Shown here: positions 1 to 64,000 of the stretch, one piece after another | Numbering within the stretch: the first letter of the stretch is position 1 | Layout of the letters: every line of letters starts with the position of its first letter | Origin: Candidatus Falkowbacteria bacterium | GTDB lineage: Bacteria > Patescibacteriota > Patescibacteriia > CAIXNZ01 | Length of the DNA: 64,000 nt | Reading direction: 5' to 3' | NCBI GenBank assembly: GCA_963774955.1 | Contig: CAVZGV010000003.1 | Coordinates: forward strand, 192,771-256,770 | Position numbers and translations under genes: made by a program | The notes under the pieces: generated by a model | The model's input: the letters and a program-made list of their open reading frames with translations, nothing else | What the model was told of the DNA's origin: nothing | The model's database searches: none

Positions 1-122
1 AGAGTTACAAAGCCAATAATAAATTAGGCACTGACCCTTGGGCTTTAGGGCAAATTAAGAGGGCAGGGCAAGTGGGTTTGGGTGTTAAGAGTGAAATGGA
101 TTATAAAATTATTGAGATTTAA
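1..122 (+). CDS. 3' end of an upstream ORF (partial, frame 3) ending ...MDYKIIEI*
   Basis: Open frame from the window edge to a TAA stop at about position 120-122. A terminator follows. No homology recognised. Confidence 0.25.
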   Translation, partial: SYKANNKLGTDPWALGQIKRAGQVGLGVKSEMDYKIIEI

Positions 123-146
123 TTTTATAAAATTAAACTTTACTTC

Positions 147-188
147 CCGCTGATTAGTCCGGCACTCTAAGTCAGCGGTTTTTTAATT
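147..188 (+). terminator. Rho-independent terminator (imperfect stem ccgctga...tcagcgg plus T-run)
   Basis: Inverted repeat followed by ttttttaatttt, directly after the partial ORF. Confidence 0.5.
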
Positions 189-198
189 TTGGTGGTTA

Positions 199-227
199 TT
201 GACATTACCCAATAAATATGTTACAAT
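199..227 (+). promoter_or_regulatory. Sigma70-like promoter: TTGACA, 17-nt spacer, TACAAT
   Basis: Both hexamers are perfect consensus with 17-bp spacing, about 65 nt upstream of the 295 CDS. Confidence 0.6.
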
Positions 228-294
228 GTAGTGATTCAGTTTTATGACAAATTTGTTGGAAAAATAAGTCAGAATTTAACGAAAGGAGCATGGT

Positions 295-642
295 ATGAAG
301 ATTTTCAGGATCGAGTGGGTCGGAGGTCATCAGGAGCTCGTCGGAGCAGCGGATGAAAAATCGGTTTTGAAAGAAGCCGGTGTCCGCGGTTCAGCTGTGG
401 CGATCATCGATGTTGTCAGGGAGATTCCATCCATGAGCATGACAGAGATGGCTGAAAAACTGAATTTGAAAGTGACCGAGACAGTGTTTTTCTTTCGCGG
501 CACTTTCGGCAAACCCAAGCTCGGCGAAGGCTTGTTCGAGGCTTGGGACGTGGATGCCAAGAACAACCGTGTACCCACGGATCAGGCCGACATGTTCATG
601 ACGCGAGTCAGGGAGCATTTGGCCCAGACCGCGACGGTTTGA
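295..642 (+). CDS. Hypothetical protein (115 aa) in a higher-GC segment
   Basis: ORF with an upstream RBS aaggagca. No family recognised. GC is clearly higher than in neighbouring AT-rich genes. Confidence 0.5.
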   Translation: MKIFRIEWVGGHQELVGAADEKSVLKEAGVRGSAVAIIDVVREIPSMSMTEMAEKLNLKVTETVFFFRGTFGKPKLGEGLFEAWDVDAKNNRVPTDQADMFMTRVREHLAQTATV

Positions 643-656
643 ACAAGGAGCAAAGC

Positions 657-848
657 ATGAAACGTCAAGTTTCCAACAAAGTAATCAGGGTCCTTTTGCA
701 ACTGGGCTGGACTTGTCAAAAAATCGCCCAAGAGACGGGCGTTTCGGTTCACCGCATCGGTGGTGTTAAAAGCTGGCTCAACTATCGATTTCGGGTCGTT
801 CCCGGAGTCAGGGTGAGCATCACACCGATCAACCCCGTCCGGTTCTAA
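657..848 (+). CDS. Small helix-turn-helix protein (about 63 aa), possibly a transposase/resolvase-type HTH fragment
   Basis: ATG at 657 is preceded by an aaggag RBS at 644-649. Sequence VIRVLLQLGWTCQKIAQETGVSVHRI resembles an HTH motif. Same frame as track ORF 543..848. Confidence 0.45.
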   Translation: MKRQVSNKVIRVLLQLGWTCQKIAQETGVSVHRIGGVKSWLNYRFRVVPGVRVSITPINPVRF

Positions 849-973
849 CGAACAAATGTAACATTCTAATAACCGCCGAGGCGCAAGCCGACGCGGTTTT
901 TCTTTTTGAAAAAATTTGACTCTATGAGGTTGTTTTGTTAAATTAATATAAACTTTGTCTTTAAGGAGGGGAG

Positions 974-1213
974 ATGCAGAAAATTTATAGCCTCATAGGT
1001 AAGATTGTTTTTGGACTGACTGTCATCCTAGTAGTTCTTTCTGAAAATTATTGGCCAGGAAAAGTAAATCCTGATCTGGGTGTCTTGATTTTACTTGGTG
1101 GATTCAGTTTCTTTATTCTGGGTTTTGTTTTTGACGATCATGCTCGGGATAAGAAAATTAAGGCGGAAAAGGACAAGCGTCAGGCATGGATCAATAGTTT
1201 GTATGGCCGATGA
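974..1213 (+). CDS. Small membrane protein (79 aa, 2 TM)
   Basis: RBS aaggagggg upstream. Two hydrophobic helices. Confidence 0.5.
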   Translation: MQKIYSLIGKIVFGLTVILVVLSENYWPGKVNPDLGVLILLGGFSFFILGFVFDDHARDKKIKAEKDKRQAWINSLYGR

Positions 1214-1241
1214 AATCAACCTCAGAAAAGGAGACAAAAAA

Positions 1242-1496
1242 ATGGCAAAGGACAGAGAAATAATCCTTCGTTTTACTGGTAATGCCAGGCAACGCCCGTT
1301 CAGCTTGAATGGCTGTGGCGAACAATTGCAGATTCTAGCCTGGGATCCTGAAACTGGTGAAGAGGTCATTGTCTTTACCGGCGCTGAATTTTTTCCCGAG
1401 GAATATGAAAAGAACGGTGGTCAGGCGCAAGAGGATTCCTTTTTTAAATCAAGGGCAAAAGGACCATCAAAGTGTAACTGTGACCGTTGCAAGTGA
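1242..1496 (+). CDS. Hypothetical protein (84 aa)
   Basis: ATG preceded by RBS aaaaggagac. Ends in TGA and is followed immediately by a terminator. Confidence 0.5.
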   Translation: MAKDREIILRFTGNARQRPFSLNGCGEQLQILAWDPETGEEVIVFTGAEFFPEEYEKNGGQAQEDSFFKSRAKGPSKCNCDRCK

Positions 1497-1504
1497 AGCT
1501 AACA

Positions 1505-1530
1505 GACGTCCGCAAGGGCGTCTTTTTTTT
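1505..1530 (+). terminator. Rho-independent terminator
   Basis: agacgtcc-gcaa-gggcgtct hairpin plus T8. Confidence 0.7.
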
Positions 1531-1584
1531 GTATTAAATTTCAGGAAAAATCCTTAAAATTAGTGATATTTTAGGTTTATCTAT

Positions 1585-1613
1585 TGACATTTTAATTAAA
1601 ATATGTTATTATA
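1585..1613 (+). promoter_or_regulatory. Sigma70-like promoter TTGACA-17-TATTAT
   Basis: Consensus -35 and near-consensus -10, about 90 nt upstream of the 1704 CDS. Confidence 0.5.
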
Positions 1614-1703
1614 ATATATCTAATGAAAGGAGGTTTAAAAAGGTAAGAGTAGCGATGTTCATTAACGTTTAAACCGAAATAATGCGAAAGGAGGTAAGGA
1701 GGA

Positions 1704-2078
1704 ATGTCCGTTAATCTAGAACTCTTCGTCTTGCAGCCTGCAGATTTGCGACGCAGTAAAATTTATACTGTGCCACGAACAAAGCTGTTCGTCCCGCAAG
1801 ACTATGACGTCTTGCATCAGGTTGGTGGCTGTGAAGGCTATTTCCAGAACTATCCAGCTCCTGTTGTAAAAGTTCGGAAACTCCCGGTCACCATGGAAGT
1901 TGAAGTAGAGGGCAAAGATTACCTATTGGATCGGTTTGATTGCCCTTTAAAGGTAAGCTTTGCTGGAGAATTCAAAAAAGTGAAGCTTCCTGAAAGAATA
2001 TGCCAAGAGATAAAGGCAATTTTTGCCTATCTCGCGATTTTGGATCCACAGACCCCGATACTTGTCTGGTGGCGTTAA
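1704..2078 (+). CDS. Hypothetical protein (124 aa)
   Basis: Strong RBS aaggaggtaaggagga upstream. Terminator downstream. Confidence 0.55.
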   Translation: MSVNLELFVLQPADLRRSKIYTVPRTKLFVPQDYDVLHQVGGCEGYFQNYPAPVVKVRKLPVTMEVEVEGKDYLLDRFDCPLKVSFAGEFKKVKLPERICQEIKAIFAYLAILDPQTPILVWWR

Positions 2079-2129
2079 TTTAAAAACTCAAAACAAGGAG
2101 GTTCAAGATGAATAAGATTCCTAAATAAA

Positions 2130-2164
2130 AGCCTAGTACGAATGTGCTAGGCTGTTTTTTTTTT
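2130..2164 (+). terminator. Rho-independent terminator
   Basis: agcctag...ctaggct hairpin followed by T11. Confidence 0.7.
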
Positions 2165-2198
2165 GCTTAAATTGGAAAAAAAAGATAAAATAATATAT

Positions 2199-3269
2199 AT
2201 GTCAAATAAAAAAATAAAAGTTGCCATCGGTATGTCCGGCGGGGTGGATTCTTCGGTTGCCGCTGCCTTATTAAAAGACCAGGGCTATGAAGTCATTGGT
2301 ATTTTTATGCATTTTTGGACTGACCCTCATTATGCTCAGACTCAGACTATTGCCAATAAATGCTGTTCAGTTGACGCTAAAGTCGATGCCCGTCTCGTGG
2401 CGGAAAAATTGGATATTCCTTTGTATACAATTAATATGGATCAAAATTTCAAGGAATACATTGTGAACAATTTTTTGGATCAGTATAAACAGGGGTTGAC
2501 TCCCAATCCTTGCGTGCGTTGCAACCAATTTATAAAATTCGGTTTATTCTGGCAGAAAGCTCAAGCTTTAGGTTGTGATTTTATTGCCACAGGTCATTAT
2601 GTCAGGTTAAAAGACGGTCATTTGCTGGAAGCCAAAGACACAGATAAGGATCAAACTTATTTTTTGCATCGCTTAACCCCGGAAATTTTAAAACATTGTT
2701 TATTTCCCATTGGCGAATATAAAAAGGATGAAGTCAGGAAAATGGCTGAGAAATTGGATTTGCCGGTATTTGCGAAGCGCGATTCTCAGGAGATCTGTTT
2801 TGTCCCTGAAAAAACGCCTGAAGAATTTTTAAAAAGGTATTTAAAACTTAAGCCAGGTCCGATTGTGACGACTGAAGGTGAAATTATTGGTCAGCATGAG
2901 GGTATTGCCCTGTATACGATCGGTCAGCGCAAGGGCTTGGAATTGTCAGGCGGGCCCTGGTACGTGGTTAATCTGGATTATAAGCATAATCTGGTAATTG
3001 TCGCTGATAATAATGAACACCCGGCCTTATTTAATGATATAATGTATGTTAATGATGTTAATTGGCTGAGGAAAGTTAACTTGCCGGCCAAACTGGAGGT
3101 GCGGATACGTTATAAGCATAAAGGTTCTCTGGCAATTATAAAGGAATCGGGGAAAGATATGCTGGAAGTTAAATTTGATAATAAACAAAGAGCAATTAGT
3201 CCCGGTCAAAGCGCAGTCTTCTATGACCAAGGTGAGGTTCTGGGCGGGGGAATTATAACTAAAATTTAA
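2199..3269 (+). CDS. mnmA: tRNA-specific 2-thiouridylase MnmA
   Basis: PP-loop SGGVDSS near the N-terminus. Conserved C-terminal domain and overall MnmA architecture. I prefer the ATG at 2199, because the track start at 2163 is a TTG inside the preceding terminator. Confidence 0.85.
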   Translation: MSNKKIKVAIGMSGGVDSSVAAALLKDQGYEVIGIFMHFWTDPHYAQTQTIANKCCSVDAKVDARLVAEKLDIPLYTINMDQNFKEYIVNNFLDQYKQGLTPNPCVRCNQFIKFGLFWQKAQALGCDFIATGHYVRLKDGHLLEAKDTDKDQTYFLHRLTPEILKHCLFPIGEYKKDEVRKMAEKLDLPVFAKRDSQEICFVPEKTPEEFLKRYLKLKPGPIVTTEGEIIGQHEGIALYTIGQRKGLELSGGPWYVVNLDYKHNLVIVADNNEHPALFNDIMYVNDVNWLRKVNLPAKLEVRIRYKHKGSLAIIKESGKDMLEVKFDNKQRAISPGQSAVFYDQGEVLGGGIITKI

Positions 3270-3274
3270 ATATA

Positions 3275-4453
3275 TTGATTACTATGAAAAGATTTCTTGT
3301 CTTACGTTATAAAATTTGGGGGCTTTTAGTTGCCGGTTTTATCCTGGCAGTCAGCGTGGCTCAGTTTGCCTATGTCCAATCTACTTTTTTAAACGGTTTT
3401 TTTAATATTGAAACAGTCAGTTTGATTTTTTTCTTGGCCTTTTTGATCGATTTTATTGTAATTAATTTCTATCCCAATCTAATCGCTAAATTTAATAATA
3501 CTAACTGCGCTTTGTTTGTTCTGTTTTTGGAAATTATTAGTTTGCTGATTTTTATTTTTTTACCCGTGAAATTCTGGGTGTTTGTGGGCTTTATAGTTTT
3601 TGTTGTCTCACGCAATCTGATTTATATAAATTTCGACATATTTTTAAAGGCGCAGAGTAAGGACGAAGACACCGGGGAAATCAGGGGAATTTATATGACC
3701 ATAATGAATTTGGGCTGGGTTTTATCCCCGTTTCTTTCGGGGTTGATCATTGAAAATTATGGGTTTAACTGGCTTTTTGGGTTTATTATATTTTTAATAC
3801 TGCCGATCATCTACATTATTTTGCTTAAATATAATAAATTTAAAAATCATTATCAGGGGCAGCATTTTCATTTTTTTGCCACAATTAAAGAATTGATGAA
3901 GCATCCGAATATAAAAAAAATATTTTACGTTTCATTTTTATTGCAGTTTTTTTATGCAGTTATGATTATTTATACGCCGATTTACCTCAATCAGACTGTC
4001 GGCCTGCCTTGGGATAAAATCGGTATTATTTTTACCATTATGCTTTTGCCTTTTATTTTCATTGAATACCCGGCCGGTTATTTGGCTGATAAATACTGGG
4101 GAGAAAAAGAAATGTTAACCGGTGGTATCATCATAATTGCTTTGTCATTAATCTTGATTTTTTATGTAAATACTTCAAGTGTCTTGCTGTGGGCTTTGCT
4201 TTTATTTCTAACCAGAGTTGGCGCCAGTTTGGTGGAAATAATGTGTGATACTTATTTTTTCAAAAAGGTGGATAGGGACGACATCACCTTTATCAATGCT
4301 TATCGTTCAACTCAGCCCTTGTCTTATATTTTTGCTCCTGCGATTTTTGCCGGCGTTTTATTGTTTTTTTCAATTCACTATGTTTTTCTTTTTTTGGCTG
4401 CGATTATGCTGACCGGTTTATATTTTACTTTGACACTAAAGGATACGAAATAA
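3275..4453 (+). CDS. MFS-type polytopic membrane transporter (about 12 TM)
   Basis: 392 aa, highly hydrophobic with repeated TM helices. No specific substrate family recognised. Confidence 0.55.
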   Translation: MITMKRFLVLRYKIWGLLVAGFILAVSVAQFAYVQSTFLNGFFNIETVSLIFFLAFLIDFIVINFYPNLIAKFNNTNCALFVLFLEIISLLIFIFLPVKFWVFVGFIVFVVSRNLIYINFDIFLKAQSKDEDTGEIRGIYMTIMNLGWVLSPFLSGLIIENYGFNWLFGFIIFLILPIIYIILLKYNKFKNHYQGQHFHFFATIKELMKHPNIKKIFYVSFLLQFFYAVMIIYTPIYLNQTVGLPWDKIGIIFTIMLLPFIFIEYPAGYLADKYWGEKEMLTGGIIIIALSLILIFYVNTSSVLLWALLLFLTRVGASLVEIMCDTYFFKKVDRDDITFINAYRSTQPLSYIFAPAIFAGVLLFFSIHYVFLFLAAIMLTGLYFTLTLKDTK

Positions 4454-4480
4454 GTAAATGATAATTGGAAAATTTTATAT

Positions 4481-4517
4481 AAAAAGCCCCTCGCGTTACG
4501 AGGGGCTTTGGGTTTTT
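4481..4517. terminator. Bidirectional rho-independent terminator between convergent genes
   Basis: agcccctcg-cgtta-cgaggggct hairpin flanked by an A-run and a T-run. Confidence 0.7.
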
Positions 4518-5778
4518 AGGCTAGCAAGTGAAAATACCTAGCCAGTGCCAGGACGGCCCGGGGGCCGTCATTCGCGGCTACCTGGGTGTGGATTTTATTG
4601 CCGGATGAATACTGGCCCTCGATGTTGATACCGGCTTCGGCTAAAATCTTGGCGATGAGATGAGCAAAACCGGGCTTGGTGCCCATGGATGAATCAATGA
4701 AAGTCAAGTTGTGCAAATCGGGTTGTAGTTTGATCTGAAGCCGCGGATCAAGTTTTCTGATATTGTCCATCAGCAATTCCGATTCGTCCAGAGAGTCTTC
4801 GATAATGAGCGCATTGGCCAAAGCCTGATCACGGTTGGCCCCAAAGATGATTTGTTGGAAATCCACCAGGTTGACCCGGTTAAATTGTCCGAAAAGTTTG
4901 GCTGCCCAGCCGATTTCGTTGGGAATGTTTTCGATGGTGCACAGGGCAATTTTCTTTTTGAGGGCAATGGCCTGGAACAGGTAATCAGTGTCTTCGATTT
5001 TGTCCAGGCAGTGTCCGATAGTGGTGCTGGCATCCCAGGGATCATTGCCGAGTCCGGGCGAGGCTTTGAATTCCAGCGGTACGCCAAAGCGTTGGGCAAT
5101 TTCCAGACAGCGCGGATGCAAAAACATATAGCCGTAAGTGCTGAGGTTAAATGCATCCTGATAAGTCATGAAATCGAGCACCTTGACGTTGTCACTGATC
5201 TCAGGGTCAAAAGCGGTAATGCCCTTGGCTTTTTTGTAAAATTCGCATTTACAGTTAAGGACTGCAGCCAGAGCTACGGCCGTAGTATCACTGCCACCGC
5301 GTCCCAGCGTCACAATGACATCGGCTTCTGATTCATGAACACCCTGAAAGCCGGTGACCACTAGAACATCATTGACGGCAAATTCTTTTTCGACTACCGT
5401 CCGGTCAATTTTGGTAATGCGGGCGTTTTGAAAATCACCGGCCGTGCAGATATTAAGCTGCAGGGCGTTGAGTGATTTGGCTGCTACTCCGATTTCATTA
5501 AGTCGCAGCGCCATTAATCCAGCAGAAATACCTTCGCCGGCCTGAGTTACAAAATCAACTTCCCGGCCCTGTTTTTTTTGAGTGCTGGGCGCCAGTTCTC
5601 TGATTTGTCGCAGCGAGTCATCAGTAAAACTGCCCATGGCTGAAACCACGACAATGATTTTGCAGTCAGGATATTTGGCTAGATACTCTTTGAGGTAATC
5701 AGCGACCGCCTTGATCAGATTTAGATTGGCCAGGCATTTGCCGCCAAACTTCATAACAATCCGTTTGTCCCTGTCCAT
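4516..5778 (-). CDS. Aspartate kinase-like (amino-acid kinase domain plus C-terminal ACT domains)
   Basis: KFGG, VVSAMG and GRGGSDTTA motifs typical of aspartokinase. Start set at the ATG preceded by a ggaggatga RBS (Met13 of the track ORF). Confidence 0.65.
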   Translation of the reverse strand: MDRDKRIVMKFGGKCLANLNLIKAVADYLKEYLAKYPDCKIIVVVSAMGSFTDDSLRQIRELAPSTQKKQGREVDFVTQAGEGISAGLMALRLNEIGVAAKSLNALQLNICTAGDFQNARITKIDRTVVEKEFAVNDVLVVTGFQGVHESEADVIVTLGRGGSDTTAVALAAVLNCKCEFYKKAKGITAFDPEISDNVKVLDFMTYQDAFNLSTYGYMFLHPRCLEIAQRFGVPLEFKASPGLGNDPWDASTTIGHCLDKIEDTDYLFQAIALKKKIALCTIENIPNEIGWAAKLFGQFNRVNLVDFQQIIFGANRDQALANALIIEDSLDESELLMDNIRKLDPRLQIKLQPDLHNLTFIDSSMGTKPGFAHLIAKILAEAGINIEGQYSSGNKIHTQVAANDGPRAVLALARYFHLLA

Positions 5779-5859
5779 GTCATCCTCCTTGAAAGGTAAT
5801 TTGTGTAAGAACATTACTCCGATTTATAAATTTAGTCTATAATTATGGTCTTGTCAAAT

Positions 5860-5896
5860 TAAAAAGCCGTTCCGCGACGCGGAACGGCTTGTTTTA
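5860..5896 (-). terminator. Rho-independent terminator for the 5898-6863 gene
   Basis: gccgttccgcg-acg-cgcggaacggc hairpin with a T-run on the minus strand. Confidence 0.65.
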
Positions 5897-5897
5897 A

Positions 5898-6863
5898 TTA
5901 CAGGCCTTTTAAGCCGAATTCAAAGCCGTCAAAAAGATAGAAGTCTTTGACATCGGCATCGAAACTGGGGATGCTGATCATACTGCCAAATGGGGTGATG
6001 TTTTCTTGTGAAGATTCCAGCTCAAGTATTTGGGGCTTTGTCTCTTGGTGTTTCAGAGCTTTTATCAGTTCGGCAATGACGGAAAAAGGCTTGAGTAGGG
6101 GATTAAGCATCAGATATTCCTGATTAAAGTCATCGCAGCCTTCAATCAGTAGGCCGTTGTCAACCAGAAGTTTTACTGCCTGCATGAAGGGTCGATACTT
6201 AATGCCTTGGCGGTGCAGGATGGTCAGCAAATAACCGCGGCCAAAGCGGGAAGTTACATAGACAACACTGCGGGCACCGGGGAAATTTTTTGTGAAATAG
6301 ACAATCTCTTCATCAGACATCGTCCGGATCAGAGACATGTGCAATAATATTTCCCGTGCCACATCATTGCTGATGTAGTTGAGTAGTTTTTGTTCCAGTG
6401 TTTCCCGCAGGGTCAGACAGCTTTGTTCAATCTGTTGCTGGTTGAAAAATAGCAGATTGATTTCATATTGCGGATTTTTAGGGTCTTGTTTTATTCCTGG
6501 TTTTGGGACCAGGATTTTCAGCTTCAGAAAATCCCTGATGACTGCGGACAAGATGTCCCGCTCCAACGGTAATTCCACGCTTAGCAGATAATTCCTGAAT
6601 TTGGTGTAAATGTCCAGCCAGGAAATAACCGGATAGGGACTGTTGATTTGCAGTTCATCATCAAGTTTCAAGTCGCCAAAGGCCAGTTTGATTTTTCCGA
6701 CAAAACATTGAAGACTTTCAGGCTGGATAATCAGGCTGTTTGGCTCGCCATCTTTTTGCTGTTGCTGTCTGATGGCCTGGAACTGAATGATTGCCTGGGT
6801 TAAAAAACCCATAAAAATTTCGGCGTACTTCTGCGCCAGACTGCCAACCTTTTTTTCGGTCAT
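5898..6863 (-). CDS. Hypothetical protein (321 aa)
   Basis: Long ORF in a higher-GC block. No family recognised. Confidence 0.5.
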   Translation of the reverse strand: MTEKKVGSLAQKYAEIFMGFLTQAIIQFQAIRQQQQKDGEPNSLIIQPESLQCFVGKIKLAFGDLKLDDELQINSPYPVISWLDIYTKFRNYLLSVELPLERDILSAVIRDFLKLKILVPKPGIKQDPKNPQYEINLLFFNQQQIEQSCLTLRETLEQKLLNYISNDVAREILLHMSLIRTMSDEEIVYFTKNFPGARSVVYVTSRFGRGYLLTILHRQGIKYRPFMQAVKLLVDNGLLIEGCDDFNQEYLMLNPLLKPFSVIAELIKALKHQETKPQILELESSQENITPFGSMISIPSFDADVKDFYLFDGFEFGLKGL

Positions 6864-6961
6864 TGCTTACCCCTCCTTGAGCTTCTTAAATTACAGTTAT
6901 TAAGGTACTTTGTTTGAGATTTTAAAGTTTAAGCGGAAAATGGTTATTTGTCAATAGGGTA

Positions 6962-6995
6962 ATAAAAAATAGCCCGAGGAACGGGCTGTTTTTTA
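6962..6995. terminator. Bidirectional terminator
   Basis: agcccg-agga-acgggct hairpin flanked by A and T runs. Confidence 0.6.
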
Positions 6996-7000
6996 AGATT

Positions 7001-7405
7001 TTATTTAATCACCCAATGGGGCAGAATGTTTAATTGAAAATTGAGGTTCAGAATATCAAAATAACTTAGCAATACAATAATGAGAGTATAAAAGATGGAA
7101 ATTATTACTTGTTTGGTTATAGAATCTTTTTTGCCACTGGTGCCGGTTAAACTATAATGAATCATCAAAAAGCCGACTAAATTAGTTATAAAATAACCGA
7201 TGATAAAAAGGCTGACGAAAAGCCATCTCGGTACACCTATAAATAAGTCAATGAATTTTCCGGTCAGCCAGGCAAAACCATAAGCCAGAGGGACATTTAT
7301 AATAATATCATTCCACCAGGACAGAGGAGATAAAATAAAACCAACAAAGGCTAGAGTCCCGCGTTTTATCCACTCAGTTGAAGGTAGTTTTTGCCAAAAA
7401 TTCAT
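7001..7405 (-). CDS. Small integral membrane protein (134 aa)
   Basis: Four predicted TM segments. No family recognised. Confidence 0.45.
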   Translation of the reverse strand: MNFWQKLPSTEWIKRGTLAFVGFILSPLSWWNDIIINVPLAYGFAWLTGKFIDLFIGVPRWLFVSLFIIGYFITNLVGFLMIHYSLTGTSGKKDSITKQVIISIFYTLIIVLLSYFDILNLNFQLNILPHWVIK

Positions 7406-7457
7406 ATAATTTATTATATCATAAAATTAATTTTCCTACGCTAAAGCTATGGAGAAT

Positions 7458-7503
7458 AAAAAAAAAGGCTTAGCACTAGATTTTTCATCTTAGCGCTAAG
7501 CCT
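7458..7503 (-). terminator. Rho-independent terminator downstream of the GGDEF gene
   Basis: ggcttagc...gctaagcc hairpin followed by T8 on the minus strand. Confidence 0.6.
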
Positions 7504-7515
7504 TTGTTTGGTCAA

Positions 7516-8526
7516 TTATTCGTTGGCATTATCCACGTCATCGCTGATGATGGTAAACCTGGTTTTTTTTGCCTGGTGAAGTCGTTTGTCTGCCCGGTTA
7601 ATCGCCTGTTCCAGCGATTCACCATCTCTGACTCTGGTAACTCCGGCAGAAAAGCTGAACCCGGATTCGTGGTGGCCTTCAACATCGACTTTGAGTTCAG
7701 TCATCAGGTCCTGAATCCGCCGCAGCCTTTTGACCATGATGTCCTTGTCTTGTTCCCAGAGGATGATGAATTCATCGCCTTCATGCCAGCGGCCAATGAT
7801 GTCCGAAGGTCTCATGTTCTGCAGAAATGCTTTGGCAATGGCTTTGAGGCAGGCAGTGCCAAAGGAATGACCGTGTTGGGTATTGATGTCTTTGAAATGG
7901 TCAATGTCCAGCACGGCAATGGATAGCGGTCCGGGTGAAACTTTGCGTCTCAGCTCGATTTCTTTGGCTTTCCAGTAAATGCCCCGCGCGTTGAGAATAT
8001 TCAGGGTGGGGTCAACAAAGCGGAACTGCTCCACAAAGTTACGTTGTTTGAAAATCTCTTCCATGATCATTTTGATGTGGAAGAGGATTTGGCGCTGTTC
8101 AGGATCGAATTCTCTGGCAGCTGAGGTGTCGTCAATGGCCAAAATCGCCATCACTTCGTTATTCTGATCACGAATGGCAATGTAGGCATCCCAGCCGACT
8201 GATTCAGTCGGGGTGTAGCAGATAAAGCTATGGCTGAAATCGAAGTTCAGCTCATAGGCTTCGTCAAGGACATCGCCTTCTTTGGCGCCGTAAATACCGC
8301 AGAGAACATACTTGGGATTTTCTCCGCTTTTCAAAACCTGGAAAATGCCGATCCGGTCAGCCTTGAAGTGCATGGAAATCTGCCCCAGAAGCACCTGCAT
8401 CAGGTTATGGAAGCTTTCATTCAGGCTGCTTAAAACGGCATACATGAGTTTGTAGTGCAGCTTGATGGCTTCAGTAGTCATCACATTGTCCATGATTTTC
8501 CTCCCATTTGGAATAATTGTTACCAA
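7516..8526 (-). CDS. GAF-like sensor plus GGDEF-domain protein (diguanylate-cyclase family with a degenerate active-site motif)
   Basis: C-terminal LDIDHFKDINTQHGHSFGTACL and RWHEGDEF resemble the GGDEF fold, but with HEGDEF in place of GG(D/E)EF. The N-terminal about 160 aa looks GAF/PAS-like. Confidence 0.6.
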   Translation of the reverse strand: MVTIIPNGRKIMDNVMTTEAIKLHYKLMYAVLSSLNESFHNLMQVLLGQISMHFKADRIGIFQVLKSGENPKYVLCGIYGAKEGDVLDEAYELNFDFSHSFICYTPTESVGWDAYIAIRDQNNEVMAILAIDDTSAAREFDPEQRQILFHIKMIMEEIFKQRNFVEQFRFVDPTLNILNARGIYWKAKEIELRRKVSPGPLSIAVLDIDHFKDINTQHGHSFGTACLKAIAKAFLQNMRPSDIIGRWHEGDEFIILWEQDKDIMVKRLRRIQDLMTELKVDVEGHHESGFSFSAGVTRVRDGESLEQAINRADKRLHQAKKTRFTIISDDVDNANE

Positions 8527-8639
8527 TTGACAAAGAACAAATAATCACCTTACTTTATCATAAAATTTAAATTTTGTCAAGCTGGTCGTCAAAATAAAAA
8601 AGCCCTGAAATTTATCATTTAAGATTAGATAAATCAGGG

Positions 8640-9248
8640 CTAAAAGAAAATAGTTCTCAGGCACAGCAGGATTATGCCAATTGCCATGGCTGTGAGAATT
8701 AGTTTTTTATAACGGCTGGTGCTGAGTTTTTGCGCCAGATGATCAGCAATAAAAAACATGATTAGACAGCCGGCGAGATTGCCCAGCATCAGGAAGAAGT
8801 AGTAAAAGCGATGTTCAATATTGAGCAAGAAGGTCAGATTGATGGTGACATCATCAGCCATATTGCTCAAATAAATGACGCAGGCCAGCCAAAAGTATTG
8901 GGTGCCGGACATTGAAGTCTCTTTAACTTTTTCCGGTTGGCTAGAAGTGAAATTGCGGTAAATTATGCGCAAGGCATAGCCAATCGGTATGATCAGCAGA
9001 AACTGCAGATAATGACGGAAGTTTTCAATGTTTTGCAGCAGCCAGTTTTTAATCAGGTAATCAGTGACGAAAACCAGGCAAAACATGAGCATAACGCCAA
9101 ATAAAGTCCCCAGATAAACAAGTTGGCGTTGCTTCTTGCTTTGGCCGTGGATCAGGGTGAAGACCACCATCAGATCATCAAGGCCGGTAAAAATAAAAAT
9201 GAAAATGCCACTGACAAAAACAATTGCTGTTTCTAACAATGGTCTCAC
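8640..9248 (-). CDS. Integral membrane protein (202 aa, about 6 TM), possibly a CadD-like transporter
   Basis: Hydrophobicity pattern only. Confidence 0.4.
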   Translation of the reverse strand: MRPLLETAIVFVSGIFIFIFTGLDDLMVVFTLIHGQSKKQRQLVYLGTLFGVMLMFCLVFVTDYLIKNWLLQNIENFRHYLQFLLIIPIGYALRIIYRNFTSSQPEKVKETSMSGTQYFWLACVIYLSNMADDVTINLTFLLNIEHRFYYFFLMLGNLAGCLIMFFIADHLAQKLSTSRYKKLILTAMAIGIILLCLRTIFF

Positions 9249-9345
9249 CTCCTTGTTAAAGTACGATTTTAAAGTATATCATGAATTACATAATTTGTCA
9301 ATAATGTAACTTGCCAAGATTAGTTATTTTTTATATGATATTTAT

Positions 9346-11157
9346 ATGCTAACAGCTAATGAATTACGTCAAAAATATCTAGCCTTTTTTAAATCCAAAG
9401 GGCATGTGATCATACCCAGCGCTTCTTTAATTCCGGAAAATGATCCCAGTTCTCTTTTTACCACGGCCGGTATGCAGCCCTTGGTGCCATTTTTAATGGG
9501 CGAAAAACATCCGGCCGGTAATAGAATTGTTGATGTGCAAAAATGTATTCGCACAGGTGATATCGAAGACGTTGGCGATAACCGTCATAATACTTTTTTT
9601 GAAATGCTGGGCAACTGGTCTCTGGGTGATTATTTTAAAAAAGAAGCTATAGAGTGGTCCTGGGAGTTTTTGACTGATCCGCAATGGTTAGGCTTAGATT
9701 CGCAAAGGATTTTTGTTACGGTTTTTAAAGGTGAAGATGAAATTCCTGCGGATGAACAGTCACTGAAAATCTGGCAGGAAGTTTTAAAGAAAGAGGGGAT
9801 TACCCATGAGATTGCTAAAAATGGACAGGTTGATGATACGACCAGAATAATTCCTTTGGGCAAAGATGATAACTTCTGGATTGCCGGTGCCAGCGGTCCT
9901 TGCGGAGCAGACACAGAAATGTTTTATGACACCAATCCGCAGGCTGGGGCTTTAAATGATAGTTTTGAAAATTTAGTTAATAGCGGCCGTTTGATGGAAA
10001 TCTGGAACGATGTCTTTATGGAGTTTAATAAGTCTGCTGACGGCAAAGTTACCAAATTATCTCAGCAAAATGTCGATACTGGTATGGGGTTGGAGCGCAC
10101 CATCACAGTTTTAAACGGTTTTTCTAATGTATTTCAGACTGAATTATTTACTCCTTTGTTTAAAAAAATTGAACATTTAAGTCAAAAAAAATACGCTGAT
10201 AATGAACTGGCTTTTAGAATCATTGCTGACCATATTAAAGCCGCTACCATGATTTTGGGCGATGAAAAGGGGATTACGCCTTCAAATGTAGGCGCCGGTT
10301 ATGTTTTAAGACGACTGATTCGCCGAGCAGTGCGTTATGGTAAGCAATTAGAAATTAAAGATGTTTTTACTTTTAAAATTGCTGAGTTGGCAATTGATAT
10401 GTACAAGGATGCTTATCCTGAGATTAAAAAAAATAAGGAATTCGTTATTAATCAGTTGACTTTGGAAGAAGAAAAGTTTTTAAAAACAATTGAGCAGGGA
10501 CTAAAAGAAATGGAAAAAATGTCAGCCAAGAAAAAAATTTCAGGGCAGGAAGCTTTTATCCTTTTTTCCACTTATGGTTTTCCTTTGGAAATGACCCAGG
10601 AAATTGCTAAAGAAAAAGGCTATGAAATAGATGAAGAAGAATTTAAAACTGAATTTGTTAAGCATCAGGAGTTATCCCGCACAGCTTCGGCCGGTATGTT
10701 TAAAGGCGGGTTGGCAGACACTTCTGAACAGACCACTAAACTGCACACAGCCGCGCATTTAATGTTGGCTGCTTTGAGGCAGGTTTTGGGTCCGGATGTC
10801 TTTCAAAAGGGCAGTAATATCACGGCTGAAAGATTGCGTTTTGACTTCAGTTATGGCCAGAAAATGACCCCTGAGCAGATTAAACAAGTTGAAGATATAG
10901 TAAATGAACAAATATCTAAAAAAATAGCTGTAACTAGCGAAGAAATGGTGACTGATGAGGCCATAAATCAAGGAGCCATGGGTGTTTTTGGTCATAAATA
11001 TGGAGATAAAGTAAAGGTTTATTCTGTTGGTGATTTTTCTAAAGAAATTTGTGGCGGACCGCATGTTGACAATGTTGGTACTTTGGGACATTTCAAGATC
11101 CAAAAAGAAGAGAGTTCCAGCGCCGGGGTTAGGCGGATCAAGGCAATTTTGGAGTAG
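9346..11157 (+). CDS. alaS: Alanine--tRNA ligase, short form lacking the C-terminal C-Ala domain
   Basis: N-terminal AlaRS catalytic core (FFKSKGHVIIPSASLIP, FTTAGMQ, GNWSLGDYFK). Editing-domain motifs HTAAHL...CGGPHV. Only 603 aa. Confidence 0.85.
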   Translation: MLTANELRQKYLAFFKSKGHVIIPSASLIPENDPSSLFTTAGMQPLVPFLMGEKHPAGNRIVDVQKCIRTGDIEDVGDNRHNTFFEMLGNWSLGDYFKKEAIEWSWEFLTDPQWLGLDSQRIFVTVFKGEDEIPADEQSLKIWQEVLKKEGITHEIAKNGQVDDTTRIIPLGKDDNFWIAGASGPCGADTEMFYDTNPQAGALNDSFENLVNSGRLMEIWNDVFMEFNKSADGKVTKLSQQNVDTGMGLERTITVLNGFSNVFQTELFTPLFKKIEHLSQKKYADNELAFRIIADHIKAATMILGDEKGITPSNVGAGYVLRRLIRRAVRYGKQLEIKDVFTFKIAELAIDMYKDAYPEIKKNKEFVINQLTLEEEKFLKTIEQGLKEMEKMSAKKKISGQEAFILFSTYGFPLEMTQEIAKEKGYEIDEEEFKTEFVKHQELSRTASAGMFKGGLADTSEQTTKLHTAAHLMLAALRQVLGPDVFQKGSNITAERLRFDFSYGQKMTPEQIKQVEDIVNEQISKKIAVTSEEMVTDEAINQGAMGVFGHKYGDKVKVYSVGDFSKEICGGPHVDNVGTLGHFKIQKEESSSAGVRRIKAILE

Positions 11158-11307
11158 TTTCTTGACATTTTCCAGGGATACTATATAATATAATTATCTA
11201 TAAATTAACTTTATAATTTATCAGATTATTAACCAAAACTGGTTTTTTGCATTTAGGTTCTTGCAAAGAATCGATTTTTTAGTTAACATTACAACGACCA
11301 TTAAATT

Positions 11308-11547
11308 ATGGTAGCGAAAACCAACAGTCAGGTTAAATCAAAAGATTTCATTGAGATGAAAGGTGTGGTTGCTGAATTGCTTCCAGCCGGCAGTTTTAAA
11401 ATTAGGCTGGAAAATGGCCAGGAGATCCTGGGTTTTTTGTCAGGCAAAATGAGAATGCATAAAATCAGAATTTTGCCGGGTGATGAAGTTAAGGTGGAAT
11501 TAACACCTTATGATTTGACCAAAGGCCGAGTAACCTATAGATTTTAG
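11308..11547 (+). CDS. infA: Translation initiation factor IF-1
   Basis: [15 protein letters not shown]...[34 protein letters not shown] aligns with bacterial IF-1. Confidence 0.9.
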
Positions 11548-11617
11548 CCCTCTTTGGCTCAATAAGAGTTTTAGAGGTTAAAGTATTAAATAAGTTTATT
11601 TAATTTTTTTGTTTAGT

Positions 11618-11734
11618 ATGAAGGTAAGATCTTCTGTCCGACCAATGTGCCGAGATTGCAAAGTCATTAGGCGCAAAAAAAGAGTCTGGGTGATTTGCAA
11701 GAAAAATGCCAAACATAAACAGCGCCAGGGCTAA
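11618..11734 (+). CDS. rpmJ: 50S ribosomal protein L36 (38 aa), absent from the ORF track because it is under 60 aa
   Basis: Translation [38 protein letters not shown] with the C-x2-C...C-x4-H zinc ribbon. Canonical position between infA and rpsM. Confidence 0.9.
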
Positions 11735-11802
11735 CTGTTGCCTTTTTATTTATGCCGCCAAGCGGCATCACGCCAAAAGCGTAGATAATTTATCATTTTG
11801 AT

Positions 11803-12195
11803 ATGCCGATTAGAATCGGGGGTGTAACTTTACCCCAAGACAAAAGAATAGTAATTTCCTTAACTTATATATATGGAATTGGCAATACTACAGCCAAGAA
11901 GATTTTGTCGTCAGTAAAAATTAATCCCGATACCAGAGTTAAAGATTTGACAGAAGCTGACGAAGCAAAAATCAGAGAATTTATTAAGACAAATTATAAA
12001 ATAGAAGGTGATTTAAAAAGAGATGTTTTGGGTAATATTAAACGTTTAAAAGAAATAAAATGTTACCGCGGCATACGCCATTCCAAGAATTTACCCTGCC
12101 GAGGTCAACGAACCAAGACAAATTCCCGCACAGTCCGCGGTAATGTCAGGAAGACTTTAATGAGCGGCAGGAAAATATCGGCTCAGAAAACTTAA
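11803..12195 (+). CDS. rpsM: 30S ribosomal protein S13
   Basis: [35 protein letters not shown] is the S13 N-terminal signature. Confidence 0.95.
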
Positions 12196-12255
12196 TTTTA
12201 GTAATAAGTGCCGCGTAGCGGCATTATAATAGGAAATAATTTGATTATTTTAAAT

Positions 12256-12711
12256 ATGACAGAAGAAAAAGACCAAAAAATTGAAGAAGTTGCAGCTGAA
12301 ACAGGCCAAGAAGAGACAGCAGAAGGCAAAAAAGTGACTGGCAAAAAGAAAAAGCAGATTCGCCAGATTTCTCATGGACGAGCTTATGTTCAGGCTACTT
12401 ATAATAATACCATCATCACCTTAACCGATTTAAACGGTAATGTTTTGAGCTGGTCCAGTGCCGGACAAAATAATTTTAAAGGCCCTAAGAAAGCGACTCC
12501 TTACGCAGCCAGCGTGATTGTTAAGGATGCGGTTGATAAGTCCAAGCCTTATGGTTTGAAGAATGTCAACGTGTTTGTGAAAGGCGTTGGCTCCGGGCGA
12601 GAAGCGGCTGTCAGAGCTTTGAATACTTATGGTTTGAATGTTGTTTCAGTTAAAGATGTTACGCCTATTCCTCATAATGGCTGCCGACACAGAAGACCAA
12701 GACGCGTTTAA
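12256..12711 (+). CDS. rpsK: 30S ribosomal protein S11
   Basis: GRAYVQATYNNTIITLTDLNGNVLSWSSAG...TPYAA matches S11. Start set at ATG 12256. Confidence 0.95.
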   Translation: MTEEKDQKIEEVAAETGQEETAEGKKVTGKKKKQIRQISHGRAYVQATYNNTIITLTDLNGNVLSWSSAGQNNFKGPKKATPYAASVIVKDAVDKSKPYGLKNVNVFVKGVGSGREAAVRALNTYGLNVVSVKDVTPIPHNGCRHRRPRRV

Positions 12712-12735
12712 TTAAAAATTTACTATAAATAATAT

Positions 12736-13365
12736 ATGGCAAGACTTTTAATGGCAAAATGCAGACAATGCAGACGAGAAGGCGTTAAACTTTTTTTAAA
12801 GGCCGATCGTTGTAATTCACCCAAATGCGCGATGGTCAAGAGAAATTTTCCGCCCGGTGTTCATGGCAGTAAAGGCTATGGCCGACCGACTGGTTATGGT
12901 CAGCAGCTTAGAGAAAAACAAAAGGCAAAAAGAATTTATAGAATCCTGGAAAAACAAATGCATAATTATTTTGTTAAGGCCAGTAAGTCCAAGGGCAATA
13001 CCGAAGAAACATTTTTGCAGCTTTTGGAAATGCGCTTTGATAATGTTATTTATCGTTTGGGTTTTGCCAAATCGAGAAATTTAGCGCGCCAAATGATTTC
13101 TCATAACCATTTTACAATCAATCATAAAAAAGTAAATATCCCGTCATATCAGCTGAAAATCGGCGAAGTGATCGGCATAAATGAAGGCAGTAAAAAAATT
13201 AAATTGCTGGCAACTTTGAAGGAACAGCTTAAAGGCAGGGAATCATTATCATGGTTATTTTTAGATGAGGACAAGTTAGAAATAAAAGTAACAGGGAAGC
13301 CTACTCTGGCTGAAAACAAGGGTGAGTTTGACATGAAGTTGATTATTGAGTTTTACTCGAAATAA
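12736..13365 (+). CDS. rpsD: 30S ribosomal protein S4
   Basis: MARLLMAKCRQCRREGVKLFLKADRC zinc-finger N-terminus plus the S4 domain. Confidence 0.95.
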   Translation: MARLLMAKCRQCRREGVKLFLKADRCNSPKCAMVKRNFPPGVHGSKGYGRPTGYGQQLREKQKAKRIYRILEKQMHNYFVKASKSKGNTEETFLQLLEMRFDNVIYRLGFAKSRNLARQMISHNHFTINHKKVNIPSYQLKIGEVIGINEGSKKIKLLATLKEQLKGRESLSWLFLDEDKLEIKVTGKPTLAENKGEFDMKLIIEFYSK

Positions 13366-13413
13366 AAATTAAATAATATTATTGAGGGGGAACCTTCAAC
13401 TAACAAATCCATT

Positions 13414-14196
13414 ATGGAAAACATTTTTTTACCATCAAAAATTGAATTAAAGGAAGGTGAAACAAAAAATGAAGGGATTTTAGTAATTGAACCTTTATTC
13501 CATGGCTATGGTACTACCATTGGCAATGCTTTGCGACGTGTAATTTTGTCTTCTTTGCCTGGCGCTGCGATCACTTCTTTTAAAATTAAAGGTGCCCAGC
13601 ATGAGTTTTCCACTATTAAAGGGATTTATGAGGATGTTTTAGAAATCGTTTTGAATTTAAAGCAATTACGTTTAAAGGTGTATTCTGAAGAGCCCGTGAC
13701 CTTGAAATTAGTGAAAAAAGGCGAAGGTGAAGTTCTGGCCAAGGATATTACTAAGGATGCTAATGTTGAAATTATAAATTCTAATTTGAAAATTTTGACT
13801 TTAACCGATAAAAATATTGAATTAAATATGGAAATCGTGGTCCAGAAAGGTATGGGTTTTGAACCTACTGAAAACCGTAATAAAGCTGATTTGCCGGTCG
13901 GTTCAATCGCTATAGATTCTATTTTTACTCCGATTGTTGACGTCGGTTTTAATGTGGAAAATACCCGCGTAGGACAGATTACTAACTTTGATAAGCTGAC
14001 CTTAACCGTTAAGACAGACGGTACAACGGCGCCTGAATATGCGATCAATTATGCGGTAAAAATTTTATTAGATCATTTTAATTTATTATATAAAGGCGAA
14101 TTGCAGGCTGAAGTTGTAAAATCAGATGATGAGGAAGAAGCTCCAGCTAAAAAGGAAGCCAAAGTTAAAAAAATAGCCAAGAAAGTTAAAAAATAA
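13414..14196 (+). CDS. rpoA: DNA-directed RNA polymerase alpha subunit, N-terminal domain only (no alpha-CTD)
   Basis: GYGTTIGNALRRVILSSLPGAAITS matches the alpha-NTD. Protein is 260 aa and ends in a Lys/Glu-rich tail (SDDEEEAPAKKEAKVKKIAKKVKK) instead of the HhH-containing CTD. Confidence 0.9.
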   Translation: MENIFLPSKIELKEGETKNEGILVIEPLFHGYGTTIGNALRRVILSSLPGAAITSFKIKGAQHEFSTIKGIYEDVLEIVLNLKQLRLKVYSEEPVTLKLVKKGEGEVLAKDITKDANVEIINSNLKILTLTDKNIELNMEIVVQKGMGFEPTENRNKADLPVGSIAIDSIFTPIVDVGFNVENTRVGQITNFDKLTLTVKTDGTTAPEYAINYAVKILLDHFNLLYKGELQAEVVKSDDEEEAPAKKEAKVKKIAKKVKK

Positions 14197-14203
14197 TTAA
14201 ACT

Positions 14204-14554
14204 ATGAGGCATCGCAATGTTAATAAAATTTTAGATCGGAAAAAAGGCCCACGCAAAGCTTTGTTGCGTGCTTTGGCTACGAGTTTGATATTGTATGAAA
14301 AAATCAAAACAACTGACGGCAAAGCCAGGGCCCTGAAGGGACAAGTTGAAAAACTGATCACCAAAGGCAAGCCGAATAATTTAGTTGCCAGACGTCATCT
14401 GATAAAAACGCTTTACAGTAAAAATGCGGTTAAAAAAGTGCTGGAAGTTCTGAGCCCACGTTACTTGGACCGAAAAGGCGGTTATTTGCGGATTACTAAG
14501 TTAAATCAGAGGCAGGGTGACGGAGCTAATATGGTTTTAATTGAATTTGTTTAA
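14204..14554 (+). CDS. rplQ: 50S ribosomal protein L17
   Basis: MRHRNVNKILDRKKGPRKALLRALATSL matches L17. Confidence 0.95.
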   Translation: MRHRNVNKILDRKKGPRKALLRALATSLILYEKIKTTDGKARALKGQVEKLITKGKPNNLVARRHLIKTLYSKNAVKKVLEVLSPRYLDRKGGYLRITKLNQRQGDGANMVLIEFV

Positions 14555-14558
14555 AGTT

Positions 14559-14954
14559 ATGACAAAAACTATTTTTAATTATAAAATTGACAGGAAAAAG
14601 CACTTGGTGGATGCCACTGATCAGGTTTTGGGTCGCTTGGCTACGAAGATAGCGACTTTGTTAATGGGCAAACATAAAGCAAATTATACCCCAAATGTGG
14701 ATAATGGCGACTTTGTTGAAATTAGTAATGCGGACAAGATCAAAATAACAGGTAAAAAGCTGGAACAGAAAAAATACTATGACCATTCTGAATATCCGGG
14801 AGGCTTAAAAACCCAAAAAATGGGTCAGAGATTCAGTGTTGATCCGGGCTATGTAATCAAGAGAACGGTTTATCGCATGTTGCCGAAAAATAAATTGCGT
14901 GCAAATTTTTATAAAAGATTGACTTTTAATCCTCCTACATCACGTAAAGCGTGA
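14559..14954 (+). CDS. rplM: 50S ribosomal protein L13
   Basis: DATDQVLGRLATKIATLLMGKHKANYTP matches L13. ATG at 14559, because the track TTG at 14541 overlaps rplQ. TGA stop. Confidence 0.9.
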   Translation: MTKTIFNYKIDRKKHLVDATDQVLGRLATKIATLLMGKHKANYTPNVDNGDFVEISNADKIKITGKKLEQKKYYDHSEYPGGLKTQKMGQRFSVDPGYVIKRTVYRMLPKNKLRANFYKRLTFNPPTSRKA

Positions 14955-14956
14955 TT

Positions 14957-15005
14957 CCGGCCTTTGCCGACCGTAGTCGGCTACGGCCGACGCAGGTCGG
15001 AGGAT
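14957..15005 (+). promoter_or_regulatory. Two adjacent GC-rich hairpins in the rplM-rpsI spacer
   Basis: gccgac-cgta-gtcggc and ccgac-gcag-gtcgg. About 70% GC inside an AT-rich genome. Confidence 0.35.
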
Positions 15006-15043
15006 TGGAGGCGAGGTTTAAACTCGATATTAATTAATTACAT

Positions 15044-15502
15044 TTGGAAATCCAAGAAATAACTATGGCTGAAAAAAATACTCCTAAAACTAAAGAAGAG
15101 CCTCAGGCAACGGCAAAATATATACAAGCAGTCGGCAGACGCAAAACAGCCATTGCCACGGTTAGGCTTTATGTTAAAGGTAGCGGTCAGATAACTATTA
15201 ATAACAAGAAGCTAATTGAATATTTTCCTACTATTTTAAATCAGGATATTGTCAATGCGCCCTTAAAAATCACGGATTTGCTGGGTAAATTTGATATTAC
15301 AATAATTGTCAGGGGCGGCGGTAAGACCGGACAAGCTGAGGCCATCAGGCTAGGAATTGCCCGAGTACTTCAGGAAAATGATAAAGAGTTGCGTAAAACT
15401 TTAAAAGTTGCCGGATTTTTAAAGCGTGATGCCAGAATCAAGGAAAGAAAGAAACCAGGCTTGAAAAGAGCCAGAAAAGCTCCACAGTGGTCCAAACGTT
15501 AA
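15044..15502 (+). CDS. rpsI: 30S ribosomal protein S9
   Basis: GRRKTAIATVRL...KKPGLKRARKAPQWSKR is the S9 signature. An alternative start is the ATG at 15065. Confidence 0.9.
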   Translation: MEIQEITMAEKNTPKTKEEPQATAKYIQAVGRRKTAIATVRLYVKGSGQITINNKKLIEYFPTILNQDIVNAPLKITDLLGKFDITIIVRGGGKTGQAEAIRLGIARVLQENDKELRKTLKVAGFLKRDARIKERKKPGLKRARKAPQWSKR

Positions 15503-15526
15503 TTATATTAGCAGTAAGATAAGTCA

Positions 15527-15553
15527 AAAACCCCGCGTTGCGGGGTTTTTTGT
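15527..15553 (+). terminator. Rho-independent terminator after rpsI
   Basis: aaccccgc-gtt-gcggggtt plus T-run. Confidence 0.75.
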
Positions 15554-15640
15554 TTGTTTTAGCCAAAATGCTGCAGGGATTTTTGTTTGACATGATTATT
15601 TATGGTATAATAAAGTTAAGTTAAAAATCTATCCACACCC

Positions 15641-16168
15641 ATGAATTTTTTACCTAATATTAACTGGGCCGTGCCGAGTTGGGATTTGTTTATAATCTTA
15701 TTTTTTGTGGTGGCTGCATTTTTATACGGCTTATCTTTGGGGCGTGATCGGATCATTGTAATTCTGGTAAGTATTTATGTAGCCTTGGCCATTGTCAATA
15801 CCGCGCCTTATTTAAATAATTTTTCCGCGGAAATCAGCTTTAATAATGCTTCAATTTTCAAGGTTACCATCTTTCTGGGCATTTTTATCGTTCTATTTTT
15901 TCTGCTTTCACGCAGCGCTTTATTAAATACTATTGCCGCTTCAGACAGCCCGGGGCGCTGGTGGCAGTCCATTGTTTTTAGTTTTTTCCATGTAGGCTTA
16001 ATGCTCAGTATTTTAATGACCTATTTACCCAAAGAAGTTCTGGGCAATGTTTCGGAAAATATGCGCAATTTGTTTATTTCTGATCCGGCTAAATTCTTTT
16101 GGCTGGTTACGCCCATTGTCATGATGGTCTTAATTAGAAAAAATAAGAAAAAAGGTTTAGAGGAATAA
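15641..16168 (+). CDS. Integral membrane protein (175 aa), possibly CvpA-like
   Basis: Four TM helices. Weak resemblance only. Confidence 0.4.
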   Translation: MNFLPNINWAVPSWDLFIILFFVVAAFLYGLSLGRDRIIVILVSIYVALAIVNTAPYLNNFSAEISFNNASIFKVTIFLGIFIVLFFLLSRSALLNTIAASDSPGRWWQSIVFSFFHVGLMLSILMTYLPKEVLGNVSENMRNLFISDPAKFFWLVTPIVMMVLIRKNKKKGLEE

Positions 16169-16173
16169 GACTT

Positions 16174-16881
16174 ATGAAGTTGAGTAAAATTACAATTTTT
16201 TGTTTGCTAGCGGCTGCGATGATGACAGCCGGAGTTTTGGTTGTGCAAGCAGCCGGATTTGTCAGCTATGAAGATGGCGCGACGAATCCAAAATTGTACT
16301 TTTGGGATAATGTCAGAATGGTTGGGCAGGGTTTAAAAATGTCGCCAGACGGTACGGCTGACGCAGAAATTGTCGGTGGCGGTATTTTGAAAATTATTGG
16401 CAAGGATCTTTTTGTCAGAGGTTTGATCGGCTTTGAATGCGCTGATTATCCCAACAATGTTAATTGTCAGGCGGCTATCGGCAATCTGGGTGTGTCTTTT
16501 TTGACCATGGATCAGATCAGCTCAGTTGCTGATTTAAATATTATTTCTCAAAACAGCAATATTAGTTTGAACGGTCTTTTAGACGGCAAAATCAATATGT
16601 CCGGTAAATTAATGATTAAAAATAATAACAATCTGATAGTGACTAATCAGGATCCCTTACCTATTGATTCTAATAGTGTCTTTGTTAATGATTTAGCAGT
16701 TAGCGAGTTGAGTGACACCGGCGCAATTGATCCTGATTCTGGCCAAAGAAGCGGCTTGACTTTGCCGACAATAAAATTTGATGAAATACCTGAAAATAAT
16801 GAATTAGGCAATGCCCATCCAATTATGTTTTATCCCAAAAGATTAATTAATATTAATCTAATAAATGTAAACGCCCCTTAA
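16174..16881 (+). CDS. Secreted protein with an N-terminal signal peptide (235 aa)
   Basis: MKLSKITIFCLLAAAMMTAGVLVVQAAG signal-like N-terminus. Asn/Ile-rich. Confidence 0.5.
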   Translation: MKLSKITIFCLLAAAMMTAGVLVVQAAGFVSYEDGATNPKLYFWDNVRMVGQGLKMSPDGTADAEIVGGGILKIIGKDLFVRGLIGFECADYPNNVNCQAAIGNLGVSFLTMDQISSVADLNIISQNSNISLNGLLDGKINMSGKLMIKNNNNLIVTNQDPLPIDSNSVFVNDLAVSELSDTGAIDPDSGQRSGLTLPTIKFDEIPENNELGNAHPIMFYPKRLININLINVNAP

Positions 16882-16885
16882 TCTT

Positions 16886-17710
16886 ATGTCTAAGGTCTAT
16901 AAAGCGATTATTTTATTGAGCAGCCTGGCCGTGATATTAATGGTTGGACGTTTTGTTTTTGCCTCAAACAGCGGTTATTTTTTAGAAAAAAATAATAATT
17001 TATATATTCTTGATAATCTGCATATCAACGGCTATCTGGCCGTGGAAAATACCTTGAGTACAGCTACCGGCAAGCTGGGAGATGTGCTAATTGGTGAATA
17101 TTTATTATTGGATGAAAGTAATAATTTATATTTTTGTGAAGACATCAGGGTCCCCAAAGTAAATACGCCTTTGAATAAAGATTGCAATTCTAAAATTCTA
17201 ATCTGGACACCTGACAGTTTGGAAATTAAAAGCGACCGTTATCAGCTAGTGGCCAATAAATTGTCAGCGCCAAACGGGACTATAAATTTTCAGCCTGCTA
17301 GCGCTGCTAGCGCTGCTAGCGGGAAAAATGTGCAGACCAAATACCCGGTCAAGTTAACCGGCTGTTTTTCTAATGACGGCAGTAATACTTGTGAAAATTC
17401 TGAAGTAAAGTCAGGTAATATCTATTTAAAAACTTTATCCGCGCTTTCAGCCAAAACCGGCTTATCTATCAGCGCCCAAACCTTGCACTTCACCGGAATA
17501 GATCTTGGTCCTGAAAAGAATATAAATAATCAGTGGATTTGCTGGAAAGCAGGGTTGACGAATAGTTGTAAAACAGCTTTTGGCGGCGCTTATGCGAGCG
17601 ATAGATGGACGTTTGCAGTTTCATCTCTCGGTACGACTTATACTCACGTAAAAGATAATAACACCCTCCAGGGTTCGAAATTGTGCTGTCATCTAAAAGT
17701 TACCTTTTAA
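16886..17710 (+). CDS. Secreted protein with a signal peptide (274 aa)
   Basis: Hydrophobic N-terminus. Contains a short ASAASAAS repeat. Cys-containing. Confidence 0.5.
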   Translation: MSKVYKAIILLSSLAVILMVGRFVFASNSGYFLEKNNNLYILDNLHINGYLAVENTLSTATGKLGDVLIGEYLLLDESNNLYFCEDIRVPKVNTPLNKDCNSKILIWTPDSLEIKSDRYQLVANKLSAPNGTINFQPASAASAASGKNVQTKYPVKLTGCFSNDGSNTCENSEVKSGNIYLKTLSALSAKTGLSISAQTLHFTGIDLGPEKNINNQWICWKAGLTNSCKTAFGGAYASDRWTFAVSSLGTTYTHVKDNNTLQGSKLCCHLKVTF

Positions 17711-17720
17711 TCAATCAATT

Positions 17721-19892
17721 ATGCATTTAGTATCAAAAATTTGTCTGATTATTGCGGCTTTTTTTGCCTTAAGCAGTATTGCCTGGGCCGGTTTTAATTA
17801 TGAATCTTTAAGTAATTCTTTTGTGATTGATTCGGTTTTTAAAAGCGGTGGTAATTATATCATGGTTGGTAATTCTCTGGATAATAGTTTGTATCCGGCT
17901 GGTGCTACTAAAGTTTCCGCTTTTTTCGGTGTGACTAATAATTTGATTTTTCTCAATCCGGAGGCCAAATTTTGTACTATTTCAAATTCTACCGACAATA
18001 CTTGTACTGGTTCTCGCCAGATTCAGAAAACCGACGGCGAATATATTTTCAAGACCAAATCGGTGTCCGTAAATAGCAGTAATGACTTTGGCCTTTATCC
18101 CAAGCCCGGTTCAGCCACTTTATTTTTGGAAGCTCAGACAATTGAAACACAATCAGATTTATATTTGAATCAGGGACGAAATTATGGCAGTTTGAATTTA
18201 TCAAATAATGCCAAGCCGCTGATTAATTCTATTTATGCACCCAGAGTTTCAGCCAATGAGCTTAGACTTTTCCCCGGTGCCAATCAATATATTAATATCA
18301 GCAGCGGAACTACTTTGAGCTTGATTTCCAGTATCAGGCCGCGCTATAAACGCACTATTACGATTCAAAATAATACCGGTCAGGTATTAACAGATGTTTC
18401 GGTGGCTATTAATTTACCTGCTGATATCCTGGTTGCTGATAAAATGAGGGCTGATGGCTGGGATTTGAGGTTTTTTGCCGATTCTAACCTAACCGTCCCG
18501 CTTGAATTTTTTATAGATATTATGCCTAAAATATGGGTCAAGCTTCCGACTACTATTTCCATACCTGCTGGTCAACCCGGGGATATCTATGTCACTTACG
18601 GCGGGAAGGTAACCACTAATCCAAGCAACCCTCCCGGGGTTTTTGGTACAATTTTAGGGGCGGATAATAACGCCGCTTTAGCCGTCAGTTATAATTTTGA
18701 TGAAGACGCCACTATTGCCGGAAATACTACTTTTGAAAGTTCACTGTTTGGTCCCTCAGCCGCGCTGAAAGATAATACTGCTTCCGCGCCTATGCGTGTC
18801 AGCGGTCGCGTTATCAACGGTATTAAAACTACCGGGACTCAAGTGGTAAGTCTTTCCCCCTGGGCAATACCGTTACAGAGTGAGTGGACTATTGAGACCT
18901 GGTTTATGACCCCGCTAAATACTCCGCTTCACGGTTATCAAATATTAGCCAGGGGATCCACTGATATTGTCATTGCCGCTAAAAGTTATGCTGGCGGATA
19001 TTTCTTGGGTACGATTCAAAATCCGGGTAATAATTTTAATCTTGGCTGGACCCCATGTGATACTAATTTAAGTTTGGCTGGTGATCAGGGCTTGAACCTT
19101 AAGAATACACAATATTTTACTGCTAATACTTGGCATCATTTGCTTGCAGTCGGTAAAGACGGCACCACAACTTTTTATATTGACGGAACACCAGCTATCG
19201 GCGGCAAAACTTGCGTTGCGGCTTTTCAATCAAGAAATAATGTTATCCACATGGGCAATTATGAAACCGGCGGTTTTTCCTGGGGTACTTTTGATGAATT
19301 CAGGGTCTACAATACTGCCTTAAATGAGGCACAGATTGATAAGCTGGCTGCAAATTGTGGTTTTACCACCTTAGCTTTCCCGGGTAAAGTTTTGGTCAGA
19401 AAATGTTTGACACCGGAACCGATTATAACTTGGGGTAGTACTGAAACTTGTTTGCAAGATTGCAACAATGAAGCTCTTCAAAGCAGTTTAGTTACCACTG
19501 CTCAGTCCATAACTTATTCAGTCGGTACACTTTCTAAGAATTTTTGCTATGTTGAAAGTCTAGACACGACAGGAACTGGCTCAAACGCCCTGAATTTTGT
19601 TAATTTTACGGCTACAACTGCTAATAAGACTGATAAAACTCGAGACGATCCTGCTGACACTTGTGGCGTCGGCGTCACTACCATTGGGGACTGTAAAATG
19701 ACCTCAGATAAAACTACTTGTGCCCGCAGAGCATGCTGCGCTTCTGGTTATTATGTTTTTGATTTTAATGCCAGTGCAAATAGTAACCAAACCATGGTTT
19801 GTTGCCGTTATAATAATGCAGCTCCTTGCTCAGTGAATACCGACTGTGCCTCCGGTCTTAAATGCGCCGATGGCTCATGTATTCCGACTTAA
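17721..19892 (+). CDS. Large secreted protein with a LamG/concanavalin-like domain and a Cys-rich C-terminus (723 aa)
   Basis: Signal peptide. WHHLLAVGKDGTTTFYIDG...FDEFRVYNTALNEAQIDKL is characteristic of laminin-G-like lectin folds. The C-terminal 100 aa carry many Cys. Confidence 0.55.
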   Translation: MHLVSKICLIIAAFFALSSIAWAGFNYESLSNSFVIDSVFKSGGNYIMVGNSLDNSLYPAGATKVSAFFGVTNNLIFLNPEAKFCTISNSTDNTCTGSRQIQKTDGEYIFKTKSVSVNSSNDFGLYPKPGSATLFLEAQTIETQSDLYLNQGRNYGSLNLSNNAKPLINSIYAPRVSANELRLFPGANQYINISSGTTLSLISSIRPRYKRTITIQNNTGQVLTDVSVAINLPADILVADKMRADGWDLRFFADSNLTVPLEFFIDIMPKIWVKLPTTISIPAGQPGDIYVTYGGKVTTNPSNPPGVFGTILGADNNAALAVSYNFDEDATIAGNTTFESSLFGPSAALKDNTASAPMRVSGRVINGIKTTGTQVVSLSPWAIPLQSEWTIETWFMTPLNTPLHGYQILARGSTDIVIAAKSYAGGYFLGTIQNPGNNFNLGWTPCDTNLSLAGDQGLNLKNTQYFTANTWHHLLAVGKDGTTTFYIDGTPAIGGKTCVAAFQSRNNVIHMGNYETGGFSWGTFDEFRVYNTALNEAQIDKLAANCGFTTLAFPGKVLVRKCLTPEPIITWGSTETCLQDCNNEALQSSLVTTAQSITYSVGTLSKNFCYVESLDTTGTGSNALNFVNFTATTANKTDKTRDDPADTCGVGVTTIGDCKMTSDKTTCARRACCASGYYVFDFNASANSNQTMVCCRYNNAAPCSVNTDCASGLKCADGSCIPT

Positions 19893-19926
19893 TTTCGTCA
19901 AGTTAAATTAATAATTTTTTAAATGA

Positions 19927-20400
19927 ATGGAAAATCCCCAGGGTTTTAAAAAGGAAATAAACGAGAAAGAAGGTGAGATAAAATTCACCATTAATACCAG
20001 GATTTATTCTTTAGCCGCTATTTATCAGGCAGCTTACTTTTTTTTAGATAAAGTTTATGTCTTTTTGGATGGTGATCCGAAAAAGGAAATTAAGGTTATG
20101 ATGAAAGTGAAAAGTGGGGAAGAAGGGTTGGTCAAAATTGCAGGGGAATTTTATAATGAACTTTTAAATCAGCTCTTGCGGGAAAAAGTCAGCTCAAGCA
20201 ATGCTAAAATCAGGGAGTATATTGTTTCTCAGGCGCTTTATAATGCCGTACCTAACGAGGTGGATGAATTATTAAAAGAGGTAGAAGAGGAAGATTGGCA
20301 GGAAGATCCTTTGGGGATAAGCAAGCCCTGGGAGGAAAAGAATGAGGAGGGAAAAAAGGGGAAGAAGGGTAAGGCGAGAAAGAAGGGAGGATCCAAGTAA
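19927..20400 (+). CDS. HxsD-like protein (His-Xaa-Ser system component)
   Basis: Contains FYNELLNQLLRE, close to the LLNDYxLRE signature that names the HxsD family. Lies adjacent to the HxsA-like peptide and radical SAM genes. Confidence 0.5.
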   Translation: MENPQGFKKEINEKEGEIKFTINTRIYSLAAIYQAAYFFLDKVYVFLDGDPKKEIKVMMKVKSGEEGLVKIAGEFYNELLNQLLREKVSSSNAKIREYIVSQALYNAVPNEVDELLKEVEEEDWQEDPLGISKPWEEKNEEGKKGKKGKARKKGGSK

Positions 20401-20401
20401 T

Positions 20402-20611
20402 ATGGAAATTATTAAGTTTAATAAGGATATTTACAATTTAAAAGCCATTGAAAAAGCCATTGAAGAATATAAAAAAATGGCTAATTTTACCGTAAAAGAG
20501 GTAGATGATTATTTTGAGGTCAGTCTTGATAAAATTGATCAGGAATTTCAGGGGGTAATTAAAAATGAGTTTGCTAATTATGTATCTGGGATTAATGAGC
20601 TAAAAGTATAA
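20402..20611 (+). CDS. Small protein (69 aa) resembling the N-terminal part of the preceding HxsD-like protein
   Basis: Good RBS (agaagggagga). Shares the pattern I-x-F-x-I...IY-x-L-x-AI with the upstream paralog. Confidence 0.4.
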   Translation: MEIIKFNKDIYNLKAIEKAIEEYKKMANFTVKEVDDYFEVSLDKIDQEFQGVIKNEFANYVSGINELKV

Positions 20612-20685
20612 GCACCAAATATCAAAAATCAAGTTCCAAGTAAATAACAATAAACAAATAACAAAGCAGAAACAAAAATAAAAAT

Positions 20686-21033
20686 ATGGAGAAAATTTAT
20701 GATTTAGAAGATCGCACCTTAAAGTTCGGCAAAGATATTATTCATTTATGCAAGGCTTTGCCAGAAAATACAATAAATTTCCGTTTGATTGATCAGCTTA
20801 TTCGTTCAGGCACTTCATCCGGAGTGAATTATCGTGAAGCGAACGAAACCGAGACTAAGAAGGATTTTAGGTTTAAGATCAGGATTTGTCTGCGGGAAGC
20901 TAGGGAAACTAAATATTGGCTGGAACTGCTGCAAGAGGCCAATTCTGAATTACAAGAAAAGATTGAATTTTTAATAATGGAAACCAAGGAATTAATTAAA
21001 ATATTCGCTACTATCCTGAGCAAAGCAAAATAG
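20686..21033 (+). CDS. Four-helix-bundle protein (the family found in 23S rRNA intervening sequences)
   Basis: IHLCKALPENTINFRLIDQLIRSGTSSGVNYREANETETKKDFRFKIRICLREARETKYWLELL matches the conserved core of that family. Confidence 0.75.
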   Translation: MEKIYDLEDRTLKFGKDIIHLCKALPENTINFRLIDQLIRSGTSSGVNYREANETETKKDFRFKIRICLREARETKYWLELLQEANSELQEKIEFLIMETKELIKIFATILSKAK

Positions 21034-21132
21034 TTTAAGTTTTAAATATATTGTAATTTATAATTTTTTTGAAGCTTGTAATTTGAGTCTTGGGATTTTT
21101 ATCAAAACATAATCAATAAAAATTAAGATAGC

Positions 21133-22635
21133 ATGTTGGATCTACAAACAATCAATAAATTTGACGATAAAAGCGTAGGTTATTTTCGCTTTAAGAAATT
21201 TGACGCTGATAATTATTTGCTGACCAATGAAGTGGGCCAGTATATTTTTCTTAAAGAAAAAGACTTTAAAGATTTTATTACCGGCCAGCTGAGTCCCAAG
21301 GCTAATGTTTATAAAGAGTTAAGGGCTAATTTGTTTATTAAGGATGAAGCGTATACCCCGACTCTAATTGAAAAATACCGGGCCAGAAACAGTTTTTTGA
21401 AATTTGGTCCGTCTTTGCATATTATAGTGGTAACTTTGCGCTGTAATCACAGCTGTATTTACTGCCATGCCAGCGCCGGCAACCAAACTGATAAGAGCCT
21501 AGATATGGATTTAGCTATGGCTAAAAAAATAGTTGATGTTATTTTCAAATCAACCAATAATGCGATTGCTATTGAGTTCCAGGGCGGAGAGCCGTTATTA
21601 AATTGGCCGGTGGTTAAATTTATTGTTCAATACGCCAATGAGAAAAATAAGCTGGAACAAAAGGATTTGCTCATCCGTTTAGTCTCAAATTTTAGCCTGT
21701 TGGATGAAGCTAAAATGAAGTTTTTTATTGATAACAAAGTTCATTTCTGCACGTCTTTGGACGGGGACGAGGAAACCCATAATTTTAACCGTAAGTATAG
21801 CTGTGGCAACAGTTTTGCTGAAGCCTCAAAGTGGATAAAAAGGATTAAGGCAGCATATGTAGGCAAATTTAAAGGCAAGAAAAAGGATTATTATAATGTT
21901 GGTGCGCTCATCACCATTACCAGAAAAACCCTAGGTAATTATAAAAAGGTGATTGACGCATATCTGGATTTGGGGATCCGTTCTATTTATTTAAGGTATT
22001 TGAATCCTTATGGTTTTGCCATGTCAGCCCAGGAAAATATCTGGTACACGCCTGAAGAATTTCTGGATTTTTATCAAAAGACATTAGATTACATTTTAGC
22101 CAAAAATAAAGAGGGAAAACTGTTTCTTGAAGCTACCGCTGTTACCTACTTAAGAAAAATTTTACTGCAGGAAGAACCTCATAACTTGGACATGCGTTCG
22201 CCCTGCGGAGCCGGTATTGGCCAAATGGCTTATAATTACAACGGTGATGTTTATACCTGTGATGAGGGCAGAATGATTTCGCGCATGGGCGATGAGATGT
22301 TTAAATTGGGGAATATCAATGAAAATTCTTTTGAGCAGCTGATCAATAATAATCTCTGCAAATCAATCTGTTTGGCTTCCTGCACAACCGGGTTACCCGG
22401 CCACAGTGATCAGGTTTATCAGCCATATTGGGGCACTTGTCCGGTGTATAATTATTCGCTTTACGGCAATATTTTCCCGCAGATGAAAAATAATTTCAAA
22501 TGGCAGATTGACGAGAAAATATTGGATTATATTTTCGTTAAATTACAGGATAAGAAAAACAGGGATATTTTTATGGAATGGGCCAAAAGGGCCAAGCCCC
22601 CGGTTGAGAGTAAATTTACAAAAAATAACGTTTAA
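21133..22635 (+). CDS. Radical SAM/SPASM peptide-maturase, HxsB/HxsC-like (500 aa)
   Basis: CNHSCIYC (CX3CX2C) after an about 100-aa N-terminal extension. GGEPLL. C-terminal Cys-rich SPASM-like region (SPCGAGIGQMAYNYNGDVYTCDEG...CKSICLASC). Confidence 0.7.
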   Translation: MLDLQTINKFDDKSVGYFRFKKFDADNYLLTNEVGQYIFLKEKDFKDFITGQLSPKANVYKELRANLFIKDEAYTPTLIEKYRARNSFLKFGPSLHIIVVTLRCNHSCIYCHASAGNQTDKSLDMDLAMAKKIVDVIFKSTNNAIAIEFQGGEPLLNWPVVKFIVQYANEKNKLEQKDLLIRLVSNFSLLDEAKMKFFIDNKVHFCTSLDGDEETHNFNRKYSCGNSFAEASKWIKRIKAAYVGKFKGKKKDYYNVGALITITRKTLGNYKKVIDAYLDLGIRSIYLRYLNPYGFAMSAQENIWYTPEEFLDFYQKTLDYILAKNKEGKLFLEATAVTYLRKILLQEEPHNLDMRSPCGAGIGQMAYNYNGDVYTCDEGRMISRMGDEMFKLGNINENSFEQLINNNLCKSICLASCTTGLPGHSDQVYQPYWGTCPVYNYSLYGNIFPQMKNNFKWQIDEKILDYIFVKLQDKKNRDIFMEWAKRAKPPVESKFTKNNV

Positions 22636-22649
22636 GGTATAATTAAGGC

Positions 22650-22785
22650 AACCCGCAAATATACAAATACGTTCACAAATAGTACAAATTGGAATAAACC
22701 CGCAAATATACAAATCCATTCACAAATTATACAAATTGGATGAAGATATTTGTGAGATTTGTACTAAGCTTTGTGTGTTTGTGGG
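22650..22785. repeat. About 136-bp palindromic repeat element, copy A (upstream of the GxxExxY gene)
   Basis: Two direct sub-repeats aacccgcaaatatacaaat..ttcacaaat..tacaaattgga, followed by an inverted copy tttgtgagatttgtactaag.tttgtgt.tttgtggg. About 85% identical to the copy at 23184-23320. Confidence 0.8.
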
Positions 22786-22797
22786 CGTATATAAAGT

Positions 22798-23184
22798 ATG
22801 GAAGACAAGGTTATTTATAAAGAGTTAAGCTATAAAATTGTCGGTATTTTATTTGATGTTTATAACGATCTTGGCTATGGGTATAAGGAGAAATATTATG
22901 AGAATGCGATTGAGCGTGAGTTGAGACTGGCAAGGCTCGGATATAAAAAACAAGTTCCCTTTAAATTGGTTTATAAAGAAGAAGTTATAGGCAAATTATT
23001 CGTTGATTTTATAATTGATGATAAGATTGTGCTGGAAATCAAAAAGGGCGATTATTTTAATAAGAGAAATATTGAGCAGGTAAAAGAATATTTAAAAATC
23101 AGCGGTAAAAAATTGGCAATATTGGCTAATTTTACATCTACCGGGGTGAAGTTTTTAAGGGTATTTAATTCCGATTACAAATAA
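22798..23184 (+). CDS. GxxExxY protein (PD-(D/E)XK-like selfish-element family), 128 aa
   Basis: GYGYKEKYYENAIE contains the G-x-x-E-x-x-Y signature. Bracketed by two copies of a palindromic repeat. Confidence 0.65.
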   Translation: MEDKVIYKELSYKIVGILFDVYNDLGYGYKEKYYENAIERELRLARLGYKKQVPFKLVYKEEVIGKLFVDFIIDDKIVLEIKKGDYFNKRNIEQVKEYLKISGKKLAILANFTSTGVKFLRVFNSDYK

Positions 23185-23320
23185 ACCCGTAAATTTACAA
23201 ATCATTTCACAAATAGTACAAATTGAAATATACCCGCAAATTTACAAATTAATTCACAAATCATACAAATTGGATGAAGATATTTGTGAGATTTGTACTA
23301 AGATTTGTGTTTTTTGTGGG
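23184..23320. repeat. About 136-bp palindromic repeat element, copy B (downstream of the GxxExxY gene)
   Basis: Same architecture as copy A. Supplies a spurious ATG that gives track ORF 23274 a 36-aa artefactual N-terminus. Confidence 0.8.
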
Positions 23321-23381
23321 AACCAGCTGCCGGGCAAGCCAAACGTTTTTAAATACACCTTACCAAATAATCAATAAAACA

Positions 23382-23768
23382 ATGAAGAATAGACTGCCAC
23401 AATTAAAGAAAAAATTCCAGGAATTCCTTAATGATGAAGAAGGTAAGATCACCAAAAAGGACATTATTATGCTGGGAATCGGCGTAACTGCTTTGGGTAT
23501 TTTGGCGGAAGAGGCAACTGCTGCTACTCCGGCATGCGGAAGCGGATATACTGCGGCAGGACCGACGGCAGTCGGTCATAATCGTCAGAATCAACTTATT
23601 GCTGGAGGGGCTAGTCATTTTGGGCATAATAATTTTATTCACAATGAAGGAACCCAGGGATCGCATTGTTCACATGGTTCTCATGGTTCACACGGGTCGC
23701 ATGGCAGTCACGGGTCACATGGCAGTCATGGGTCACATGGTCATCATAGTAGTGGCAACTCATGTTAA
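23382..23768 (+). CDS. HxsA-like precursor: N-terminal charged region, one TM helix, C-terminal (His-Gly-Ser)n tail
   Basis: C-terminus is GSHCSHGSHGSHGSHGSHGSHGSHGHHSSGNSC. Start set at ATG 23382, downstream of the repeat element. The DNA encoding the HGS repeats uses varied codons. Confidence 0.7.
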   Translation: MKNRLPQLKKKFQEFLNDEEGKITKKDIIMLGIGVTALGILAEEATAATPACGSGYTAAGPTAVGHNRQNQLIAGGASHFGHNNFIHNEGTQGSHCSHGSHGSHGSHGSHGSHGSHGSHGHHSSGNSC

Positions 23769-23778
23769 TTGATAGAGT

Positions 23779-24642
23779 ATGAATAATAGAATTTTTTTAA
23801 TTTTAATTGCAGTCATTGTCCTCCTATTCATTGGGGTAGGTGTTTTTTGGTTTTTGTATCAAGAACGAACTCCTTTACAGCCTAATTCAAATAAAACTGT
23901 TAATCAAAATATAAATGTAAATACTGACTATTGTTTAGCAAAAATAAAGGCCAATGAAGAGGACGCTTTTTCTATTTCTCGCAGGGAGTTTTATTCGGTT
24001 TTAAATTTTTATACTTTTTGTAAATATAATAATGATAAACAAAATATTATAGATAAATGTAAGAATTATTTCGGGGAGAGAAGAAGTAATTATTGTACGG
24101 ATAAATTCCCTTATTTAGTTATGCTTTATTATCTGAAGCTGGGACAAAAGATTGAATTTGTAAAAACATGCCAAGATTACACTTCGTTATCTCAAAATAA
24201 AAAAAATATAAGTTGTGATGAAATTTGGAATAAGGCCAATGATGCTAATTTAGAATTTTGTGATCAGGTGGATCGTTCCTGCGCCTACTTGGTTACCGAT
24301 TCTGAAAAAACATCATGTGCAAAAATTGTTAATTTGAGCACCCCAGTTGATAATATTCTAGATAATGATTGCCGCAATGAGATACAAATAAGAGCTGCCA
24401 CTTCTGCTCAAGATTGTTTGAGTATAAAGGATGATATTACCAAATTAATATGTTTGAGTGTTTATAGCAAAGACGCCTGTGACAGCGCCTTTGGTTTAAT
24501 AGACGAAAAGTGTCAAATTTTAGAGACAGGTAATTTGAAAAAATTTGAGGATAAATATTCATTAAATAACTGTTGTTATGAAAATGATCCTCAGCAAGGC
24601 GGGGAGGATGTCGGAGCCGTTTTATATGTCCAATTACAATAA
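23779..24642 (+). CDS. Membrane-anchored Cys-rich protein (287 aa, about 22 Cys)
   Basis: N-terminal TM anchor ILILIAVIVLLFIGVGVFWFL, then an extracytoplasmic domain with regularly spaced cysteines. Confidence 0.5.
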   Translation: MNNRIFLILIAVIVLLFIGVGVFWFLYQERTPLQPNSNKTVNQNINVNTDYCLAKIKANEEDAFSISRREFYSVLNFYTFCKYNNDKQNIIDKCKNYFGERRSNYCTDKFPYLVMLYYLKLGQKIEFVKTCQDYTSLSQNKKNISCDEIWNKANDANLEFCDQVDRSCAYLVTDSEKTSCAKIVNLSTPVDNILDNDCRNEIQIRAATSAQDCLSIKDDITKLICLSVYSKDACDSAFGLIDEKCQILETGNLKKFEDKYSLNNCCYENDPQQGGEDVGAVLYVQLQ

Positions 24643-24732
24643 GGGTGTTGATTATGCGGAAATAAAATAAATTTTTATTAGTCTGTTAATTATCAATCAC
24701 TATGGGGGTTCTAATAAATAGAATATGGAAGT

Positions 24733-25814
24733 ATGATGAAAGAAATTACTTTATATATTTCTTTAAATTCTAAATGCAATTTAGCTTGCCGATATTGCTA
24801 TATAAAAAAAAACCTTAAGGAACAATTAAATATTAGAAAGATTAAACAAAGAATAAGTTATTTTTTTAATAAAAATAACTTTTTGTTTATTAATTTTTGC
24901 GGTGGGGAACCATTAATGTCCTTTACGACAGTTAAAGAAACTTGTAACCTATATAGAAAGGGAGCAGAGAGCGTATGGATTTGGATGTGAATTAAGTATT
25001 ATAACCAATGGAACATTATTAGACGAAGAAAAAGTCTCTTATCTATTAAGCCATGACATTAAAATAATACTTAGTCTGGACGGTATTACGGCATCCTCAG
25101 ATATAAATAGGAAGTTTTTACATTCGAATAAGTCGGTTTCAGGTGAAATAATTAGCAGGCTGGAAAAATTAAATAAAAAAATCGGTTTTCTCCAAAATTC
25201 AAGATTTCAAAGGTTGTTTCACCGAATAATTTGAGGTATCTAAAAAGTGATTTGCTGTATTTTCAGGAATTGGGTATTACTGAATTGAGTTTAGGGATTG
25301 AAAGTTATCGACAATGGTCTGACTCAAGTATTAGATTATTTTGTGAAAAGATAGAGGAACTTTTTACGATTTATTTTGATTTATTAGAAAAACAAAAGGG
25401 AAAATATTTTTAAAGATTAATAATCTTGAACGCTTGATACATAATGAATTTCATTACTATTTTGATTGTGACCAAATTCGCTTAGATTGCGATGGTTCGC
25501 TTTTTTTATGTTTAAGTCATGTTTTCGATAAAAAATTTATGCGGCAGCAGCCCTTGAATCAGTCAGCAGATCTTTCTAAGGCCAAAATGTCATTATTAAA
25601 GAATAAATTACGTCAGCTGATTAATTTTGACGTTAATCTTAAAGAAAAATTGTTTTGTCCCGTCGATTTATTAGTATATTGTCAAATAAAGAAAATTGAT
25701 TTCGTAAGATGTATAAGATGTATGCCAGTTTACATCGATGTTTACGTCGATCAATGTCGGGCTGTATTTAAGGTGTTAAGTAAGAAGAAAAGATTTCGGA
25801 GTTGTATAATTTAA
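24733..25814 (+). pseudogene. Decayed radical SAM/SPASM gene (anSME-like), at least 3 frameshifts
   Basis: CNLACRYC plus GGEPL in frame 1. ITNGTLLDEE...LSLDG in a second frame. KISKVVSPNNLRYLKSDLLYFQELGITELSLG in a third. Cys-containing C-terminal fragment in a fourth. Confidence 0.75.
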
Positions 25815-25836
25815 ATTAAAATTTGGTATTAAATAA

Positions 25837-26923
25837 ATGTCTGATAAAGTTAATTTAATTTATAACGGGGGATATGGTTATCTTTTGGAAAAAGACGGCC
25901 AATTTCTGCCAATGGGTATTTTTCAGTTAATGTCCTATTTGAAGACAATGGGAATTGATCCTCTGTCAAGATTTTAAGCAAAGATCTATTGGCAGATGCT
26001 CACAGCAAAGATGTTATTTATAATTTTTTTGTTGAGAATAATGTCCGCAATTTGGAAAATTGGCAGAATAAACATATCGATAAAAACATCTTGAAAATTG
26101 GTAATCGACCAGTTATCACCAGTAAATGACAGTGCAAAATTTTGGGGCTTCAGTATCAGCTGTCTCGATGATGTTTTGCCAACTCTTTATGCTGTTTTGG
26201 CATTAAAAACTTTAGATAAGACAGCGGTAGTTATCATCGGCGGTGCTTACCTGAAATATTTAAATAAAGAGCTAATTATAGACAACCCAAATTTGATTGA
26301 TTTTTTAGTTGTTGGTGATGGTGAATATGCTCTGACTGAAATATTAATTAACAATGGGGATAAGGATAAATTGATCGCTACTGATAATTTGGTTTTTTAT
26401 AAAGATGGAAAATTGATAATTAATCCCGTTAAATATATTAATTTTAATGACATTAAATTGCCGGATTACGAGATCGTAAAGGCAGATGAAGAGATCTATT
26501 ATAATTTTTCCAGGGGTTGCGGCGGCCAGTGCATGTTTTGCACGTCGAAAGATAAGTTGCAGTTTAAAAATTATACTACAATTTGTAGCGAACTGGATCT
26601 CTTTAATTTCTAAATATAATCCGAGCAGGATTTATTTTATTGATTGCAGTGCCAATAACAACGCCCAGTTATTTATTAAAATTTTGGAATATTTACACGG
26701 GCGAACGGGAGATTTTGAGGCAATATTTTGGGTTGATTTTTTCAATTTTCCGGATAGTTTAATCCAGGCAATTAATGATTATACCACGGATAAAAAAATA
26801 AACTTAAAGTTCGGTCTAGAAAGCGGTGATAAAAAAATGCGTGATTTTTTGAATAAACCACGATTTACTAATGATGCAGCAATTGATATTGTGAAGAAAC
26901 TTAAGAACAGGTTAATAATTTAA
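25837..26923 (+). pseudogene. Decayed B12-binding-domain radical SAM gene (multiple frameshifts and stops)
   Basis: Cobalamin-binding-like VVIIGGAYLKYL...DFLVVGDGE. RGCGGQCMFC (CX3CX2C). Continues in another frame (SRIYFIDC...KFGLESG). The N-terminal part is also broken. Confidence 0.7.
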
Positions 26924-27300
26924 AAATAAATCTTAAATATTATTGTCAGTATTCCCTATGAAGATAAATTTAGTTTCTTAAAAACCTTAAAATTAATTTT
27001 ATATTTGAAGGATTATTGTTACCGGGTACCCATTACGATTTTTCATCTGACTCCTGAGAGTGCACTGTTCTGAAGAATCCAGATAAGTATAAGATTAGGT
27101 TACGTGACCGTTCAGTAAATAAATATAATTACTTTTTTTGTTACGATGAAATTGACGGCTTTAAAATGGGAGGATATTGAGCGAAGAAATTATAAGTATT
27201 TTGAGCATATTGTTTCTTATTTGAATAAGGCTAAAATTAGTTGGTGAAAATATATGGATGATATTTTAAATGTTCACTTTAAAGCGTCTATTGGAATTTA

Positions 27301-28030
27301 TTGATATTAAGAAATTTACAGCTTAAGGATTTTTTTATCGGAGCAGAAATGACGTTGGTTAAGCTTTCAGACAATAGTTTGGGGACAGCTGCGAATTTCG
27401 ATGTTCAAATCGATACCGATAAACATTTAAAGTTTTCTGCTATAAGGGAGAGTGATCATATTAGGAAATTAATAAACAAAGATCCTTTATTATTAAAATA
27501 TTTGCAGAATCTTGACTGCAGTTTTAAACGGTCATTAAAATTAGCCATAGTTTCAGCGTTGTCTCAGCCTTTATTGAATAAAAGTGAATTAAGGAGACTT
27601 GGTCTTGAATTTTTTTAGAGTTAAAAAGAGCAGTTCATGGCAACATAGACTTGTCCCGTTACTTAAAGATAAAAACGAAGCTGTTTTAATAGGTTATGGC
27701 GGGGGCTTACATACATTATTAAAGTCAAAGATTTTAAATTTGTATATTTCTGATTTTATGTTTAAAAATAGGGTGTTTTTAATGCAGTCAATTCGAGAAT
27801 TGGCTAGACTCAAGAAATTGTATAATTTTATGGGAAAGATTAAATTATCAAATGGTTTACAGAATGAAGCGATTCTAAAGAAGGCCAATCTTACCTTAAT
27901 TAGCGGTTCTGCCCTAGCTATTAATACGATGGAAGATTTGCTTAAAAATGCTCGAAGATGTGCTAAACGGTCATTGTCCAGGGGCCTAGTGCCAGTATCT
28001 ACCCAGCCGAATTATTTTCCAGAGGAGTAA
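27301..28030 (+). CDS. Hypothetical protein split into two overlapping ORFs at a T7 homopolymer (27301-27618 and 27599-28030)
   Basis: The frame change coincides with gaattttttt at about 27608-27617. No family recognised with confidence. Confidence 0.35.
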
Positions 28031-28137
28031 CTGATTTATTCACTAATATAAAGAAAGAAGCCGATATATTTGATTATAAAATTCCTGGCGGCCATACTAG
28101 GGATGATAGCAATTATATCCATATTTATAAATAATTT

Positions 28138-28997
28138 ATGCATTATTCATTAGATTTAAATTACAATTGCAATAATGATTGCCTTTTCTGTTTTAATAAA
28201 TATGATAAAAACAAGTCGTTTGATATTAAGCAGGTAAAAAAAGAAATTGATTGGGCGTCTAAAAATCAGTTTGATATTCTCGATTTTTATGGCGGGGAAC
28301 CGCTATTATATAAAGATGATTTGTTGGAAATTCTAAAGTATGCACATGCAATAAAGGGTTGAAATCCGGAATCGCTACAAATGCCACTTTTTTAGATGAT
28401 AAAATTGTTAAAATTTTCAATGAATTAGGGGTGGTTAATTGTAGAACAAGTATGCACGGCCATAATAAGGTATTGCATGACATGGTGACTCAAAGGAAAG
28501 GTAGCTTTGAAAAGACCTCTCGAGGAATTAATTCTTTGATTAACTATTTTAACGGGGAGATAATTATAAATATAGTCATTACCAAATTAAATTATAAATA
28601 TCTACCAGACATTGTTCTACATATATGTAAACTTGATCCTGGTAAGAAGGCGGCTATTAAGTTTTCCAATTTGATTTATAATCATAATAATGATGTTTAT
28701 AGAAAGATTGGCCTGTCTTTATCAGCCACCCAGCCGGTTGTGTATAAAGTAATCAAAAATATAGTTAAAGATAGAAAGTTTTATATTGAGAAATATCCTT
28801 ATTGTTTTTTAAAACCATTCTCTAAAAATTTTATAATAGAAAAAGATCTTGGCAGGGAAATTATATTTTGGCATAATGATTGCGCTGTCTGCAAATTCAA
28901 GAATAAGTCTTGTGTCGGATTAAATATCAATTATGTCAATTATATCCAGCCAGATATAGGTGAAATTAAAAAATTGAATAATTTTAAATATGAATAA
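28138..28997 (+). CDS. Short twitch/SPASM-type radical SAM enzyme, paralog 1, interrupted by a -1 frameshift at about 28355-28362
   Basis: CNNDCLFC, GGEPLL, TNATFLDD, NIVITKLNYKYL and a C-terminal CAVCKFKNKSCVG cluster. The break lies in an aaaggg run (ORFs 28138-28362 and 28359-28997). Confidence 0.65.
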
Positions 28998-30378
28998 GCT
29001 GAGAAAGTTATTAGGTCGCGAGCAGATCTCGAATGAAAAAAAACAATATATTAAGATAAACAATTACTGTAATAATAATTGTATTTTTTGCCTTGATTCT
29101 GCCAATCAGGAAAAGGCTCAGCGGATCAAAAAAACTTTCATATTTAAACAAATCAAAGATGGAAGGGCCGGGGGGGCTAATAAATTAATACTAAGCGGCG
29201 GCGAAGCTACAATTGATCCCTACTTCCTTGAATATGTTAAATTTGCCAAAACGAACGGTTATCATAAAATACAGGTTATTTCCAATGGCCGGATGTTTGC
29301 GTACGGTAAATTTGCTAAGCAGGCAATAGCGAATGGTTTGAATGAGATAACGATATCAATTCATGGGCATAATCAGAAGTTGTACGAAAAATTGACTAAT
29401 ATACCCGGATCATTTAAACAATTGTTAGCGGCATTAAATAATTTAAAACAATTTCCCGGGTTGATAATAAATATTGATATAGTGATCAATAAATTAAATT
29501 ATAAATATATTTATGAGATTATTAAATTTTATAGTAAAAATTGTGGTATTTTTGAATATGATTTACTTAATTTAACACCTGCCGGCCGCGCTTTAATTAA
29601 TAAAAAGATATTATTTATTAATTTGAAACTAGCTTTGAAGTATTTAAAGCCTGTTTTTAATCTGACGAAAAGGGATAGTCGGTTTTTTATATGGACTAAT
29701 AGGTTGCCTCCTAAATATTTAGAAGGGTATGAGTATTTAATCCAAGACCCTCATAAATTAATGGATGAGGTTTCGGGCCGTTATCAATCATTAAACAGTT
29801 TTTTGACCTTAGGGACTAAAATGAGTTGTCAGGATGATCTAAACTGCTCTTGGTGTTATTTGGATGATTTCTGTAAAAAGCTCAGGGACACTAAACAACT
29901 AAATAATTTTGAGTTTTTCCCCATAAAATCCATTAATGATGTTAGAAATGTTAGTGAACGCAAGTATTTTGTTGAGGTTGACAGGAAGAATTACAAGGAC
30001 ATCTTAGAAAATATTGAAGAATATAAAAAATATAATGTTTATTTTAAATTAAGAAATTTTAGCACTGTAAAAGAACTTGACCAGAAGGCTTTGCCTCTAA
30101 GTTTATTCAAAGAATATTTTGCGATGGATAAAGATATTAAATTTTTAGACTTTCCATTATGTTTGGTTAATAAACAGGCAAAAGTAGCGCAATTTTTGAA
30201 TTTGTCAAGAAATGCCGCTGATTTAGATTTAAAGCAATTTACCATGAATTATATAAGGGATTTATATTATATAAAAGCTTTAAAATGCGATCATTGTAGA
30301 TTTAATAAAAAATGTTCTGGCTGGCATATTAATTATGTGCGCTATTACGGGTTTAAAATTTTTAACCCAGTCATATGA
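28990..30378 (+). CDS. Radical SAM enzyme, paralog 2, with an about 170-aa C-terminal extension (462 aa)
   Basis: CNNNCIFC, SGGEATIDP, ISNGRMF, IDIVINKLNYKYIYEI. Terminal CDHCRFNKKCSGWH. Start overlaps the upstream stop (ATGAATAA). Confidence 0.75.
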   Translation: MNKLRKLLGREQISNEKKQYIKINNYCNNNCIFCLDSANQEKAQRIKKTFIFKQIKDGRAGGANKLILSGGEATIDPYFLEYVKFAKTNGYHKIQVISNGRMFAYGKFAKQAIANGLNEITISIHGHNQKLYEKLTNIPGSFKQLLAALNNLKQFPGLIINIDIVINKLNYKYIYEIIKFYSKNCGIFEYDLLNLTPAGRALINKKILFINLKLALKYLKPVFNLTKRDSRFFIWTNRLPPKYLEGYEYLIQDPHKLMDEVSGRYQSLNSFLTLGTKMSCQDDLNCSWCYLDDFCKKLRDTKQLNNFEFFPIKSINDVRNVSERKYFVEVDRKNYKDILENIEEYKKYNVYFKLRNFSTVKELDQKALPLSLFKEYFAMDKDIKFLDFPLCLVNKQAKVAQFLNLSRNAADLDLKQFTMNYIRDLYYIKALKCDHCRFNKKCSGWHINYVRYYGFKIFNPVI

Positions 30379-31736
30379 GTAAAATTGATTTTAATCAGCG
30401 GTTAAAATTTTTTAGAGATATTACTTATCGGTATAATTTAATATTCCCGACCGATTATTTATATCTTTCACCTAAAAAGGAATGGGGATTAGAGCAGATG
30501 ATGAATTTATGGCGATTTAATTTGAGAAATGTTAATAACCCATATGTTTCGCTTTATTTACATATCCCTTTTTGTCTCGAAAGAAGGTGCTCTTATTGTA
30601 TAAATTTATCTTCGGTATTGGAGTCCGGCTCCCAGCTCGAGCAATATTTGGATTATCTGAAAAAAACGATGTTAAACTATAGGAAAATATTTCCGACTAC
30701 AAAATTCAATACATTATATATAGGCGGAGGTACCCCCTCGATATTATCGCCAAAACAGTTGGATGATTTTTTAAAAACCATTAAGATTAATTTTAAATTT
30801 GAAAGTTCTGGCATGAAAACTATCGAGATGTCACCTGCTACTGCAAGTTATGAAAAAATAGATATTTGTAAAAGGCAAGGTATTAATCGCATAAGTATGG
30901 GGATTCAATCTTTGAACTGCAAGATTCTAGAATCAGTTAATAGATTCAATACTTTAGCCTATAATGAGTTACAGGATCTTTGTCGGTATGTTAATAGGAA
31001 GAAATTTGAAGATTTTAATTTGGATTTAATAATTGGCTTGCCTGGCGAAAATAATAAAAGTTTTTTAAATAACCTGACGCAATTATTAAAGTTAAATATT
31101 CCATCAATTACTGTTTATAAATATGTACATAAATATTTTGAGTCCGAAAAAAATACGCCAAAGTATTACGAAGAGCAATATTTAATCAAGTATAAAGATA
31201 TTATTAAAAATATAGGAGCTATATTGAAAAAGTATCATTATATTGAAGAAACGTCCGGGGCTGGAATTAATAATCTATTTCGTTTCGTAAAGAAAAACCA
31301 TAGCAAAAAACAGGATTATTTTTTGCAATGGAACTCACAATTAAATAATTCTGTTTTAGGTATCGGGAAAGGCTCTACCAGTCTTATACAAAATAAAGTC
31401 TTTGCCAATGAAGATTTTAACGTATCAGTAAATAACCTAGTATCAAGCAATGTTAAATATTCAGGTCACATATTTAATAAAGATGACCAAATTCGCAATT
31501 ATACAATTATGGAACTCTGGCGTAATCGGGCAATGGATTTTTCAGAATTCAAGAGGTTATTCGGGCTAGATTTTTACAGCTACTTTAAGGGGGAGCTAGA
31601 CTATTTGAGAATTCAAAATAAAGTAATAATTACCGATAAATACGTAGAGATTAAATTTAATGATATTTTGGATTTTGCAATTAATATAAAATTATTTTTT
31701 AATTTTTCTTATCTTAAAACTAACTATCAAACATAA
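30375..31736 (+). CDS. HemN/HemW-like radical SAM enzyme with a non-canonical CX4CX2C motif, paralog A (453 aa)
   Basis: LHIPFCLERRCSYC, LYIGGGTPS, INRISMGIQS, DLIIGLPGE. ATGA overlap with the upstream gene. Confidence 0.75.
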   Translation: MSKIDFNQRLKFFRDITYRYNLIFPTDYLYLSPKKEWGLEQMMNLWRFNLRNVNNPYVSLYLHIPFCLERRCSYCINLSSVLESGSQLEQYLDYLKKTMLNYRKIFPTTKFNTLYIGGGTPSILSPKQLDDFLKTIKINFKFESSGMKTIEMSPATASYEKIDICKRQGINRISMGIQSLNCKILESVNRFNTLAYNELQDLCRYVNRKKFEDFNLDLIIGLPGENNKSFLNNLTQLLKLNIPSITVYKYVHKYFESEKNTPKYYEEQYLIKYKDIIKNIGAILKKYHYIEETSGAGINNLFRFVKKNHSKKQDYFLQWNSQLNNSVLGIGKGSTSLIQNKVFANEDFNVSVNNLVSSNVKYSGHIFNKDDQIRNYTIMELWRNRAMDFSEFKRLFGLDFYSYFKGELDYLRIQNKVIITDKYVEIKFNDILDFAINIKLFFNFSYLKTNYQT

Positions 31737-31738
31737 TT

Positions 31739-32674
31739 ATGGCGAATTTGGGTTACATCCAATTGAATAGAACCTGTAATCAGCAGTGCCTGTTTTGCTC
31801 CAATCCGGAGAATGGGAACGTTTTATCATATTCAAAAGCTAGGTTTTATATTGATGATTTTATGAAAAACCGAGTTGACGGAATTATTTTTACCGGGGGT
31901 GAACCAACCTTAAACAAAAATTTAATAAGGCTTATAAGGTATTGTAAACAAAAAAACTTAGAATCCAGGATAATAACAAATGGACAACTTACTGCTGATT
32001 ACGATTTTATGCGAGAATTGAAGTTGTCTGGATTGAATTTGATTCATGTTTCCATCCATTCAGTAAAACCCCCAATACAAAATTATTTGAGCCAAAATTC
32101 TAATTCTTTTAGGAATATAATAGGAACTTTGCAAAACGCCAGAAAGCTCGGTGTGGAGGTTAATATTAATACTGTTATAAACAGATTTAATGCCAAAAAT
32201 TTGCATGAAAATATGCGTTTTTTTATCGTTAAATTCCCTGAAATTAAGCACTTTGTTTTTAATAATTTAGATCCTAAGATGAATCGGGTTGAGAAAAATA
32301 CCACTTTAATCCCTCGATTAGGGGATTTTAAAGATTCATTGTTGAAAGCTCTGACATTATTAAGCAAGAATGGAAAGACTTTCCGCGTTGAACGCGTCCC
32401 TTTATGTTATATGACGGAATTCGCAGAGTATTCAACTGAAACCAGGAAGATTATTAAGAATGAGGAACGTAGGATCTTATTTTTGGATGATCGACCTGAT
32501 AATTATAGTAAACAAGATTATTTCTTTTATGAAAAAGCAAAACAATGTAAAAAATGCAGCCTGAATGAAATATGTGCCGGATTATACGCTATGGATACAC
32601 ATTTTAGTAGTAAAGAATTGGAGCCCCAAGCAATTAATAAGAATATAATTATTAAAAGGATATTAAATGGCTAA
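31739..32674 (+). CDS. Short twitch/SPASM-type radical SAM enzyme, paralog 3 (311 aa)
   Basis: CNQQCLFC, FTGGEPTL, ITNGQL, NTVINRFNAKNL, C-terminal CKKCSLNEICAG. Confidence 0.8.
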   Translation: MANLGYIQLNRTCNQQCLFCSNPENGNVLSYSKARFYIDDFMKNRVDGIIFTGGEPTLNKNLIRLIRYCKQKNLESRIITNGQLTADYDFMRELKLSGLNLIHVSIHSVKPPIQNYLSQNSNSFRNIIGTLQNARKLGVEVNINTVINRFNAKNLHENMRFFIVKFPEIKHFVFNNLDPKMNRVEKNTTLIPRLGDFKDSLLKALTLLSKNGKTFRVERVPLCYMTEFAEYSTETRKIIKNEERRILFLDDRPDNYSKQDYFFYEKAKQCKKCSLNEICAGLYAMDTHFSSKELEPQAINKNIIIKRILNG

Positions 32675-33548
32675 AAGGATTGAAATATATGTAGGTTTTA
32701 AATGCAATAATAATTGTATTTTTTGCGTTGAATACTTTAGACGACAGAAGTTTAATGACTTGAAAGTATTACAAACTAATACTGAAATCAATGAACAGCT
32801 AAATAAATATCGTGAAGAAGGATATAGCCATTTAAATATATTGGGTGGAGAACCTTTCTTGGAGCCAAGTTTTTATAAAGTATTATCAAAAGCTAAGGGC
32901 TTAGGCTTCATTACCGCAGTTACAACTAATGGAAGTTTATTGTCAGATGAAAATATTGCCGTTAAAAATTTACCCTTAATAGATGATCTAATCTTATCTA
33001 TTCATGGTCATAATGAAGAAATAATCTCGAGACAGAGTCAGAATAAAAATTTATATGTCAATTTACAGGCAGCTTTTTTAAATATTAAAAAATATTTTAG
33101 AGGTCGAATTCTTAAAACCAATACTGTAATTAATAATTTAAATTATAAATATCTCTTAGATATTGTAAAATTTATTCAGAGGGCGGGAATCTCAGAAATT
33201 AGTTTAACCTATATGTCGATTGATGATCATAATAAAGAATTCTTGGTAAGTTTGGGTAGACTGCAGCCATATTTGGAAAAAGTAATGGAATATTGCAGCA
33301 ATAATGACTTGAGAATCAGGTTCGCTGATATTCCTTTATGTTTTTTGGGACAATACCCCCATCTAGATAATAGTTTATATTATGACAAACGACAGAAATA
33401 TGATGTGGATGGTAAGCTGATCGAACATTGTAGGCAAAAAACAAAAACAGAAAAATGTTCCGGCTGTATGTATGAAGGTATTTGCGAAGGGTTGGATCTT
33501 AGTTATTATAAAATATTCGGCGATTCAGAATTAATGCCAATTAGTTAA
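32667..33548 (+). CDS. Short twitch/SPASM-type radical SAM enzyme, paralog 4 (293 aa)
   Basis: CNNNCIFC, LGGEPFL, TTNGSLL, NTVINNLNYKYLLDIV, C-terminal CSGCMYEGICEG. Confidence 0.8.
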   Translation: MAKRIEIYVGFKCNNNCIFCVEYFRRQKFNDLKVLQTNTEINEQLNKYREEGYSHLNILGGEPFLEPSFYKVLSKAKGLGFITAVTTNGSLLSDENIAVKNLPLIDDLILSIHGHNEEIISRQSQNKNLYVNLQAAFLNIKKYFRGRILKTNTVINNLNYKYLLDIVKFIQRAGISEISLTYMSIDDHNKEFLVSLGRLQPYLEKVMEYCSNNDLRIRFADIPLCFLGQYPHLDNSLYYDKRQKYDVDGKLIEHCRQKTKTEKCSGCMYEGICEGLDLSYYKIFGDSELMPIS

Positions 33549-33554
33549 TTATAT

Positions 33555-34490
33555 ATGCATAATATTGAAATTAACATCGGTAATGCCTGTAATAATAAAT
33601 GCAGATTTTGTATGATAGAATATGAAGATAAAAGATGCTTCATTGCTTTTAATTTGATAAAAAAAGAGGTAATTAAGGCCAGGCGTCAGGCGTATGATTC
33701 GATTGGGTTTTTAGGCGGTGAATTTACTTTACATCCGGATTTGCTGAAAATAGTTAAATTATGTAAAATTTTAGGATATAAAACTATACATATAATTAGT
33801 AACGGCAGAAGATTTGCTGACTCTGAATTGTTGAGTGACCTGATAAAAAATGGTGTAAATAGATTTTCTGTTTCAGTTCATAGCCATGATCAGAAAGTTG
33901 ATGATTATTTGACTCAAAGTCGCGGAGGATTCAAACAAAAACTTCAGGGAATTAAGAATCTAATAAAATTTAGAAAAACCGGAAAAATCAGAAATTCTCT
34001 GTCAATAAATATAGTTATTAATAATTTGAATTACAAAGAAATAGTTAAGACTTTAAACTATTTTCACGGTCTGGGCATTGAAGATTTTAGGTTGAATTTT
34101 ATTTGGCTGCACGGACGTGCCCAGAGATACTCGGAACTTTACCTTAAATTTAGTGATTTTGTGCCATATATTAAGGATATTATTTCAGCCGCAAAGGAAC
34201 ATAAATATAATTTTTCTTTTGAGGGTATTCCGGCCTGTATTATAAATAGTGATGAGGCACTTAATTATTTAGGCGAGCTAAAAGATCAAGCTACTCAGGT
34301 AGTTGCCTATAATAATCCGAAACAGCTGAGGGAAAGCTTTAACTGGCAAAGCCGCAAAGCTAATGAGTTTAAAATTAAAAATGATAACTGCCAATTGTGC
34401 CATTGGAATAGTATCTGCGATGGTATCTGGCGAGATTATATAACAATTTATGGTTGGGACGAATTCCAGCCGAAGGAAAAAAACAATTAA
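33555..34490 (+). CDS. Short twitch/SPASM-type radical SAM enzyme, paralog 5 (311 aa)
   Basis: CNNKCRFC, LGGEFTL, ISNGRRF, NIVINNLNYKEIV, C-terminal CQLCHWNSICDG. Ends YGWDEFQP. Confidence 0.8.
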   Translation: MHNIEINIGNACNNKCRFCMIEYEDKRCFIAFNLIKKEVIKARRQAYDSIGFLGGEFTLHPDLLKIVKLCKILGYKTIHIISNGRRFADSELLSDLIKNGVNRFSVSVHSHDQKVDDYLTQSRGGFKQKLQGIKNLIKFRKTGKIRNSLSINIVINNLNYKEIVKTLNYFHGLGIEDFRLNFIWLHGRAQRYSELYLKFSDFVPYIKDIISAAKEHKYNFSFEGIPACIINSDEALNYLGELKDQATQVVAYNNPKQLRESFNWQSRKANEFKIKNDNCQLCHWNSICDGIWRDYITIYGWDEFQPKEKNN

Positions 34491-34509
34491 TTTTTTTATA
34501 TATACGCGG

Positions 34510-35844
34510 ATGTTAACTATTAAGAGAAAAATCGAAGAATTCAATAGGCTCTTTCAGAACAATCAGTGTTGGGATTTGGATCTTCTTAAAAATTATCTGA
34601 TTAGGGCAGAAGTAAGGTTCAGCGCACAGGATGTAAGAAAAATGTGGGGTAGGGGGCTCAAAACATTAAGCAAACAGCCTGATAAGAACTTGAATATGTA
34701 TATCAGTATGCCTTTTTGTTTAGATAATAAGTGCGCCTATTGCCGTCATCAGTCTTTGATTGCCAGCAGTTCTGTTATTGATTTATATATAATTTATTTA
34801 ATCAATTCTTTGAAATATTATAAGGATATTTTTAAAAATTTTGTTTTCAATAATTTGTATATAGGGGGCGGGACACCTAGTATTCTAACAAACAAACAAT
34901 TACAGATAATTTTAAATGAAATTTTCAATGATTATGATTTCGATCCTTCTGGGGAAAAAACTTTTGAATGCAATCCCAATACAATTAATTTGGAAAAATT
35001 AATGATTGTCAAGAACTTCGGCTTTAATAGAATAAGCATCGGCGTGCAATCTTTAGATGAAAAGGTGTTGTCGTCGGCTAAAAGGAACAACCAATCATAT
35101 AACGATGTTCAAAACGCAATTGTTAATGCGCAAACGTGTAATTTCCCAGTAATAAATGTAGATTTGATGCTCGGGCTTGCAAACCAAACATTGGAATCTC
35201 TGGTTAAAACCTGCTTGCAGATTATAAAATTTAGACCCGATAATATGTTTATTTATAAGTATAAGCCGCAAGAAGGTCATTATGGCAATTATATTAAGCA
35301 GTCGCAGGATAAATATTTTAAAAGGTTAAATAATTTTTGCCAAAGATTTTCCGTGGTATTGAAGTCTGATAAAAAAGTCAATTCAGTTTATTTTGTTACG
35401 GAGAATGATAATTTCTTTAGATTACGTTTGAAAACCGGTCCCCGTATAAAAATTAGCACCCCTTATGTTTTATATGGTGATAGGCCTTTTAATTATGTAT
35501 TTGGGGTAGGACAGTTTGCTATTTCAAAAATTTATTCAATATTTCAGGGGGAAGAGTTGTCTAAAAATTTCTTTTTTAAACCTCGGCTAAAAAATATAAG
35601 AGGTTCGTTTGTATCTCAAACTGATGAAATGAAAAGTTATATTTTGAACTCTCTTGACCGTTATGATTCAGTAATAAATAAAACTGAATTTGAAAAAAAT
35701 TTTGGTCAAGACATATCCCTGTCTTTCAAAGGGGAGCTTGAATATTTCCAAAATAATAATTTGTTAGTTCTGGATAATGAAAGGGTAATTTTTAAATTTA
35801 AAACACCCAAAGAGAAGTTTTTAGCTGCCTTTCTTTTTATTTAA
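34510..35844 (+). CDS. HemN/HemW-like radical SAM enzyme with CX4CX2C, paralog B (about 444 aa)
   Basis: SMPFCLDNKCAYC, LYIGGGTPSIL, FNRISIGVQS, DLMLGLANQT. Start set at ATG 34510, after the upstream stop at 34490. Confidence 0.75.
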   Translation: MLTIKRKIEEFNRLFQNNQCWDLDLLKNYLIRAEVRFSAQDVRKMWGRGLKTLSKQPDKNLNMYISMPFCLDNKCAYCRHQSLIASSSVIDLYIIYLINSLKYYKDIFKNFVFNNLYIGGGTPSILTNKQLQIILNEIFNDYDFDPSGEKTFECNPNTINLEKLMIVKNFGFNRISIGVQSLDEKVLSSAKRNNQSYNDVQNAIVNAQTCNFPVINVDLMLGLANQTLESLVKTCLQIIKFRPDNMFIYKYKPQEGHYGNYIKQSQDKYFKRLNNFCQRFSVVLKSDKKVNSVYFVTENDNFFRLRLKTGPRIKISTPYVLYGDRPFNYVFGVGQFAISKIYSIFQGEELSKNFFFKPRLKNIRGSFVSQTDEMKSYILNSLDRYDSVINKTEFEKNFGQDISLSFKGELEYFQNNNLLVLDNERVIFKFKTPKEKFLAAFLFI

Positions 35845-35849
35845 ATTTT

Positions 35850-35990
35850 ATGTCTTTAGCTAGAAATATGCCCAATGATGTTATTAAAATTGATGATCAA
35901 TTCGAAATGGCAAAATCTATGGGGAATACTTTATTGCAGTATGCTAGACGTTTTTTGAATATCGATTTAATTTATTATAAAATTATATAA
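35850..35990 (+). CDS. Small ORF (46 aa, MSLARNMPNDVIKIDDQFEMAKSMGNTLLQYARRFLNIDLIYYKII) immediately upstream of a radical SAM gene; a speculative precursor or accessory peptide
   Basis: Fills the only sizeable gap (about 150 bp) inside the radical SAM array. Its stop lies 2 nt before the next ATG. No homology evidence. Confidence 0.2.
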   Translation: MSLARNMPNDVIKIDDQFEMAKSMGNTLLQYARRFLNIDLIYYKII

Positions 35991-35992
35991 CT

Positions 35993-37807
35993 ATGGATAG
36001 GATTGATTTGAAAATTTGCTTTCAATGCAATAATCTTTGTGAATTTTGTGTGCAGGGAGATAAGAGGGAGCGTCTTGCTAATAAAAGTCTTGAAGAAATT
36101 AAAAAAGCGCTAAGGGAGGCGAGGCAGGAAAATATCGAAGGTGTTGTTTTTACAGGTGGCGAACCTACTGTCCATCCCGATATTTTAAAGGTAGTGGAGT
36201 ATGCCCAGAAAGCTGGATTTAAAAGTATCCAGTTGCAAACTAATGGACGTATGTTCTCGTATTTAGATTTTTGTAAAAAAATAATTTCAGCAGGAGCGAG
36301 TGAATTTTCGCCAGCATTGCATAGTTCTGTGCCAGAAATTCACGATAAATTAACAAATAGTCCGGGGGCCTGGCAGCAGGTAGTAAAGGGGATTAGAAAT
36401 TTGAAAAGTTTAAATCAATATGTCCTTACTAATACCGTTATTACCTCTTTGAATTATAAGGATTTTCCGGAATTGGCTAAATTATTTGTCAGATTGAATG
36501 TTGATCAGTTTCAGTTTGCTTATGTTCATATAATTGGCACCGCCTTTAAAAATAAGGAATGGCTGATTCCCCGAAAAAGCGAAGTGATGCCTTATGTTAG
36601 GAAGGGTTTAGATATCGGTATCTTCGCCGGTAAAAAAGTAATGACCGAGGCGATACCTTATTGTTTTATGTCTGGTTATGAAGATTATATTGCCGAAAAA
36701 AATATTCCGGAAACAAAAGTCGTGGCTGAAAATACAATTGATGATTTTAATTATTTTCGGAAAAACGTTGGGAAATTGAAGTCCGCTACCTGTAAGATTT
36801 GCGGTTATTATAATATTTGCGAGGGGCCCTGGAAAGAGTACCCTGAAATTTTTGGCTGGGATGAATTTAAGCCGGTAATAAAATTACCGCCTCATTTTGA
36901 AAAACTGGAAAATTATGACAAGAAATTAATTCAGGTAGTTGGACAGGCTTATAATCTTGGGGAGATAGTTGCTGTCTATAAATATGTCAAACGCAGCATT
37001 AATAATGCTCATTTGTTTGTGTTTCAAGCTAAAATAGTGATAGCAAAATTATCAAAAACAAAGACGCCAGAAAAGATAAATGCGGAACAAAATGTGCTGA
37101 GTATTTTTCTGAAAAAAGGTTTACTTTTCCCGGCGATGTTAAAAACTGTTAAAGGTGATTTTTATCTAAAATACAAACAAAGTTATATCCGTTTGTACGA
37201 GTATGTTCAGGGTTCAAACAATGTTCATTATTTTAATTATCTGGATAAGATTTTGAATTATTTTATTTTTTGCGTACAAAGCAAAGATAAATTCAATAAG
37301 TTTTATAATCGAGAAGCAGTTTTATTTAAACTAGACAAGAAAATTGCTAATGCTTTAAAATTAACTAAAAAATTTAATCACTCGGATAATAAATACTTAG
37401 TGGGCCTGCTGGGCGATTCTGAGAATATTTTAAATAATATAAGGAGTTCTGATGTAATTATACCATTGCACTTTCTGGAATTAGTTTTGAACGAAAAGGG
37501 GCTATATTTTTTGGAATCAGAACACTTGATCGAAAATTTTTTTCCTTCTTCTTACGTCCTGGCGAGATATATATTAAAAGTATTAACTCAAGAAAATCAA
37601 ATTTTAAATATTGATGAGCTTGTGAGAATAGTTTTCACGAAAACCAATTTAGCCCAAGAGAAAAAAACTGCCGTGAATCTTCTCTTGACAATTGATTTAT
37701 TGCGTAGGATTTATAATTATAAAAAATATAATAAGGATACGAGAAATAAATATAAGAAATATTATCGAGATTTAATCATTGGGTTTAATGTTAAATTTAG
37801 TCAGTAA
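35993..37807 (+). CDS. Radical SAM enzyme, paralog 6, with an about 300-aa C-terminal extension of unknown function (604 aa)
   Basis: CNNLCEFC, FTGGEPTV, QTNGRMF, NTVITSLNYKDF, CKICGYYNICEGPW, FGWDEFKP. The C-terminal half has no recognisable domain. Confidence 0.75.
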   Translation: MDRIDLKICFQCNNLCEFCVQGDKRERLANKSLEEIKKALREARQENIEGVVFTGGEPTVHPDILKVVEYAQKAGFKSIQLQTNGRMFSYLDFCKKIISAGASEFSPALHSSVPEIHDKLTNSPGAWQQVVKGIRNLKSLNQYVLTNTVITSLNYKDFPELAKLFVRLNVDQFQFAYVHIIGTAFKNKEWLIPRKSEVMPYVRKGLDIGIFAGKKVMTEAIPYCFMSGYEDYIAEKNIPETKVVAENTIDDFNYFRKNVGKLKSATCKICGYYNICEGPWKEYPEIFGWDEFKPVIKLPPHFEKLENYDKKLIQVVGQAYNLGEIVAVYKYVKRSINNAHLFVFQAKIVIAKLSKTKTPEKINAEQNVLSIFLKKGLLFPAMLKTVKGDFYLKYKQSYIRLYEYVQGSNNVHYFNYLDKILNYFIFCVQSKDKFNKFYNREAVLFKLDKKIANALKLTKKFNHSDNKYLVGLLGDSENILNNIRSSDVIIPLHFLELVLNEKGLYFLESEHLIENFFPSSYVLARYILKVLTQENQILNIDELVRIVFTKTNLAQEKKTAVNLLLTIDLLRRIYNYKKYNKDTRNKYKKYYRDLIIGFNVKFSQ

Positions 37808-39284
37808 ATTTATTGTCGTTATTGTTTTGGCCATCGGATCCATTGTTTGTTTTGAAGATTTTAAATTTGGCAAAATTCGTAACAAGTGGATTAAGCTTGG
37901 GGCTCTTTTGGGCTTTTTGTTTTATTTTGTCTGCGGGATAATAACTATTTTATATAATTTAAATATTGTTAATTTTAGTTTTTACTTGGCAGATTATTAT
38001 CTGTTAGTTTTTTATAATACTCTAATTGCATTTATTTTGGGATTTATCCTCTGGTACTTTAAACTCTGGGCCGGTGGGGATGCTAAATTATTTACTCTTT
38101 ATGCATTTTTAATCCCATTGGAATTTTACGGTAACTGGTATTTTAAATATTGGCCGGCTTTGACTTTATTAATAAATATTATCCTGCCGATTTTTGTTTA
38201 TCTGTTGATTAAATTTTTACTTTATCCGATTAAACTGGGCATTAATTATTTGAAAAATCCGCGCTTGCTGGCCGAGTATTGCGGCAAATTTAAACAAGGA
38301 ACTGAATTTGATAAAACTAAAATAAAGACTTATATTAATGTTGCCTTAAGCTTTATCGTGATTTTAATATTTTTTCAGATTTTGAGGTCGCGGTTGGGTG
38401 ATTTGCTGACTCCATATCTTGGCCAGCTGCTCGTAGGCTTTTATTTTTTGATCGGTTTTGTGGTTTTTCAGCCCCTGCGAAAATTATTGCAAAAAAAAGA
38501 GTTATTGGTTTCTGTTTTGATCGCAGTATATTTTATTGCCGGCGCAATTTTTTTCAGGGAGACTGTTTTTGTTGATTTCCATAAAATATTTGCGCTGCAG
38601 TTTATTTTAATATTGTCATATTATTATATTTTTAAATACGGCCAGACATTGGGAAGATTTTTGTATAATTCAGCCGAGGTTAAAATGGTTCCTGCGGCAG
38701 AAATCGTAGCCGGAATGTATATCAATAAGGATTATATTCGCCAAATTTTAGGTTCCCGCTATAATTTTGAAGCATCAAAAAAGGAAATTTCTGCAAACTT
38801 AAATCCCGAGGAGGTAGCGCAATTGGAGAATATTTTAAAGTCCCGACAAAATGCAGCCGATAAATATTCTCGGTTACTCTCATCTTTGAGCCGTTTTAGC
38901 TTATCTTCAGTGCCGACTTTAATCCAACAGCTGTGGCAATTAAAACAGGAGAAAAAAATAGTGGCAAGTTTATTGGAAAAGATTAACGCCAAGCTGGATC
39001 AGGAACAAAAGGTTAAACTCCACAATTTATTAAATAAGCTTGATGAGAACCAAGTGTTTTTAAAATCCCTTAAAGGCAAATTAACCGTTGAACAGGCGAA
39101 TGATTTAAAAATCATAATTGCCAAGCGCAATCAGGAGGTTGTAAGTCAGGGCTTGGCACCTGTAGATACCATTATTCTGCATAAAACTTTTTCCTTTGCG
39201 CCCTGGATGCTTTTGGGGGTGATTATTACTTTGGTAACCAGAAGTTCATTGATCCATCTAATTTATCAATTATTTGGCAGGTAG
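37788..39284 (+). CDS. Polytopic membrane protein with an N-terminal A24 prepilin-peptidase-like domain (TadV/CpaA/FlaK family) and a long C-terminal coiled-coil region
   Basis: Two catalytic-Asp motifs characteristic of A24 aspartic peptidases: EDFKFGKIRN (D-x5-I-[P/R]-N) and WAGGDAKLFTLYAF (GGD-[AV]-KL). About 8 TM helices. Overlaps the preceding radical SAM gene by about 20 nt. Confidence 0.55.
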   Translation: MLNLVSKFIVVIVLAIGSIVCFEDFKFGKIRNKWIKLGALLGFLFYFVCGIITILYNLNIVNFSFYLADYYLLVFYNTLIAFILGFILWYFKLWAGGDAKLFTLYAFLIPLEFYGNWYFKYWPALTLLINIILPIFVYLLIKFLLYPIKLGINYLKNPRLLAEYCGKFKQGTEFDKTKIKTYINVALSFIVILIFFQILRSRLGDLLTPYLGQLLVGFYFLIGFVVFQPLRKLLQKKELLVSVLIAVYFIAGAIFFRETVFVDFHKIFALQFILILSYYYIFKYGQTLGRFLYNSAEVKMVPAAEIVAGMYINKDYIRQILGSRYNFEASKKEISANLNPEEVAQLENILKSRQNAADKYSRLLSSLSRFSLSSVPTLIQQLWQLKQEKKIVASLLEKINAKLDQEQKVKLHNLLNKLDENQVFLKSLKGKLTVEQANDLKIIIAKRNQEVVSQGLAPVDTIILHKTFSFAPWMLLGVIITLVTRSSLIHLIYQLFGR

Positions 39285-39400
39285 CATCTGGAGGCGTAAG
39301 TGGTTAAGATGCTTTTATATCCAACGGACTTTACAAGTAAATGTTTCCGATATATAATATATTTACTAATATTATTCTCAGTATATAAAATAAAAATATT

Positions 39401-39640
39401 ATGTTAGAAAATAAGGATTTACAACGAATTGGCCAAATTTTTGATGAGAAACTAGATCCTGTTAAGGCTAGTCTGAATTCTTTGGCAATGGAATTAGCAG
39501 ATATGAAAGCGACTTTAGCAAAAATTGATAAAAGAACTGATGAAGATACAACTGCTGCTTATGGGGAAATTGAGAAATTGAAAAAGAGAATCAGTTCTGT
39601 CGAAGAACAGATGAGAATTTTGCAAGCTCAAAAAGCCTAA
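39401..39640 (+). CDS. Small coiled-coil protein (79 aa)
   Basis: ORF followed by a strong terminator. Heptad-like K/E-rich sequence. Confidence 0.45.
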   Translation: MLENKDLQRIGQIFDEKLDPVKASLNSLAMELADMKATLAKIDKRTDEDTTAAYGEIEKLKKRISSVEEQMRILQAQKA

Positions 39641-39665
39641 TTATATTGGCATTGATTTAAATATT

Positions 39666-39690
39666 TACCCCCGCATGCGGGGTTTTTTGA
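39666..39690 (+). terminator. Rho-independent terminator
   Basis: ccccgcatgcgggg palindrome plus T6. Confidence 0.8.
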
Positions 39691-39721
39691 TTTTTATGGA
39701 AATTTAAGCTAAACTTAGGAT

Positions 39722-41104
39722 ATGAAATTATACAATACTTTAACCCGTAAAATTGAAGAATTTAAGCCAATCAAGGGTAAGAATATCGGGCTCTACACTT
39801 GTGGGCCGACTGTTTATGATTATGATCATATTGGCCATGCCTGGAATTATGCTATGGCTGATTTTTTGCGCCGTACTTTGGAATATAATGGTTATAAGGT
39901 AAAGCATGTAATGAATGTTACTGACGTCGGGCATTTGGTTCATGATGCTGAATCCGGTGAAGATAAGATGGAAAAAAGTGCCCGAGAAAAAGGGAAGACA
40001 GCTTGGGAAATTGCTGAATTCTTTCTGGATATTTTTTTGGCTAATCGTAAAAAACTAAATTTGGAAGAACCTCGGGTGATTTGTAAAGCCACTGATCATA
40101 TCAAGGAAATGATAAAAATGGTTCAAATTTTATTGGACAAAGGCTATGCTTATGAGATTAGTGATGGTATTTATTTTGATACTTCAAAATTTTCGAAATA
40201 CGGGCAATTGTCAGGTAATACTTTAGAAAGTCTAAAGGAAGGCGCCAGAATAGAAATTAATCCTGAAAAGAAAAACCCGACCGATTTTGTCTTATGGAAA
40301 TTTTCAGCAGCAGGTGAAAAACGACAGATGGAATGGCAGGCTTTTGGCCAGATGGGTTTTCCTGGCTGGCACATTGAATGTTCAGCCATGAGCATGAAAT
40401 ATCTGGGTGAATCATTTGAATTACATACCGGAGGAGAAGATAACATCTTTCCTCATCATGAATGCGAAATTGCCCAGTCTGAAGGAGTAACAGGCAAACC
40501 TTTTGTGCGCTATTGGTTGCATACACGTTTTTTAATGGTCGATGGCCAGAAAATGTCCAAGTCGTTAAATAATTTTTATACTTTTGCTGATCTGGAAGCA
40601 AAAGGTTTTTCAGCTCTTGATTTGCGATATTTATTTTTAACCGCCCATTACCGTTCCCAGCTGAATTTTACCTGGCAAAGTCTGGATGCGGCTAAAACCG
40701 CCCGCGAACGTTTGAATAATTTTATTTTGGGTATAAAGAAAAAGGGTAAAATAAACAAACGTTATAAGGAAATGTTCCTGGAAAAGATTAATGAAGATTT
40801 GGACATGCCCGGGGCTATAGCCTTAGTTTGGCAAATGATTAAGGATAAAAATGTTAGTGATGAAGATAAGAAGGCGACTTTGTTTGATTGGGATAAAGTC
40901 TTGGGCTTGGATTTAGCGAAATTAAAAAAAGAAAAAATAAAAATCCCCAAGGAGGTTGAGGCTTTAGTTAAAGCCAGGGAAGAGGCCAGACAGAATAAGG
41001 CTTGGGGTAAATCGGATGAACTGAGAAATAAAATCGAGGGCTTGGGTTTTTCAGTTGAAGATACTGCAAACGGCTCAATTGTTAAAAAAAATAATTTTAA
41101 ATAA
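39722..41104 (+). CDS. cysS: Cysteine--tRNA ligase
   Basis: YTCGPTVYDYDHIGHAWNY (HIGH motif), KMSKSLNN (KMSKS), and a zinc-binding Cys in WHIECS. Confidence 0.9.
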   Translation: MKLYNTLTRKIEEFKPIKGKNIGLYTCGPTVYDYDHIGHAWNYAMADFLRRTLEYNGYKVKHVMNVTDVGHLVHDAESGEDKMEKSAREKGKTAWEIAEFFLDIFLANRKKLNLEEPRVICKATDHIKEMIKMVQILLDKGYAYEISDGIYFDTSKFSKYGQLSGNTLESLKEGARIEINPEKKNPTDFVLWKFSAAGEKRQMEWQAFGQMGFPGWHIECSAMSMKYLGESFELHTGGEDNIFPHHECEIAQSEGVTGKPFVRYWLHTRFLMVDGQKMSKSLNNFYTFADLEAKGFSALDLRYLFLTAHYRSQLNFTWQSLDAAKTARERLNNFILGIKKKGKINKRYKEMFLEKINEDLDMPGAIALVWQMIKDKNVSDEDKKATLFDWDKVLGLDLAKLKKEKIKIPKEVEALVKAREEARQNKAWGKSDELRNKIEGLGFSVEDTANGSIVKKNNFK

Positions 41105-41117
41105 TAACTTTTATCTT

Positions 41118-41885
41118 ATGGGCATTTTTGATAAAATTTTTCCTGATAAAATAAAACCTAAAAGTTCGGATCCGGTGTCATATACTGAGATGTCGGACGC
41201 TGATTTAAAAGCCAAACAGGCTGCAGACAAAGCAGCGGCTTCGGTTAAGGCCGAACTATTATTAAAAAAAAGGAAGAAGGACATTCCTGAATATCAACAG
41301 GAATATTTAGAAGTTTCGAAAGAAATTGAATCAGTTAAAAATGATCGGAGGATTAATTCTTACTGGCTTGAGCGGGGTGGCGGTGATTTTCCAAAAATTG
41401 TGAATATGAATCATCGGCTGCAGGAATTGCAAGTTAAAAAGTCTCAACTGGATCGTATTTTAGGAAAAAATGCGGTTAAATTAGAGAAAGAATCATGCAA
41501 ACCATCATTGCAACGGCTGATTGAACGGACTAAAATGATGCACTCTGATTTAAATAATAACGAAGAGTGGGTTATGAGACGTTACGTAGATATATTGTCA
41601 ACGCTGGAGGCCATATCTAAAGATATTGCCGATGAAGATAATTTGGTAGATTATATTGATAATAAAATTAATTCTTTTGAAGAAAAATTTAGTAAGGCAA
41701 AAGATGATACTCTGCAGCATTATAAATATGCAGAAAATCTGGGGAAATTGAGAATTACCAAAGCTTGGGTTTTTGCGTATGCTGAAGAATGGGCGCAATA
41801 TCATCGACCAAAGGCCTGGGCAATGTATCAGGATGTTGAAAAGATCCCGGGATCAATGGAGGCTCAGCCAGCTGTTGCTAGCTAA
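41118..41885 (+). CDS. Hypothetical protein (about 255 aa)
   Basis: ORF starting MGIFDKIF after the cysS stop. No family recognised. Confidence 0.45.
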   Translation: MGIFDKIFPDKIKPKSSDPVSYTEMSDADLKAKQAADKAAASVKAELLLKKRKKDIPEYQQEYLEVSKEIESVKNDRRINSYWLERGGGDFPKIVNMNHRLQELQVKKSQLDRILGKNAVKLEKESCKPSLQRLIERTKMMHSDLNNNEEWVMRRYVDILSTLEAISKDIADEDNLVDYIDNKINSFEEKFSKAKDDTLQHYKYAENLGKLRITKAWVFAYAEEWAQYHRPKAWAMYQDVEKIPGSMEAQPAVAS

Positions 41886-41893
41886 TTTAAAAT

Positions 41894-42373
41894 ATGAATC
41901 AAGAAAAAATACCCACGATGGAAAGCAGTCGCGATCAGCTTTTAGCCTTGGAAAAAACAGGGCAGTATTTGTTTCACGGGTCAATGGGCTCTTTTGAATC
42001 ATTAGAACCGCGGCAGGCGATTAATGATAATGAGCTAACAAGAAAAAGGGAACAACATGGCGAACCGGCTATCTGTGCTACACCTTTTGCGGACGTGGCC
42101 ATTTTTTCAGCCTTGATTAAAGCTAATGCCCACAATATTAAAGATGAATCAAACTGCAGATATGACCTTGATGGTTCTAATTTTGAAACCACGCCAAATC
42201 TGCTGGCCGCTGCCCAAAAAACAACAGGCAAGGTTTACGTCTTAGATAAAAATGATTTTCAACTTTTTGGAGGCGAAGGCTATGAATGGCGCAGTGATAA
42301 AAATGTTGTTCCTGTTAAGGTGATTGAGGTTACGGCAGAAGATTTGCCGAAGAATATTAAAGTGATTGAATAA
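41894..42373 (+). CDS. Hypothetical protein (159 aa)
   Basis: ORF only. Confidence 0.45.
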   Translation: MNQEKIPTMESSRDQLLALEKTGQYLFHGSMGSFESLEPRQAINDNELTRKREQHGEPAICATPFADVAIFSALIKANAHNIKDESNCRYDLDGSNFETTPNLLAAAQKTTGKVYVLDKNDFQLFGGEGYEWRSDKNVVPVKVIEVTAEDLPKNIKVIE

Positions 42374-42390
42374 TTTTTATTTTTTAAAAA

Positions 42391-43307
42391 ATGCCGCCCT
42401 TCGACTATGCTCAGGGTGACATTTGGTCTATGAAACAAAATTTTTGGATAAAATTGAAGAAACCGATTATTGCCTTGGCGCCGATGGCGGGGATTAATGA
42501 CATGGCTTTTCGGCAGCTTTGTAAAAAATATGGCGCTGATGTGGTTTATTCGGAAATGGTTTCAGTGGATGGGTTGTTTTATAAATCAGACAAGACTTTT
42601 GAATTAATGAAATTTAATAAAAAGGAAAAACCATTGTGATTCAGCTTTTTGGCAATAAGCCGGAACTTTTTGCTAAGGCAGCTAAAGAAGTGGAAAAAAT
42701 CGGAGCTGATGGCGTGGATATTAATTTTGGCTGCCCGGCACCGAAGATTTATAAAATTATGGGCGGGGTTAGATTGATGCGCGATTTTAATTTATGTTAT
42801 GAAATTGTCAAAGCGACTTGTGCAGCTGTAAAAATTCCGGTTTCTATTAAAATCAGAATCGGCATAGGTAAAGTGACCGGTTTGGATTTGGTTAATAAAA
42901 TTAAGGATTTGCCTATTAGCGCAATTATGGTGCATGGCCGCAGTTTTGAGCAGGCATTTAGGGGCGAGGCTGATTTAGAGGCCATTAAACGCATAAAAAA
43001 GGCCTTTGGAGGTGTTGTTTTAGGCAATGGGGGAATTTATACCCCGGAAAAGGCCAAAGATATGCTGGTGCAAACAGGAGTTGACGGGATTGGTTTGGCC
43101 CAGGGAGTTTTGGGTAAACCCTGGCTGTTTAAGCAGGTTAAGGATTATTTAAAATCAGGCAAATATAAGGAATTGAATTTTAAGCAAATAAAAAAAGTCG
43201 CGTTGGCTCATGCGGCTTTAAATTATAAATTAAAAGGCAAGGTTGGCATCCTGGAAATGCGCAAACATCTGGGCTGGTATTTTAAAGGTTTTCGCGGGCG
43301 CGTCTGA
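42391..43307 (+). CDS. dus: tRNA-dihydrouridine synthase (DusB-like) split by a frameshift at about 42630-42640 (ORFs 42391-42639 and 42636-43307)
   Basis: N-terminal piece ALAPMAGINDMAFRQLCKKYGADVVYSEMVS. Remainder IQLFGNKPE...DINFGCPAPKI...MVHGR matches Dus. The break lies in an aaaaaggaaaaacc A-run. Confidence 0.8.
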
Positions 43308-43369
43308 TTTGAGGAAAAAGTTGGTGCAGGTGGAGACTTTAAAAGATATTAAGGGAATTCTGAGTAAAT

Positions 43370-43432
43370 AAAAACACCATTTGTCATACGCGACCGAAGC
43401 GGAGGTACGTGAACAAATGGTGTTTTTTTTTA
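43370..43432. terminator. Bidirectional terminator between dus and corA
   Basis: 12-bp stem aacaccatttgt...acaaatggtgtt with A5 upstream and T9 downstream. Confidence 0.7.
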
Positions 43433-44362
43433 AATCCATTTTTTGTATTTGAAATAACTGGCCATGGCCAAAGTCGCGATAAGCATTATTGATATAATTT
43501 GCCAGAAATCAAAATTTGATCCGACAATCGGCATATGGGCTACATTCATGCCAAAAATCGCCGCCATTAAAGTCAAGGGAAAAACAATAACTGAAAATAT
43601 TGTCAGAGTTCTCATTATATCGTTAAGTTTGAAAGTAACCAGGGCATTGTTGGTGTCTTCAAGCGCATCAATGGTCGCCTGATAGTTGCTCAATGTGTTC
43701 CAGATTTCTTGGGTATAATCAGTTAAATTCCGGTAAAATATTTTTGTTTCTTGCCCGTTAGTCAGATTATTTAATTTTTGTTCTATCACTTTATTTATTA
43801 TCCAAAGATGGCTCTGCATGATTTTCCGGAAATAGACAATGTTTCGCTTTATAACTAATATTTCTTCAACAGTTTCCCTTTCTCTTTTGGCAAAAATATT
43901 TTTTTCAATGGTGTTGATATCAAGGCTGAAATGGTCTAGCATCGGAAAAAGAGATAAATAAAGGCGATCTAACATTTCATGAAGCAGCATTGTTGAACCG
44001 TCGTTTAAATAAGTTTCTCGTTCATTTTTATTTTCAGCGCAGATATTAAAAAAATCAATCAGGGGTTTGAGTTGGTTATAATGAATTGTAATCAGATGGT
44101 CTTTGGTCACCAGAATATCAATTTCAGCCGGTGTGATCTCTCGTGTTTTTCGGTTGTATAACGGGAAAATTATGACCATAAAAATATAATTTGGTCTGAT
44201 GATAACTTTTGGCCGCTGGGCATGTTTATGAGCCAGAGAATCATTCAAATCTGATTCTTCAAATTTAAATTTTTTTCGCAAATAATCAATTTCTTTTTCT
44301 GAGGCATTGGTAATATCCAGCCAGGAAAGTTCGGAGGTTTTTACAATTTGTGATTGGGACAT
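43430..44362 (-). CDS. corA: Magnesium/cobalt transporter CorA
   Basis: C-terminal two TM helices with the FGMNVAHMP (GMN) motif. Soluble N-terminal domain of about 250 aa. Confidence 0.85.
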   Translation of the reverse strand: MSQSQIVKTSELSWLDITNASEKEIDYLRKKFKFEESDLNDSLAHKHAQRPKVIIRPNYIFMVIIFPLYNRKTREITPAEIDILVTKDHLITIHYNQLKPLIDFFNICAENKNERETYLNDGSTMLLHEMLDRLYLSLFPMLDHFSLDINTIEKNIFAKRERETVEEILVIKRNIVYFRKIMQSHLWIINKVIEQKLNNLTNGQETKIFYRNLTDYTQEIWNTLSNYQATIDALEDTNNALVTFKLNDIMRTLTIFSVIVFPLTLMAAIFGMNVAHMPIVGSNFDFWQIISIMLIATLAMASYFKYKKWI

Positions 44363-44596
44363 GTGTATTGGGTTAATTTTTGTTTGAATTTATTATAGCA
44401 TAAAATTGAGGATTCAGGAACCTGGATCTAGGTTTAGAGCATCTCACCTGTAGGATTTTGAATAAATATAGCAACAGTAACTGGCATTAGGATTTTACCG
44501 CCTATATGCTGTGTATAGTAATTTGGCTAGTTTTCGTTTCTATGGTATATTTTAGGTAGTTAGTTTGGAAGCGAATTTAACTAATTTTTATAGTTT

Positions 44597-45142
44597 ATGC
44601 CTAAAAAAATTCAGGATATTACAGCCAAACCAGAAACACCCCAGGATTTACCTAATCAGGAAATACCGGTTCAGCCAGAGATGCCGGAAGAGGTTGAAGT
44701 TGAAAAAAAGATTGAAGTGGAAAAAGCCCCGACTTTTCCTACTGAAGGCGCAATTGGTGCTGAGCAACAAGAAGCGGTTATGCCGGCGCAAGTTATTGCA
44801 CCCGCAGCTCCTCAGCCTCCGGTTAAAAGTCCGACCCTGGAAAAAATTGAAAATATATTGCAGGAAGATTTGCAGGATATTTATTTTCAGCTGCCGCCCA
44901 AAAAGCAGGCTGAATTTCGTGAGGTCGGCGAAGAAACAGCGACCAGGATTGCAAAAATGATGAGTGGCGTCAAGATTCATGTCAAGAAAATATTAGAGCT
45001 GATCATTAATTGGCTCAAAATAATTCCCGGATTGAATAGATATTTCTTGGAACAGGAAGCGAAAATTAAAACCGATGAGATATTAAAACTTAAGCAGGAT
45101 CAAAAACAATCAAATTCAGGCGGGGATCAGAATAAAATCTAG
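44597..45142 (+). CDS. Pro/Glu-rich hypothetical protein (181 aa)
   Basis: ORF. Overlapping track ORFs 44565+ and 44648- are treated as shadows. Confidence 0.4.
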   Translation: MPKKIQDITAKPETPQDLPNQEIPVQPEMPEEVEVEKKIEVEKAPTFPTEGAIGAEQQEAVMPAQVIAPAAPQPPVKSPTLEKIENILQEDLQDIYFQLPPKKQAEFREVGEETATRIAKMMSGVKIHVKKILELIINWLKIIPGLNRYFLEQEAKIKTDEILKLKQDQKQSNSGGDQNKI

Positions 45143-45204
45143 AGGATTAATAAAAATAAAATCACTGACTGAGGCGGCTCCGCTCAACAGTCAGAAAAAA
45201 CAAA

Positions 45205-45570
45205 ATGCCAGAATACCCACAACAATTGGATTTATTTAGTTTAACAGGCCCGGAACTTTGGGTGGTTTGGGGTATTATTTTAGTACTCATTGTTTTCGCC
45301 GTGATGTTTTTATTTTTTATTATCACCAGGATTACCCGGCTGTTTTTCAAAAAAGCCGCGACTTTTAAACAAATGGTTTTGCTGGTTACTGTGCCAAGAT
45401 ATAAGCAGGTGGAACAAGGACAGACCGGACAGCAGCCCAAGTCACAGCAGGAATTGGCGGAAAAAATATCTAAGATGGAAGCTTTTTTTGCCAATATAGC
45501 CGGTTTGACCTCCAAAAAGGCTTTAAATATCAATTCATGCCGCGCAATGACCATTTTTCCTTTGAAATAG
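45205..45570 (+). CDS. Single-TM membrane protein, probably the N-terminal membrane anchor of the downstream VirD4/TraD-like ATPase, separated by a T7 frameshift
   Basis: TM helix LWVVWGIILVLIVFAVMFLFFII. The frame with the ATPase ORF is open across gctttttttgcc (about 45481-45492). Confidence 0.45.
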   Translation: MPEYPQQLDLFSLTGPELWVVWGIILVLIVFAVMFLFFIITRITRLFFKKAATFKQMVLLVTVPRYKQVEQGQTGQQPKSQQELAEKISKMEAFFANIAGLTSKKALNINSCRAMTIFPLK

Positions 45571-47774
45571 TGATGAAGGAAAAATTGATATATTTTTATG
45601 TGGTCGCGCCCAGAATCTGGCGGGATTATATTGAACAGCAGGTGACGGCCCAATTTTCTGAAGCCATGGTTGAAGAGGTCGAGGATTATAATATTTTTCG
45701 GCCAACCGGTGTTGTTGTCGGTTCAATGCTGAAATTTAAAAAAGAATATATATTTCCCATCAAGACTTATAAAAAACTGGAAACAGATTCGCTCAATGCC
45801 TTAACAAATGCCTTGAGCAAATTGGATGTCGATGCTGGCGCTGCCATCCAGTATATTGTCCGTTCAGCTAATCCTGAATGGCATAAATGGGGGCAAAAAA
45901 CAGCCTTCGAAGCCTATCAGGGCAAGAAATTAGGCGATGCCATTAATAAGGCACGTAAAGGGTTTTCTTTGGAAAAGTTTAATGATGTTTTAAAGGACGC
46001 AGGCTTGATCAGCAGCAAAAAACCTGAAGGTCAGGAGCCACCAAAGAATTATCAACTTTCTGATTTTGAGAAAGAAACAATTAAGGGTATTGAAGAAAAG
46101 GCAGCCAAAGGCGGTGTCGAAGTAAATATCCGCGTGATTGTTTCAGCCCCGAATAAGGAAAAGGCTAATGAATATTTGGACAATATTTTGAACAGTTTTG
46201 GTCAATTTAATATTTATGAATACGGTAATGCTTTTAAACGGTATAAACGCAACAAAGATAAATTAATTTCTGATTTTATTTTTCGTGAATTTGATGAGTA
46301 TGCCAAGATGATTATGAATACGGAAGAAATAACTTCTTTATTTCACTTTCCATCGGGCCATGTTGAAACTCCCAATATTGTTTGGTTGGCAGCCAAAAAG
46401 ATTTCTCCGCCAGCTGAATTGCCGACTGAAGGTTGTTTGGTCGGTTACAATGATTTTCGTAATATGTACCGTGATATTTATTTAACGGACGAGGATAGAC
46501 GTCGTCATGTTTACATCATTGGGCAAACCGGTACCGGTAAATCTCAATTGCAGATTAATATGGTTATACAGGATATGGTTAATGGTAAGGGGTTATGTTT
46601 TATTGATCCTCATGGTGATACGATTGACAGCATTTTGGAATTTGTGCCCAAGGAAAGGGCAGAAGATGTGATTATTTTTGATCCCTCAGATATAGAGCGT
46701 CCGGTTGCCTTGAATATGATGGAATTTGAGCGGCCGGAACAGAAAGGCTTGGTTATCAATGAAATGATGAATATTTTTGATAAATTGTATGATTTGAAAT
46801 CAACCGGCGGTCCTATTTTTGAACAGTACATGAGAAATACCATGCTTTTGATGATGGAAGATCCAGAATCAGGTTCTACCTTGCTGGAAGTATCCAAAGT
46901 TTTGTCGGATTCTGATTTTAGGAAATACAAATTAACTAAAGCTAAAACTCAGGTGGTTAAAGATTTCTGGGAAAAAGAAGCTGAAAAAGCAGGCGGTGAG
47001 GCATCTTTGGCTAATATGGTTCCTTATATTACTTCCAAGCTGACTTCTTTTATTGCCAATGATATAATGCGTCCGATTGTTTCTCAGCAAAAAAGCGCCT
47101 TTAGTTTCAGGGAAGCCATGGATCAGCGAAAAATTATTATGGTTAAACTGTCTAAAGGTTTAATCGGCGAAATCAATGCCAATTTGCTCGGTATGGTTAT
47201 TGTCGGTAAAATTTTGCTGGCCGCCTTATGCCGGGTTGATCAGCCGGAAAAAGATAGACAGGATTTTTATTTGTATATTGATGAATTTCAGAACTTCTTA
47301 ACTGAAGGTATTCAGGTAATTTTATCTGAAGCCAGGAAATACCGTTTGTGCTTGACCATTGCCCATCAGTTCATCGGTCAATTGGTGAAAAATAATGATA
47401 CCAAATTTAAGGATGCGATTTTCGGCAACGTCGGTACCATGATTGCTTTTCGTATTGGTGTCGAAGATGCCGAACTTTTTGCCAAGCAATTTACACCTGT
47501 AATTAATCAGTTTGACGTCATGAATGTGCCTAATTTCTTGGGCTATATGAAACCATTGATTAACGGTAAAACAGTTGATCCCTTTAGTTTTCACATAACC
47601 GCATTTGAAAAACGTCCTCAGGCCAATAAACAACTGGCCGCTGCCATTAAAGAATTATCACGTTTGAAATACGGACGAGACAGGAATATTGTTGAGGCGG
47701 AAATTATTGAAAGAACTCGAACAGCTGGTGCCCAGACACCGGCTGAAGATGCAGAAGAGGACTTCTTCGCATAA
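45537..47774 (+). CDS. VirD4/TraD/TrwB-like coupling-protein-type P-loop ATPase (T4SS DNA-binding/HerA-FtsK superfamily)
   Basis: Walker A IIGQTGTGKSQL. FIDPHGD motif typical of TraG/VirD4-type proteins. Walker B DFYLYIDEFQNF. Confidence 0.6.
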   Translation: MPRNDHFSFEIVMKEKLIYFYVVAPRIWRDYIEQQVTAQFSEAMVEEVEDYNIFRPTGVVVGSMLKFKKEYIFPIKTYKKLETDSLNALTNALSKLDVDAGAAIQYIVRSANPEWHKWGQKTAFEAYQGKKLGDAINKARKGFSLEKFNDVLKDAGLISSKKPEGQEPPKNYQLSDFEKETIKGIEEKAAKGGVEVNIRVIVSAPNKEKANEYLDNILNSFGQFNIYEYGNAFKRYKRNKDKLISDFIFREFDEYAKMIMNTEEITSLFHFPSGHVETPNIVWLAAKKISPPAELPTEGCLVGYNDFRNMYRDIYLTDEDRRRHVYIIGQTGTGKSQLQINMVIQDMVNGKGLCFIDPHGDTIDSILEFVPKERAEDVIIFDPSDIERPVALNMMEFERPEQKGLVINEMMNIFDKLYDLKSTGGPIFEQYMRNTMLLMMEDPESGSTLLEVSKVLSDSDFRKYKLTKAKTQVVKDFWEKEAEKAGGEASLANMVPYITSKLTSFIANDIMRPIVSQQKSAFSFREAMDQRKIIMVKLSKGLIGEINANLLGMVIVGKILLAALCRVDQPEKDRQDFYLYIDEFQNFLTEGIQVILSEARKYRLCLTIAHQFIGQLVKNNDTKFKDAIFGNVGTMIAFRIGVEDAELFAKQFTPVINQFDVMNVPNFLGYMKPLINGKTVDPFSFHITAFEKRPQANKQLAAAIKELSRLKYGRDRNIVEAEIIERTRTAGAQTPAEDAEEDFFA

Positions 47775-47860
47775 CTACAGATTACAGATTTTTACAGATA
47801 TACGAAGTACTTAAAGGTACCCTCGCCATCTGTATATCTGTATGTATCTGTAATCTGTAG
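47775..47860. repeat. Long inverted repeat: perfect 15-bp arms ctacagattacagat / atctgtaatctgtag plus inner tacagatata / tatatctgta arms around an about 27-nt loop
   Basis: Read directly from the sequence. Begins 1 nt after the ATPase stop. No T-run follows. Confidence 0.7.
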
Positions 47861-47905
47861 AAGTTAGAGTTATAATCCAACTAACATTTAATCCATAATA
47901 TGTCC

Positions 47906-47968
47906 GGCCTCCTACGCTTCCGCCTTAGCTCCTTAAGAGCTAAGGCGGATAAAAAAGCTTCGGAGGCC
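47906..47968. ncRNA. GC-rich nested hairpin (ggcctcc..[cgccttagctc-cttaa-gagctaaggcg]..ggaggcc); candidate small structured RNA or terminator-like element
   Basis: Nested perfect stems in an otherwise AT-rich intergenic region. Confidence 0.25.
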
Positions 47969-48018
47969 AGAGGGTCAAGTTATTAAGTAAATTTCAAATA
48001 GTAAATAAATTACAACCT

Positions 48019-48603
48019 ATGAAAAACAAAAACCAAGATACGGAATCAATTTTTATTACCAAAAGCAAATTTTTATTATTACGCAAAATATTGCAGAACG
48101 TTCATGAGAATTTGGGCAAGGTTATTCAGATTTTAGAATCAGAACCGGAAAATTTTGATGGTTTTGAGGATTCTTTGAGTGGAATTTCCCAGTCATTAGG
48201 AGAAATCAGCAGAGATTTAGACGTGGCGGGGGATGGACGAGTTATTGAAGGGGTCTTTGATGGAGAAAAAATGATTGCCAGTGACGGACAGGAATATAGT
48301 ATTCCGGCTAATTATGCTTCGAAGTCAAAATTAGTTGAAGGCGATATTTTGAAACTATCCATAAATAAACGCGGTGACTTTTTATACAAACAAATCGGGC
48401 CGGTTGAACGCAAAAAGATTATCGGCACTTTGGGTCTGGACAAAAACGGTGATTTTTTTGTGGCCGCTGATAAGAAAAAATGGAAAGTTATTTCCGCCAG
48501 CGTAACCTATTTCAAGGGACAGCCTGGTGATGAAGTTGTGATCTTGGTACCCCAAGACGCTACCAGTAAATGGGCAGCTGTTGAAAATGTAGTTAAAAAG
48601 TAA
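48019..48603 (+). CDS. Hypothetical protein (194 aa)
   Basis: ORF only. Confidence 0.45.
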   Translation: MKNKNQDTESIFITKSKFLLLRKILQNVHENLGKVIQILESEPENFDGFEDSLSGISQSLGEISRDLDVAGDGRVIEGVFDGEKMIASDGQEYSIPANYASKSKLVEGDILKLSINKRGDFLYKQIGPVERKKIIGTLGLDKNGDFFVAADKKKWKVISASVTYFKGQPGDEVVILVPQDATSKWAAVENVVKK

Positions 48604-48660
48604 AAAACACGGATTTTATTCACGGATTACACAGATAATTAATAATTAATATAATTATTT

Positions 48661-49305
48661 ATGAAAAAATTATTTTTTATTGTCATCTGTATCGCCATTG
48701 TTTTGTGCGTTAATGTTGTGAGCGCCGGAGCCCAAAATGGTGATGCCAATAGCGCTGTTACAAATATAAATTCAGTCAATGGTAATGGCGTTGAGGCCGG
48801 TCTTTTGCCTGATTCACCCTTTTATTTTCTCAAGGCATTATGGGAAAAAGTCAGGGAAACATTTACCTTAAGAAGCGAAGCTAAATTGCAGTACATGGAA
48901 AAACTTGGAGAGAAGAGAACTGCCGAGGCTGAAAAATTAATTGCCAAAGGCAAAACTGATGTCGCTGAAAAAGTAATGACTAAGTATAGTGAACGACTGC
49001 AAAAAATTGAGGCTTTGATTCAGAAGAAGGGAGAAAAATTGGATGAGAAATTAAATGCCACTCAGGAGCGGATTCAAAACAGATTTGAACATCGCAACGA
49101 GGTTTTACAGCGAGTTATGGATAAAGCGCCAGAGTCTGCACAGAAAGGGTTACAAAGAGCCTTGGATAATTCAAAAACCCAATTGCAAAGTCTGGAAGCC
49201 AGAATTCAGGATCGGATCCAAAAGCGAGATCAGCGAAATCAGCAGCTGAGGGGAAGATTAAACAATCAGAACGAGAATGATAATGTGAATGAAGTAGAAG
49301 ATTAA
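48661..49305 (+). CDS. Secreted coiled-coil protein (214 aa)
   Basis: Signal peptide MKKLFFIVICIAIVLCVNVVSAGA. Gln/Lys/Glu-rich helical remainder. Confidence 0.5.
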   Translation: MKKLFFIVICIAIVLCVNVVSAGAQNGDANSAVTNINSVNGNGVEAGLLPDSPFYFLKALWEKVRETFTLRSEAKLQYMEKLGEKRTAEAEKLIAKGKTDVAEKVMTKYSERLQKIEALIQKKGEKLDEKLNATQERIQNRFEHRNEVLQRVMDKAPESAQKGLQRALDNSKTQLQSLEARIQDRIQKRDQRNQQLRGRLNNQNENDNVNEVED

Positions 49306-49390
49306 TATAAAAGGAAAGCCGTTAGTTACTAAAATTAGCGGCTTTTTTGATACTTGATTTTCTGGACAGATTAGCTTAAAATGTACCTAT

Positions 49391-51106
49391 ATGAGTTTAG
49401 CATTATATCGAAAATATAGGCCGCAGAGGTGGGAGGAGCTGACCGGTCAGAATCATATTAAAATAACTTTGCAGCATGAAATTGAAGCAGGGAAGGTTAG
49501 TCATGCTTATCTTTTTACTGGTCCTCGGGGTATCGGTAAGACTACAACGGCACGTTTATTAGCCAAGTCTGTAAATTGTGAAAATCGTCAAGAGGGAATA
49601 AGCGAACCCTGCAATAAATGTGATGCTTGTTTAGAGTTAACCGCCGGTAATGACTTGGATATATTGGAGATTGATGCAGCCACTCATACTCAGGTAGATA
49701 ATGTACGTGAAAATATTATCGCCAATGCGCGCTTTACGCCGGTCAAAAGAAAATTTAAGGTTTTTATCATTGATGAAGTCCACATGCTGTCAATTTCGGC
49801 CTTTAACGCTTTGCTGAAGATTTTGGAAGAACCGCCGGCTCATGCTATTTTTATTTTGGCTACGACTGAAATTCATAAAGTCCCGGCTACGATAATTTCC
49901 CGCTGCCAGCGTTTTGATTTTAAAAAAGTTAATGCTGATGATCTTTTAAAACGCTTGTCTTGGATGTGCCAGCAGGAAGGGATAAAAGTAAGCAAAGATG
50001 TATTAATTGAAGTTAGTCGCCATAGCGAGGGTTCTTTGCGTGACGCTGAAAGTTTATTGGGTCAGCTTTTAGCTTTGGGTGAAAAGGAAATTACCGCAGA
50101 AGAAGCCAGTTTGGTTTTGCCTCATTCCAATTATAATTTGGTTTTAGAGCTGGTTAATGAATTAGTGGCTAAAAATATTGAAACCAGCCTTACCTTGGTT
50201 AATAAATTGGCGGATGAAGGCATTGATTTGGTTAAATTTTCTGAAGATTTGGTGGAATTTTTGCGGAAAATAATGTTAAGCAAAATATCAGGGGGCTTAA
50301 AGTCTTTCTCTTTTGATTTGGACGATGTCATGGAAAAGGCCATTTTAGAATTAAGTAAGAAATTTGAGATTAATGACCTTTTGCGCTTGATAAATCTGTT
50401 TATAAATAAAAAATCAGAGATAAAATCAGCGGTTATTCCGCAATTGCCGCTGGAAATTGCCATAATTGAATATTGCCAGAAAGAGGAACAAGCAGGGCCA
50501 GGCGGGAAAGACGGAAAGGACGGTGGGGCAGGTTCCTCCGGAGGAGATGGCGGGGGCGGTAAATCATTTGAGACAAAGAAGGTGCCCTCCTTCGCTCCCG
50601 GCGAAGCGGCGGAGGATAAAGTGAATAAAAGTCAAGAAAGTGGCATAAGTAATGCCACTTTAAAAAATGAAAATTCTATAGCCAGCCTTAAAAATATTAA
50701 GAAAATTGAAACAACTCTTGACGAAATTAAATCCAAATGGCATAATTTTTTAGTAAAGCTTCAGGATTCCAATGCATCCTTGGTTTTTATATTAAAAGTG
50801 GCAGAGCCTTTGGAGTTGAATGATAATGTATTAAAAATCGGGTTTAAGTATGCTTTTCATCAGCAAAGAGTTAAGCAGAAAAAGATTTCAGACGCGATTG
50901 AAAGTTTTTTGCTGAATTTTTTTGGAGAAGAAATTTATATTGAAACATGTTTGTTGTCTAAAGATCATGAAAGTGAAATAATCAAACAGGAAACTAAAAA
51001 TGACGAAGTGGAAATGCTAGAGGAATTACCGCCAAACCAAGCTCTTGACCAGCAGACACTTATTGATACCTTGGTTAAAACTTTTAACGGTAAGGTTGTT
51101 GAATAA
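49391..51106 (+). CDS. dnaX: DNA polymerase III subunit gamma/tau
   Basis: HAYLFTGPRGIGKTTTARLLAKSVNCEN (Walker A plus zinc module CNKCDAC), FIIDEVHML, SRCQRF. Confidence 0.9.
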   Translation: MSLALYRKYRPQRWEELTGQNHIKITLQHEIEAGKVSHAYLFTGPRGIGKTTTARLLAKSVNCENRQEGISEPCNKCDACLELTAGNDLDILEIDAATHTQVDNVRENIIANARFTPVKRKFKVFIIDEVHMLSISAFNALLKILEEPPAHAIFILATTEIHKVPATIISRCQRFDFKKVNADDLLKRLSWMCQQEGIKVSKDVLIEVSRHSEGSLRDAESLLGQLLALGEKEITAEEASLVLPHSNYNLVLELVNELVAKNIETSLTLVNKLADEGIDLVKFSEDLVEFLRKIMLSKISGGLKSFSFDLDDVMEKAILELSKKFEINDLLRLINLFINKKSEIKSAVIPQLPLEIAIIEYCQKEEQAGPGGKDGKDGGAGSSGGDGGGGKSFETKKVPSFAPGEAAEDKVNKSQESGISNATLKNENSIASLKNIKKIETTLDEIKSKWHNFLVKLQDSNASLVFILKVAEPLELNDNVLKIGFKYAFHQQRVKQKKISDAIESFLLNFFGEEIYIETCLLSKDHESEIIKQETKNDEVEMLEELPPNQALDQQTLIDTLVKTFNGKVVE

Positions 51107-51120
51107 TTTGTAGGCAAAAC

Positions 51121-51175
51121 TCGGGGATCGTCTAATGGTAGGACAACAGGTTCTGGACCTGTTTATCGGGGTTCG
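51121..51175 (+). pseudogene. Truncated tRNA-Gln 5' fragment (positions 1-57, broken in the T-loop after TTCG), copy 1
   Basis: Identical to the 5' part of the intact tRNA at 52303. Followed by ccacgtcatccgacgtgg and ccctgtcgaatgacaggg hairpins instead of the T-arm 3' strand. Confidence 0.75.
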
Positions 51176-51234
51176 CCACGTCATCCGACGTGGCGCCCTG
51201 TCGAATGACAGGGCGAATCCTCTCACTTTAAATT

Positions 51235-51507
51235 ATGTATTATTTATATATCCTTTTATTAAATAACAAGCAGTTATATACTGGCTATACCAATGATTTA
51301 AAACGGAGAATAAAGGAGCATCAATTGGGCAAGGTTGATTTTACCAGCCAAAGATTACCAGTTAAGTTAATACATTATGAGGCTTATTTATTGAAGGAAG
51401 ATGCAGTAAGGCGAGAGAAGTATTTGAAAACTACGGAAGGAAAAAGGTTTTTAAAGCAACAAATAAGGGATCTTTTAATTAAAGAGGGAGTTATTGAAGA
51501 TTTGTAG
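51235..51507 (+). CDS. GIY-YIG nuclease-family small protein (90 aa), copy 1
   Basis: MYYLYILLLNNKQLYTGYTNDLKRRIKEH matches the GIY-YIG motif (Y-x-Y-I-L...Y-x-G...DL-x-RR-x-x-EH). Confidence 0.75.
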   Translation: MYYLYILLLNNKQLYTGYTNDLKRRIKEHQLGKVDFTSQRLPVKLIHYEAYLLKEDAVRREKYLKTTEGKRFLKQQIRDLLIKEGVIEDL

Positions 51508-51514
51508 GCAATGT

Positions 51515-51569
51515 TCGGGGATCGTCTAATGGTAGGACAACAGGTTCTGGACCTGTTTATCGGGGTTCG
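51515..51569 (+). pseudogene. Truncated tRNA-Gln 5' fragment, copy 2
   Basis: As copy 1, offset by 394 bp. Confidence 0.75.
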
Positions 51570-51628
51570 CCACGTCATCCGACGTGGCGCCCTGTCGAAT
51601 GACAGGGCGAATCCTCTCACTTTAAATT

Positions 51629-51901
51629 ATGTATTATTTATATATCCTTTTATTAAATAACAAGCAGTTATATACTGGCTATACCAATGATTTAAAACGG
51701 AGAATAAAGGAGCATCAATTGGGCAAGGTTGATTTTACCAGCCAAAGATTACCAGTTAAGTTAATACATTATGAGGCTTATTTATTGAAGGAAGATGCAG
51801 TAAGGCGAGAGAAGTATTTGAAAACTACGGAAGGGAAAAGGTTTTTAAAGCAACAAATAAGGGATCTTTTAATTAAAGAGGGAGTTATTAAAAATTTGTA
51901 G
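51629..51901 (+). CDS. GIY-YIG nuclease-family small protein, copy 2
   Basis: Identical to copy 3. Differs from copy 1 only at the C-terminus. Confidence 0.75.
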   Translation: MYYLYILLLNNKQLYTGYTNDLKRRIKEHQLGKVDFTSQRLPVKLIHYEAYLLKEDAVRREKYLKTTEGKRFLKQQIRDLLIKEGVIKNL

Positions 51902-51908
51902 GCAATGT

Positions 51909-51963
51909 TCGGGGATCGTCTAATGGTAGGACAACAGGTTCTGGACCTGTTTATCGGGGTTCG
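51909..51963 (+). pseudogene. Truncated tRNA-Gln 5' fragment, copy 3
   Basis: As copy 1, offset by 788 bp. Confidence 0.75.
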
Positions 51964-52022
51964 CCACGTCATCCGACGTGGCGCCCTGTCGAATGACAGG
52001 GCGAATCCTCTCACTTTAAATT

Positions 52023-52295
52023 ATGTATTATTTATATATCCTTTTATTAAATAACAAGCAGTTATATACTGGCTATACCAATGATTTAAAACGGAGAATA
52101 AAGGAGCATCAATTGGGCAAGGTTGATTTTACCAGCCAAAGATTACCAGTTAAGTTAATACATTATGAGGCTTATTTATTGAAGGAAGATGCAGTAAGGC
52201 GAGAGAAGTATTTGAAAACTACGGAAGGGAAAAGGTTTTTAAAGCAACAAATAAGGGATCTTTTAATTAAAGAGGGAGTTATTAAAAATTTGTAG
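52023..52295 (+). CDS. GIY-YIG nuclease-family small protein, copy 3
   Basis: As above. Confidence 0.75.
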   Translation: MYYLYILLLNNKQLYTGYTNDLKRRIKEHQLGKVDFTSQRLPVKLIHYEAYLLKEDAVRREKYLKTTEGKRFLKQQIRDLLIKEGVIKNL

Positions 52296-52302
52296 GCAAT
52301 GT

Positions 52303-52373
52303 TCGGGGATCGTCTAATGGTAGGACAACAGGTTCTGGACCTGTTTATCGGGGTTCGAATCCCTGTCCCCGAG
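52303..52373 (+). tRNA. tRNA-Gln (anticodon CTG), intact, no encoded CCA
   Basis: Manually folded cloverleaf. Acceptor TCGGGGA/TCCCCGA. D-arm GTCT-AATGGTA-GGAC. Anticodon arm ACAGG-TTCTGGA-CCTGT. Variable loop TTAT. T-arm CGGGG-TTCGAAT-CCCTG. Discriminator G. Confidence 0.8.
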
Positions 52374-52384
52374 CTTTGTCTATA

Positions 52385-52425
52385 AAAGAAAAAGAGTCCC
52401 GCTACGCGGGACTCTTTGGTTTTTA
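52385..52425. terminator. Bidirectional terminator between tRNA-Gln and the convergent minus-strand operon
   Basis: agagtcccgc-tac-gcgggactct hairpin with a T-run. Confidence 0.7.
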
Positions 52426-54108
52426 CTTGAGGGCTTTCAGCAATTTCTTCTTGAGATTGAGAAAACCTGATTTGGTGTAAGCATTTTGTACAGCTTCTTT
52501 GAAAAGATCGCTGTAAAAAGGCTTGGCACATTTTTCAAAGTCTGTGACTTCTTTATCTCGGTAATACTCGGCTGTCTTGAGAATGCGTTCCCAAAGCAGC
52601 TGTTCGGTTTCTTTGGCGCTGAAGCCGATTTCCCGATAAAACTTTCTCATCCGTTCAAAGATGACGGGGCCGTGAATCGTTTCCATCAGATTCCACATCT
52701 TTGGCCAGCTTGATAAAGGTACGAATAGGATGTGTGCGTCAACGCTTACATCTCTTTGGTTCAGGACACTCTCTGGAGTGAAAATATTTTCCAGGAGATA
52801 GTCGCGAAGTATTTTGTTTTTGCTCATGATTTCCAAGAGCAGATTGCCCGGTAATTTCTCAAAGGCATAGAGTAGCAGGGACTCATGGTGCTGGGCAAGA
52901 ATATCAGCGATTATTTCGCTTTGAAATTCGCTTTCTAAAACATCCTGCAATGTATCCCGCTTCAGCTCATACCAACGCAGTTTTTGCTGCCAGGGAACAT
53001 CTTCAGCCTTGATCACGTCCAGGATATTCTCAGCGCTGAGTTTTTTCGGTTTTTCAAAAATGAGATGCAGGCAGGCCAGTCTGTCTGAAGCGTCAGTTGC
53101 CTCATACAATGAAGTGACCAGGGCATTAATGTTTCCGTCGCTATTTCCCCTAAGTAGTTCCTTGGCGGAAGTATAGCGTAACTCTGAAGTTTTGTTTAGG
53201 TCAGCCAGGATATAAAGCTGGGTATAGTATTGTTCGTAAAGTCTGCCTTCACCCTTGGCTGCCAAAATGCTTTGCAAGTAATTGATTGTTTTCAGCGTTG
53301 TCCTGATTTGCGCTTGGTGCCAAGGCTTAAGTTCATCAGGAATTCCCTGGAAGTTGCTCCATTTGGCCAGTAGTTTTTTCTTGAGTTGTTTGTCGCCAAG
53401 CTGTTCTGTGATTTTAACCAGATCTTCAGCTTCCAACGGAGCTTTGGGGGTGTCAGATACCAGCAGCGACAGATAATAAGTATCCAGCAGGATTACCGGC
53501 TTATCAGTGTCCATTTTATAGATTCCCCGTTTTCTGGCTTGGGGATTACTGGGATCAAATTTCTGCCGGAAAAACTTGAACAGCTGATGCTGGCCTTCAA
53601 ACCAAGCAATTTCTTTGTGTAGCTTCCGGAATTCCTCAAGACCGTCCCAGTTACTCGCAGGGTTGGCCAGCAGACGTTCGGAAATTTCCCGATGCCAGAT
53701 GATTTCCTTACTTTCTCCTGGCAAGCGGACTTTATTGGCATTTTTCCCGGATTTGGTCGACCATTCATTATCCTTTCGGATATTGCTGGCGGCCACATCT
53801 GAAATTTTTGTCCAGCCGGCCTGGAAAATTTCCATCAGGCTTCTGGTCTGAAGAATCATGACTGCTTTGTCCAGGTCATTATCAGAGAGCAGGTGTAAAC
53901 CAAAATTGATAATGCCCAGCACACAGTATGACGCCTGAATCAGGTAAACTTCAAAGGTTACTTTGTAGTACTTCTTGGCAAATTCATAGGTCATACCCGC
54001 CCCGTCCTTTTTCATCTTTTGTAAAAAAGAGCCCTCAAACGATCCACGTTCAAGGGCTTGAAAAAGGAGTAAGCGGGTATCTTTGCGGACAATTGCGGTA
54101 CCCGCCAT
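52423..54108 (-). CDS. Large hypothetical protein (about 561 aa), last gene of a minus-strand operon
   Basis: Start set at the ATG preceded by RBS aaaggagaaaacc (Met37 of the track ORF). Higher GC than surrounding genes. Confidence 0.55.
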   Translation of the reverse strand: MAGTAIVRKDTRLLLFQALERGSFEGSFLQKMKKDGAGMTYEFAKKYYKVTFEVYLIQASYCVLGIINFGLHLLSDNDLDKAVMILQTRSLMEIFQAGWTKISDVAASNIRKDNEWSTKSGKNANKVRLPGESKEIIWHREISERLLANPASNWDGLEEFRKLHKEIAWFEGQHQLFKFFRQKFDPSNPQARKRGIYKMDTDKPVILLDTYYLSLLVSDTPKAPLEAEDLVKITEQLGDKQLKKKLLAKWSNFQGIPDELKPWHQAQIRTTLKTINYLQSILAAKGEGRLYEQYYTQLYILADLNKTSELRYTSAKELLRGNSDGNINALVTSLYEATDASDRLACLHLIFEKPKKLSAENILDVIKAEDVPWQQKLRWYELKRDTLQDVLESEFQSEIIADILAQHHESLLLYAFEKLPGNLLLEIMSKNKILRDYLLENIFTPESVLNQRDVSVDAHILFVPLSSWPKMWNLMETIHGPVIFERMRKFYREIGFSAKETEQLLWERILKTAEYYRDKEVTDFEKCAKPFYSDLFKEAVQNAYTKSGFLNLKKKLLKALK

Positions 54109-54124
54109 GGTTTTCTCCTTTCGG

Positions 54125-54952
54125 TTATTTTTTCTTGACCTCGAACATACTGACGTATTCTTCGCTGTCATCCTTGGTCTCGCCCATTGCCTCCTGGGCA
54201 GCGGCACGCAGATCAAGAATGTGATCCATCAGCGTATCCCAGGTTTCATTGCGTTGTTCCTGCAGGCTGATGAAATTAGTAATGCGTTGAGCCAGCTCCG
54301 GAGTGACTTCTTCAATCACGTGCATGAGGGACTCAAGCATTTCATGATAGCTGAGATCTTTGCTGATGACTCGTTTGGCCATCCTTGCGAAATACTCTTC
54401 GGGCATTTCTGCCTGAGTATCTTCGTCGTCGCCCAAATCGTCATCGTCGTCGTCCGCAAGCATTTCCGGACCCTGGTCATCATCGTCATCAATGACTTCC
54501 AGGCCGATGAAGGGGAAACAGAGGTAGAAAAACGTGTTGTCGTTTTCCGCCAGAGTTTCCAAGATTTCTTTCTGCCGTTCCTGATTATCCGTGGTCAGGA
54601 TCATCAAGGCCAGGAGATTGAGGGCATTGGACTGAATCTGCACGATGTTATCGTTCAGCAAGTTTTCCCAGTCCATCGGATCCATGACCAACATGGCTGC
54701 CAGTCTTTTGGGATCGGCCAGCCAGGCGGAAATCGCAGGCACCGTGACGTCATGACCTCTGAGGATCTGACCGAGTTCAATCGGATTCAGACCTTCAAGG
54801 ACTTGAATCGCCGACTGATCGCCTTCGACATGGGCAATGGCTGCCAGCGCTGAGTCAGCCTTTTGACCGGAAGTACCGGCCAGCTCTTTGACAGCCAGCG
54901 TTCTTTCCGGCAGCGGCATTTTTACCAGTTCGTCATTCTTCAGCATATTCAT
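54125..54952 (-). CDS. Highly acidic hypothetical protein (275 aa; poly-Asp stretch DDDDDQGPEMLADDDDDDLGDDED)
   Basis: ORF in the operon. Acidic low-complexity centre. Confidence 0.5.
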   Translation of the reverse strand: MNMLKNDELVKMPLPERTLAVKELAGTSGQKADSALAAIAHVEGDQSAIQVLEGLNPIELGQILRGHDVTVPAISAWLADPKRLAAMLVMDPMDWENLLNDNIVQIQSNALNLLALMILTTDNQERQKEILETLAENDNTFFYLCFPFIGLEVIDDDDDQGPEMLADDDDDDLGDDEDTQAEMPEEYFARMAKRVISKDLSYHEMLESLMHVIEEVTPELAQRITNFISLQEQRNETWDTLMDHILDLRAAAQEAMGETKDDSEEYVSMFEVKKK

Positions 54953-55433
54953 CTTCGTTTTCTTCTCCCTTCATTAATTCGTCAACCGAGGTGACGGTTT
55001 CGTCTGTGTTTTTGGAAACTGCCAGGCGTTCAAAAGCGGAGCCATCAGCTCTGACTACTTTGTCAGCCTGACCGAGTAAGAAGGCGACGACCACAGCTTT
55101 TTGGGCCAGGTCATCGTTAAAGTCTCTGATTTCCTGAACAAAGCCGAGTGCCGGCTTTTTGATTTTAATATCGTCCCAGCCCGGCAGTTCGCCGTCGCAG
55201 AGACAAAGTAGGCAGCTTTTTTCATCTGCAAATTTGACCATGCCAAAGAGGGCCAGGGCCAAATAGTAATTCGTTTCCTCCATAATTTCACCGACTTTTC
55301 CGGTTAAATTTTGGAGAAAACTTTGGCACGTTTTCCGAAGACTACTTGGGTCGTCGGGATCGTTATAGCTGTCGAATACTTCGACTGCTTCCTGAAATAT
55401 GTCCTCCAAATCGACCGGAATACGAATTTCCAT
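54933..55433 (-). CDS. Hypothetical protein (166 aa)
   Basis: ORF in the operon, overlapping the downstream gene start by about 20 nt. Confidence 0.5.
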   Translation of the reverse strand: MEIRIPVDLEDIFQEAVEVFDSYNDPDDPSSLRKTCQSFLQNLTGKVGEIMEETNYYLALALFGMVKFADEKSCLLCLCDGELPGWDDIKIKKPALGFVQEIRDFNDDLAQKAVVVAFLLGQADKVVRADGSAFERLAVSKNTDETVTSVDELMKGEENEDEYAEE

Positions 55434-55439
55434 TTTTTT

Positions 55440-55739
55440 TCAGCCCCTCCTTGTTTTCAACCCTTGTTTAACCAATGTTTCCCAGAGATCTTGCAAAAAC
55501 GCCAGTGGCTTGTCAGTCACGGCGCTTTTTTTGCCCTGATCATATTCATAGCGAGTCTTGGGGTCAGAAAGCGTGTCATATGCCTTTTGAATGGCCTCGA
55601 ATTTATTTCTGGCCTGCGGATCAGGGTTTTTATCAGGATGGAATTGCGAAACCAACTGCCGATAAGCTTTTTTGATCTCAGGCAGGGAAGCAGTCTTGCG
55701 TACACCCAAAACTTCATATAAATCAAGATTTTTGTCCAT
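55440..55739 (-). CDS. J-domain (DnaJ-like) protein, about 99 aa
   Basis: [35 protein letters not shown] contains the HPD tripeptide. Start set at the ATG preceded by RBS aaaggag (Met23 of the track ORF). Confidence 0.7.
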
Positions 55740-55919
55740 ATTTATGCTCCTTTCAAGGTACATTCTGGATTTTCGAAGCTTAGCAGTATTTTCCCATTTT
55801 GTCAAGCGTTTTTCGGTCCAATAAAGAGAGTTTGAAAAACTGTTTTTTGCTATTAGTTACTTTAGTAGGCTATAATTGATTCTGAAATAAAACAGGCGAG
55901 CTAACTGTATATATTTGAT

Positions 55920-56489
55920 ATGTTACATCCTGAATTAAAGGATGAGCAATTGGTAATAATAATCAGGGAAAAAGATCAGGAGGTTTACAGCGAGTTAATG
56001 CAACGTTATCAGACCAAACTCATCCATTATTTGCGTAAATTCATTAAAAGCCACGATGAACTTGAAGATGTCCTTCAGGAGGTTTTTATTAAGGTTTACC
56101 GTAATATCTTCGACTTTGATGCTACTAAGAAATTTTCTCCCTGGATTTATCGTATTGCTCATAACGAAGCTGTAAATTATTTAAAAAAACATAGCAAGGA
56201 TGGCATCTCACTTGATGATAAAGAATGGGAAATCGTAGATAAAAAAATAGACATCAAAGAGGAGGTGGAAAATAAATTACTTAGACCCAAGATTGAACAG
56301 GGCTTGGTAGCGCTTAAAGATAAATATCGGGAGCCTTTAATATTATATTTTTTTGAACAAAAGACTTATGAAGAGATCAGCGATATTATGCGTTTGCCGG
56401 TCAATACGGTGGGAACTCTGATCTCGCGCGGTAAAATAAAGCTTAAACAATATTTGCAAAAAGAATTGTATGACAAATTCCCAAAATAA
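55920..56489 (+). CDS. ECF-type RNA polymerase sigma factor (sigma-70 regions 2 and 4)
   Basis: Region 2 (LQEVFIKVYRNI...FSPWIYRIAHNEAVNYLKK) and region 4 HTH (TYEEISDIMRLPVNTVGTLISRGKIKLKQYL). Confidence 0.75.
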   Translation: MLHPELKDEQLVIIIREKDQEVYSELMQRYQTKLIHYLRKFIKSHDELEDVLQEVFIKVYRNIFDFDATKKFSPWIYRIAHNEAVNYLKKHSKDGISLDDKEWEIVDKKIDIKEEVENKLLRPKIEQGLVALKDKYREPLILYFFEQKTYEEISDIMRLPVNTVGTLISRGKIKLKQYLQKELYDKFPK

Positions 56490-57249
56490 AATTGAAGCTG
56501 AAATCATGTCCCAGATTGCCAAGGGGCAGCTCAAGCCGCGCTCCAAGTACATTTTTCTGGCTGAAAAATTGGGTTTAGGCAGCGCTTTTATATTAAGTGC
56601 TCTTTTGGCAGTACTATTTTTTAATTTGGTTTTATTTTATTTGAAATCTTCAGACGATCTTGGCTATTTGAGTTTCGGCAGTAAAGGGATTTTTGCCTTT
56701 TTGGAATCTTTCCCTTATTTTTTGATAATCACTTTGATTGTGTTGATTTTTGCCGCCGGATTTATTATTAAAAAAAGTGAAGTTTTTTATCATCATTCTT
56801 TCGGCTTATTAGCCTTGGCCATGGTCGGGTTTGTTTTGATCTTCGGTTTTTTTCTAACCTATACAGATATTGCCGAACAAATCGAGCAAAAAACATATGA
56901 ACAGCATCCTGTGGGTTTTGTTTTCCGTCCTTTTTTAAAACGGGTGCGGATTGAAAGAAACCAGGGGCTTGCCGGGCGTATTATTGAAATAGAAAATCAG
57001 CTGATTGATCTGCAAACCCCGGTAAAAATAGTAATTGTTGATGTAAGCAATTTAGAAGTTGTACCGCTACAGCCGTTAAGGCAAGGTATGTTTATTCTGG
57101 CCATTGGCCATAAAAGGGGAGATAATTTTATGGCTACTGATATTCATATAACAAATGATGACGAAATCCCCCTGATTAGACGTGGGGTACATAGGCTCTT
57201 TGGTCCTTTGCCGCCCCAGCCAGTACCTCTGGAAGAATTCGGAAATTAA
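56470..57249 (+). CDS. Membrane protein downstream of the sigma factor (putative anti-sigma/regulatory partner)
   Basis: Overlaps the sigma gene by 20 nt. Four TM helices plus a C-terminal soluble domain. Confidence 0.4.
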   Translation: MTNSQNKIEAEIMSQIAKGQLKPRSKYIFLAEKLGLGSAFILSALLAVLFFNLVLFYLKSSDDLGYLSFGSKGIFAFLESFPYFLIITLIVLIFAAGFIIKKSEVFYHHSFGLLALAMVGFVLIFGFFLTYTDIAEQIEQKTYEQHPVGFVFRPFLKRVRIERNQGLAGRIIEIENQLIDLQTPVKIVIVDVSNLEVVPLQPLRQGMFILAIGHKRGDNFMATDIHITNDDEIPLIRRGVHRLFGPLPPQPVPLEEFGN

Positions 57250-57419
57250 ATAAGTTTAAATAAAAAAGCCGTTCACGGTTTAGTGGGCGGCTTTTGTAAT
57301 GAAATAATTTTCAGAGTCGGGATGTATAAATAGCAACTAAACCATTTAGCGATTGCCATCAAATGTATCCTTAATCGGTTTAGGCCTTTTAAAAACTTAA
57401 TTCATTAATTAATCCATTT

Positions 57420-57890
57420 ATGAACAAAAAAATTCTTTTAATTGTCCCGGCCATAGCCATTGCGGCTGTTTTGACGGCCGGTATAGTCCAAGCCTATAGC
57501 GGTTTTGGTTTCGGCCATAAAAATATTGATTCCGCCACCGCTGCTCAGAATTTTGAAAATAAATTAAGCCAAGAGGCTGATTTGCTAGGGATTACTGTGG
57601 AAGAGATGAAAACTTTTTGGTCTCAGGGCAAAAGTATAAAAGATATTGCCAATGAAAAAGGGATTACTCAGGATCAGCTAAAAGCCAAAATGCAGGCCCA
57701 GCGAGCGACCGAGCAAAAACAGTGGCTTCAGAATCTGGTTGATCAGGGTAAACTAACCCAGGCTCAGGCTGACTCCAGATTGCAAACGATGCAAACTAAA
57801 GCCGCCTCGATGAAAGATAAGAAAGCTAACCGAAGAGGTTTTAGGTCTATGTTTGATAAAAACAGTAATTTGAATCCGGTTGCCAATTAA
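57420..57890 (+). CDS. Secreted protein with a signal peptide (156 aa)
   Basis: MNKKILLIVPAIAIAAVLTAGIVQA signal. Gln-rich. Confidence 0.45.
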   Translation: MNKKILLIVPAIAIAAVLTAGIVQAYSGFGFGHKNIDSATAAQNFENKLSQEADLLGITVEEMKTFWSQGKSIKDIANEKGITQDQLKAKMQAQRATEQKQWLQNLVDQGKLTQAQADSRLQTMQTKAASMKDKKANRRGFRSMFDKNSNLNPVAN

Positions 57891-58122
57891 TAATTAATAT
57901 ATTGAGTATGTGGTAATTTTAGGCACCCGTTCCTTTTACTTCGTGGGACGGGGTTCTAAAATATGCGCTAGCCGTCAATCCCACCTAATACTTAAAAACC
58001 CCATTTAAGCAGCGGCAAATAGAAAGTGCATGGAAGACTTAAGGGCGGGGTCGAGTAGCCTCGCCCTTTTAGTCTATATTATGGGATTGATGCTTTGGGA
58101 AAAATCCTATATAATTAAAGAA

Positions 58123-58689
58123 ATGATTAAAAATAATGACCTTAATTTAATCAGGCGATATTTAGAGGGCGACCAAAAATCGTTGGAGATTTTAATTAGT
58201 AATAATCTTAAGCTGGTTTACAGTTTTATTTATCATTATGTGGGTAATAGCGCTGACGCGGAAGACATTACTCAGATTGTGTGGGTAAGGGTTTGGAAGA
58301 ATTTAAAAAAGTTTAATCAAGAAAAAAGTTTTAAAACTTGGATATTGAGTATAGCCAAAAACGCCTGCCTGGATTTTTTGAAAAAGAAAAAAGAGCTGCC
58401 TTTTTCGACTTTTGAGAAAGAAGATGGTGCTAATACAATTTTAGACACAATAAAAGATCCTGCCTTACTGCCATCTGAACAATCTGAGCAAACAGCCTTC
58501 TCTTACAGACTCAAAACGGTTATCGATAAACTTTCAGACAAATATGGCCAGGTCTTGCAGCAGCATGTTTATAATCAATTTACCTTTAAGGAAATTGCAG
58601 TCTCATCTGGGGAGTCGCTGAATACAATAAAAAGCCGTTATCGCCGCGCCTTATTGGTTTTACGTAAAATATTAGCTGCCAGGCTCTAA
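58123..58689 (+). CDS. ECF-type RNA polymerase sigma factor, second copy
   Basis: Region 2 (AEDITQIVWVRVWKNLKKF...TWILSIAKNACLDFLKK) and region 4 (FTFKEIAVSSGESLNTIKSRYRRALLVLRKIL). Start set at ATG 58123, downstream of a GC hairpin inside the track ORF. Confidence 0.7.
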   Translation: MIKNNDLNLIRRYLEGDQKSLEILISNNLKLVYSFIYHYVGNSADAEDITQIVWVRVWKNLKKFNQEKSFKTWILSIAKNACLDFLKKKKELPFSTFEKEDGANTILDTIKDPALLPSEQSEQTAFSYRLKTVIDKLSDKYGQVLQQHVYNQFTFKEIAVSSGESLNTIKSRYRRALLVLRKILAARL

Positions 58690-58762
58690 TTTGCCATTAC
58701 TTACAAGAGCTTACTCAGACGGATGCACCAAAAGGCATCTTTTTTTCGTATATATAGTTAGA

Positions 58763-59194
58763 ATGAATAATATGTTAAAAAAATCCCGACAATTTGATTT
58801 AATTGAACCGCCAGCTGAGCTCTTGGGTAAAGTTATGAAAAGCATCTCCGAAGAACGCCGTTTGATTCCGGTTAAACTGCGCATTTTTTTATTATCCGCT
58901 GGATTAATTGGTACAATAATTTCTATTTTCCCAGCCGTTAAAATGCTTAAAACTGGGTTTATAGAATCGGGATTTTTACAGTTTTCCTCGTTGATTTTTT
59001 CTGACGCCGGGATTGTATTGGCTAATTGGCAGAACTATTTTTCTACATTATTGGAGTCTCTGCCGGTAATGAGTCTGATTGTATTTTTGGCTGTCATACT
59101 TTTTGCCCTGGAGTTTTTAAAGCTTTTATCGGGAGATATCAAGGCTATGTATAAAAATTTAAATATTAATCTGAAATTAAATCTATGGACTTAA
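58763..59194 (+). CDS. Membrane protein (putative anti-sigma factor), about 143 aa
   Basis: N-terminal cytoplasmic segment, then 3 TM helices. Immediately downstream of the sigma factor. Confidence 0.4.
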   Translation: MNNMLKKSRQFDLIEPPAELLGKVMKSISEERRLIPVKLRIFLLSAGLIGTIISIFPAVKMLKTGFIESGFLQFSSLIFSDAGIVLANWQNYFSTLLESLPVMSLIVFLAVILFALEFLKLLSGDIKAMYKNLNINLKLNLWT

Positions 59195-59733
59195 ATAAAT
59201 TTTTTCAATCAAATACAGTTAAAGGTGCGATTTTGGGTATTGGCGCGGTTATTATTTTATTATTGGTTTTTAAAACTGGTATGATTGTCGGTACTAAAAA
59301 GGCGGATTTTTCCTGCCGTTGGAGTGATAATTATCATCGAAATTTTGGCGGACCCAGAGGAGGTTTTATGCCTGGCTTGGGTGATCGTGATTTTCTCGAA
59401 GCCAATGGAACTTTCGGGCAGGTGATAAAAATCGAGGGGTCAAATTTAGTTATCAAGGGTAGCAAAGATATTGAAAAAGTAGTTATTGTTGATAACAATA
59501 CTGTGATTAAACTTTTTTCTGACACTATAAAACTAACTGATTTAAAGATTGATGATAATATCGTGGTAATTGGTGAGCCAAATCAGCAAGGCCAGATAGT
59601 GGCAAAATTGATTAGAGTTATGCCTAAACCACAAGCCGGGGCGGCTGGTGCCCAGGGATTACCGCCGTTACCGCCAGGGCAACCTGATAATCAAATTAAA
59701 CCCCAAGATATTACTCCGCAAATACAAAAATAA
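59185..59733 (+). CDS. Secreted/anchored protein (182 aa) with a beta-rich domain shared with the window-edge ORF at 63663
   Basis: N-terminal TM/signal. The central domain resembles the partial ORF at 63663. Pro-rich C-terminus. Confidence 0.45.
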   Translation: MDLNKFFQSNTVKGAILGIGAVIILLLVFKTGMIVGTKKADFSCRWSDNYHRNFGGPRGGFMPGLGDRDFLEANGTFGQVIKIEGSNLVIKGSKDIEKVVIVDNNTVIKLFSDTIKLTDLKIDDNIVVIGEPNQQGQIVAKLIRVMPKPQAGAAGAQGLPPLPPGQPDNQIKPQDITPQIQK

Positions 59734-59756
59734 TTAGTTAATAATATTATATTATT

Positions 59757-61685
59757 ATGATCAGTAAGTTTTTTAAATTTATAGCCAAACATAAAATTAT
59801 TTTTGGTGTAAGCGTGGTTATAATTATAGCCGCAGGATATTTTGGCATAAAGGCAATGTCTGGCAATAAAGCCGAGACAAAATATGTTTTAACTTCCGTT
59901 GAAAAGGGGACTATTATCAGTTCTATTTCCGGTAGCGGTCAGGTTTCGGCTTCCAGCCAAATTGATATAAAACCAAAAGTTTCAGGCGACGTTATTTCTG
60001 TTGATGTTAAAAAGGGGCAAAAAGTAAACGCTGGTGATATAATCGTGAAACTGGATTCAACCGATGCTTACAGAACCTTGCGTGATTCCAGATTAAGTTT
60101 GGAAACTGCCCAGCTGAGTATGGATAAATTAAAGCTGGGAGCTACGGAATCTGCTATTCAGCAGGCTAAAAATTCCTTAACCAATGCTCAGACTTCTTTG
60201 GATAAATTAAAATTATCTCAGGAAACAAATTACCAAAACGCCTTGAATACCCAGCAGAAATCTGAGGATAACATAGAAAAAGCCTATGAAGATGCTTATA
60301 ATTCGATTTCAAGTGCATTTTTGGATTTACCGTCTGTAATAACAGAACTGTATACGGTTTTTTTTAGTACTGATTTAATAGAGAATGAACGGGGACTCGG
60401 TAGCAATATGTCTAATGATATAGTTTTAATAAATACGATTTTAGCCGATGACTGGAAAGAGCGAGGCTTAATCTCTAATTATATTGATGATATTAACAGT
60501 AAATATCAAGCTGCAAAATTAGCTTATGACAACAATTTTGTCTCTTATAAAGCTTCCAGTCGTAATTCATCAAATGCTGATATCGACAAATTATTAACCT
60601 TAACAATTGATACTTCTAAAAAGATATCAGATACAGTCCAAAGTGAAATTAATGTCCTTAAATATTGGGTTGATTATCGTACAACTCATAAATTACCGAT
60701 TTATAATACGATTACACAGTATCAGAATTCCTTGGGCGCAGATACTACGCAAGTGAATAGCATTATTAGCTCATTATTATCAGCACAACGGTCCATTAAA
60801 GATTATATCGAAGCCAGGGATAATGCCGTAACCGATCTTAAATCCATGGAAATTAATAATCCACTTGATTTAGCAGCTGCTCAGGCTACGGTTGCAGAGC
60901 GACAGACTTCTTTAGACGATCTTTTGGCCGGGGCTGATCCTCTGGAAATTAAAACCCAGGAATTATCTTTACAACAGCGGATAAATTCATTGGCGGATGC
61001 TCAAGAAAATCTGGCCAATTATACTGTCAGGGCGCCATTTGATGGTGTGATTGCAGCTATTGATATAAAACCTTGGGATACATTGTCATCCGGATCTGCT
61101 GCGGCAACATTAATAACAGAACAAAAAATGGCGGAGATTTCCTTAAATGAAGTTGATGTGGCTAAGGTCAAGGTCGGGCAAAAGGTAACCTTAACTTTTG
61201 ATGCGGTCAGTGATTTGACAATATCAGGTGAAGTCGCTGATGTTGATATTATCGGCACAGTCAGTCAGGGTGTAGTAACTTATAACGTAAAAATACTTTT
61301 TGATACCCAGGATGAAAGAGTTAGGCCAGGTATGAGTGTTTCTGCAGCTATAATAACCGATATAAAACAAGATGTTTTGACTGTGCCAAATGCCGCTGTT
61401 AAAACAAGCGGCAATATCAGCTATGTTGAAATGCCGGCTGAAAATGTAGCGGCTAATTTGCTCAATAATAATTCAGGTATTACCTTGACTTCTGCCCTGA
61501 AACAGCAATCTATTACTACTGGTATAGCCAATGATTCTTTGACCGAGGTGGTTGACGGTTTGCAGGCAGGCGATCAAGTTGTGAGCAGAACAATTAGTTC
61601 TACAACTTCATCAACAACGACTTCCCAGGGACAGAGCTTGTTTAATATGGGTGGCGGAGGGACTCGTGCTTTCCGTGCGCCATAA
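59757..61685 (+). CDS. HlyD/MacA-family periplasmic adaptor (membrane fusion protein)
   Basis: N-terminal TM anchor, long coiled-coil, lipoyl-like half-motifs (VRAPFDGVIAAIDIKP), beta-barrel region. Confidence 0.7.
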   Translation: MISKFFKFIAKHKIIFGVSVVIIIAAGYFGIKAMSGNKAETKYVLTSVEKGTIISSISGSGQVSASSQIDIKPKVSGDVISVDVKKGQKVNAGDIIVKLDSTDAYRTLRDSRLSLETAQLSMDKLKLGATESAIQQAKNSLTNAQTSLDKLKLSQETNYQNALNTQQKSEDNIEKAYEDAYNSISSAFLDLPSVITELYTVFFSTDLIENERGLGSNMSNDIVLINTILADDWKERGLISNYIDDINSKYQAAKLAYDNNFVSYKASSRNSSNADIDKLLTLTIDTSKKISDTVQSEINVLKYWVDYRTTHKLPIYNTITQYQNSLGADTTQVNSIISSLLSAQRSIKDYIEARDNAVTDLKSMEINNPLDLAAAQATVAERQTSLDDLLAGADPLEIKTQELSLQQRINSLADAQENLANYTVRAPFDGVIAAIDIKPWDTLSSGSAAATLITEQKMAEISLNEVDVAKVKVGQKVTLTFDAVSDLTISGEVADVDIIGTVSQGVVTYNVKILFDTQDERVRPGMSVSAAIITDIKQDVLTVPNAAVKTSGNISYVEMPAENVAANLLNNNSGITLTSALKQQSITTGIANDSLTEVVDGLQAGDQVVSRTISSTTSSTTTSQGQSLFNMGGGGTRAFRAP

Positions 61686-61705
61686 TTAACAGGGAAGATA
61701 TTATT

Positions 61706-62407
61706 ATGATCGAATGTAAAAATATAACTAAAACTTATATCAACGGCGATGTTGAGACTGATGTGCTTAAGGGCATTTCTTTTAGTATTGAGGACGGTGA
61801 ATTTGTGGCTATTATTGGGCCTTCAGGTTCGGGAAAGTCGACTTTAATGCATATTTTGGGAGCTTTAGATACGCCTACCAGCGGGGAGTATTATTTAGAC
61901 GGAAAAAATGTGGCCAAGCTTACAGAAGATGAATTGGCTGAAATTAGGAAAGGTAAAATCGGTTTTGTTTTTCAGTCATTTAATCTATTGCCCCGGGCTA
62001 CTGTTATGCGCAATGTGATCTTGCCGCTAATGTATACTGAAGTAGCCAAAAATGAACGGGAGCAACGGGCCAAAACAGCCTTAACCCATGTCGGGCTTGA
62101 CGAGGAACGTTATTATCATCTTTCCAACCAGCTTTCCGGGGGACAAATGCAACGCGTGGCCATTGCCCGAGCCTTGGTTAATAATCCCTCATTAATTTTG
62201 GCCGATGAACCTACGGGAAATCTGGATACTAAAACCGGTGAAATTGTTTTAAATACTTTTCAGGAACTTAATCAAAAGCAGAATCATACTATAGTTTTAA
62301 TTACTCATGAACAGAATGTGGCTAATCATGCAGATCGAATTATTCTTATTCGGGACGGGTTGCTGATTGATGATAGAAAAAATACAAAACATAAAGTAAA
62401 ACAATAA
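61706..62407 (+). CDS. ABC transporter ATP-binding protein (MacB/LolD-type)
   Basis: Walker [10 protein letters not shown], signature [15 protein letters not shown], Walker [12 protein letters not shown]. Confidence 0.9.
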
Positions 62408-62410
62408 TTT

Positions 62411-63634
62411 ATGAAAACTAGTGATTTATTTGCGGAAACTTATTCGGCTTTAATATCAAATAAAGCCCGCTCAATTCTTACCATTTTGGGCATTGTTATT
62501 GGCATTGGTTCGGTCATTGCCATGATTGCCATTGGCCAGGGTTCCCAATTGACTATTCAGTCTAATATTCAAAATTTAGGTTCTAATTTAGTTATGGTTC
62601 AGCCTGGTTCTCAGAGGGGAGTCGGCTCTCAAGTCAGCCAAGGCCGCGGTTCAGCGCAGACTTTGACCAGAGAAGATGCAACTGCCATTGCCAATGAAGT
62701 TAGCACTGCCAAAGCTGTTGCTCCGGAACTTTCAGGGCGGTATCAGGTTACAGCCAAAGGGACAAATACTAATACTTCTGTAACCGGAGTTACTGACGCC
62801 TATCCTGCAGTCAGAAATATCGAAATTGATTTGGGAACTTTTATTACTCCCCAAAATTTAACCAGTATGTCTAGGGTTGCGGTTATTGGCCCGACTGTTA
62901 GAGATGATCTTTTCGGCGAAAATTCAGATCCGGTCGGACAATCGATTCGCATCAAGCAGATTGAATTTAAAATAGTCGGGGTGACCAAAACTAAGGGCGG
63001 AACCGGGTTCAGTAATCAGGATGATATCATTTTTGTACCCTTAACTACTGCGCAGCAATTTTTAGCCGGCAGTCAGAGAGTCAGCTCAATTAATGTGCAG
63101 GCTTTTGATTCCAAATCCATGGCTGATTTGCAGCAGGAGATTACTGATTTATTATTAACTCGCCATAATGTTACTGATCCGGCTGCCGCTGATTTTAGCA
63201 TTATGAATCAAGCAGATATTGTGGCAACGGCTTCTTCGGTCGCTAATACTTTTACTATGCTCTTAGCTTCAGTGGCCGCTATTTCTTTGATTGTCGGCGG
63301 CATCGGTATTATGAATATGATGCTGACTAATGTGACTGAACGAACCAGGGAAATAGGTTTACGCAAGGCAATTGGCGCCAAAAAAGAAGAAATCAGCCGT
63401 CAGTTTTTAATTGAAGCGGTAACTTTGACTTTTTTCGGCGGGATCATCGGGATTATTTTGGGTTGGCTGATATCTATGGGCATGCATATTTTTGGCGGTA
63501 TTGCTACGAGTGTATCCTTGTCTTCAATTTTATTGGCTTTTGGTGTCTCCGCGGCCATCGGTATCATTTTTGGGTATTATCCGGCACGTCGGGCTGCCAA
63601 TTTAAATCCAATTGAAGCTTTAAGGTACGAATAA
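62411..63634 (+). CDS. ABC transporter permease, FtsX/MacB-type
   Basis: N-terminal TM, large periplasmic domain, C-terminal 3-TM FtsX-like bundle (GLRKAIGAKKEEI...). Confidence 0.8.
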   Translation: MKTSDLFAETYSALISNKARSILTILGIVIGIGSVIAMIAIGQGSQLTIQSNIQNLGSNLVMVQPGSQRGVGSQVSQGRGSAQTLTREDATAIANEVSTAKAVAPELSGRYQVTAKGTNTNTSVTGVTDAYPAVRNIEIDLGTFITPQNLTSMSRVAVIGPTVRDDLFGENSDPVGQSIRIKQIEFKIVGVTKTKGGTGFSNQDDIIFVPLTTAQQFLAGSQRVSSINVQAFDSKSMADLQQEITDLLLTRHNVTDPAAADFSIMNQADIVATASSVANTFTMLLASVAAISLIVGGIGIMNMMLTNVTERTREIGLRKAIGAKKEEISRQFLIEAVTLTFFGGIIGIILGWLISMGMHIFGGIATSVSLSSILLAFGVSAAIGIIFGYYPARRAANLNPIEALRYE

Positions 63635-63662
63635 ACAATATTAATAAATAATCAATAATATT

Positions 63663-64000
63663 ATGAAAAAATTTTTACCTTTAGTCATTGTGATCGTAAT
63701 TGTTGTGGTAGCCGGTGCATTTTACGGTGGCATGCTTTATAGCCAAAGCCAAAGACCGAGTTTTGCTAATGGGCGTTTCGGTCAAGGTGTAGCTAATTTT
63801 AACGGTCAGCGTCCAAATGGCCAAAATGGTGCCTCAGTTGTCAGCGGACAAATTTTATCCAAAGATGAACAGAGCATAACCGTGCAAATAAGGAATGCCG
63901 GTTCAAAAATTATTTTTTTGTCTGACAGTACCAGTGTGGGAAAATTTGTTGATGGCACTGCTGCTGATTTGACTGTTGGAGAAAATGTGATGGTTAACGG
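63663..64000 (+). CDS. Secreted protein (5' part only; continues past the window end), paralogous to the 59185 protein domain
   Basis: Signal/TM MKKFLPLVIVIVIVVVAGAF. Domain similarity VSGQILSKDEQSITVQIRNAGSKIIFLSD against GQVIKIEGSNLVIKGSKDIEKVVIVDN. Confidence 0.45.
   Translation, partial: MKKFLPLVIVIVIVVVAGAFYGGMLYSQSQRPSFANGRFGQGVANFNGQRPNGQNGASVVSGQILSKDEQSITVQIRNAGSKIIFLSDSTSVGKFVDGTAADLTVGENVMVN

What the first reader, a model, noticed from the sequence alone, without database searches (positions are those of the whole stretch)
19927..24642. His-Xaa-Ser (HXS)-type peptide system with a membrane-tethered (His-Gly-Ser)n precursor
This block holds four HXS-type components:
- An HxsD-like protein (LLNQLLRE against the family signature LLNDYxLRE).
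- A small HxsD-like paralog.
- An HxsB/C-like rSAM/SPASM enzyme.
- A precursor whose C-terminus is eight consecutive H-G-S triplets ending ...HHSSGNSC.

The precursor also has a predicted TM helix (IIMLGIGVTALGILA) after a Lys-rich N-terminus. The product may therefore be membrane-anchored or processed by an intramembrane protease.

The DNA encoding the HGS repeats uses diverse codons (catggt tca / cacggg tcg / catggc agt ...). This points to selection on the peptide repeat rather than recent replication slippage.

The function of HXS systems is unknown. This instance sits beside a much larger rSAM array.
Basis: partly seen in the sequence, partly recalled or inferred. Interest (0 to 1): 0.7.

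Follow-up and report, generated by a model that had tools for sequence, protein, structure and literature searches.

The report
Expanded radical-SAM His-Xaa-Ser peptide system
This is a real His-Xaa-Ser (HXS) peptide-maturation locus in a tiny-genome CPR bacterium, and it belongs to a widespread, undescribed version of the system that adds five to nine extra radical-SAM enzymes, a membrane protease and a cysteine-rich membrane protein.

Summary
Window 19927-24642 encodes:
- HxsD (TIGR03976, 63 bits, cutoff 50);
- a small HxsD-like protein (NF038315, 64 bits, cutoff 41);
- HxsB (TIGR03978, 522 bits, cutoff 370);
- a 128-aa precursor ending in HCS-(HGS)7-HGH-HSS.

- There are seven exact HGS units, not eight.
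- The rSAM is HxsB. No protein reaches the HxsC cutoff.
- Two genes in the block, a four-helix-bundle gene and a GxxExxY gene, are variable insertions.
- HXS function is no longer unknown. A 2026 paper shows anti-phage defence in E. coli.
- The 15-residue hydrophobic stretch looks more like an export signal than a stable membrane anchor.

This is a new variant of a known kind. Its chemistry and biological role are untested.

The parts
16174..19892 (+). Three secreted proteins of 235, 274 and 723 aa. The third carries Laminin_G_3 and a weak DUF2341 hit. They lie immediately upstream of HxsD and are syntenic in CPR relatives.
   Evidence: N-terminal signal-like segments end in VQA|A, VFA|S and AWA|G. 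Pfam hits are. tblastn finds synteny in L001, L002, L003, L012 and L092 at 33-75% identity, evolving much faster than HxsB. Whether they belong to the system is an inference from synteny only.
19927..20400 (+). HxsD (157 aa) with LLNQLLRE at residues 79-86
20402..20611 (+). Small HxsD-like protein (69 aa)
   Evidence: NF038315 scores 64.1 bits against a cutoff of 41. It occurs together with HxsD in 50 of 56 related loci.
20686..21033 (+). Four-helix-bundle (23S rRNA IVS-type) protein, a variable insertion that is not an HXS component
   Evidence: TIGR02436 scores 84.8 bits and PF05635 scores 62.3 bits. It is present in L001 (92.7% identity) but absent from L002, L003 and L092.
21133..22635 (+). 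HxsB radical SAM/SPASM maturase (500 aa)
   Evidence: TIGR03978 scores 521.6 bits against a cutoff of 370. CNHSCIYC is at residue 104. Orthologues are 82-37% identical in L001-L011.
22798..23184 (+). GxxExxY / PDDEXK_3 protein, a variable insertion that is not an HXS component
   Evidence: TIGR04256 scores 100.9 bits. Among the relatives it is found only in L002, at 83% identity, where HxsB is 69% identical.
23382..23768 (+). HxsA-type precursor (128 aa). It has a basic conserved leader (residues 1-32), a 15-residue hydrophobic segment, a linker and an HxS repeat core.
   Evidence: HxsA3 matches the leader at 37.3 bits (cutoff 65) and HxsA4 matches the repeats at 41.6 bits (cutoff 55). There are 254 homologues sharing the same architecture.
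23664..23753 (+). In-register triplet run HCS-(HGS)7-HGH-HSS
23779..24642 (+). 287-aa protein with an N-terminal TM helix and 16 Cys, the positional partner of HxsA
   Evidence: It has no family hit. An analogous TM plus Cys-rich protein of 226-389 aa lies next to HxsA in at least 22 of 36 loci. It is 27% identical to its L012 counterpart.
24733..28997 (+). Four genes broken by about nine frameshifts: a SPASM-type rSAM (24733-25811), a B12-type rSAM (25837-27177), a DUF364/DUF4213 protein (27283-28131) and an HxsC-like rSAM (28135-28997)
   Evidence: Three-frame reading is, rSAM motifs and DUF364 hits. The rest of the window reads in long ORFs.
28990..35844 (+). Six intact rSAM genes with overlapping or near-abutting ends. 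Four are HxsC/HxsC4-like (28990-30378, 31739-32674, 32667-33548, 33555-34490). Two are HemN-like (30375-31736, 34450-35844).
   Evidence: The best NCBIfam hits are HxsC4 and HxsC, all below cutoff. The HemN-like hits are in the same search. Gaps between genes run from -41 to +6 nt, and motifs are listed.
35993..37807 (+). The most conserved HxsC-like rSAM (N-terminal ~300 aa), fused to a 300-aa extension of unknown function
   Evidence: HxsC4 scores 137 bits and HxsC scores 103 bits, both below cutoff. It is 63, 53, 51 and 50% identical to orthologues in L001, L009, L010 and L011.
37779..39284 (+). A24-family (GxGD) aspartyl membrane protease with a C-terminal extension (501 aa)

Best explanation
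The block is the front end of one ~19-23 kb operon-like locus, from about 16174 or 19927 to 39284. It encodes an expanded variant of the His-Xaa-Ser system in a CPR (Parcubacteria-like) bacterium.

Shown:
- HxsD, an HxsD-like protein and HxsB are bona fide family members.
- The precursor has a strongly conserved ~30-residue basic leader (xIKKxIxxFLxSEEGKIxKKxIxK-phi-G/A), a short hydrophobic segment and an HxS-repeat core.
- The downstream rSAM genes, a TM/Cys-rich protein and an A24 aspartyl membrane protease recur with these genes across several phyla.

Inferred mechanism:
1. In the cytoplasm the leader is bound by the HxsD-type proteins. These present the repeats to HxsB and to the HxsC-like, HemN-like and B12-type rSAM enzymes.
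2. Those enzymes install several kinds of modification on the H-G-S units. The chemistry is unknown. E. coli HXS adds +8 Da on one SHRSS motif.
3. The hydrophobic segment then targets the product to or across the membrane.
4. The leader is removed either by the locus's A24 protease, after the conserved G/A (window G32|I33), or by signal peptidase at the A-rich stretch that follows.

Biological role, by homology only: a modified His-rich effector acting at the cell envelope, most likely protective against phage or other invaders as in E. coli HXS. I put that role at roughly one in three.
For: - Family scores are above curated cutoffs.
- HxsD homologues in Patescibacteria are already named HxsD by NCBI.
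- Genes are tightly packed on the same strand from 19927 to 39284, and a strong terminator lies at 15526-15550.
- The same architecture occurs in CPR (L001-L003, L012, L092), Omnitrophota (L005), Elusimicrobiales (L007/L008), an archaeal-looking contig (L010) and others (L009, L011).
- In 27 loci with at least 8 kb downstream of HxsB, the median is 6 additional rSAM genes and 22 of 27 have three or more. Upstream, 18 of 20 loci have none. HxsD and HxsD-like occur together in 50 of 56 loci. A leader-bearing HxS precursor occurs in 33 of 46.
- Array members have orthologues across phyla, up to 63-50% identity for 35993-37807.
- The leader logo comes from 90 sequences, with 100% G or A at the leader/hydrophobic boundary.
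- The A24 protease is supported by invariant catalytic motifs and a FlaK fold match. It is found in L005, L010 and L011. Matching contig lengths indicate it shares a contig with HxsD in at least 11 cases.
- The E. coli precedent shows rSAM-dependent maturation, N-terminal processing and export of HxsA.
- The secreted and Cys-rich partners evolve fast, 27-38% identity where HxsB is 72%. Array content differs between close relatives.
Against: - No protein reaches the HxsC cutoff, and the canonical HxsA model does not hit.
- The precursor scores below the HxsA3 and HxsA4 cutoffs.
- The repeats here are H-G-S and carry almost no Lys or Arg. The electrostatic DNA-binding model proposed for E. coli HxsA therefore does not transfer simply.
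- There is no peptidoglycan-binding domain.
- The locus is flanked by housekeeping genes, not defence genes. PADLOC has no model for it.
- The A24 protease was seen within the fetched flanks of only some loci, and its substrate is not known.
- The HxsA site lacks the long hydrophobic helix and the E+5 of true prepilins.
- Four array genes in this window are frameshifted, so part of the pathway may be decaying.
- No chemistry, localisation or phenotype was tested here.
Confidence: 0.6

Rival explanations
1. It is an ordinary four-gene HXS anti-phage system like the E. coli one, and the rSAM array is an unrelated neighbour.
For: HxsD and HxsB pass their cutoffs. E. coli HXS is a defence system.
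Against: There is no HxsC at cutoff and no canonical HxsA hit. The precursor has no PG-binding domain, and an extra HxsD-like gene is present. The array recurs with the core genes across phyla and lies only on the downstream side. Array members are orthologous between phyla.
Confidence: 0.07
2. It makes a secreted, hypermodified small peptide (a RiPP natural product such as a metallophore or antimicrobial) rather than an envelope-resident effector. The leader is cut off and the His-rich core, possibly metal-binding, is released.
For: The precursor has a leader-core layout. Many tailoring rSAM enzymes are present, including methyltransferase-type classes (HemN-like and B12-type). A dedicated protease is present. 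The core is rich in His with Cys near the end. A DUF364/DUF4213 'heavy-metal chelation' gene sits in the array. The hydrophobic segment is too short for a stable anchor in most members.
Against: No exporter or PCAT was found in the locus. The hydrophobic segment is conserved as part of the precursor. Cores reach 52 repeats, which is large for a diffusible RiPP. The only experimental precedent is a protein effector.
Confidence: 0.22
3. HxsA is a pilin-like subunit. The A24 prepilin-type peptidase removes a class-III-like leader and the product assembles into a surface filament, together with the upstream secreted proteins.
For: An A24 protease is in the locus. G or A is invariant just before the hydrophobic segment and K or R is at -3 in about 80% of members. 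Secreted proteins are syntenic upstream.
Against: The hydrophobic run has a median of 13 residues, against about 20 in pilins. There is no E+5. The leader is about 30 residues long and highly conserved, unlike prepilin leaders. No assembly ATPase or platform gene lies in the locus.
Confidence: 0.06
4. The repeat is just a generic His-rich metal-binding tail on an unrelated protein.
For: The protein has a His-rich C-terminus, and Pfam gives only a weak collagen-like hit.
Against: The neighbouring genes hit the HXS family models above cutoff. The precursor's leader and repeats match HxsA3 and HxsA4 and 254 homologues that sit in the same gene context.
Confidence: 0.02

Closest known systems
E. 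coli/Klebsiella HXS anti-phage system (HxsD-HxsB-HxsC-HxsA; Li et al., Nat Commun 2026, PMC13128918; families TIGR03976-03979 of Haft & Basu 2011)
   Same: HxsD and HxsB are orthologous at equivalog cutoffs. The precursor has tandem His-Xaa-Ser repeats and an N-terminal export-type segment. Maturation is predicted to depend on rSAM enzymes, and N-terminal processing is expected.
   Different: - No HxsC reaches the cutoff. Instead there are six HxsC-like paralogues (one frameshifted), two HemN-like rSAMs, one B12-type rSAM and one SPASM rSAM.
- There is an extra HxsD-like gene, a TM/Cys-rich partner and an A24 protease.
- The precursor is 128 aa with a conserved 30-residue leader, no PG-binding domain and non-basic H-G-S units.
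- The host is a CPR bacterium, whereas 99.7% of canonical HXS systems are in Pseudomonadota.
NCBIfam HxsA3 (NF038309), HxsA4 (NF038313), HxsC4 (NF038332) and HxsD-like (NF038315) models
   Same: The HxsD-like model is met. The leader matches the HxsA3 profile and the repeats match HxsA4. Omnitrophota homologues of the precursor are named HxsA4 by NCBI. The array rSAMs have HxsC4 as their best hit.
   Different: The precursor and every array rSAM score below these models' cutoffs. No paper in the searched library mentions HxsA4 or HxsC4, so the variant exists only as annotation labels.
Multi-rSAM hypermodified RiPPs such as the polytheonamide/proteusin pathways (from my own knowledge, not tested here)
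   Same: One ribosomal precursor has a long leader and is served by several rSAM tailoring enzymes, including methyltransferase-type classes.
   Different: The enzyme families, the leader and the repeat-type core are all different. The number of rSAM genes per locus here (up to about 11) is unusually high.
Three-residue cyclophane (triceptide) rSAM/SPASM maturases acting on His-x-x motifs (e.g. HtkB, HaaB; PMC11499958)
   Same: These are SPASM rSAM enzymes acting on repeated three-residue motifs that begin with an aromatic residue or His. They offer a plausible chemical precedent for HxsB.
   Different: HxsB's similarity to cyclophane synthase models is weak: YhhB 47.6 bits and WgkB 48.6 bits, against PapB 114.9 bits. 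The E. coli modification is +8 Da, not -2 Da.
Peptidase A24 (prepilin peptidase, FlaK, PibD)
   Same: The two catalytic Asp motifs and the membrane-domain fold match.
   Different: This protein has extra TM helices and a ~170-residue soluble insert/extension. It sits in an rSAM peptide-maturation locus with no pilus assembly genes.

Membership tests
His-Xaa-Ser (HXS) system | HxsD protein (TIGR03976, LLNDYxLRE motif) | tested here: met
   63.1 bits against a cutoff of 50. The motif variant LLNQLLRE is at residues 79-86.
His-Xaa-Ser (HXS) system | HxsB rSAM/SPASM maturase (TIGR03978) | tested here: met
   521.6 bits against a cutoff of 370. CxxxCxxC and a SPASM domain are present.
His-Xaa-Ser (HXS) system | HxsC rSAM maturase (TIGR03977), normally adjacent to HxsB | tested here: not met
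   The best scores in the window are 103.3 and 97.3 bits against a cutoff of 267.9. None of these genes is adjacent to HxsB.
His-Xaa-Ser (HXS) system | HxsA precursor with tandem His-Xaa-Ser repeats | tested here: met
   Nine HxS in ten in-register triplets. The canonical HxsA model gives no hit at E<=1, so this is a repeat-bearing precursor of a different subfamily.
His-Xaa-Ser (HXS) system | [quoted passage not shown] | tested here: not met
   No such Pfam or NCBIfam hit. The middle residue x is Gly, Cys or Ser.
His-Xaa-Ser (HXS) system | Anti-phage activity and block of DNA entry | not testable with these tools
   Known only for E. coli.
HxsD-like protein (NF038315) | Equivalog HMM score | tested here: met
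   64.1 bits against a cutoff of 41.
HxsA3 / HxsA4 repeat proteins (NF038309 / NF038313) | HMM score above the curated cutoff | tested here: not met
   37.3 bits against 65, and 41.6 bits against 55. The architecture (leader, hydrophobic segment, repeats) is shared with named HxsA4 proteins.
HxsC4 (NF038332) | HMM score of at least 500 | tested here: not met
   The best score in the window is 149.8 bits. The best in any related locus examined is 207.7 bits.
Peptidase A24 (GxGD aspartyl membrane protease) | Two catalytic Asp residues in the conserved motifs D..K.I.N and G-D-A-K-L | tested here: met
   D27, N35, D101 and K103 are invariant in 42 homologues.
Peptidase A24 (GxGD aspartyl membrane protease) | Fold of the membrane domain | tested here: met
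Peptidase A24 (GxGD aspartyl membrane protease) | Pfam PF01478 gathering score | tested here: not met
   The window protein scores 19.6 bits against 26.5. Eleven of 56 homologues carry a precomputed PF01478 hit, and two are named prepilin peptidase.
Class III (prepilin-type) signal peptide | G or A at -1, followed by a ~20-residue hydrophobic helix (E at +5 in bacteria) | tested here: inconclusive
   G or A is at the boundary in 100% of 90 sequences. However, the hydrophobic run has a median of 13 residues and there is no E+5.
   The window's stretch is 15 residues with a Kyte-Doolittle maximum of 1.65. The family median is 13. No dedicated predictor was available.

The most novel reading that the evidence does not exclude
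A single, ancient, cross-domain machine builds a heavily modified His-rich repeat polymer for the cell surface. It occurs in CPR bacteria, DPANN-type archaea, Omnitrophota and Elusimicrobiota. It consists of the HXS core (HxsD, HxsD-like, HxsB) plus five to nine further radical-SAM enzymes, a dedicated GxGD aspartyl protease and a fast-evolving Cys-rich membrane partner. In this organism the locus takes about 4% of a 566-kb contig. That would make it one of the most rSAM-dense peptide pathways known. It would also be a major envelope feature of ultrasmall, host-dependent microbes, and it is not described in the literature.
Probability: 0.45. Interest if true: 0.75.

Novelty: new variant of a known kind. 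Interest (0 to 1): 0.55.

Why it matters
HXS has just been shown to be a defence system that stops phage DNA at the envelope. That work reported it as almost confined to Pseudomonadota. This locus shows that a much larger relative of the system is common in uncultivated lineages: CPR, Omnitrophota, Elusimicrobiota and DPANN-like archaea. More than 523 HxsB relatives turned up in one capped metagenome scan.

A genome of about 0.6 Mb spends roughly 23 kb on it. That argues for an important envelope function in organisms whose surface biology is largely unknown.

For enzymology, the locus offers a defined substrate, (H-G-S)n behind a conserved leader, together with up to eleven rSAM enzymes of four classes. 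This makes the open question of what HxsB and HxsC chemistry actually is directly testable. It also links a prepilin-type protease to peptide maturation.

Tried and rejected
- An exact-sequence look-up of the window's HxsB and A24 proteins for their contig found no gene record. The cluster look-up showed only that they lie on a 565,549-bp NCBI/ENA contig.
The HxsB alignment A4 was used instead.
- PADLOC gave only generic rSAM cross-hits to pVip.
- My AxA-type cleavage-site test matched 84 of 88 sequences. It is too permissive to separate signal peptidase from A24 processing.
- The promoter scan was at background level.
- The Cys-rich partners are too divergent for BLAST to unite. Only weak pairwise links were found.
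- I considered recoding (code 4 or 25) as the cause of the broken ORFs at 24.7-29 kb and rejected it. The interrupting stops are a mix of TGA, TAA and TAG, and reading continues in a different frame.


Full report
**Observation.** The + strand between 19927 and 24642 carries seven ORFs. NCBIfam places three of them in HXS families above the curated cutoffs:
- 19927-20400 is HxsD (TIGR03976, 63.1 bits, cutoff 50). LLNQLLRE starts at residue 79.
- 20402-20611 is the HxsD-like protein (NF038315, 64.1 bits, cutoff 41).
- 21133-22635 is HxsB (TIGR03978, 521.6 bits, cutoff 370). It has CNHSCIYC at residue 104 and a SPASM domain.

The precursor ORF is 23274-23768, but relatives begin at the internal Met (23382, MKNRLPQL), which gives 128 aa. 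Its C-terminus reads HCS-(HGS)7-HGH-HSS-GNSC, so there are seven exact HGS units rather than eight. The nine-base units are mostly different. However, an 18-bp unit recurs 2.8 times at 93% identity, and close relatives carry 7-9 repeats. The peptide is therefore under selection, but unit duplication also happens.

Two ORFs in the block are not HXS parts. One is a four-helix-bundle IVS-type protein (20686-21033) and the other is a GxxExxY/PDDEXK_3 protein (22798-23184). Each is present in only one of the close relatives, and each is more conserved than the flanking HxsB.

**The system is larger than the flagged block.** Downstream, on the same strand and with gaps of -41 to +148 nt, lie the following:
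- a 287-aa protein with an N-terminal TM helix and 16 Cys;
- four genes broken by about nine frameshifts (a SPASM rSAM, a B12-type rSAM, a DUF364/DUF4213 protein and an HxsC-like rSAM);
- four intact HxsC/HxsC4-like rSAMs;
- two HemN-like rSAMs with a CX4CX2C motif;
- a fifth intact HxsC-like rSAM fused to a 300-aa extension;
- a 501-aa polytopic membrane protein.

CysRS follows after a 437-nt gap. None of the HxsC-like proteins reaches the HxsC or HxsC4 cutoffs. The best scores are 103 bits against 268, and 150 bits against 500.

**Comparative evidence.** A genome scan with HxsB found only CPR relatives: Parcubacteria at 82%, Falkowbacteria at 79%, Uhrbacteria at 69% and Buchananbacteria at 65%. 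Where the contigs extend far enough, they share the gene order. That order is three secreted proteins, HxsD, HxsD-like, HxsB, HxsA and a TM/Cys-rich protein. An rSAM array follows where the contig continues.

A search with the precursor found 254 homologues with the same layout. Some are named HxsA4 in Omnitrophota. Others come from Elusimicrobiales and Woesearchaeota. Their contexts in L005 and L007-L011, including an archaeal-looking contig, repeat the pattern: HxsD, small HxsD-like, HxsB (536 and 419 bits in L005 and L007), a TM/Cys-rich protein, HxsA and then 5-8 rSAM genes of the same classes.

Across all loci:
- 27 loci have at least 8 kb downstream of HxsB. They hold a median of six further rSAM genes, and 22 of the 27 have three or more. 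Upstream, 18 of 20 loci have none.
- HxsD and HxsD-like occur together in 50 of 56 loci.
- A leader-bearing HxS precursor occurs in 33 of 46 loci, with 5-52 HxS units.
- A TM/Cys-rich protein flanks HxsA in at least 22 of 36 loci.

Array members are orthologous across phyla. Window 35993-37807 is 63, 53, 51 and 50% identical to its counterparts in L001, L009, L010 and L011. The array is therefore part of the system and not a chance neighbour.

**The precursor and the protease.** Ninety family members share a leader, xIKKxIxxFLxSEEGKIxKKxIxK-phi-[G 86% / A 14%]. A hydrophobic run follows, and then an Ala-rich stretch. The uncharged run has a median of 13 residues, and 50 of 88 are 14 or shorter. 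The window's run is 15. That length suits a signal-peptide h-region better than a permanent anchor, so 'membrane-tethered' is not established.

A24 enzymes cut after a G or A at the cytoplasmic edge of a hydrophobic segment. The invariant G/A in HxsA (window G32|I33) is a candidate site, but this is inference. The segment is shorter than in pilins and has no E+5.

**Comparison with what is known.** Haft and Basu defined HXS in silico. Li et al. (PMC13128918) showed that the E. coli system blocks phage DNA entry. HxsB, HxsC and HxsD are all needed for N-terminal processing, a +8 Da change on SHRSS and periplasmic accumulation of HxsA. That HxsA has a signal peptide, a PG-binding domain and five basic HxS repeats. 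They report the order D-B-C-A in 99.6% of systems and 99.7% of systems in Pseudomonadota.

The window shares HxsD, HxsB and a repeat precursor with an export segment. It differs in several ways:
- No protein reaches the HxsC cutoff.
- It has an extra HxsD-like gene.
- It has many HxsC-like and other rSAM enzymes.
- It has the Cys-rich partner and the A24 protease.
- Its precursor is short and leader-bearing, with non-basic H-G-S units.

NCBIfam already holds HxsA3, HxsA4, HxsC4 and HxsD-like models, and PGAP names HxsD in Patescibacteria. No paper in the library mentions HxsA4 or HxsC4 or describes this architecture.

**Mechanism and rivals.** The best-supported account runs as follows. The leader guides cytoplasmic modification of the repeats by HxsB and the HxsC-like, HemN-like and B12-type rSAM enzymes, with the two HxsD-type proteins acting as adaptors. 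In E. coli, HxsD binds HxsC. Membrane targeting through the hydrophobic segment comes next, and the leader is then removed.

The HxsD model is a small alpha/beta sandwich with no informative structural neighbour, so its adaptor role is inferred.

The biological role is open. Several points fit a conflict or defence role:
- homology to the E. coli defence system;
- the fast evolution of the secreted and Cys-rich partners (27-38% identity where HxsB is 72%);
- variable array content between relatives;
- pseudogenes in the array.

Other points leave a metal-binding or RiPP-product role open:
- the non-basic His/Gly/Ser core;
- the DUF364 gene in the array;
- the housekeeping flanks.

A pilin-like reading and a 'generic His tail' reading are unlikely.

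**Verdict.** The finding is real and correctly filed as HXS-type. As written it would be a new member of a known family. The extended, cross-phylum, multi-rSAM architecture with an A24 protease makes it a new variant of a known kind. Interest is moderate to high for rSAM enzymology and for the envelope biology of ultrasmall microbes.

Noticed in passing
window 20686-21033 and 22798-23184: Two small genes are inserted between HXS genes: a four-helix-bundle (23S rRNA IVS-type, TIGR02436) gene and a GxxExxY/PDDEXK_3 (TIGR04256) gene. Each is present in only one close relative and is more conserved than the flanking HxsB (92.7% against 82%, and 83% against 69%). They look like mobile or selfish insertions.
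   Followed up: partly
window 24718-28997: Four consecutive genes are broken by about nine frameshifts, while the other 60 kb reads cleanly. They are a SPASM rSAM, a B12-type rSAM, a DUF364/DUF4213 protein and an HxsC-like rSAM. The interrupting stops are mixed TGA, TAA and TAG. Relatives L001 and L092 have different, intact genes at this position. This is either real decay of part of the array or a local assembly problem.
   Followed up: partly
window 51102-52374: A 394-bp unit is repeated three times in tandem at 98-99% identity. Each copy holds the first ~55 nt of tRNA-Gln followed by a 90-aa GIY-YIG endonuclease gene. A fourth copy of the tRNA part is the only intact tRNA-Gln(CTG), at 52303-52374. 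It looks like a homing-endonuclease insertion at a tRNA gene that has been amplified.
   Followed up: partly
window 30375-31736 and 34450-35844: The two HemN-like rSAM proteins carry CX4CX2C (C67/C72/C75 and C90/C95/C98) instead of the usual CX3CX2C cluster motif.
   Followed up: no
window 35993-37807: The most conserved HxsC-like rSAM is fused to a ~300-aa C-terminal region with no family hit. Its L001 orthologue is a stand-alone 299-aa protein.
   Followed up: no
L005 4535-4972, L009 6727-7119, L007 3597-4775, L011 6074-6715: In the non-CPR loci the gene before HxsD encodes a secreted protein. It carries a shared T(I/M)T(T/S)YYPxPYG(G/S)Y motif right after the signal peptide. Its function is unknown.
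   Followed up: no
L006 8001-10624 (Woesearchaeota GCA_019322485.1): Two tandem copies of an HxsA-like precursor (130 aa), each paired with a 263-aa membrane protein. The two 263-aa proteins are 84% identical. No HxsB or HxsD lies within 8 kb. Only other rSAM genes are nearby.
   Followed up: no
L034, L051, L056 (metagenome loci): Some family precursors carry 51-52 HxS units, and some loci hold two precursors. This is far more than the 9 units in the window.
   Followed up: no
L001 11513-11874: The HxsA gene of the closest genome relative (Parcubacteria JAPLYC010000045) is split between two frames at the leader/hydrophobic junction.
   Followed up: no
window 23239-23261: Short ACAAAT(T)-type direct repeats lie in the 197-nt spacer upstream of the precursor start. 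They may be regulatory.
   Followed up: no
window 45537-47774: A 745-aa VirD4/TraG-type coupling-protein homologue (TrwB_AAD_bind, T4SS-DNA_transf) sits among housekeeping genes.
   Followed up: no

Follow-up and report, generated by a model that had tools for sequence, protein, structure and literature searches.

A GxxExxY gene and its bracketing ACAAAT arrays move as a unit between unrelated operons and may form an rRNA-IVS-like cassette

The role of the open reading frames (ORFs) carried by intervening sequences (IVSs) of ribosomal RNA has been open since the 1990s. GxxExxY genes have been reported as passengers of such IVSs, and homing endonucleases of the PD-(D/E)XK type exist. The function of the GxxExxY family is listed as unknown (PMC3424549). 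REPINs have been described (PMC3116915), as have heptamer direct-repeat arrays, which are lineage-specific, intergenic 6-8-nt tandems near start codons in cyanobacteria, Beggiatoaceae and Bacteroidetes (PMC4679880). Cassettes of the kind considered here have so far been described only inside ribosomal RNA genes, and no description of GxxExxY or IVS-protein genes with bracketing arrays was found in the searchable literature.

In the window, the whole 64-kb stretch of DNA that was analysed, a GxxExxY gene between hxsB and hxsA is bracketed by two repeat copies, A and B, each built of three units. The features of the locus are as follows.

20686-21033, + strand, four-helix-bundle gene of the 23S rRNA IVS protein family (TIGR02436, PF05635)
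21133-22635, + strand, hxsB radical SAM maturase, the upstream host gene (TIGR03978, 521.6 bits)
22615-22643, + strand, promoter-like TTTACA-17-TATAAT, a consensus match only, directly upstream of unit A1
22650-22696, + strand, unit A1, forward, copy A (nhmmer E 4e-11)
22697-22743, + strand, unit A2, forward, copy A (nhmmer E 9.5e-12)
about 22742-22787, - strand, unit A3, inverted, copy A (nhmmer E 2e-8), predicted to pair with A1/A2
22798-23184, + strand, GxxExxY / PD-(D/E)XK putative small nuclease gene, 128 aa (TIGR04256, PF13366)
23184-23230, + strand, unit B1, forward, copy B (nhmmer E 4e-10)
23231-23277, + strand, unit B2, forward, copy B (nhmmer E 1.2e-11), includes the spurious ATG at 23274
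about 23276-23322, - strand, unit B3, inverted, copy B (nhmmer E 3.6e-7), predicted to pair with B2
23382-23768, + strand, hxsA-type His-Xaa-Ser repeat precursor, the downstream host gene (NF038313/NF038309 sub-threshold, (GSH)n repeats)

Profile matches of 521.6 bits (TIGR03978), 63.1 bits (TIGR03976) and 65 bits (NF038315), together with an HxsA-type precursor, identify an Hxs system with HxsB and HxsD in the window and agree with the operon context proposed in an earlier note made from the sequence, with the hxsB radical SAM (rSAM) gene on one side and the hxsA precursor on the other. The HxsA score is below the cutoff, yet the (GSH)n repeats are present. All six HxsA homologues share the N-terminus M-x-N-[KR]-[LI]-P-x-L-K-K-K-F, which maps to 23382; the ATG at 23274, although in frame with hxsA, is thus spurious, as the same note had supposed in attributing it to copy B. 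The Hxs locus is decaying downstream, where the HxsC-like gene is frameshifted and rSAM fragments extend over 24640-28400. Rfam searches of the window find no rRNA, and the cassette lies between hxsB and hxsA rather than in an rRNA helix.

Assignment of the bracketed ORF to the GxxExxY family, previously made without database searches, stands on two profiles far above their cutoffs: TIGR04256 at 100.9 bits (cutoff 35) and PF13366 (PDDEXK_3) at 100.7 (cutoff 22). The family motif is G28-x-x-E31-x-x-Y34, the catalytic-type residues are D70, E80 and K82, and all six of these named residues are invariant in 47 homologues. Grouping the family at 50% identity gives at least 6,417 clusters. The AlphaFold model (pLDDT 93.7) shows a confident nuclease fold, with Foldseek matches to the Cas4 protein SSO0001 (E 4e-5), lambda exonuclease, Hjc and tRNA-splicing endonucleases, and a weak match to the catalytic domain of I-Bth0305I. 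The protein is thus modelled as a restriction-endonuclease-like fold and is a putative nuclease. Profiles and fold comparison show that it is not a Y1/HUH transposase, and no recognisable transposase is present in the cassette, of which this is the sole ORF. We know of no citable precedent for a 128-aa PD-(D/E)XK protein as the sole mobility enzyme.

Repeat searches and alignments place the flanking direct repeats at 22650-22787 and 23184-23322, with lengths of 131-138 nt and 89-90% identity (90% over 131 nt for 22650-22780 and 23184-23314 in the repeat search, 123/138 positions in the full-length alignment); the two-copy repeat is real, and the earlier estimate of ~85% was slightly low. Copy A ends 10 nt before the ATG of the GxxExxY ORF, and copy B begins on the last base of its TAA. 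At the former boundary, unit A3 terminates in GGG. The copies show differences of all types, not confined to adenines, and both are non-coding. Within each, two forward units are followed by an inverted one, all of ~45 nt (F-F-R), which is the sub-repeat anatomy originally read from the letters. The unit consensus is CCCrCAAAT..ACAAAT......ACAAAT...ACAAAT, in which the ACAAAT hexamer occurs four times per ~40-nt unit, as two ACAAATnnACAAAT pairs 20 nt apart, with a CCC cap. An nhmmer profile of the unit finds exactly six matches in the 64-kb window (E 4e-7 to 1e-11) and nothing else below E = 2, and pattern searches return 4-5 matches against a chance expectation of 0.07-0.46. All unit copies lie at this single locus; since there is no second copy elsewhere in the window, recent transposition within the genome is not shown.

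The description of a 136-bp palindromic element is correct as to structure, but the F-F-R arrangement is a local elaboration. What the family shares is a single forward unit upstream of the ORF and a single inverted unit downstream of it. As part of the cassette reading set out below, the ends in the window were probably elaborated to F-F-R and partly homogenised to 89%, to yield two direct repeats.

Folding bears out the hairpin potential ascribed to each copy: the + strand forms one hairpin per copy, of -42.9 kcal/mol (z -5.4) and -30.2 kcal/mol (z -3.4), and the minus strand of both copies folds more poorly. The predicted RNA of the window contains local hairpins that are devoid of a U-tract, and no stem encloses the GxxExxY ORF. 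Complementarity between the two flanks scores z -6.5 in the window, compared with -14, -10.9, -9.4 and -5.8 at the related loci L014, L013, L021 and L011, respectively. Ranked among 61 window genes, the GxxExxY gene is second for flanks of 160 nt, eighth at 100 and twelfth at 70. When the 18 variable columns are compared, a forward and an inverted unit from one element resemble each other no more than units from different elements do (similarity 0.31 and 0.36), and thus there is no covariation support for an RNA helix. Pairing falls on motif positions that do not vary, and the spacers, which do vary, show no covariation, so the test is uninformative to negative. Mismatches show a weak excess of G-U over A-C, about 22:10 in our own tally, which includes non-independent pairs. 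Conservation concerns the array of ACAAAT motifs and not base pairing; in a set of 33 units the motif columns reach 80% conservation or more despite saturated synonymous sites. As for transcription, no sequence in the region matches the promoter consensus better than TTTACA-17-TATAAT at 22615-22643; the orthologous locus L008 does not conserve this site, and the total count of promoter-like sites in the region equals the shuffle expectation. No terminator-like site is found in the region, which makes read-through plausible. Rfam reports nothing in the window at gathering thresholds, with one chance miRNA match (E 0.6).

Related GxxExxY genes, 60-70% identical, occur at five further, unrelated junctions, listed here with their locus handles.

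pheS/pheT, L014, host strand, perfect 37/37 (37-bp) inverted repeat
gatC/gatA, L015, host strand, GxxExxY with bracketing units
mraZ/rsmH, L021, host strand, GxxExxY with bracketing units
Lcl_C/Avd, L017, host strand, GxxExxY with bracketing units
HTH/641-aa gene, L013, host strand, GxxExxY with bracketing units

The cassette lies on the host strand at all six independent junctions, hxsB/hxsA included, and unit matches at the related loci range from E 1e-5 to 1e-11. Terminal inverted repeats capable of forming a stem around the small ORF are present in L014, L013, L021 and L011. Gene-free hairpins of the form F-loop-R occur after ftsZ (L002), upstream of the RNase P RNA (L005) and at 8405-8501 of L013. 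The ORF and its repeats travel together, reaching unrelated operons and different lineages. In L017 the GxxExxY cassette adjoins bAvd, a GIY-YIG gene and a reverse transcriptase. Some pattern matches from scans of genomes and metagenomes were rejected. Those in Paludibacteraceae and other Bacteroidales (L001, L003, L004 and L007) are conserved intergenic TACAAATCGATTCACAAATCGTACAAAT sequences by an AraC-like gene and are unrelated, because they have neither a GxxExxY gene nor an inverted partner; matches of viral contigs to CCCACAAATCTACAAATC lie inside a coding region and are chance only.

Comparison of orthologous loci provides evidence on both the mobility and the age of the insertion. The hxsB/hxsA junction is occupied in five of them (the window, L008, L009, L011 and L030). 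In L027, whose HxsB is 74% identical, the hxsB TGA is followed by 21 nt and the ATG of hxsA, with neither ORF nor repeats; by HxsB identity, L027 is nearest to L008 and L009, both of which are occupied. The orthologous site thus exhibits a presence/absence polymorphism. The empty L027 junction, together with the module at five unrelated junctions, bears out the earlier view of a selfish-type insertion that splits an operon. The counter-explanation named there, a conserved hxsA leader with no associated ORF, is excluded. That the insertion is recent is contradicted by the five occupied loci and by the divergence of the ORF, with a dN/dS of 0.04-0.15 and a dS of 1.1-2.5 that is saturated like that of hxsB; its dN is roughly half the hxsB value. 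Purifying selection acts on the ORF and on the motif blocks, and no degenerate GxxExxY ORF was seen in about 12 loci. Inspection of 10 junctions by eye finds no consistent target-site duplication, and the empty/occupied comparison leaves the right-hand boundary unfixed.

The presence of the same module inside unrelated operons of other bacteria indicates behaviour like that of a selfish DNA cassette of very small size. We judge the region to be, with somewhat better than even probability, a long-established copy, still functional, of a selfish, rRNA-IVS-like cassette in which the arrays serve as the functional ends. Such a cassette would measure about 0.47-0.67 kb and consist of a small nuclease gene with inward-facing ACAAAT arrays as terminal inverted repeats. 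It would insert into short spacers between co-transcribed genes, always on the host strand, and in this way ride on the host operon transcript. By analogy with transposase-binding sites, the arrays may be the recognition sites of the encoded nuclease, and the array motif would change with the protein clade across phyla. In the transcript, forward and inverted units would pair, or form local hairpins as in the window, to give dsRNA stems. As in IVSs, these stems might be cut by RNase III or insulate neighbouring cistrons, so that the insertion would be tolerated, and the GGG(AG) end of an inverted unit may provide the next gene with a ribosome-binding site.

Other explanations fit parts of these data. 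It is unlikely that the element is a fixed, domesticated host feature of the operon, with hairpins acting in RNA processing or stability to uncouple hxsA from hxsB expression and a nuclease with a host function. The long occupancy of hxsB/hxsA at saturated dS, purifying selection on the ORF that exceeds that on hxsB, the intact state of the ORFs, the stability of the hairpins and their lack of a U-tract, and the maintained similarity of copies A and B would suit this explanation. However, L027 does without the cassette, the Hxs locus of the window is itself decaying, and the module is found at pheS/pheT, gatC/gatA, mraZ/rsmH and other non-Hxs junctions, so an Hxs-specific function cannot explain it. 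An ancient insertion at hxsB/hxsA could now be domesticated. The hairpin-ORF-hairpin layout of the window and L008 also resembles that of RAYT genes, which are flanked by REPINs, and the gene-free hairpins at three loci would be expected if F-loop-R hairpins were mobile, non-autonomous elements dispersed by GxxExxY as a single-copy helper. This is quite unlikely, as few gene-free copies exist (a single one in other CPR loci totalling about 90 kb, and none in the remaining ~63 kb of the window), the ORF relocates together with the repeats, and the enzyme is outside the Y1/HUH transposases.

Insertion between conserved genes, the polymorphism at the orthologous site and the weak fold match to I-Bth0305I are also consistent with a free-standing homing endonuclease that cuts cassette-free junction alleles and is copied in by repair, the repeats being expression or insulation signals only. 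Homing accounts neither for the gene-free hairpins nor for the recurrence of the ~40-nt terminal arrays beside the ORF at six unrelated junctions, and we regard it as very unlikely. A diversity-generating retroelement would equate the four-helix-bundle protein with Avd, which is of the same fold family, and copies A and B with template and variable repeats; the neighbours of the L017 cassette point in the same direction. In the window this reading is refuted, and has next to no chance of being correct, because tblastn with the L017 reverse transcriptase as query finds no reverse transcriptase and the differences between the non-coding copies A and B extend beyond adenines.

The selfish-cassette reading can be extended to other phyla and to other small genes. 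In Bacteroidota, Spirochaetota and Gemmatimonadota, distant GxxExxY homologues (27-35% identity) have arrays of other motifs on either side. A Bacteroides homologue has three copies of CACAGAGG and flanks of 30 nt that are 90% complementary (z -10.4); the flanks are 86% complementary over 28 nt in Bernardetia and 88% over 16 nt in Treponema, the Gemmatirosa homologue has a CGCGGAT-array hairpin, and that of a Fusobacteria plasmid has 52-nt direct repeats. One of the six non-CPR homologues examined has no flanking repeat. The array motif varies by lineage: ACAAAT in CPR, CACAGAGG in Bacteroidota, CACGGAT-type in Spirochaetota and Gemmatimonadota, and heptamers in cyanobacteria. Since the motif shifts along with the host phylum, the arrays could just as well be bound by a host factor. 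Four-helix-bundle genes have flanks of this same kind in L021 (complementarity z -7.3) and in the cyanobacteria Dolichospermum (33 nt, 100%) and Nostoc (44 nt, 86%). In the window, the four-helix-bundle gene lies between the hxsD-like gene and hxsB and is a variable occupant of a second slot, which L030 fills with a GIY-YIG gene and L008 and L027 leave empty. A weak inverted motif surrounds it (AAATAACAA at 20641-20670 and TTGTAATTT at 21049-21085), but its flank complementarity (z -3.3 against shuffles) is unexceptional among the 61 window genes, and thus no bracketing repeat is claimed there.

It is possible, if doubtful, that GxxExxY, four-helix-bundle and perhaps small GIY-YIG genes are all carried by a single class of ultra-compact mobile cassettes that spans phyla and is delimited by inverted, lineage-specific arrays of short repeats. 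The arrays would be recognised by the protein encoded between them, which would carry out an as yet undescribed insertion, excision or homing reaction, and classical rRNA IVSs and many orphan heptamer arrays would be special cases or remnants. The long-standing question of rRNA-IVS ORFs becomes testable, since the genes travel with arrays, insert precisely between operon partners and have occupied and empty alleles; it can now be put as whether the protein binds or cuts the arrays that accompany it. The cassettes also bear on CPR annotation, as they split operons, create spurious starts such as that at 23274 and extend called ORFs into repeats.

Among known systems, MITEs and other transposons with terminal inverted repeats, such as the Correia elements of Neisseria, share with the cassette those repeats, operon-internal intergenic sites, co-transcription and gene-free derivatives. 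The cassette differs from them in encoding only the 128-aa PD-(D/E)XK protein and no recognisable transposase; no consistent target-site duplication was seen at its junctions, and its copy number is low in available sequence. As in REPIN-RAYT systems, an enzyme gene is flanked by hairpin-forming repeats on which it presumably acts; the enzyme superfamily is different, however, the repeats are not abundant and the gene moves with them. Free-standing homing endonuclease genes are likewise small nuclease genes between conserved genes with presence/absence at orthologous sites, but homing needs no conserved terminal arrays of the sort that follow the cassette gene. The arrays around cyanobacterial four-helix-bundle genes are like the described heptamer arrays, which were not linked to GxxExxY or four-helix-bundle ORFs and for which no inverted bracketing was described (PMC4679880). 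The cassettes may explain some of these intergenic heptamer arrays in cyanobacteria and Bacteroidota.

Comparison with the ORF-containing 23S rRNA IVSs of Coxiella burnetii (PMC4990558) and Leptospira reveals both differences and likenesses. Unlike the IVSs, the cassette is situated between protein-coding operon genes and not in an rRNA helix, its ends are hexamer arrays rather than a simple complementary stem, and in the window these ends form local hairpins in a direct-repeat arrangement. In common with them, it is small (~470 nt for simple cassettes, 428-444 nt for the IVSs), has terminal inverted repeats of about 28-40 nt with a possible stem around a small ORF, draws on overlapping ORF families, with the four-helix-bundle 'S23p' common to both, and is sporadically distributed and probably transcribed within the host RNA.

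The GxxExxY gene of the window sits between hxsB and hxsA and is bracketed by two repeat copies, A and B, built of forward (F) and inverted (R) ACAAAT-array units.

19927-20400, HxsD
20399-20611, HxsD-like protein
20686-21033, four-helix-bundle protein (TIGR02436, PF05635)
21133-22635, HxsB (TIGR03978, 521.6 bits)
from 22650, unit A1, direct, copy A
from 22697, unit A2, direct, copy A
22744-22787, unit A3, inverted, copy A
22798-23184, GxxExxY protein (TIGR04256, PF13366)
from 23184, unit B1, direct, copy B
from 23231, unit B2, direct, copy B
23278-23322, unit B3, inverted, copy B
23382-23768, HxsA-type precursor with (GSH)n

Copies A (22650-22780) and B (23184-23314) are 90% identical by repeat search and 89% in alignments, and each comprises three units of about 45-47 nt, two direct and one inverted, which bears out the repeat pair and sub-repeat anatomy described in the earlier note. 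Copy A ends 10 nt 5' of the GxxExxY start codon, and the first base of copy B is the last base of the stop codon. A unit profile matches the 64-kb window at exactly six places, A1-A3 and B1-B3 (E 4e-7 to 1e-11), with no other match at E < 2, and pattern searches for the repeat return 4-5 matches versus 0.07-0.46 expected by chance. The hairpins previously proposed for each copy are likewise predicted on the + strand, as long interrupted structures of -42.9 kcal/mol (z -5.4) and -30.2 kcal/mol (z -3.4) for A and B; the minus strand folds more weakly. In the predicted window transcript A1/A2 pair locally with A3, and B2 with B3, with no stem enclosing the ORF. The element matches no Rfam family, and no terminator-like site is found in the region. 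An ATG at 23274, within B2, shares the hxsA frame; the suspicion that this donated start is spurious holds, because all six homologous precursors start with M-x-N-[KR]-[LI]-P-x-L-K-K-K-F-Q-E-F, and this conserved N-terminus maps to 23382.

The GxxExxY protein contains residues G28, E31, Y34, D70, E80 and K82, which are invariant across 47 homologues. Its structure model is confident (pLDDT 93.7), with Cas4, lambda exonuclease, Hjc resolvase and tRNA-splicing endonucleases as the closest solved folds; these matches assign the protein a generic minimal PD-(D/E)XK fold and point to no substrate. Several family members of 250-277 aa, including P0246, P0252 and P0266, carry two tandem GxxExxY domains.

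The closest GxxExxY proteins (79-85% identical) all occupy the same hxsB/hxsA site, in Candidatus Uhrbacteria contig L008 and in metagenome contigs L009/L010, L011/L012 and L030/L031. An empty allele exists at this site. In locus L027, whose HxsB is 74% identical to that of the window, the hxsB TGA is followed by the spacer attaagaattaaaataatttt and then the hxsA ATG, with neither ORF nor repeats. By HxsB identity the nearest loci to L027 are L008 and L009, both occupied; the site has therefore either lost the cassette (the gene plus its bracketing arrays) once or gained it more than once. The earlier note's recent insertion thus stands as an insertion but not as recent, since dS between the window ORF and its relatives is 1.5-2.5, saturated like that of hxsB. 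Purifying selection acts on the ORF and on the motif of the units; the dN/dS of the ORF is 0.04-0.15, with dN about half that of hxsB. Architectures at the site vary:

window, (F F R) ORF (F F R)
L008, (F F R) ORF (F R)
L009, (F, degenerate R) ORF (F R)
L011, (F) ORF (partial F, R)
L030, (F) ORF (partial F, R)

Copies A and B are more alike (89%) than either is to orthologous elements (just 72-86%), so in the lineage of the window the two ends have undergone partial homogenisation or re-duplication; identity between the upstream and downstream elements is 79% for L008 and 73% for L009.

Occupancy also varies in a second slot, the HxsD-like/hxsB spacer, which holds the four-helix-bundle gene in the window (20612-21132), a GIY-YIG gene with a long hairpin in L030/L031 (L030 4568-5000), and only hairpin-rich spacers of 150-160 nt in L008 (4200-4361) and L027 (4850-5001). 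On the 3' side of hxsA and a 287-aa gene, 24640-28400 contains a series of radical SAM fragments with broken frames, HxsC-like ones among them, whose counterparts are intact in L008 and L027, followed by five intact radical SAM genes at 28359-33548. Either the window's Hxs locus is apparently in decay or the assembly contains indels.

Genes 60-70% identical to that of the window occur at five further junctions, and the ORF and its arrays have been transferred together to these unrelated sites:

L014 (Kuenenbacteria), pheS/pheT
L015/L016, gatC/gatA
L021-L026, mraZ/rsmH
L017-L020, Lcl_C-domain gene/Avd gene of a diversity-generating retroelement (DGR)
L013, excisionase-like HTH ORF/641-aa gene

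At all five the GxxExxY gene shares its strand with both neighbours, with a forward unit just 5', often touching the ATG, and an inverted unit just 3'. In L014 the two units are reverse complements without a mismatch over 37 nt (CCCACAAATCTACAAATCTTGCCACAAATATACAAAT), those of L013 are identical over the outer 20 nt, and flank complementarity against shuffles reaches z -14, -10.9, -9.4 and -5.8. Gene-free derivatives also exist, as F-loop-R hairpins 3' of ftsZ (L002), immediately 5' of the RNase P RNA gene (L005) and 3' of the 641-aa gene (L013).

A 15-nt inverted repeat (cctgtgctaataaag / ctttattagcacagg) encloses the L005 hairpin (4445-4631), one arm being the 5' strand of the RNase P P1 helix. 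In L017 (10001-12636) the cassette lies directly 5' of a DGR-like cluster of bAvd, a GIY-YIG gene and a reverse transcriptase on the opposite strand, and its inverted unit terminates in GGGGGAGGGAGGG just 5' of the Avd start codon. Paludibacteraceae and other Bacteroidales (L001, L003, L004, L007) conserve an intergenic GGTACAAATCGATTCACAAATCGTACAAATT between lipoprotein-like and AraC-like genes; it shares the TACAAAT motif, lacks both a GxxExxY gene and an inverted partner, and probably has an unrelated, regulatory role.

Across 33 aligned units the 80% consensus reads.CCC.CAAAT..ACAAAT......ACAAAT...ACAAAT; it comprises a CCC cap and two ACAAATnnACAAAT pairs lying about 20 nt apart. At 18 variable columns, F and R units show no excess likeness within an element (0.31) versus between elements (0.36), and among sense-strand mismatches G-U is in weak excess over A-C, about 22:10 in our own per-pair tally, which includes non-independent pairs. 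Conservation therefore lies in the motif array, the pattern that binding sites for a protein would show, and not in a co-varying RNA helix, even though motif blocks are still able to pair. In many cases GGGAG or GGAGG forms the end of the inverted unit, a few bases 5' of the following start codon, as in L013, L017 and 5' of the L008 ORF.

Elsewhere in the window, 51105-52374 contains a 394-bp unit in 3.2 tandem copies (99% identity), each with the first 55 nt of tRNA-Gln(CTG), two GC-rich hairpins and an 82-aa GIY-YIG ORF (51235-51477, 51629-51871, 52023-52265) sharing 50% identity with the GIY-YIG gene that adjoins the DGR in L017. The array terminates in an intact tRNA-Gln (52303-52374). It looks like a small-nuclease cassette inserted at the tRNA T-loop position and triplicated, or an assembly artefact.

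Homologues with 27-35% identity on plasmids and chromids of other phyla are flanked by arrays of different motifs:

Bacteroides finegoldii (L035, radA/FAD protein), CACAGAGG x3, 30 nt, 90% complementary, z -10.4
Bernardetia (L034), 28 nt, 86% complementary, z -6.2
Treponema saccharophilum (L033), 16 nt, 88% complementary, z -3.9
Gemmatirosa (L037), downstream hairpin of CGCGGAT x3
Fusobacteria plasmid (L032), three 52-nt direct repeats

The Persicobacter (L036) GxxExxY flanks have no evident repeat. Four-helix-bundle genes share this design: one in L021 is preceded by CGATAATT x4 and followed by AATTATTG x3 (z -7.3), and inverted heptamer arrays bracket all three cyanobacterial plasmid four-helix-bundle genes:

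Dolichospermum (L041), 546-578/1038-1070, 33 nt, 100%
Nostoc punctiforme (L040), 640-683/1158-1201, 44 nt, 86%
Pseudanabaena (L042), 606-637/1041-1072, 32 nt, 78%

The arrays in Nostoc, Dolichospermum and Pseudanabaena, (GTCGGAR)n, (TAATTCG)n and a CT-rich array, tie known cyanobacterial heptamer repeats to IVS-protein genes (IVS, rRNA intervening sequence); the heptamer-array paper draws no connection to GxxExxY or four-helix-bundle ORFs (PMC4679880). For the window's own four-helix-bundle gene the evidence for a bracketing repeat is weak: its 12-nt inverted repeat (92%, z -3.3 versus shuffles) is unexceptional versus other genes.

The best-supported reading is that the cassette is an IVS-like selfish element, with a small nuclease gene and inverted short-motif arrays as its functional ends. 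Such an element would insert in sense orientation into operon spacers, and its ORF would be expressed from the host transcript. The nuclease may recognise its own arrays, the stems may be processed or the transcript insulated, as with rRNA IVSs, and the GGG(AG) end could act as a ribosome-binding site. Rival explanations are that the cassette has been domesticated as an operon-internal RNA element, that gene and arrays form a REPIN/RAYT-like partnership, or that the gene spreads by plain homing. A DGR is excluded, because the window contains no reverse transcriptase and the A/B differences are not adenine-specific.

Extension of the IVS-like selfish element to a cross-phylum class of cassettes is plausible but unproven. 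No description of a gene-plus-inverted-array arrangement was found in the searchable literature, where 'GxxExxY' appears in a single, unrelated context. PF13366 is listed with function unknown (PMC3424549), and a survey of CPR rRNA insertions names the 23S_rRNA_IVP family and no other (PMC11270868). In Coxiella, RNase III cuts a 428-nt IVS with a 28-bp stem and an S23p ORF (PMC4990558); the arrangement described here would represent IVS-type elements outside rRNA.

Follow-up and report, generated by a model that had tools for sequence, protein, structure and literature searches.

A radical SAM gene array adjoining an HXS-type core in a Candidatus Falkowbacteria bacterium and its probable role in maturation of a His-Gly-Ser repeat peptide

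The window analyzed here is a stretch of 64,000 nucleotides in which eight co-oriented open reading frames on the + strand, between positions 28138 and 37807, match the Pfam Radical_SAM profile with E values of 2e-9 to 2e-25. The tightly packed radical SAM (rSAM) genes comprise six short MoaA/HxsC-like paralogs (C1-C6) and two HemN-like genes (30375-31736; 34450/34510-35844), and are followed by a gene for an A24-type membrane peptidase. The junctions along the block measure -4, -8, -4, +2, -8, +6, +19 (or -41), +5, +2 and -20/-29 nt. The search for terminators gave none within the array and no convincing one before position 39669, in agreement with the single operon-like unit proposed in the initial annotation. 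The GC content of the array is 9 points lower than that of the flanks. The eight rSAM genes and the A24-like end of the initial annotation stand, whereas other elements required correction and its interpretation was supported in part. The block is larger than described originally: three decayed genes at 24733-28030 lie upstream of C1, and a His-Xaa-Ser (HXS) core that had been overlooked occupies 19927-23768. The whole HXS-type unit thereby spans about 19.9-39.3 kb, and every window gene discussed below is on the + strand.

The core opens with hxsD (19927-20400), whose 157-aa product matches TIGR03976 with 63.1 bits (cutoff 50) and has orthologs with 72-85% identity at the equivalent position in the related loci L001, L002 and L010. 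A small HxsD-like protein is encoded at 20342-20611, with residues 24-81 matching HxsD_rel (NF038315) at 64.1 bits (cutoff 41); the true start of the gene probably is downstream of 20400. HxsB (21133-22635) is a SPASM-type rSAM maturase of 500 aa that matches TIGR03978 over its full length with 521.6 bits (cutoff 370) and shares 36% identity, across 486 aa, with a protein annotated as HxsB on an Aeromonas plasmid. The HxsB and HxsD scores identify the locus as HXS-type, although the initial annotation could not map it to a described system.

The gene at 23382-23768 specifies an HxsA4-type precursor of 128 aa, counted from Met37 of the open reading frame, that scores 41.6 bits with HxsA4 (cutoff 55) and 37.3 bits with the HxsA3 leader model (cutoff 65). 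The protein consists of a conserved leader, a hydrophobic helix, a variable Cys/His linker, (HGS)8 and an HHSSGNSC tail. The leader is basic (LPxLKKxxxxFLxxEEGKITKK): in the precursor alignment (A3), P6, L16 and E19 are invariant, and K9, K10, F15, G21 and K25 are nearly so. At least 25 loci across several phyla encode homologous precursors, with a core that varies from 5 to >60 HxS units behind the conserved leader, which is a RiPP-like layout; the L024 homolog exceeds the HxsA4 cutoff with 59.5 bits. No second HxsA4-type precursor reading frame was found in the window, and the window precursor has no peptidoglycan-binding domain. The suspected linkage of the array to this HGS-repeat peptide was borne out. 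Ten nucleotides past the precursor gene begins the gene for a Cys-rich protein (23779-24642; 287 aa, 16 Cys) that has an N-terminal hydrophobic anchor and yielded no family match in profile searches. Homologs with only 24-34% identity were detected in L001, L002, L009 and L046 and none in minimal loci, which marks it as a lineage-specific accessory. A 46-aa reading frame at 35850, within the array, had no match in any related locus compared. Thus, among the substrates suggested originally, the HGS-repeat peptide is retained, whereas the lineage-restricted Cys-rich protein and the unconserved 46-aa product are poor candidates.

Between the core and the array lie 3.5 kb of decayed genes. The first (24733-25811) is a PapB/SPASM-type rSAM pseudogene that tblastn with the intact L001 homolog recovers piecewise, as successive segments in four frames (2, 3, 2 and 1), and it has at least three frameshifts; its first fragment scores 51 bits with NCBIfam PapB. 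The second consists of fragments of a B12-binding rSAM gene (25837 to approximately 27100) with broken frames and stops, and BchE/B12-rSAM matches in the reading frame at 26098-26613; the homolog is an intact protein of 865 aa in L006 and only an 85-aa remnant in L001. The third is a DUF4213/DUF364 gene (27301-28030) split by a frameshift, with PF13938 and PF04016 on its two fragments, which are in different frames in the window and in a single frame in L009. The reading frames at 28138-28362 and 28359-28997 also are in different frames and both match Radical_SAM and HxsC, and therefore represent one gene, C1 (28138-28997), with a single frameshift near 28357. Repaired C1 is 55% identical to c286 of L001 and 58% identical to a gene of L009. 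The decayed genes and the C1 frameshift indicate that part of the pathway has been lost in this genome.

C2 (28990-30378) is an HxsC-like protein of 462 aa and of the h381 type, which is present in 36 loci; it scores 126.7 bits with HxsC4 and 90.1 bits with HxsC, and is 40% identical to h381 of L001 over 444 aa. C3 (31739-32674; 311 aa; HxsC 97.3 bits) is a core type present in 37 loci, with a best to second-best bit ratio of 3.1 and ortholog identities of 67-69% (close relatives) and 41-57% (other phyla). C4 (32667-33548; 293 aa; HxsC4 83.2 bits) has orthologs with 51-52% identity in L001, L002 and L009. C5 (33555-34490; 311 aa), also a core type, aligns end-to-end with HxsC4 (149.8 bits) and has 69 homologs, nearly all from CPR MAGs; an identical C5 is encoded in an independent assembly. 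The AF2 model of C5 (pLDDT 94) has GDGT-MAS, SuiB, viperin and SkfB as its best solved neighbors at 13-20% identity. In C6 (35993-37807; HxsC4 137.4 bits, HxsC 103.3 bits), residues 1-300 form an rSAM part of core type that is equivalent to c295 of L001 (73% identity). The remaining 304-aa domain has no Pfam match, an unusable structure model and only three homologs among 1.84 billion representatives. Two of the paralogs had been credited with long C-terminal extras: this holds for the fused domain of C6, whereas alignment revealed that C2 is extended by a duplicate of its C-terminal Cys module.

The six paralogs share the predicted family core, with CNxxCxFC, GGE(P), xNG, VIN.LNYK, PxC and C-terminal CxxCx5C motifs in alignment. 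The core, PxC and CxxCx5C are common to canonical HxsC, whose N-terminal domain (~105 aa) is missing from all six. HxsC or HxsC4 ranked first or second among NCBIfam models for the short array rSAMs tested from the window and L001; HxsC4 occupied one of these ranks for C2, C4, C5 and C6, and the MoaA model scored above HxsC4 for C3. All six proteins are under the cutoffs for both HxsC (best 103 versus 268) and HxsC4 (best 150 versus 500). MoaA-model scores of 40-83 bits are well short of the cutoffs of 231-325, which argues that the array rSAMs are not housekeeping enzymes, and related genomes hold the genes as arrays instead of scattered single copies. Pairwise identity among C1-C6 is only 24-38%. 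All six are represented by collinear orthologs in a related Parcubacteria genome, C1-C6 are collinear with the L001 orthologs, and representatives of the C3, C2/h381, C5 and C6 types are found in different phyla. The array thus is an old multi-paralog cassette, not a recent expansion, and the eightfold expansion that had been envisaged is not supported.

The two remaining rSAM genes proved HemN-like by NCBIfam scores, as had been anticipated, and both encode a CX4CX2C variant of the cluster motif. N1 (30375-31736; 453 aa) scores 170.8 bits with HemN (cutoff 325), 160 with STM4012 and 135 with HemZ, and is 51% identical to a gene of L009. N2 (34510-35844) scores 149 bits with STM4012, 138.8 with HemZ and 121 with HemN, and shares 31% identity with N1. 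Although its reading frame opens at 34450, the likely start of N2 is 34510; in the independent assembly the gene after C5 begins 20 nt past the C5 stop. The terminal gene (37779-39284) starts with TTG at 37779 or ATG at 37788 and encodes a polytopic A24-type (GxGD aspartyl) membrane peptidase of about 500 aa (501 from 37779) with a coiled-coil-like C-terminal region. The window protein matches PF01478 with 19.6-20.9 bits, under the Pfam gathering threshold of 26.5. The profile was matched by nine of 12 homologs (best E 7.6e-9), and both catalytic-type Asp motifs (D25; G98-D99) are invariant in 34 homologs, which upholds the proposed A24 character. There was no sequence-level match with solved structures. 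Of 83 loci, 34 carry the gene, which invariably is distal in the array.

The set of HxsD, HxsB, HxsA4-type precursor, C3-, C5- and C6-type rSAMs and A24-like peptidase recurs in more than 80 loci of Patescibacteria, Elusimicrobiota, Myxococcota and Omnitrophota, with up to 12 rSAM genes counted per locus and 14 by Pfam in one. HxsB was found in 25 and HxsD in 22 of the 83 loci, many of which are on truncated contigs. The order HxsD-HxsB-precursor-(Cys-rich)-array-A24-CysRS is evident in L001, L002, L006 and L009-L011, and a minimal version, HxsD-HxsB-precursor-C6-C3-C5-A24, in L045. Related loci also possess B12-rSAM, TP_methylase (L006, L028, L031 and L040), PEP-utilizer, HD and nitrogenase-like genes, with NifH/NifDK-like genes in 16 loci and none in the window or its close relatives. 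In L024 (Elusimicrobiota), HxsB (512 bits), the HxsA4 precursor, C3- and C6-type rSAMs, the A24-like gene and NifD/K-like genes are co-oriented; L020 is similar, except that its HxsD-like reading frames are on the opposite strand.

The array probably supplies the tailoring enzymes, and thereby one half, of an expanded HXS maturation system that corresponds to the HxsA4/HxsC4 type of NCBIfam. From the gene identities, co-occurrence and collinearity, precursor architecture and peptidase active-site motifs that were observed, we infer the following order of steps and chemistry. The 128-aa precursor with eight tandem His-Gly-Ser units would be the substrate and would be engaged by HxsB together with HxsD and the HxsD-like protein. 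The diverged HxsC-like rSAMs might each install a different radical-mediated modification on the HGS repeats, with C2/h381, C3, C5 and C6 as the core enzymes and C1 and C4 as accessories. Beside the radical SAM cluster, the four conserved C-terminal Cys of each could hold an auxiliary cluster. The HemN-like pair probably adds one-carbon units in the manner of class C rSAM methyltransferases. The A24-type peptidase would remove the leader at the membrane, at a presumptive cleavage site, and the product may stay anchored in the cell envelope or be released from it. Co-occurrence does not establish the peptide as the substrate of all the array enzymes.

In canonical HXS (hxsD-hxsB-hxsC-hxsA; TIGR03976-03979), which recently was shown to keep phage DNA from entering E. 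coli cells, the N-terminal processing and +8 Da modification of HxsA require HxsB, HxsC and HxsD, HxsC binds HxsD, and the mature protein works outside the cytoplasm (Li et al., Nat Commun 2026, PMC13128918). The window shares HxsB and HxsD that pass the family cutoffs, tandem His-Xaa-Ser units, rSAMs with an HxsC-type core and C-terminal Cys motifs and, by inference, an N-terminally processed, exported precursor. In place of the single canonical HxsC there are four to ten diverged HxsC-like enzymes without the N-terminal domain, supplemented by HemN-like, B12 and SPASM rSAMs and a dedicated A24-type peptidase. A Sec signal is replaced by a conserved cytoplasmic-type leader and hydrophobic helix, and five basic HxS units by (HGS)n, and only canonical HxsA has a peptidoglycan-binding domain. 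Gene order and hosts also differ: canonical HXS is 99.7% Pseudomonadota (PMC13128918), versus the four phyla listed above, which makes functional transfer to CPR bacteria a long extrapolation. By analogy with the E. coli system, the product might obstruct the entry of phage DNA at the cell envelope, a role that is possible but somewhat doubtful. Also close are the existing NCBIfam "type 4" models, HxsA4 (NF038313), HxsC4 (NF038332) and HxsD_rel: the window satisfies the last, four paralogs rank HxsC4 highly and the L024 precursor passes HxsA4, whereas the window rSAMs (83-150 bits versus 500) and precursor do not reach the cutoffs. A literature search found no publication describing this variant.

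Sactipeptide/ranthipeptide, SCIFF, PQQ and mycofactocin pathways likewise combine a leader-bearing ribosomal precursor with a SPASM rSAM and a leader peptidase. HxsD might take the part of PqqD or MftB, and the RiPP maturases SuiB, SkfB and CteB are among the solved structures nearest in fold to C5; no RRE or PqqD domain was detected in this locus. Those pathways employ one to three rSAMs, and a repeat-only His/Gly/Ser core is not known to have a characterized precedent. The peptidase resembles type IV prepilin and preflagellin peptidases in the PF01478 match of its N-terminal ~140 residues and its invariant Asp motifs, and the precursor resembles prepilins in its charged leader, conserved leader Gly and subsequent hydrophobic helix. 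It differs in its length, additional transmembrane segments, coiled-coil tail and location in an rSAM cluster instead of among pilus genes; moreover, the precursor Gly is 6-8 residues ahead of the helix, not directly adjacent.

An alternative in which the array builds or remodels a small-molecule, tetrapyrrole-like cofactor and the adjoining HXS genes are a separate system is unlikely. Two HemN-like genes and B12-binding rSAM remnants are consistent with it, and the B12-rSAM, TP_methylase, PEP-utilizer, HD and nitrogenase-like genes of relatives could point to a small-molecule product. However, L024 unites both gene groups in one cluster and the window and close relatives are without Nif-like genes. 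The HemN-like and TP_methylase families also include class C rSAM methyltransferases, which act on peptides, and diphthine synthase, which acts on protein-bound His. To our knowledge, tetrapyrrole synthesis generally is absent from CPR genomes. The published proposal of tetrapyrrole-based cofactor synthesis, by tetrapyrrole reduction, derives from gene context in group VI nitrogenase-like suites of Elusimicrobia, Gracilibacteria and Myxococcales (Meheust et al., 2020; Chem Rev 2026, section 7). Those suites hold up to 13 rSAM genes beside group VI nitrogenase paralogs (Meheust et al., 2020), which also speaks against the earlier view that the array has no described counterpart. They share with the present loci the C3, C5, C6, h381, HemN-like and B12-fused rSAM subfamilies, similarly large copy numbers and the same phyla, and differ from the window, which has no NifH/D/K-like genes. 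The text of Meheust et al. (2020) is silent on peptides, SPASM and peptidases, and the HxsB, HxsD, HxS precursor and A24 genes (L020, L024) are unmentioned; thus the tetrapyrrole idea left these genes out of account.

It is very improbable that the array instead modifies the Cys-rich protein or a protein outside the window, for example with thioether or other Cys cross-links. The adjacency of this 16-Cys protein to the precursor and the decayed PapB/SPASM-type gene that follows, from a family known for Cys thioether links, would fit. However, the protein is poorly conserved and confined to the closest relatives, the minimal and distant loci L045, L017, L021 and L024 have the C3, C5 and C6 types and the precursor without it, and the gene for the SPASM enzyme that might act on it has decayed to a pseudogene in the window. 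That the cluster is a decaying relic whose product no longer is made is less probable again: four consecutive 5'-side genes (SPASM rSAM, B12 rSAM, DUF364 and C1) are disrupted, both HemN-like genes have atypical CX4CX2C spacing and GC content is low, but the disrupted genes are accessory types missing or lost in other lineages too, C5 is identical in an independent assembly, and HxsD, HxsB, the precursor, C2-C6, N1, N2 and the A24-like gene are intact, retain all cluster-binding Cys and catalytic motifs, and have orthologs with 51-85% identity, comparable to the neighboring CysRS (49-75%).

Two further genes are interspersed in the core. That at 20686-21033 encodes a four-helix-bundle (23S rRNA IVS-type) protein (TIGR02436, 84.8 bits; PF05635, 62.3 bits) and is an accessory or inserted gene that also occupies the equivalent site in L001 (Pfam), L002 and L010. 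The region at 22650-23272 contains a GxxExxY/PD-(D/E)XK_3 gene (22798-23184; TIGR04256, 100.9 bits) with a pair of 47-bp repeats on either side (22650-22740 and 23179-23272) that are unique to this region of the window. This gene likely is an insertion between hxsB and the precursor gene; L046 has it, and L001 and L002 lack it at this site.

Genes of the His-Xaa-Ser (HXS) system lie upstream of the radical SAM (rSAM) array. HxsD (19927–20400) matched TIGR03976 with 63.1 bits (cutoff 50), an HxsD-like protein (HxsD_rel; 20342–20611) matched NF038315 with 64.1 bits (cutoff 41), and HxsB (21133–22635), the SPASM-type rSAM maturase, matched TIGR03978 over its full length with 521.6 bits (cutoff 370). 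The initial annotation had spotted the HxsA-like peptide here, but overlooked these three genes, all of which score above NCBIfam cutoffs. Across its entire length, the HxsB protein also shares 36% identity with the HxsB annotated on an Aeromonas salmonicida plasmid, where a canonical hxsD-hxsB-hxsC-hxsA operon is located. This order is found in 99.6% of described HXS systems (PMC13128918), but differs from that in the window, which reads D, D-like, a four-helix-bundle gene recognized in NCBIfam and Pfam family scans, B, GxxExxY, A-like, Cys-rich, pseudogenes and the C-like array. hxsB is followed not by an hxsC gene (TIGR03977), but by a GxxExxY/PD-(D/E)XK_3 gene identified by family scan. 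On each side of this gene is a pair of copies of a 47-bp direct repeat (22650–22740 and 23179–23272) whose motif produced four matches compared to 0.01 expected and does not occur elsewhere in the window. The GxxExxY gene is present at the hxsB-precursor site in one related locus (L046) and absent in two others (L001 and L002), which suggests that the gene and its repeats are a small mobile insertion. The gene directly 5′ of hxsD (17721–19892) encodes a 723-aa protein that contains a Laminin_G_3/ConA-like lectin domain.

The precursor ORF (23382–23768), with Met37 as start, encodes one HCS followed by seven HGS, giving eight consecutive H-x-S units. The protein matched HxsA3 in its leader (37.3 bits, cutoff 65) and HxsA4 in the repeat region (41.6 bits, cutoff 55), both below cutoff, and the homologous precursor of the Elusimicrobiota locus L024 scored 59.5 bits for HxsA4 which is above the cutoff of 55. 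ORFs with HxS repeats were detected by motif scan in at least 25 loci. Alignment of 15 precursors from different phyla revealed a common layout of leader, hydrophobic helix, variable linker and H-x-S units, with the leader consensus LPxLKKxxxxFLxSEEGKITKK in which P6, L16 and E19 are invariant and K9, K10, F15, G21 and K25 nearly so. The units number from 5 to >60 per precursor, are mostly HGS, and often end in HG(Q/A/S)W or Cys. A conserved leader followed by a variable core is characteristic of peptides that are synthesized on the ribosome and modified after translation. Canonical HxsA differs in that a Sec-type signal and five basic HxS units are combined with a peptidoglycan-binding domain at the C terminus, a domain that is absent from the window precursor. 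The window holds exactly one HxS-repeat precursor ORF and a search for a second within it found none. A 46-aa ORF at 35850, which had been put forward as another candidate substrate, was discarded because it has no match in 86 loci and possesses neither a leader nor an HxS motif.

The co-oriented rSAM genes extend from 28138 to 37807 and are followed by a polytopic membrane protein gene that ends at 39284, as established by ORF mapping with Pfam and NCBIfam. The division of the block into six short paralogs, which are MoaA/HxsC-like (C1–C6), and two HemN-like genes (N1 at 30375; N2 at 34450/34510) was borne out, as were the tight packing, with junctions that overlap or are a few bases apart, and the shared motifs CNxxCxFC, GGE(P), xNG, VIN.LNYK and, at the C terminus, CxxCx5C. 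The alignment of C1–C6 revealed a conserved PxC in addition. The sole convincing terminator-like hairpin is located at 39669–39682, 3′ of a small ORF and 5′ of cysS. A promoter scan was uninformative as the 119 matches were not above the expectation from shuffled sequences (100.9 ± 9.8). The long C-terminal additions attributed to two paralogs are genuine for C6, which carries a 304-aa domain, whereas the 462-aa C2 has a second C-terminal Cys module and no unrelated extension.

Other aspects of the layout required revision. C1 is not one plain gene: it consists of two ORFs in different frames (28138–28362 and 28359–28997) and is a single gene with an apparent frameshift near 28357. Moreover, the block is more extensive than described, as 3.5 kb upstream (24733–28030) also holds three broken genes. 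These are, by family scans, a PapB/SPASM-type rSAM gene whose four segments lie in shifting frames, a B12-binding rSAM gene of which fragments in broken frames are left, and a frameshifted DUF4213/DUF364 gene. Frame breaks are limited to these three genes and the adjacent C1. The broken ORFs between 24.7 and 28.4 kb are not due to an alternative genetic code, since the reading frame itself changes at the breaks, which do not consist of in-frame UGA codons alone. The HXS core has a GC content of 34.7%, the decayed genes and array ~30.8% and the peptidase gene 33.8%, compared to 39–40% in both flanks.

The full-length short paralogs found their best NCBIfam match in HxsC (TIGR03977) or HxsC4 (NF038332). 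Bit scores for HxsC were 103.3 for C6, 97.3 for C3 and 90.1 for C2 (cutoff 267.9), and those for HxsC4 were 149.8 for C5, 137.4 for C6, 126.7 for C2, 83.2 for C4 and 63.6 for C3, all below the cutoff of 500. The proteins are 19–26% identical to canonical HxsC across the rSAM core and the PxC/CxxCx5C region, but are devoid of the ~105-aa N-terminal domain of the latter. Affiliation with the SPASM/twitch-related branch of the rSAM superfamily is evident from the CNxxCxFC motif in all six paralogs and from Pfam Radical_SAM matches above threshold. PxC and CxxCx5C supply four invariant cysteines in 29 homologs of C5, and this segment is a putative auxiliary-cluster region. The initial characterization of the paralogs as twitch/SPASM-like holds at the level of fold only: the predicted model of C5 (pLDDT 94.2) has GDGT-MAS, SuiB, viperin, SkfB, BlsE, MoaA, NifB and CteB as fold neighbors at 13–20% identity, which are generic for the SPASM/twitch clan. 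Pfam SPASM did not match C1–C6. The second-best NCBIfam match of C3 was MoaA, and viperin was the first match of the 74-aa C1 fragment. A housekeeping identity, which the initial annotation had named as part of the outcome that would overturn its reading, was rejected because scores for MoaA, NirJ/Ahb, viperin and PqqE all were far under cutoffs. The 304-aa C-terminal domain of C6 (36893–37807) had no Pfam match at E up to 1 and no homologs in a word-index search. An exhaustive HMMER search of 1.84 billion representatives recovered only three, two of which are stand-alone proteins (313 and 338 aa) and one of which is fused (648 aa). Single-sequence AF2 produced an all-helical model of low confidence (pLDDT 43.5) that was left out of the fold search.

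The two HemN-like proteins are 31% identical to each other. N1 scored 170.8 bits for HemN (cutoff 325), and N2 scored 138.8 bits for HemZ (cutoff 321) and 118 for HemW (cutoff 205). Both proteins, and the ortholog of N1 in the related locus L009, possess CX4CX2C in place of the canonical CX3CX2C of HemN, HemW and HemZ, the spacing seen in 35 of the 38 HemN-like proteins that are associated with clusters at other loci. N1 and N2 thus are members of the HemN-like superfamily only, and not of any of its curated equivalogs. In L024 (JBDRPD010000074.1) a single 799-aa ORF (8579–10978) fuses a HemN-like region (residues ~47–414) with an HxsC4-like region (~469–678), which argues that the two types of enzyme act in the same pathway.

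The membrane protein distal to the array (37779–39284) matched the A24 peptidase family PF01478 weakly (19.6–20.9 bits; gathering threshold 26.5), and 9 of 12 members of its family matched PF01478 with a best E of 7.6e-9. The Asp in xxDxxxxKIxN and the Gly-Asp in (A/G)GDAKLF are invariant in 34 homologs and correspond to D25 and G98-D99 in the window protein. We take these invariant aspartates to be the two catalytic residues of GxGD-type prepilin/preflagellin peptidases. Such peptidases cleave a charged leader off a hydrophobic helix, and the window precursor has the same layout of charged leader followed by hydrophobic helix. The A24-like family profile produced no meaningful match to solved A24 structures among PDB sequences.

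Pairwise identity among C1–C6 is 24–38%. Each has a one-to-one ortholog in L001, a locus of Parcubacteria type, with the order retained: C1 with c286 (55%), C2 with h381 (40%), C3 (68%), C4 (51%), C5 (61%) and C6 with c295 (73%). The array is not a recent expansion. The flanks are fixed in L001, L002 and L006, with the HXS core to the left of the array and, to its right, the A24-like gene and then cysS. Accessory content varies: HemN-like genes in the window and L009; c285, a glycosyltransferase-like gene, an rSAM-HD fusion and a PEP-utilizer-like gene in L001; and an intact B12-rSAM gene and TP_methylase in L006. The 889-aa rSAM-HD phosphohydrolase fusion and PEP-utilizer/PPDK_N-like proteins of L001 (13907–17465) and L003 (12403–14125) hint at a possible phosphoryl-transfer or ATP-dependent step in those arrays that is absent from the window.

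Homologs of C5 (n = 69) derive nearly all from CPR/Patescibacteria metagenome bins, the closest being Parcubacteria and Buchananbacteria MAGs. A scan of species-representative genomes yielded 79 related loci in Parcubacteria-type groups, Gracilibacteria, Elusimicrobiota, Myxococcota, Omnitrophota, Saccharibacteria-labelled bins and one Aenigmatarchaeota-labelled bin. When 42 query proteins were mapped onto all loci by tblastn, 25 of 83 non-redundant loci, many of which are on truncated contigs, had HxsB within reach, 22 had HxsD and 34 had the A24-like gene. At least five rSAM genes were present within ±10 kb in 41 of the 83, at least eight in 19 and at least ten in 6. The C3 type (37 loci; best to second-best bit ratio 3.1) and the C2/h381 type (36 loci; ratio 2.26) are sharply delimited subfamilies with 41–57% identity between phyla. 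The smallest complete version, HxsD-HxsB-precursor-C6-C3-C5-A24, occurs in three loci (L045, L017 and L019).

The feature is real and unusually large, and is an enlarged HXS-type system. The initial view that it could not be mapped to a described system gives way to classification as an HXS kind: the locus already is partly captured by the unpublished NCBIfam models HxsA4, HxsC4 and HxsD_rel, and is related to rSAM suites noticed before. A description of the enlarged system as such was not found in the searchable literature. The locus probably directs HXS-type maturation of the (HGS)n precursor. The E. coli system depends on all of HxsB, HxsC and HxsD both to process HxsA at its N terminus and to bring about a +8 Da change on the last HxS unit of this protein, and HxsC binds HxsD (PMC13128918). 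Homology and the conserved context suggest that the precursor leader in the window would be engaged by HxsB and the HxsD-type proteins, and that every diverged HxsC-like enzyme may introduce its own radical-mediated modification in the repeated HGS units. One-carbon units could be added by the HemN-like enzymes, for which class C rSAM methyltransferases offer a precedent, and the A24-like peptidase would cleave the leader at the membrane at a predicted site. This richer version of HXS occurs in bacteria with very small genomes that devote ~20 kb to it, and places three to >10 diverged HxsC-like enzymes together with HemN-like enzymes and a dedicated GxGD peptidase beside an (HGS)n precursor. 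The natural series from a seven-gene minimal set to loci with 12–14 rSAM genes provides a way to dissect the action of each enzyme type on the simple repeat substrate.

Mature HxsA of E. coli is extracytoplasmic and stops phage DNA entry, and resistance by this block, first shown in 2026, is known only from E. coli experiments (PMC13128918). By analogy, an antiphage role of the window locus is conceivable, if somewhat doubtful. The locus is syntenic and conserved to the same degree as the neighboring cysS gene, which is not the usual picture of a mobile defense island.

The related loci also connect to nitrogenase-like systems. In Elusimicrobia, Myxococcales and two Gracilibacteria, a new "group VI" NifH/D/K paralog was described as having up to 13 rSAM genes next to it, and tetrapyrrole reduction was proposed in a text that makes no mention of peptides, SPASM or peptidases (Meheust et al., 2020). 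A 2026 review (Chem Rev) still gives the group VI function as unknown. The group VI suites and the loci related to the window share the same rSAM subfamilies and phyla, and Nif-like genes are present in 16 related loci; NifH- or NifDK-like genes were not found within the window, which places it outside the group VI systems. L024 unites in one co-oriented cluster HxsB (512 bits, cutoff 370), the HxsA4 precursor, C3/C6-type rSAMs, the HemN-like::HxsC4-like fusion, an A24-like gene and NifD/K-like genes. A second Elusimicrobiota locus, L020, resembles L024 except that its HxsD-like ORFs are on the opposite strand. In both, the cluster that contains the Nif-like genes also encodes the same rSAM types, an HxS-repeat precursor (scored by HxsA4 in L024) and HxsB, HxsD or both. 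In view of these two loci and the family-level co-occurrence, a peptide substrate may be regarded as a serious alternative for the group VI loci, which lie outside the window. The window locus family offers a testable alternative for group VI nitrogenase-like function. A bolder proposal, which we hold only tentatively and consider rather unlikely, is that the large rSAM suites found in Patescibacteria, Elusimicrobiota and Myxococcota, with those next to group VI genes among them, form one ribosomal-peptide pathway family in which up to a dozen radical enzymes convert each HxS unit of an HxsA4-type precursor into a heavily modified, possibly excised, His-derived product. If so, the end product might be a cofactor, metal ligand or envelope polymer, the "unknown cofactor" ascribed to tetrapyrrole chemistry would be peptide-derived, and the window would contain a nitrogenase-free version.

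Elsewhere in the window, a 394-bp unit is repeated in 3.2 copies with 99% identity (51105–52357). Each unit opens with a tRNA-Gln-like sequence whose T-arm region is interrupted by ~40 nt (Rfam tRNA, 29.1 bits at 51122, 51516 and 51910) and includes, as read by eye, the apparent C-terminal half of a GIY-YIG-type ORF. Either genuine duplication of a tRNA-targeting insertion or an error in assembly could account for the repeat, the final copy of which terminates in an intact tRNA-Gln(CTG) at 52303–52374.
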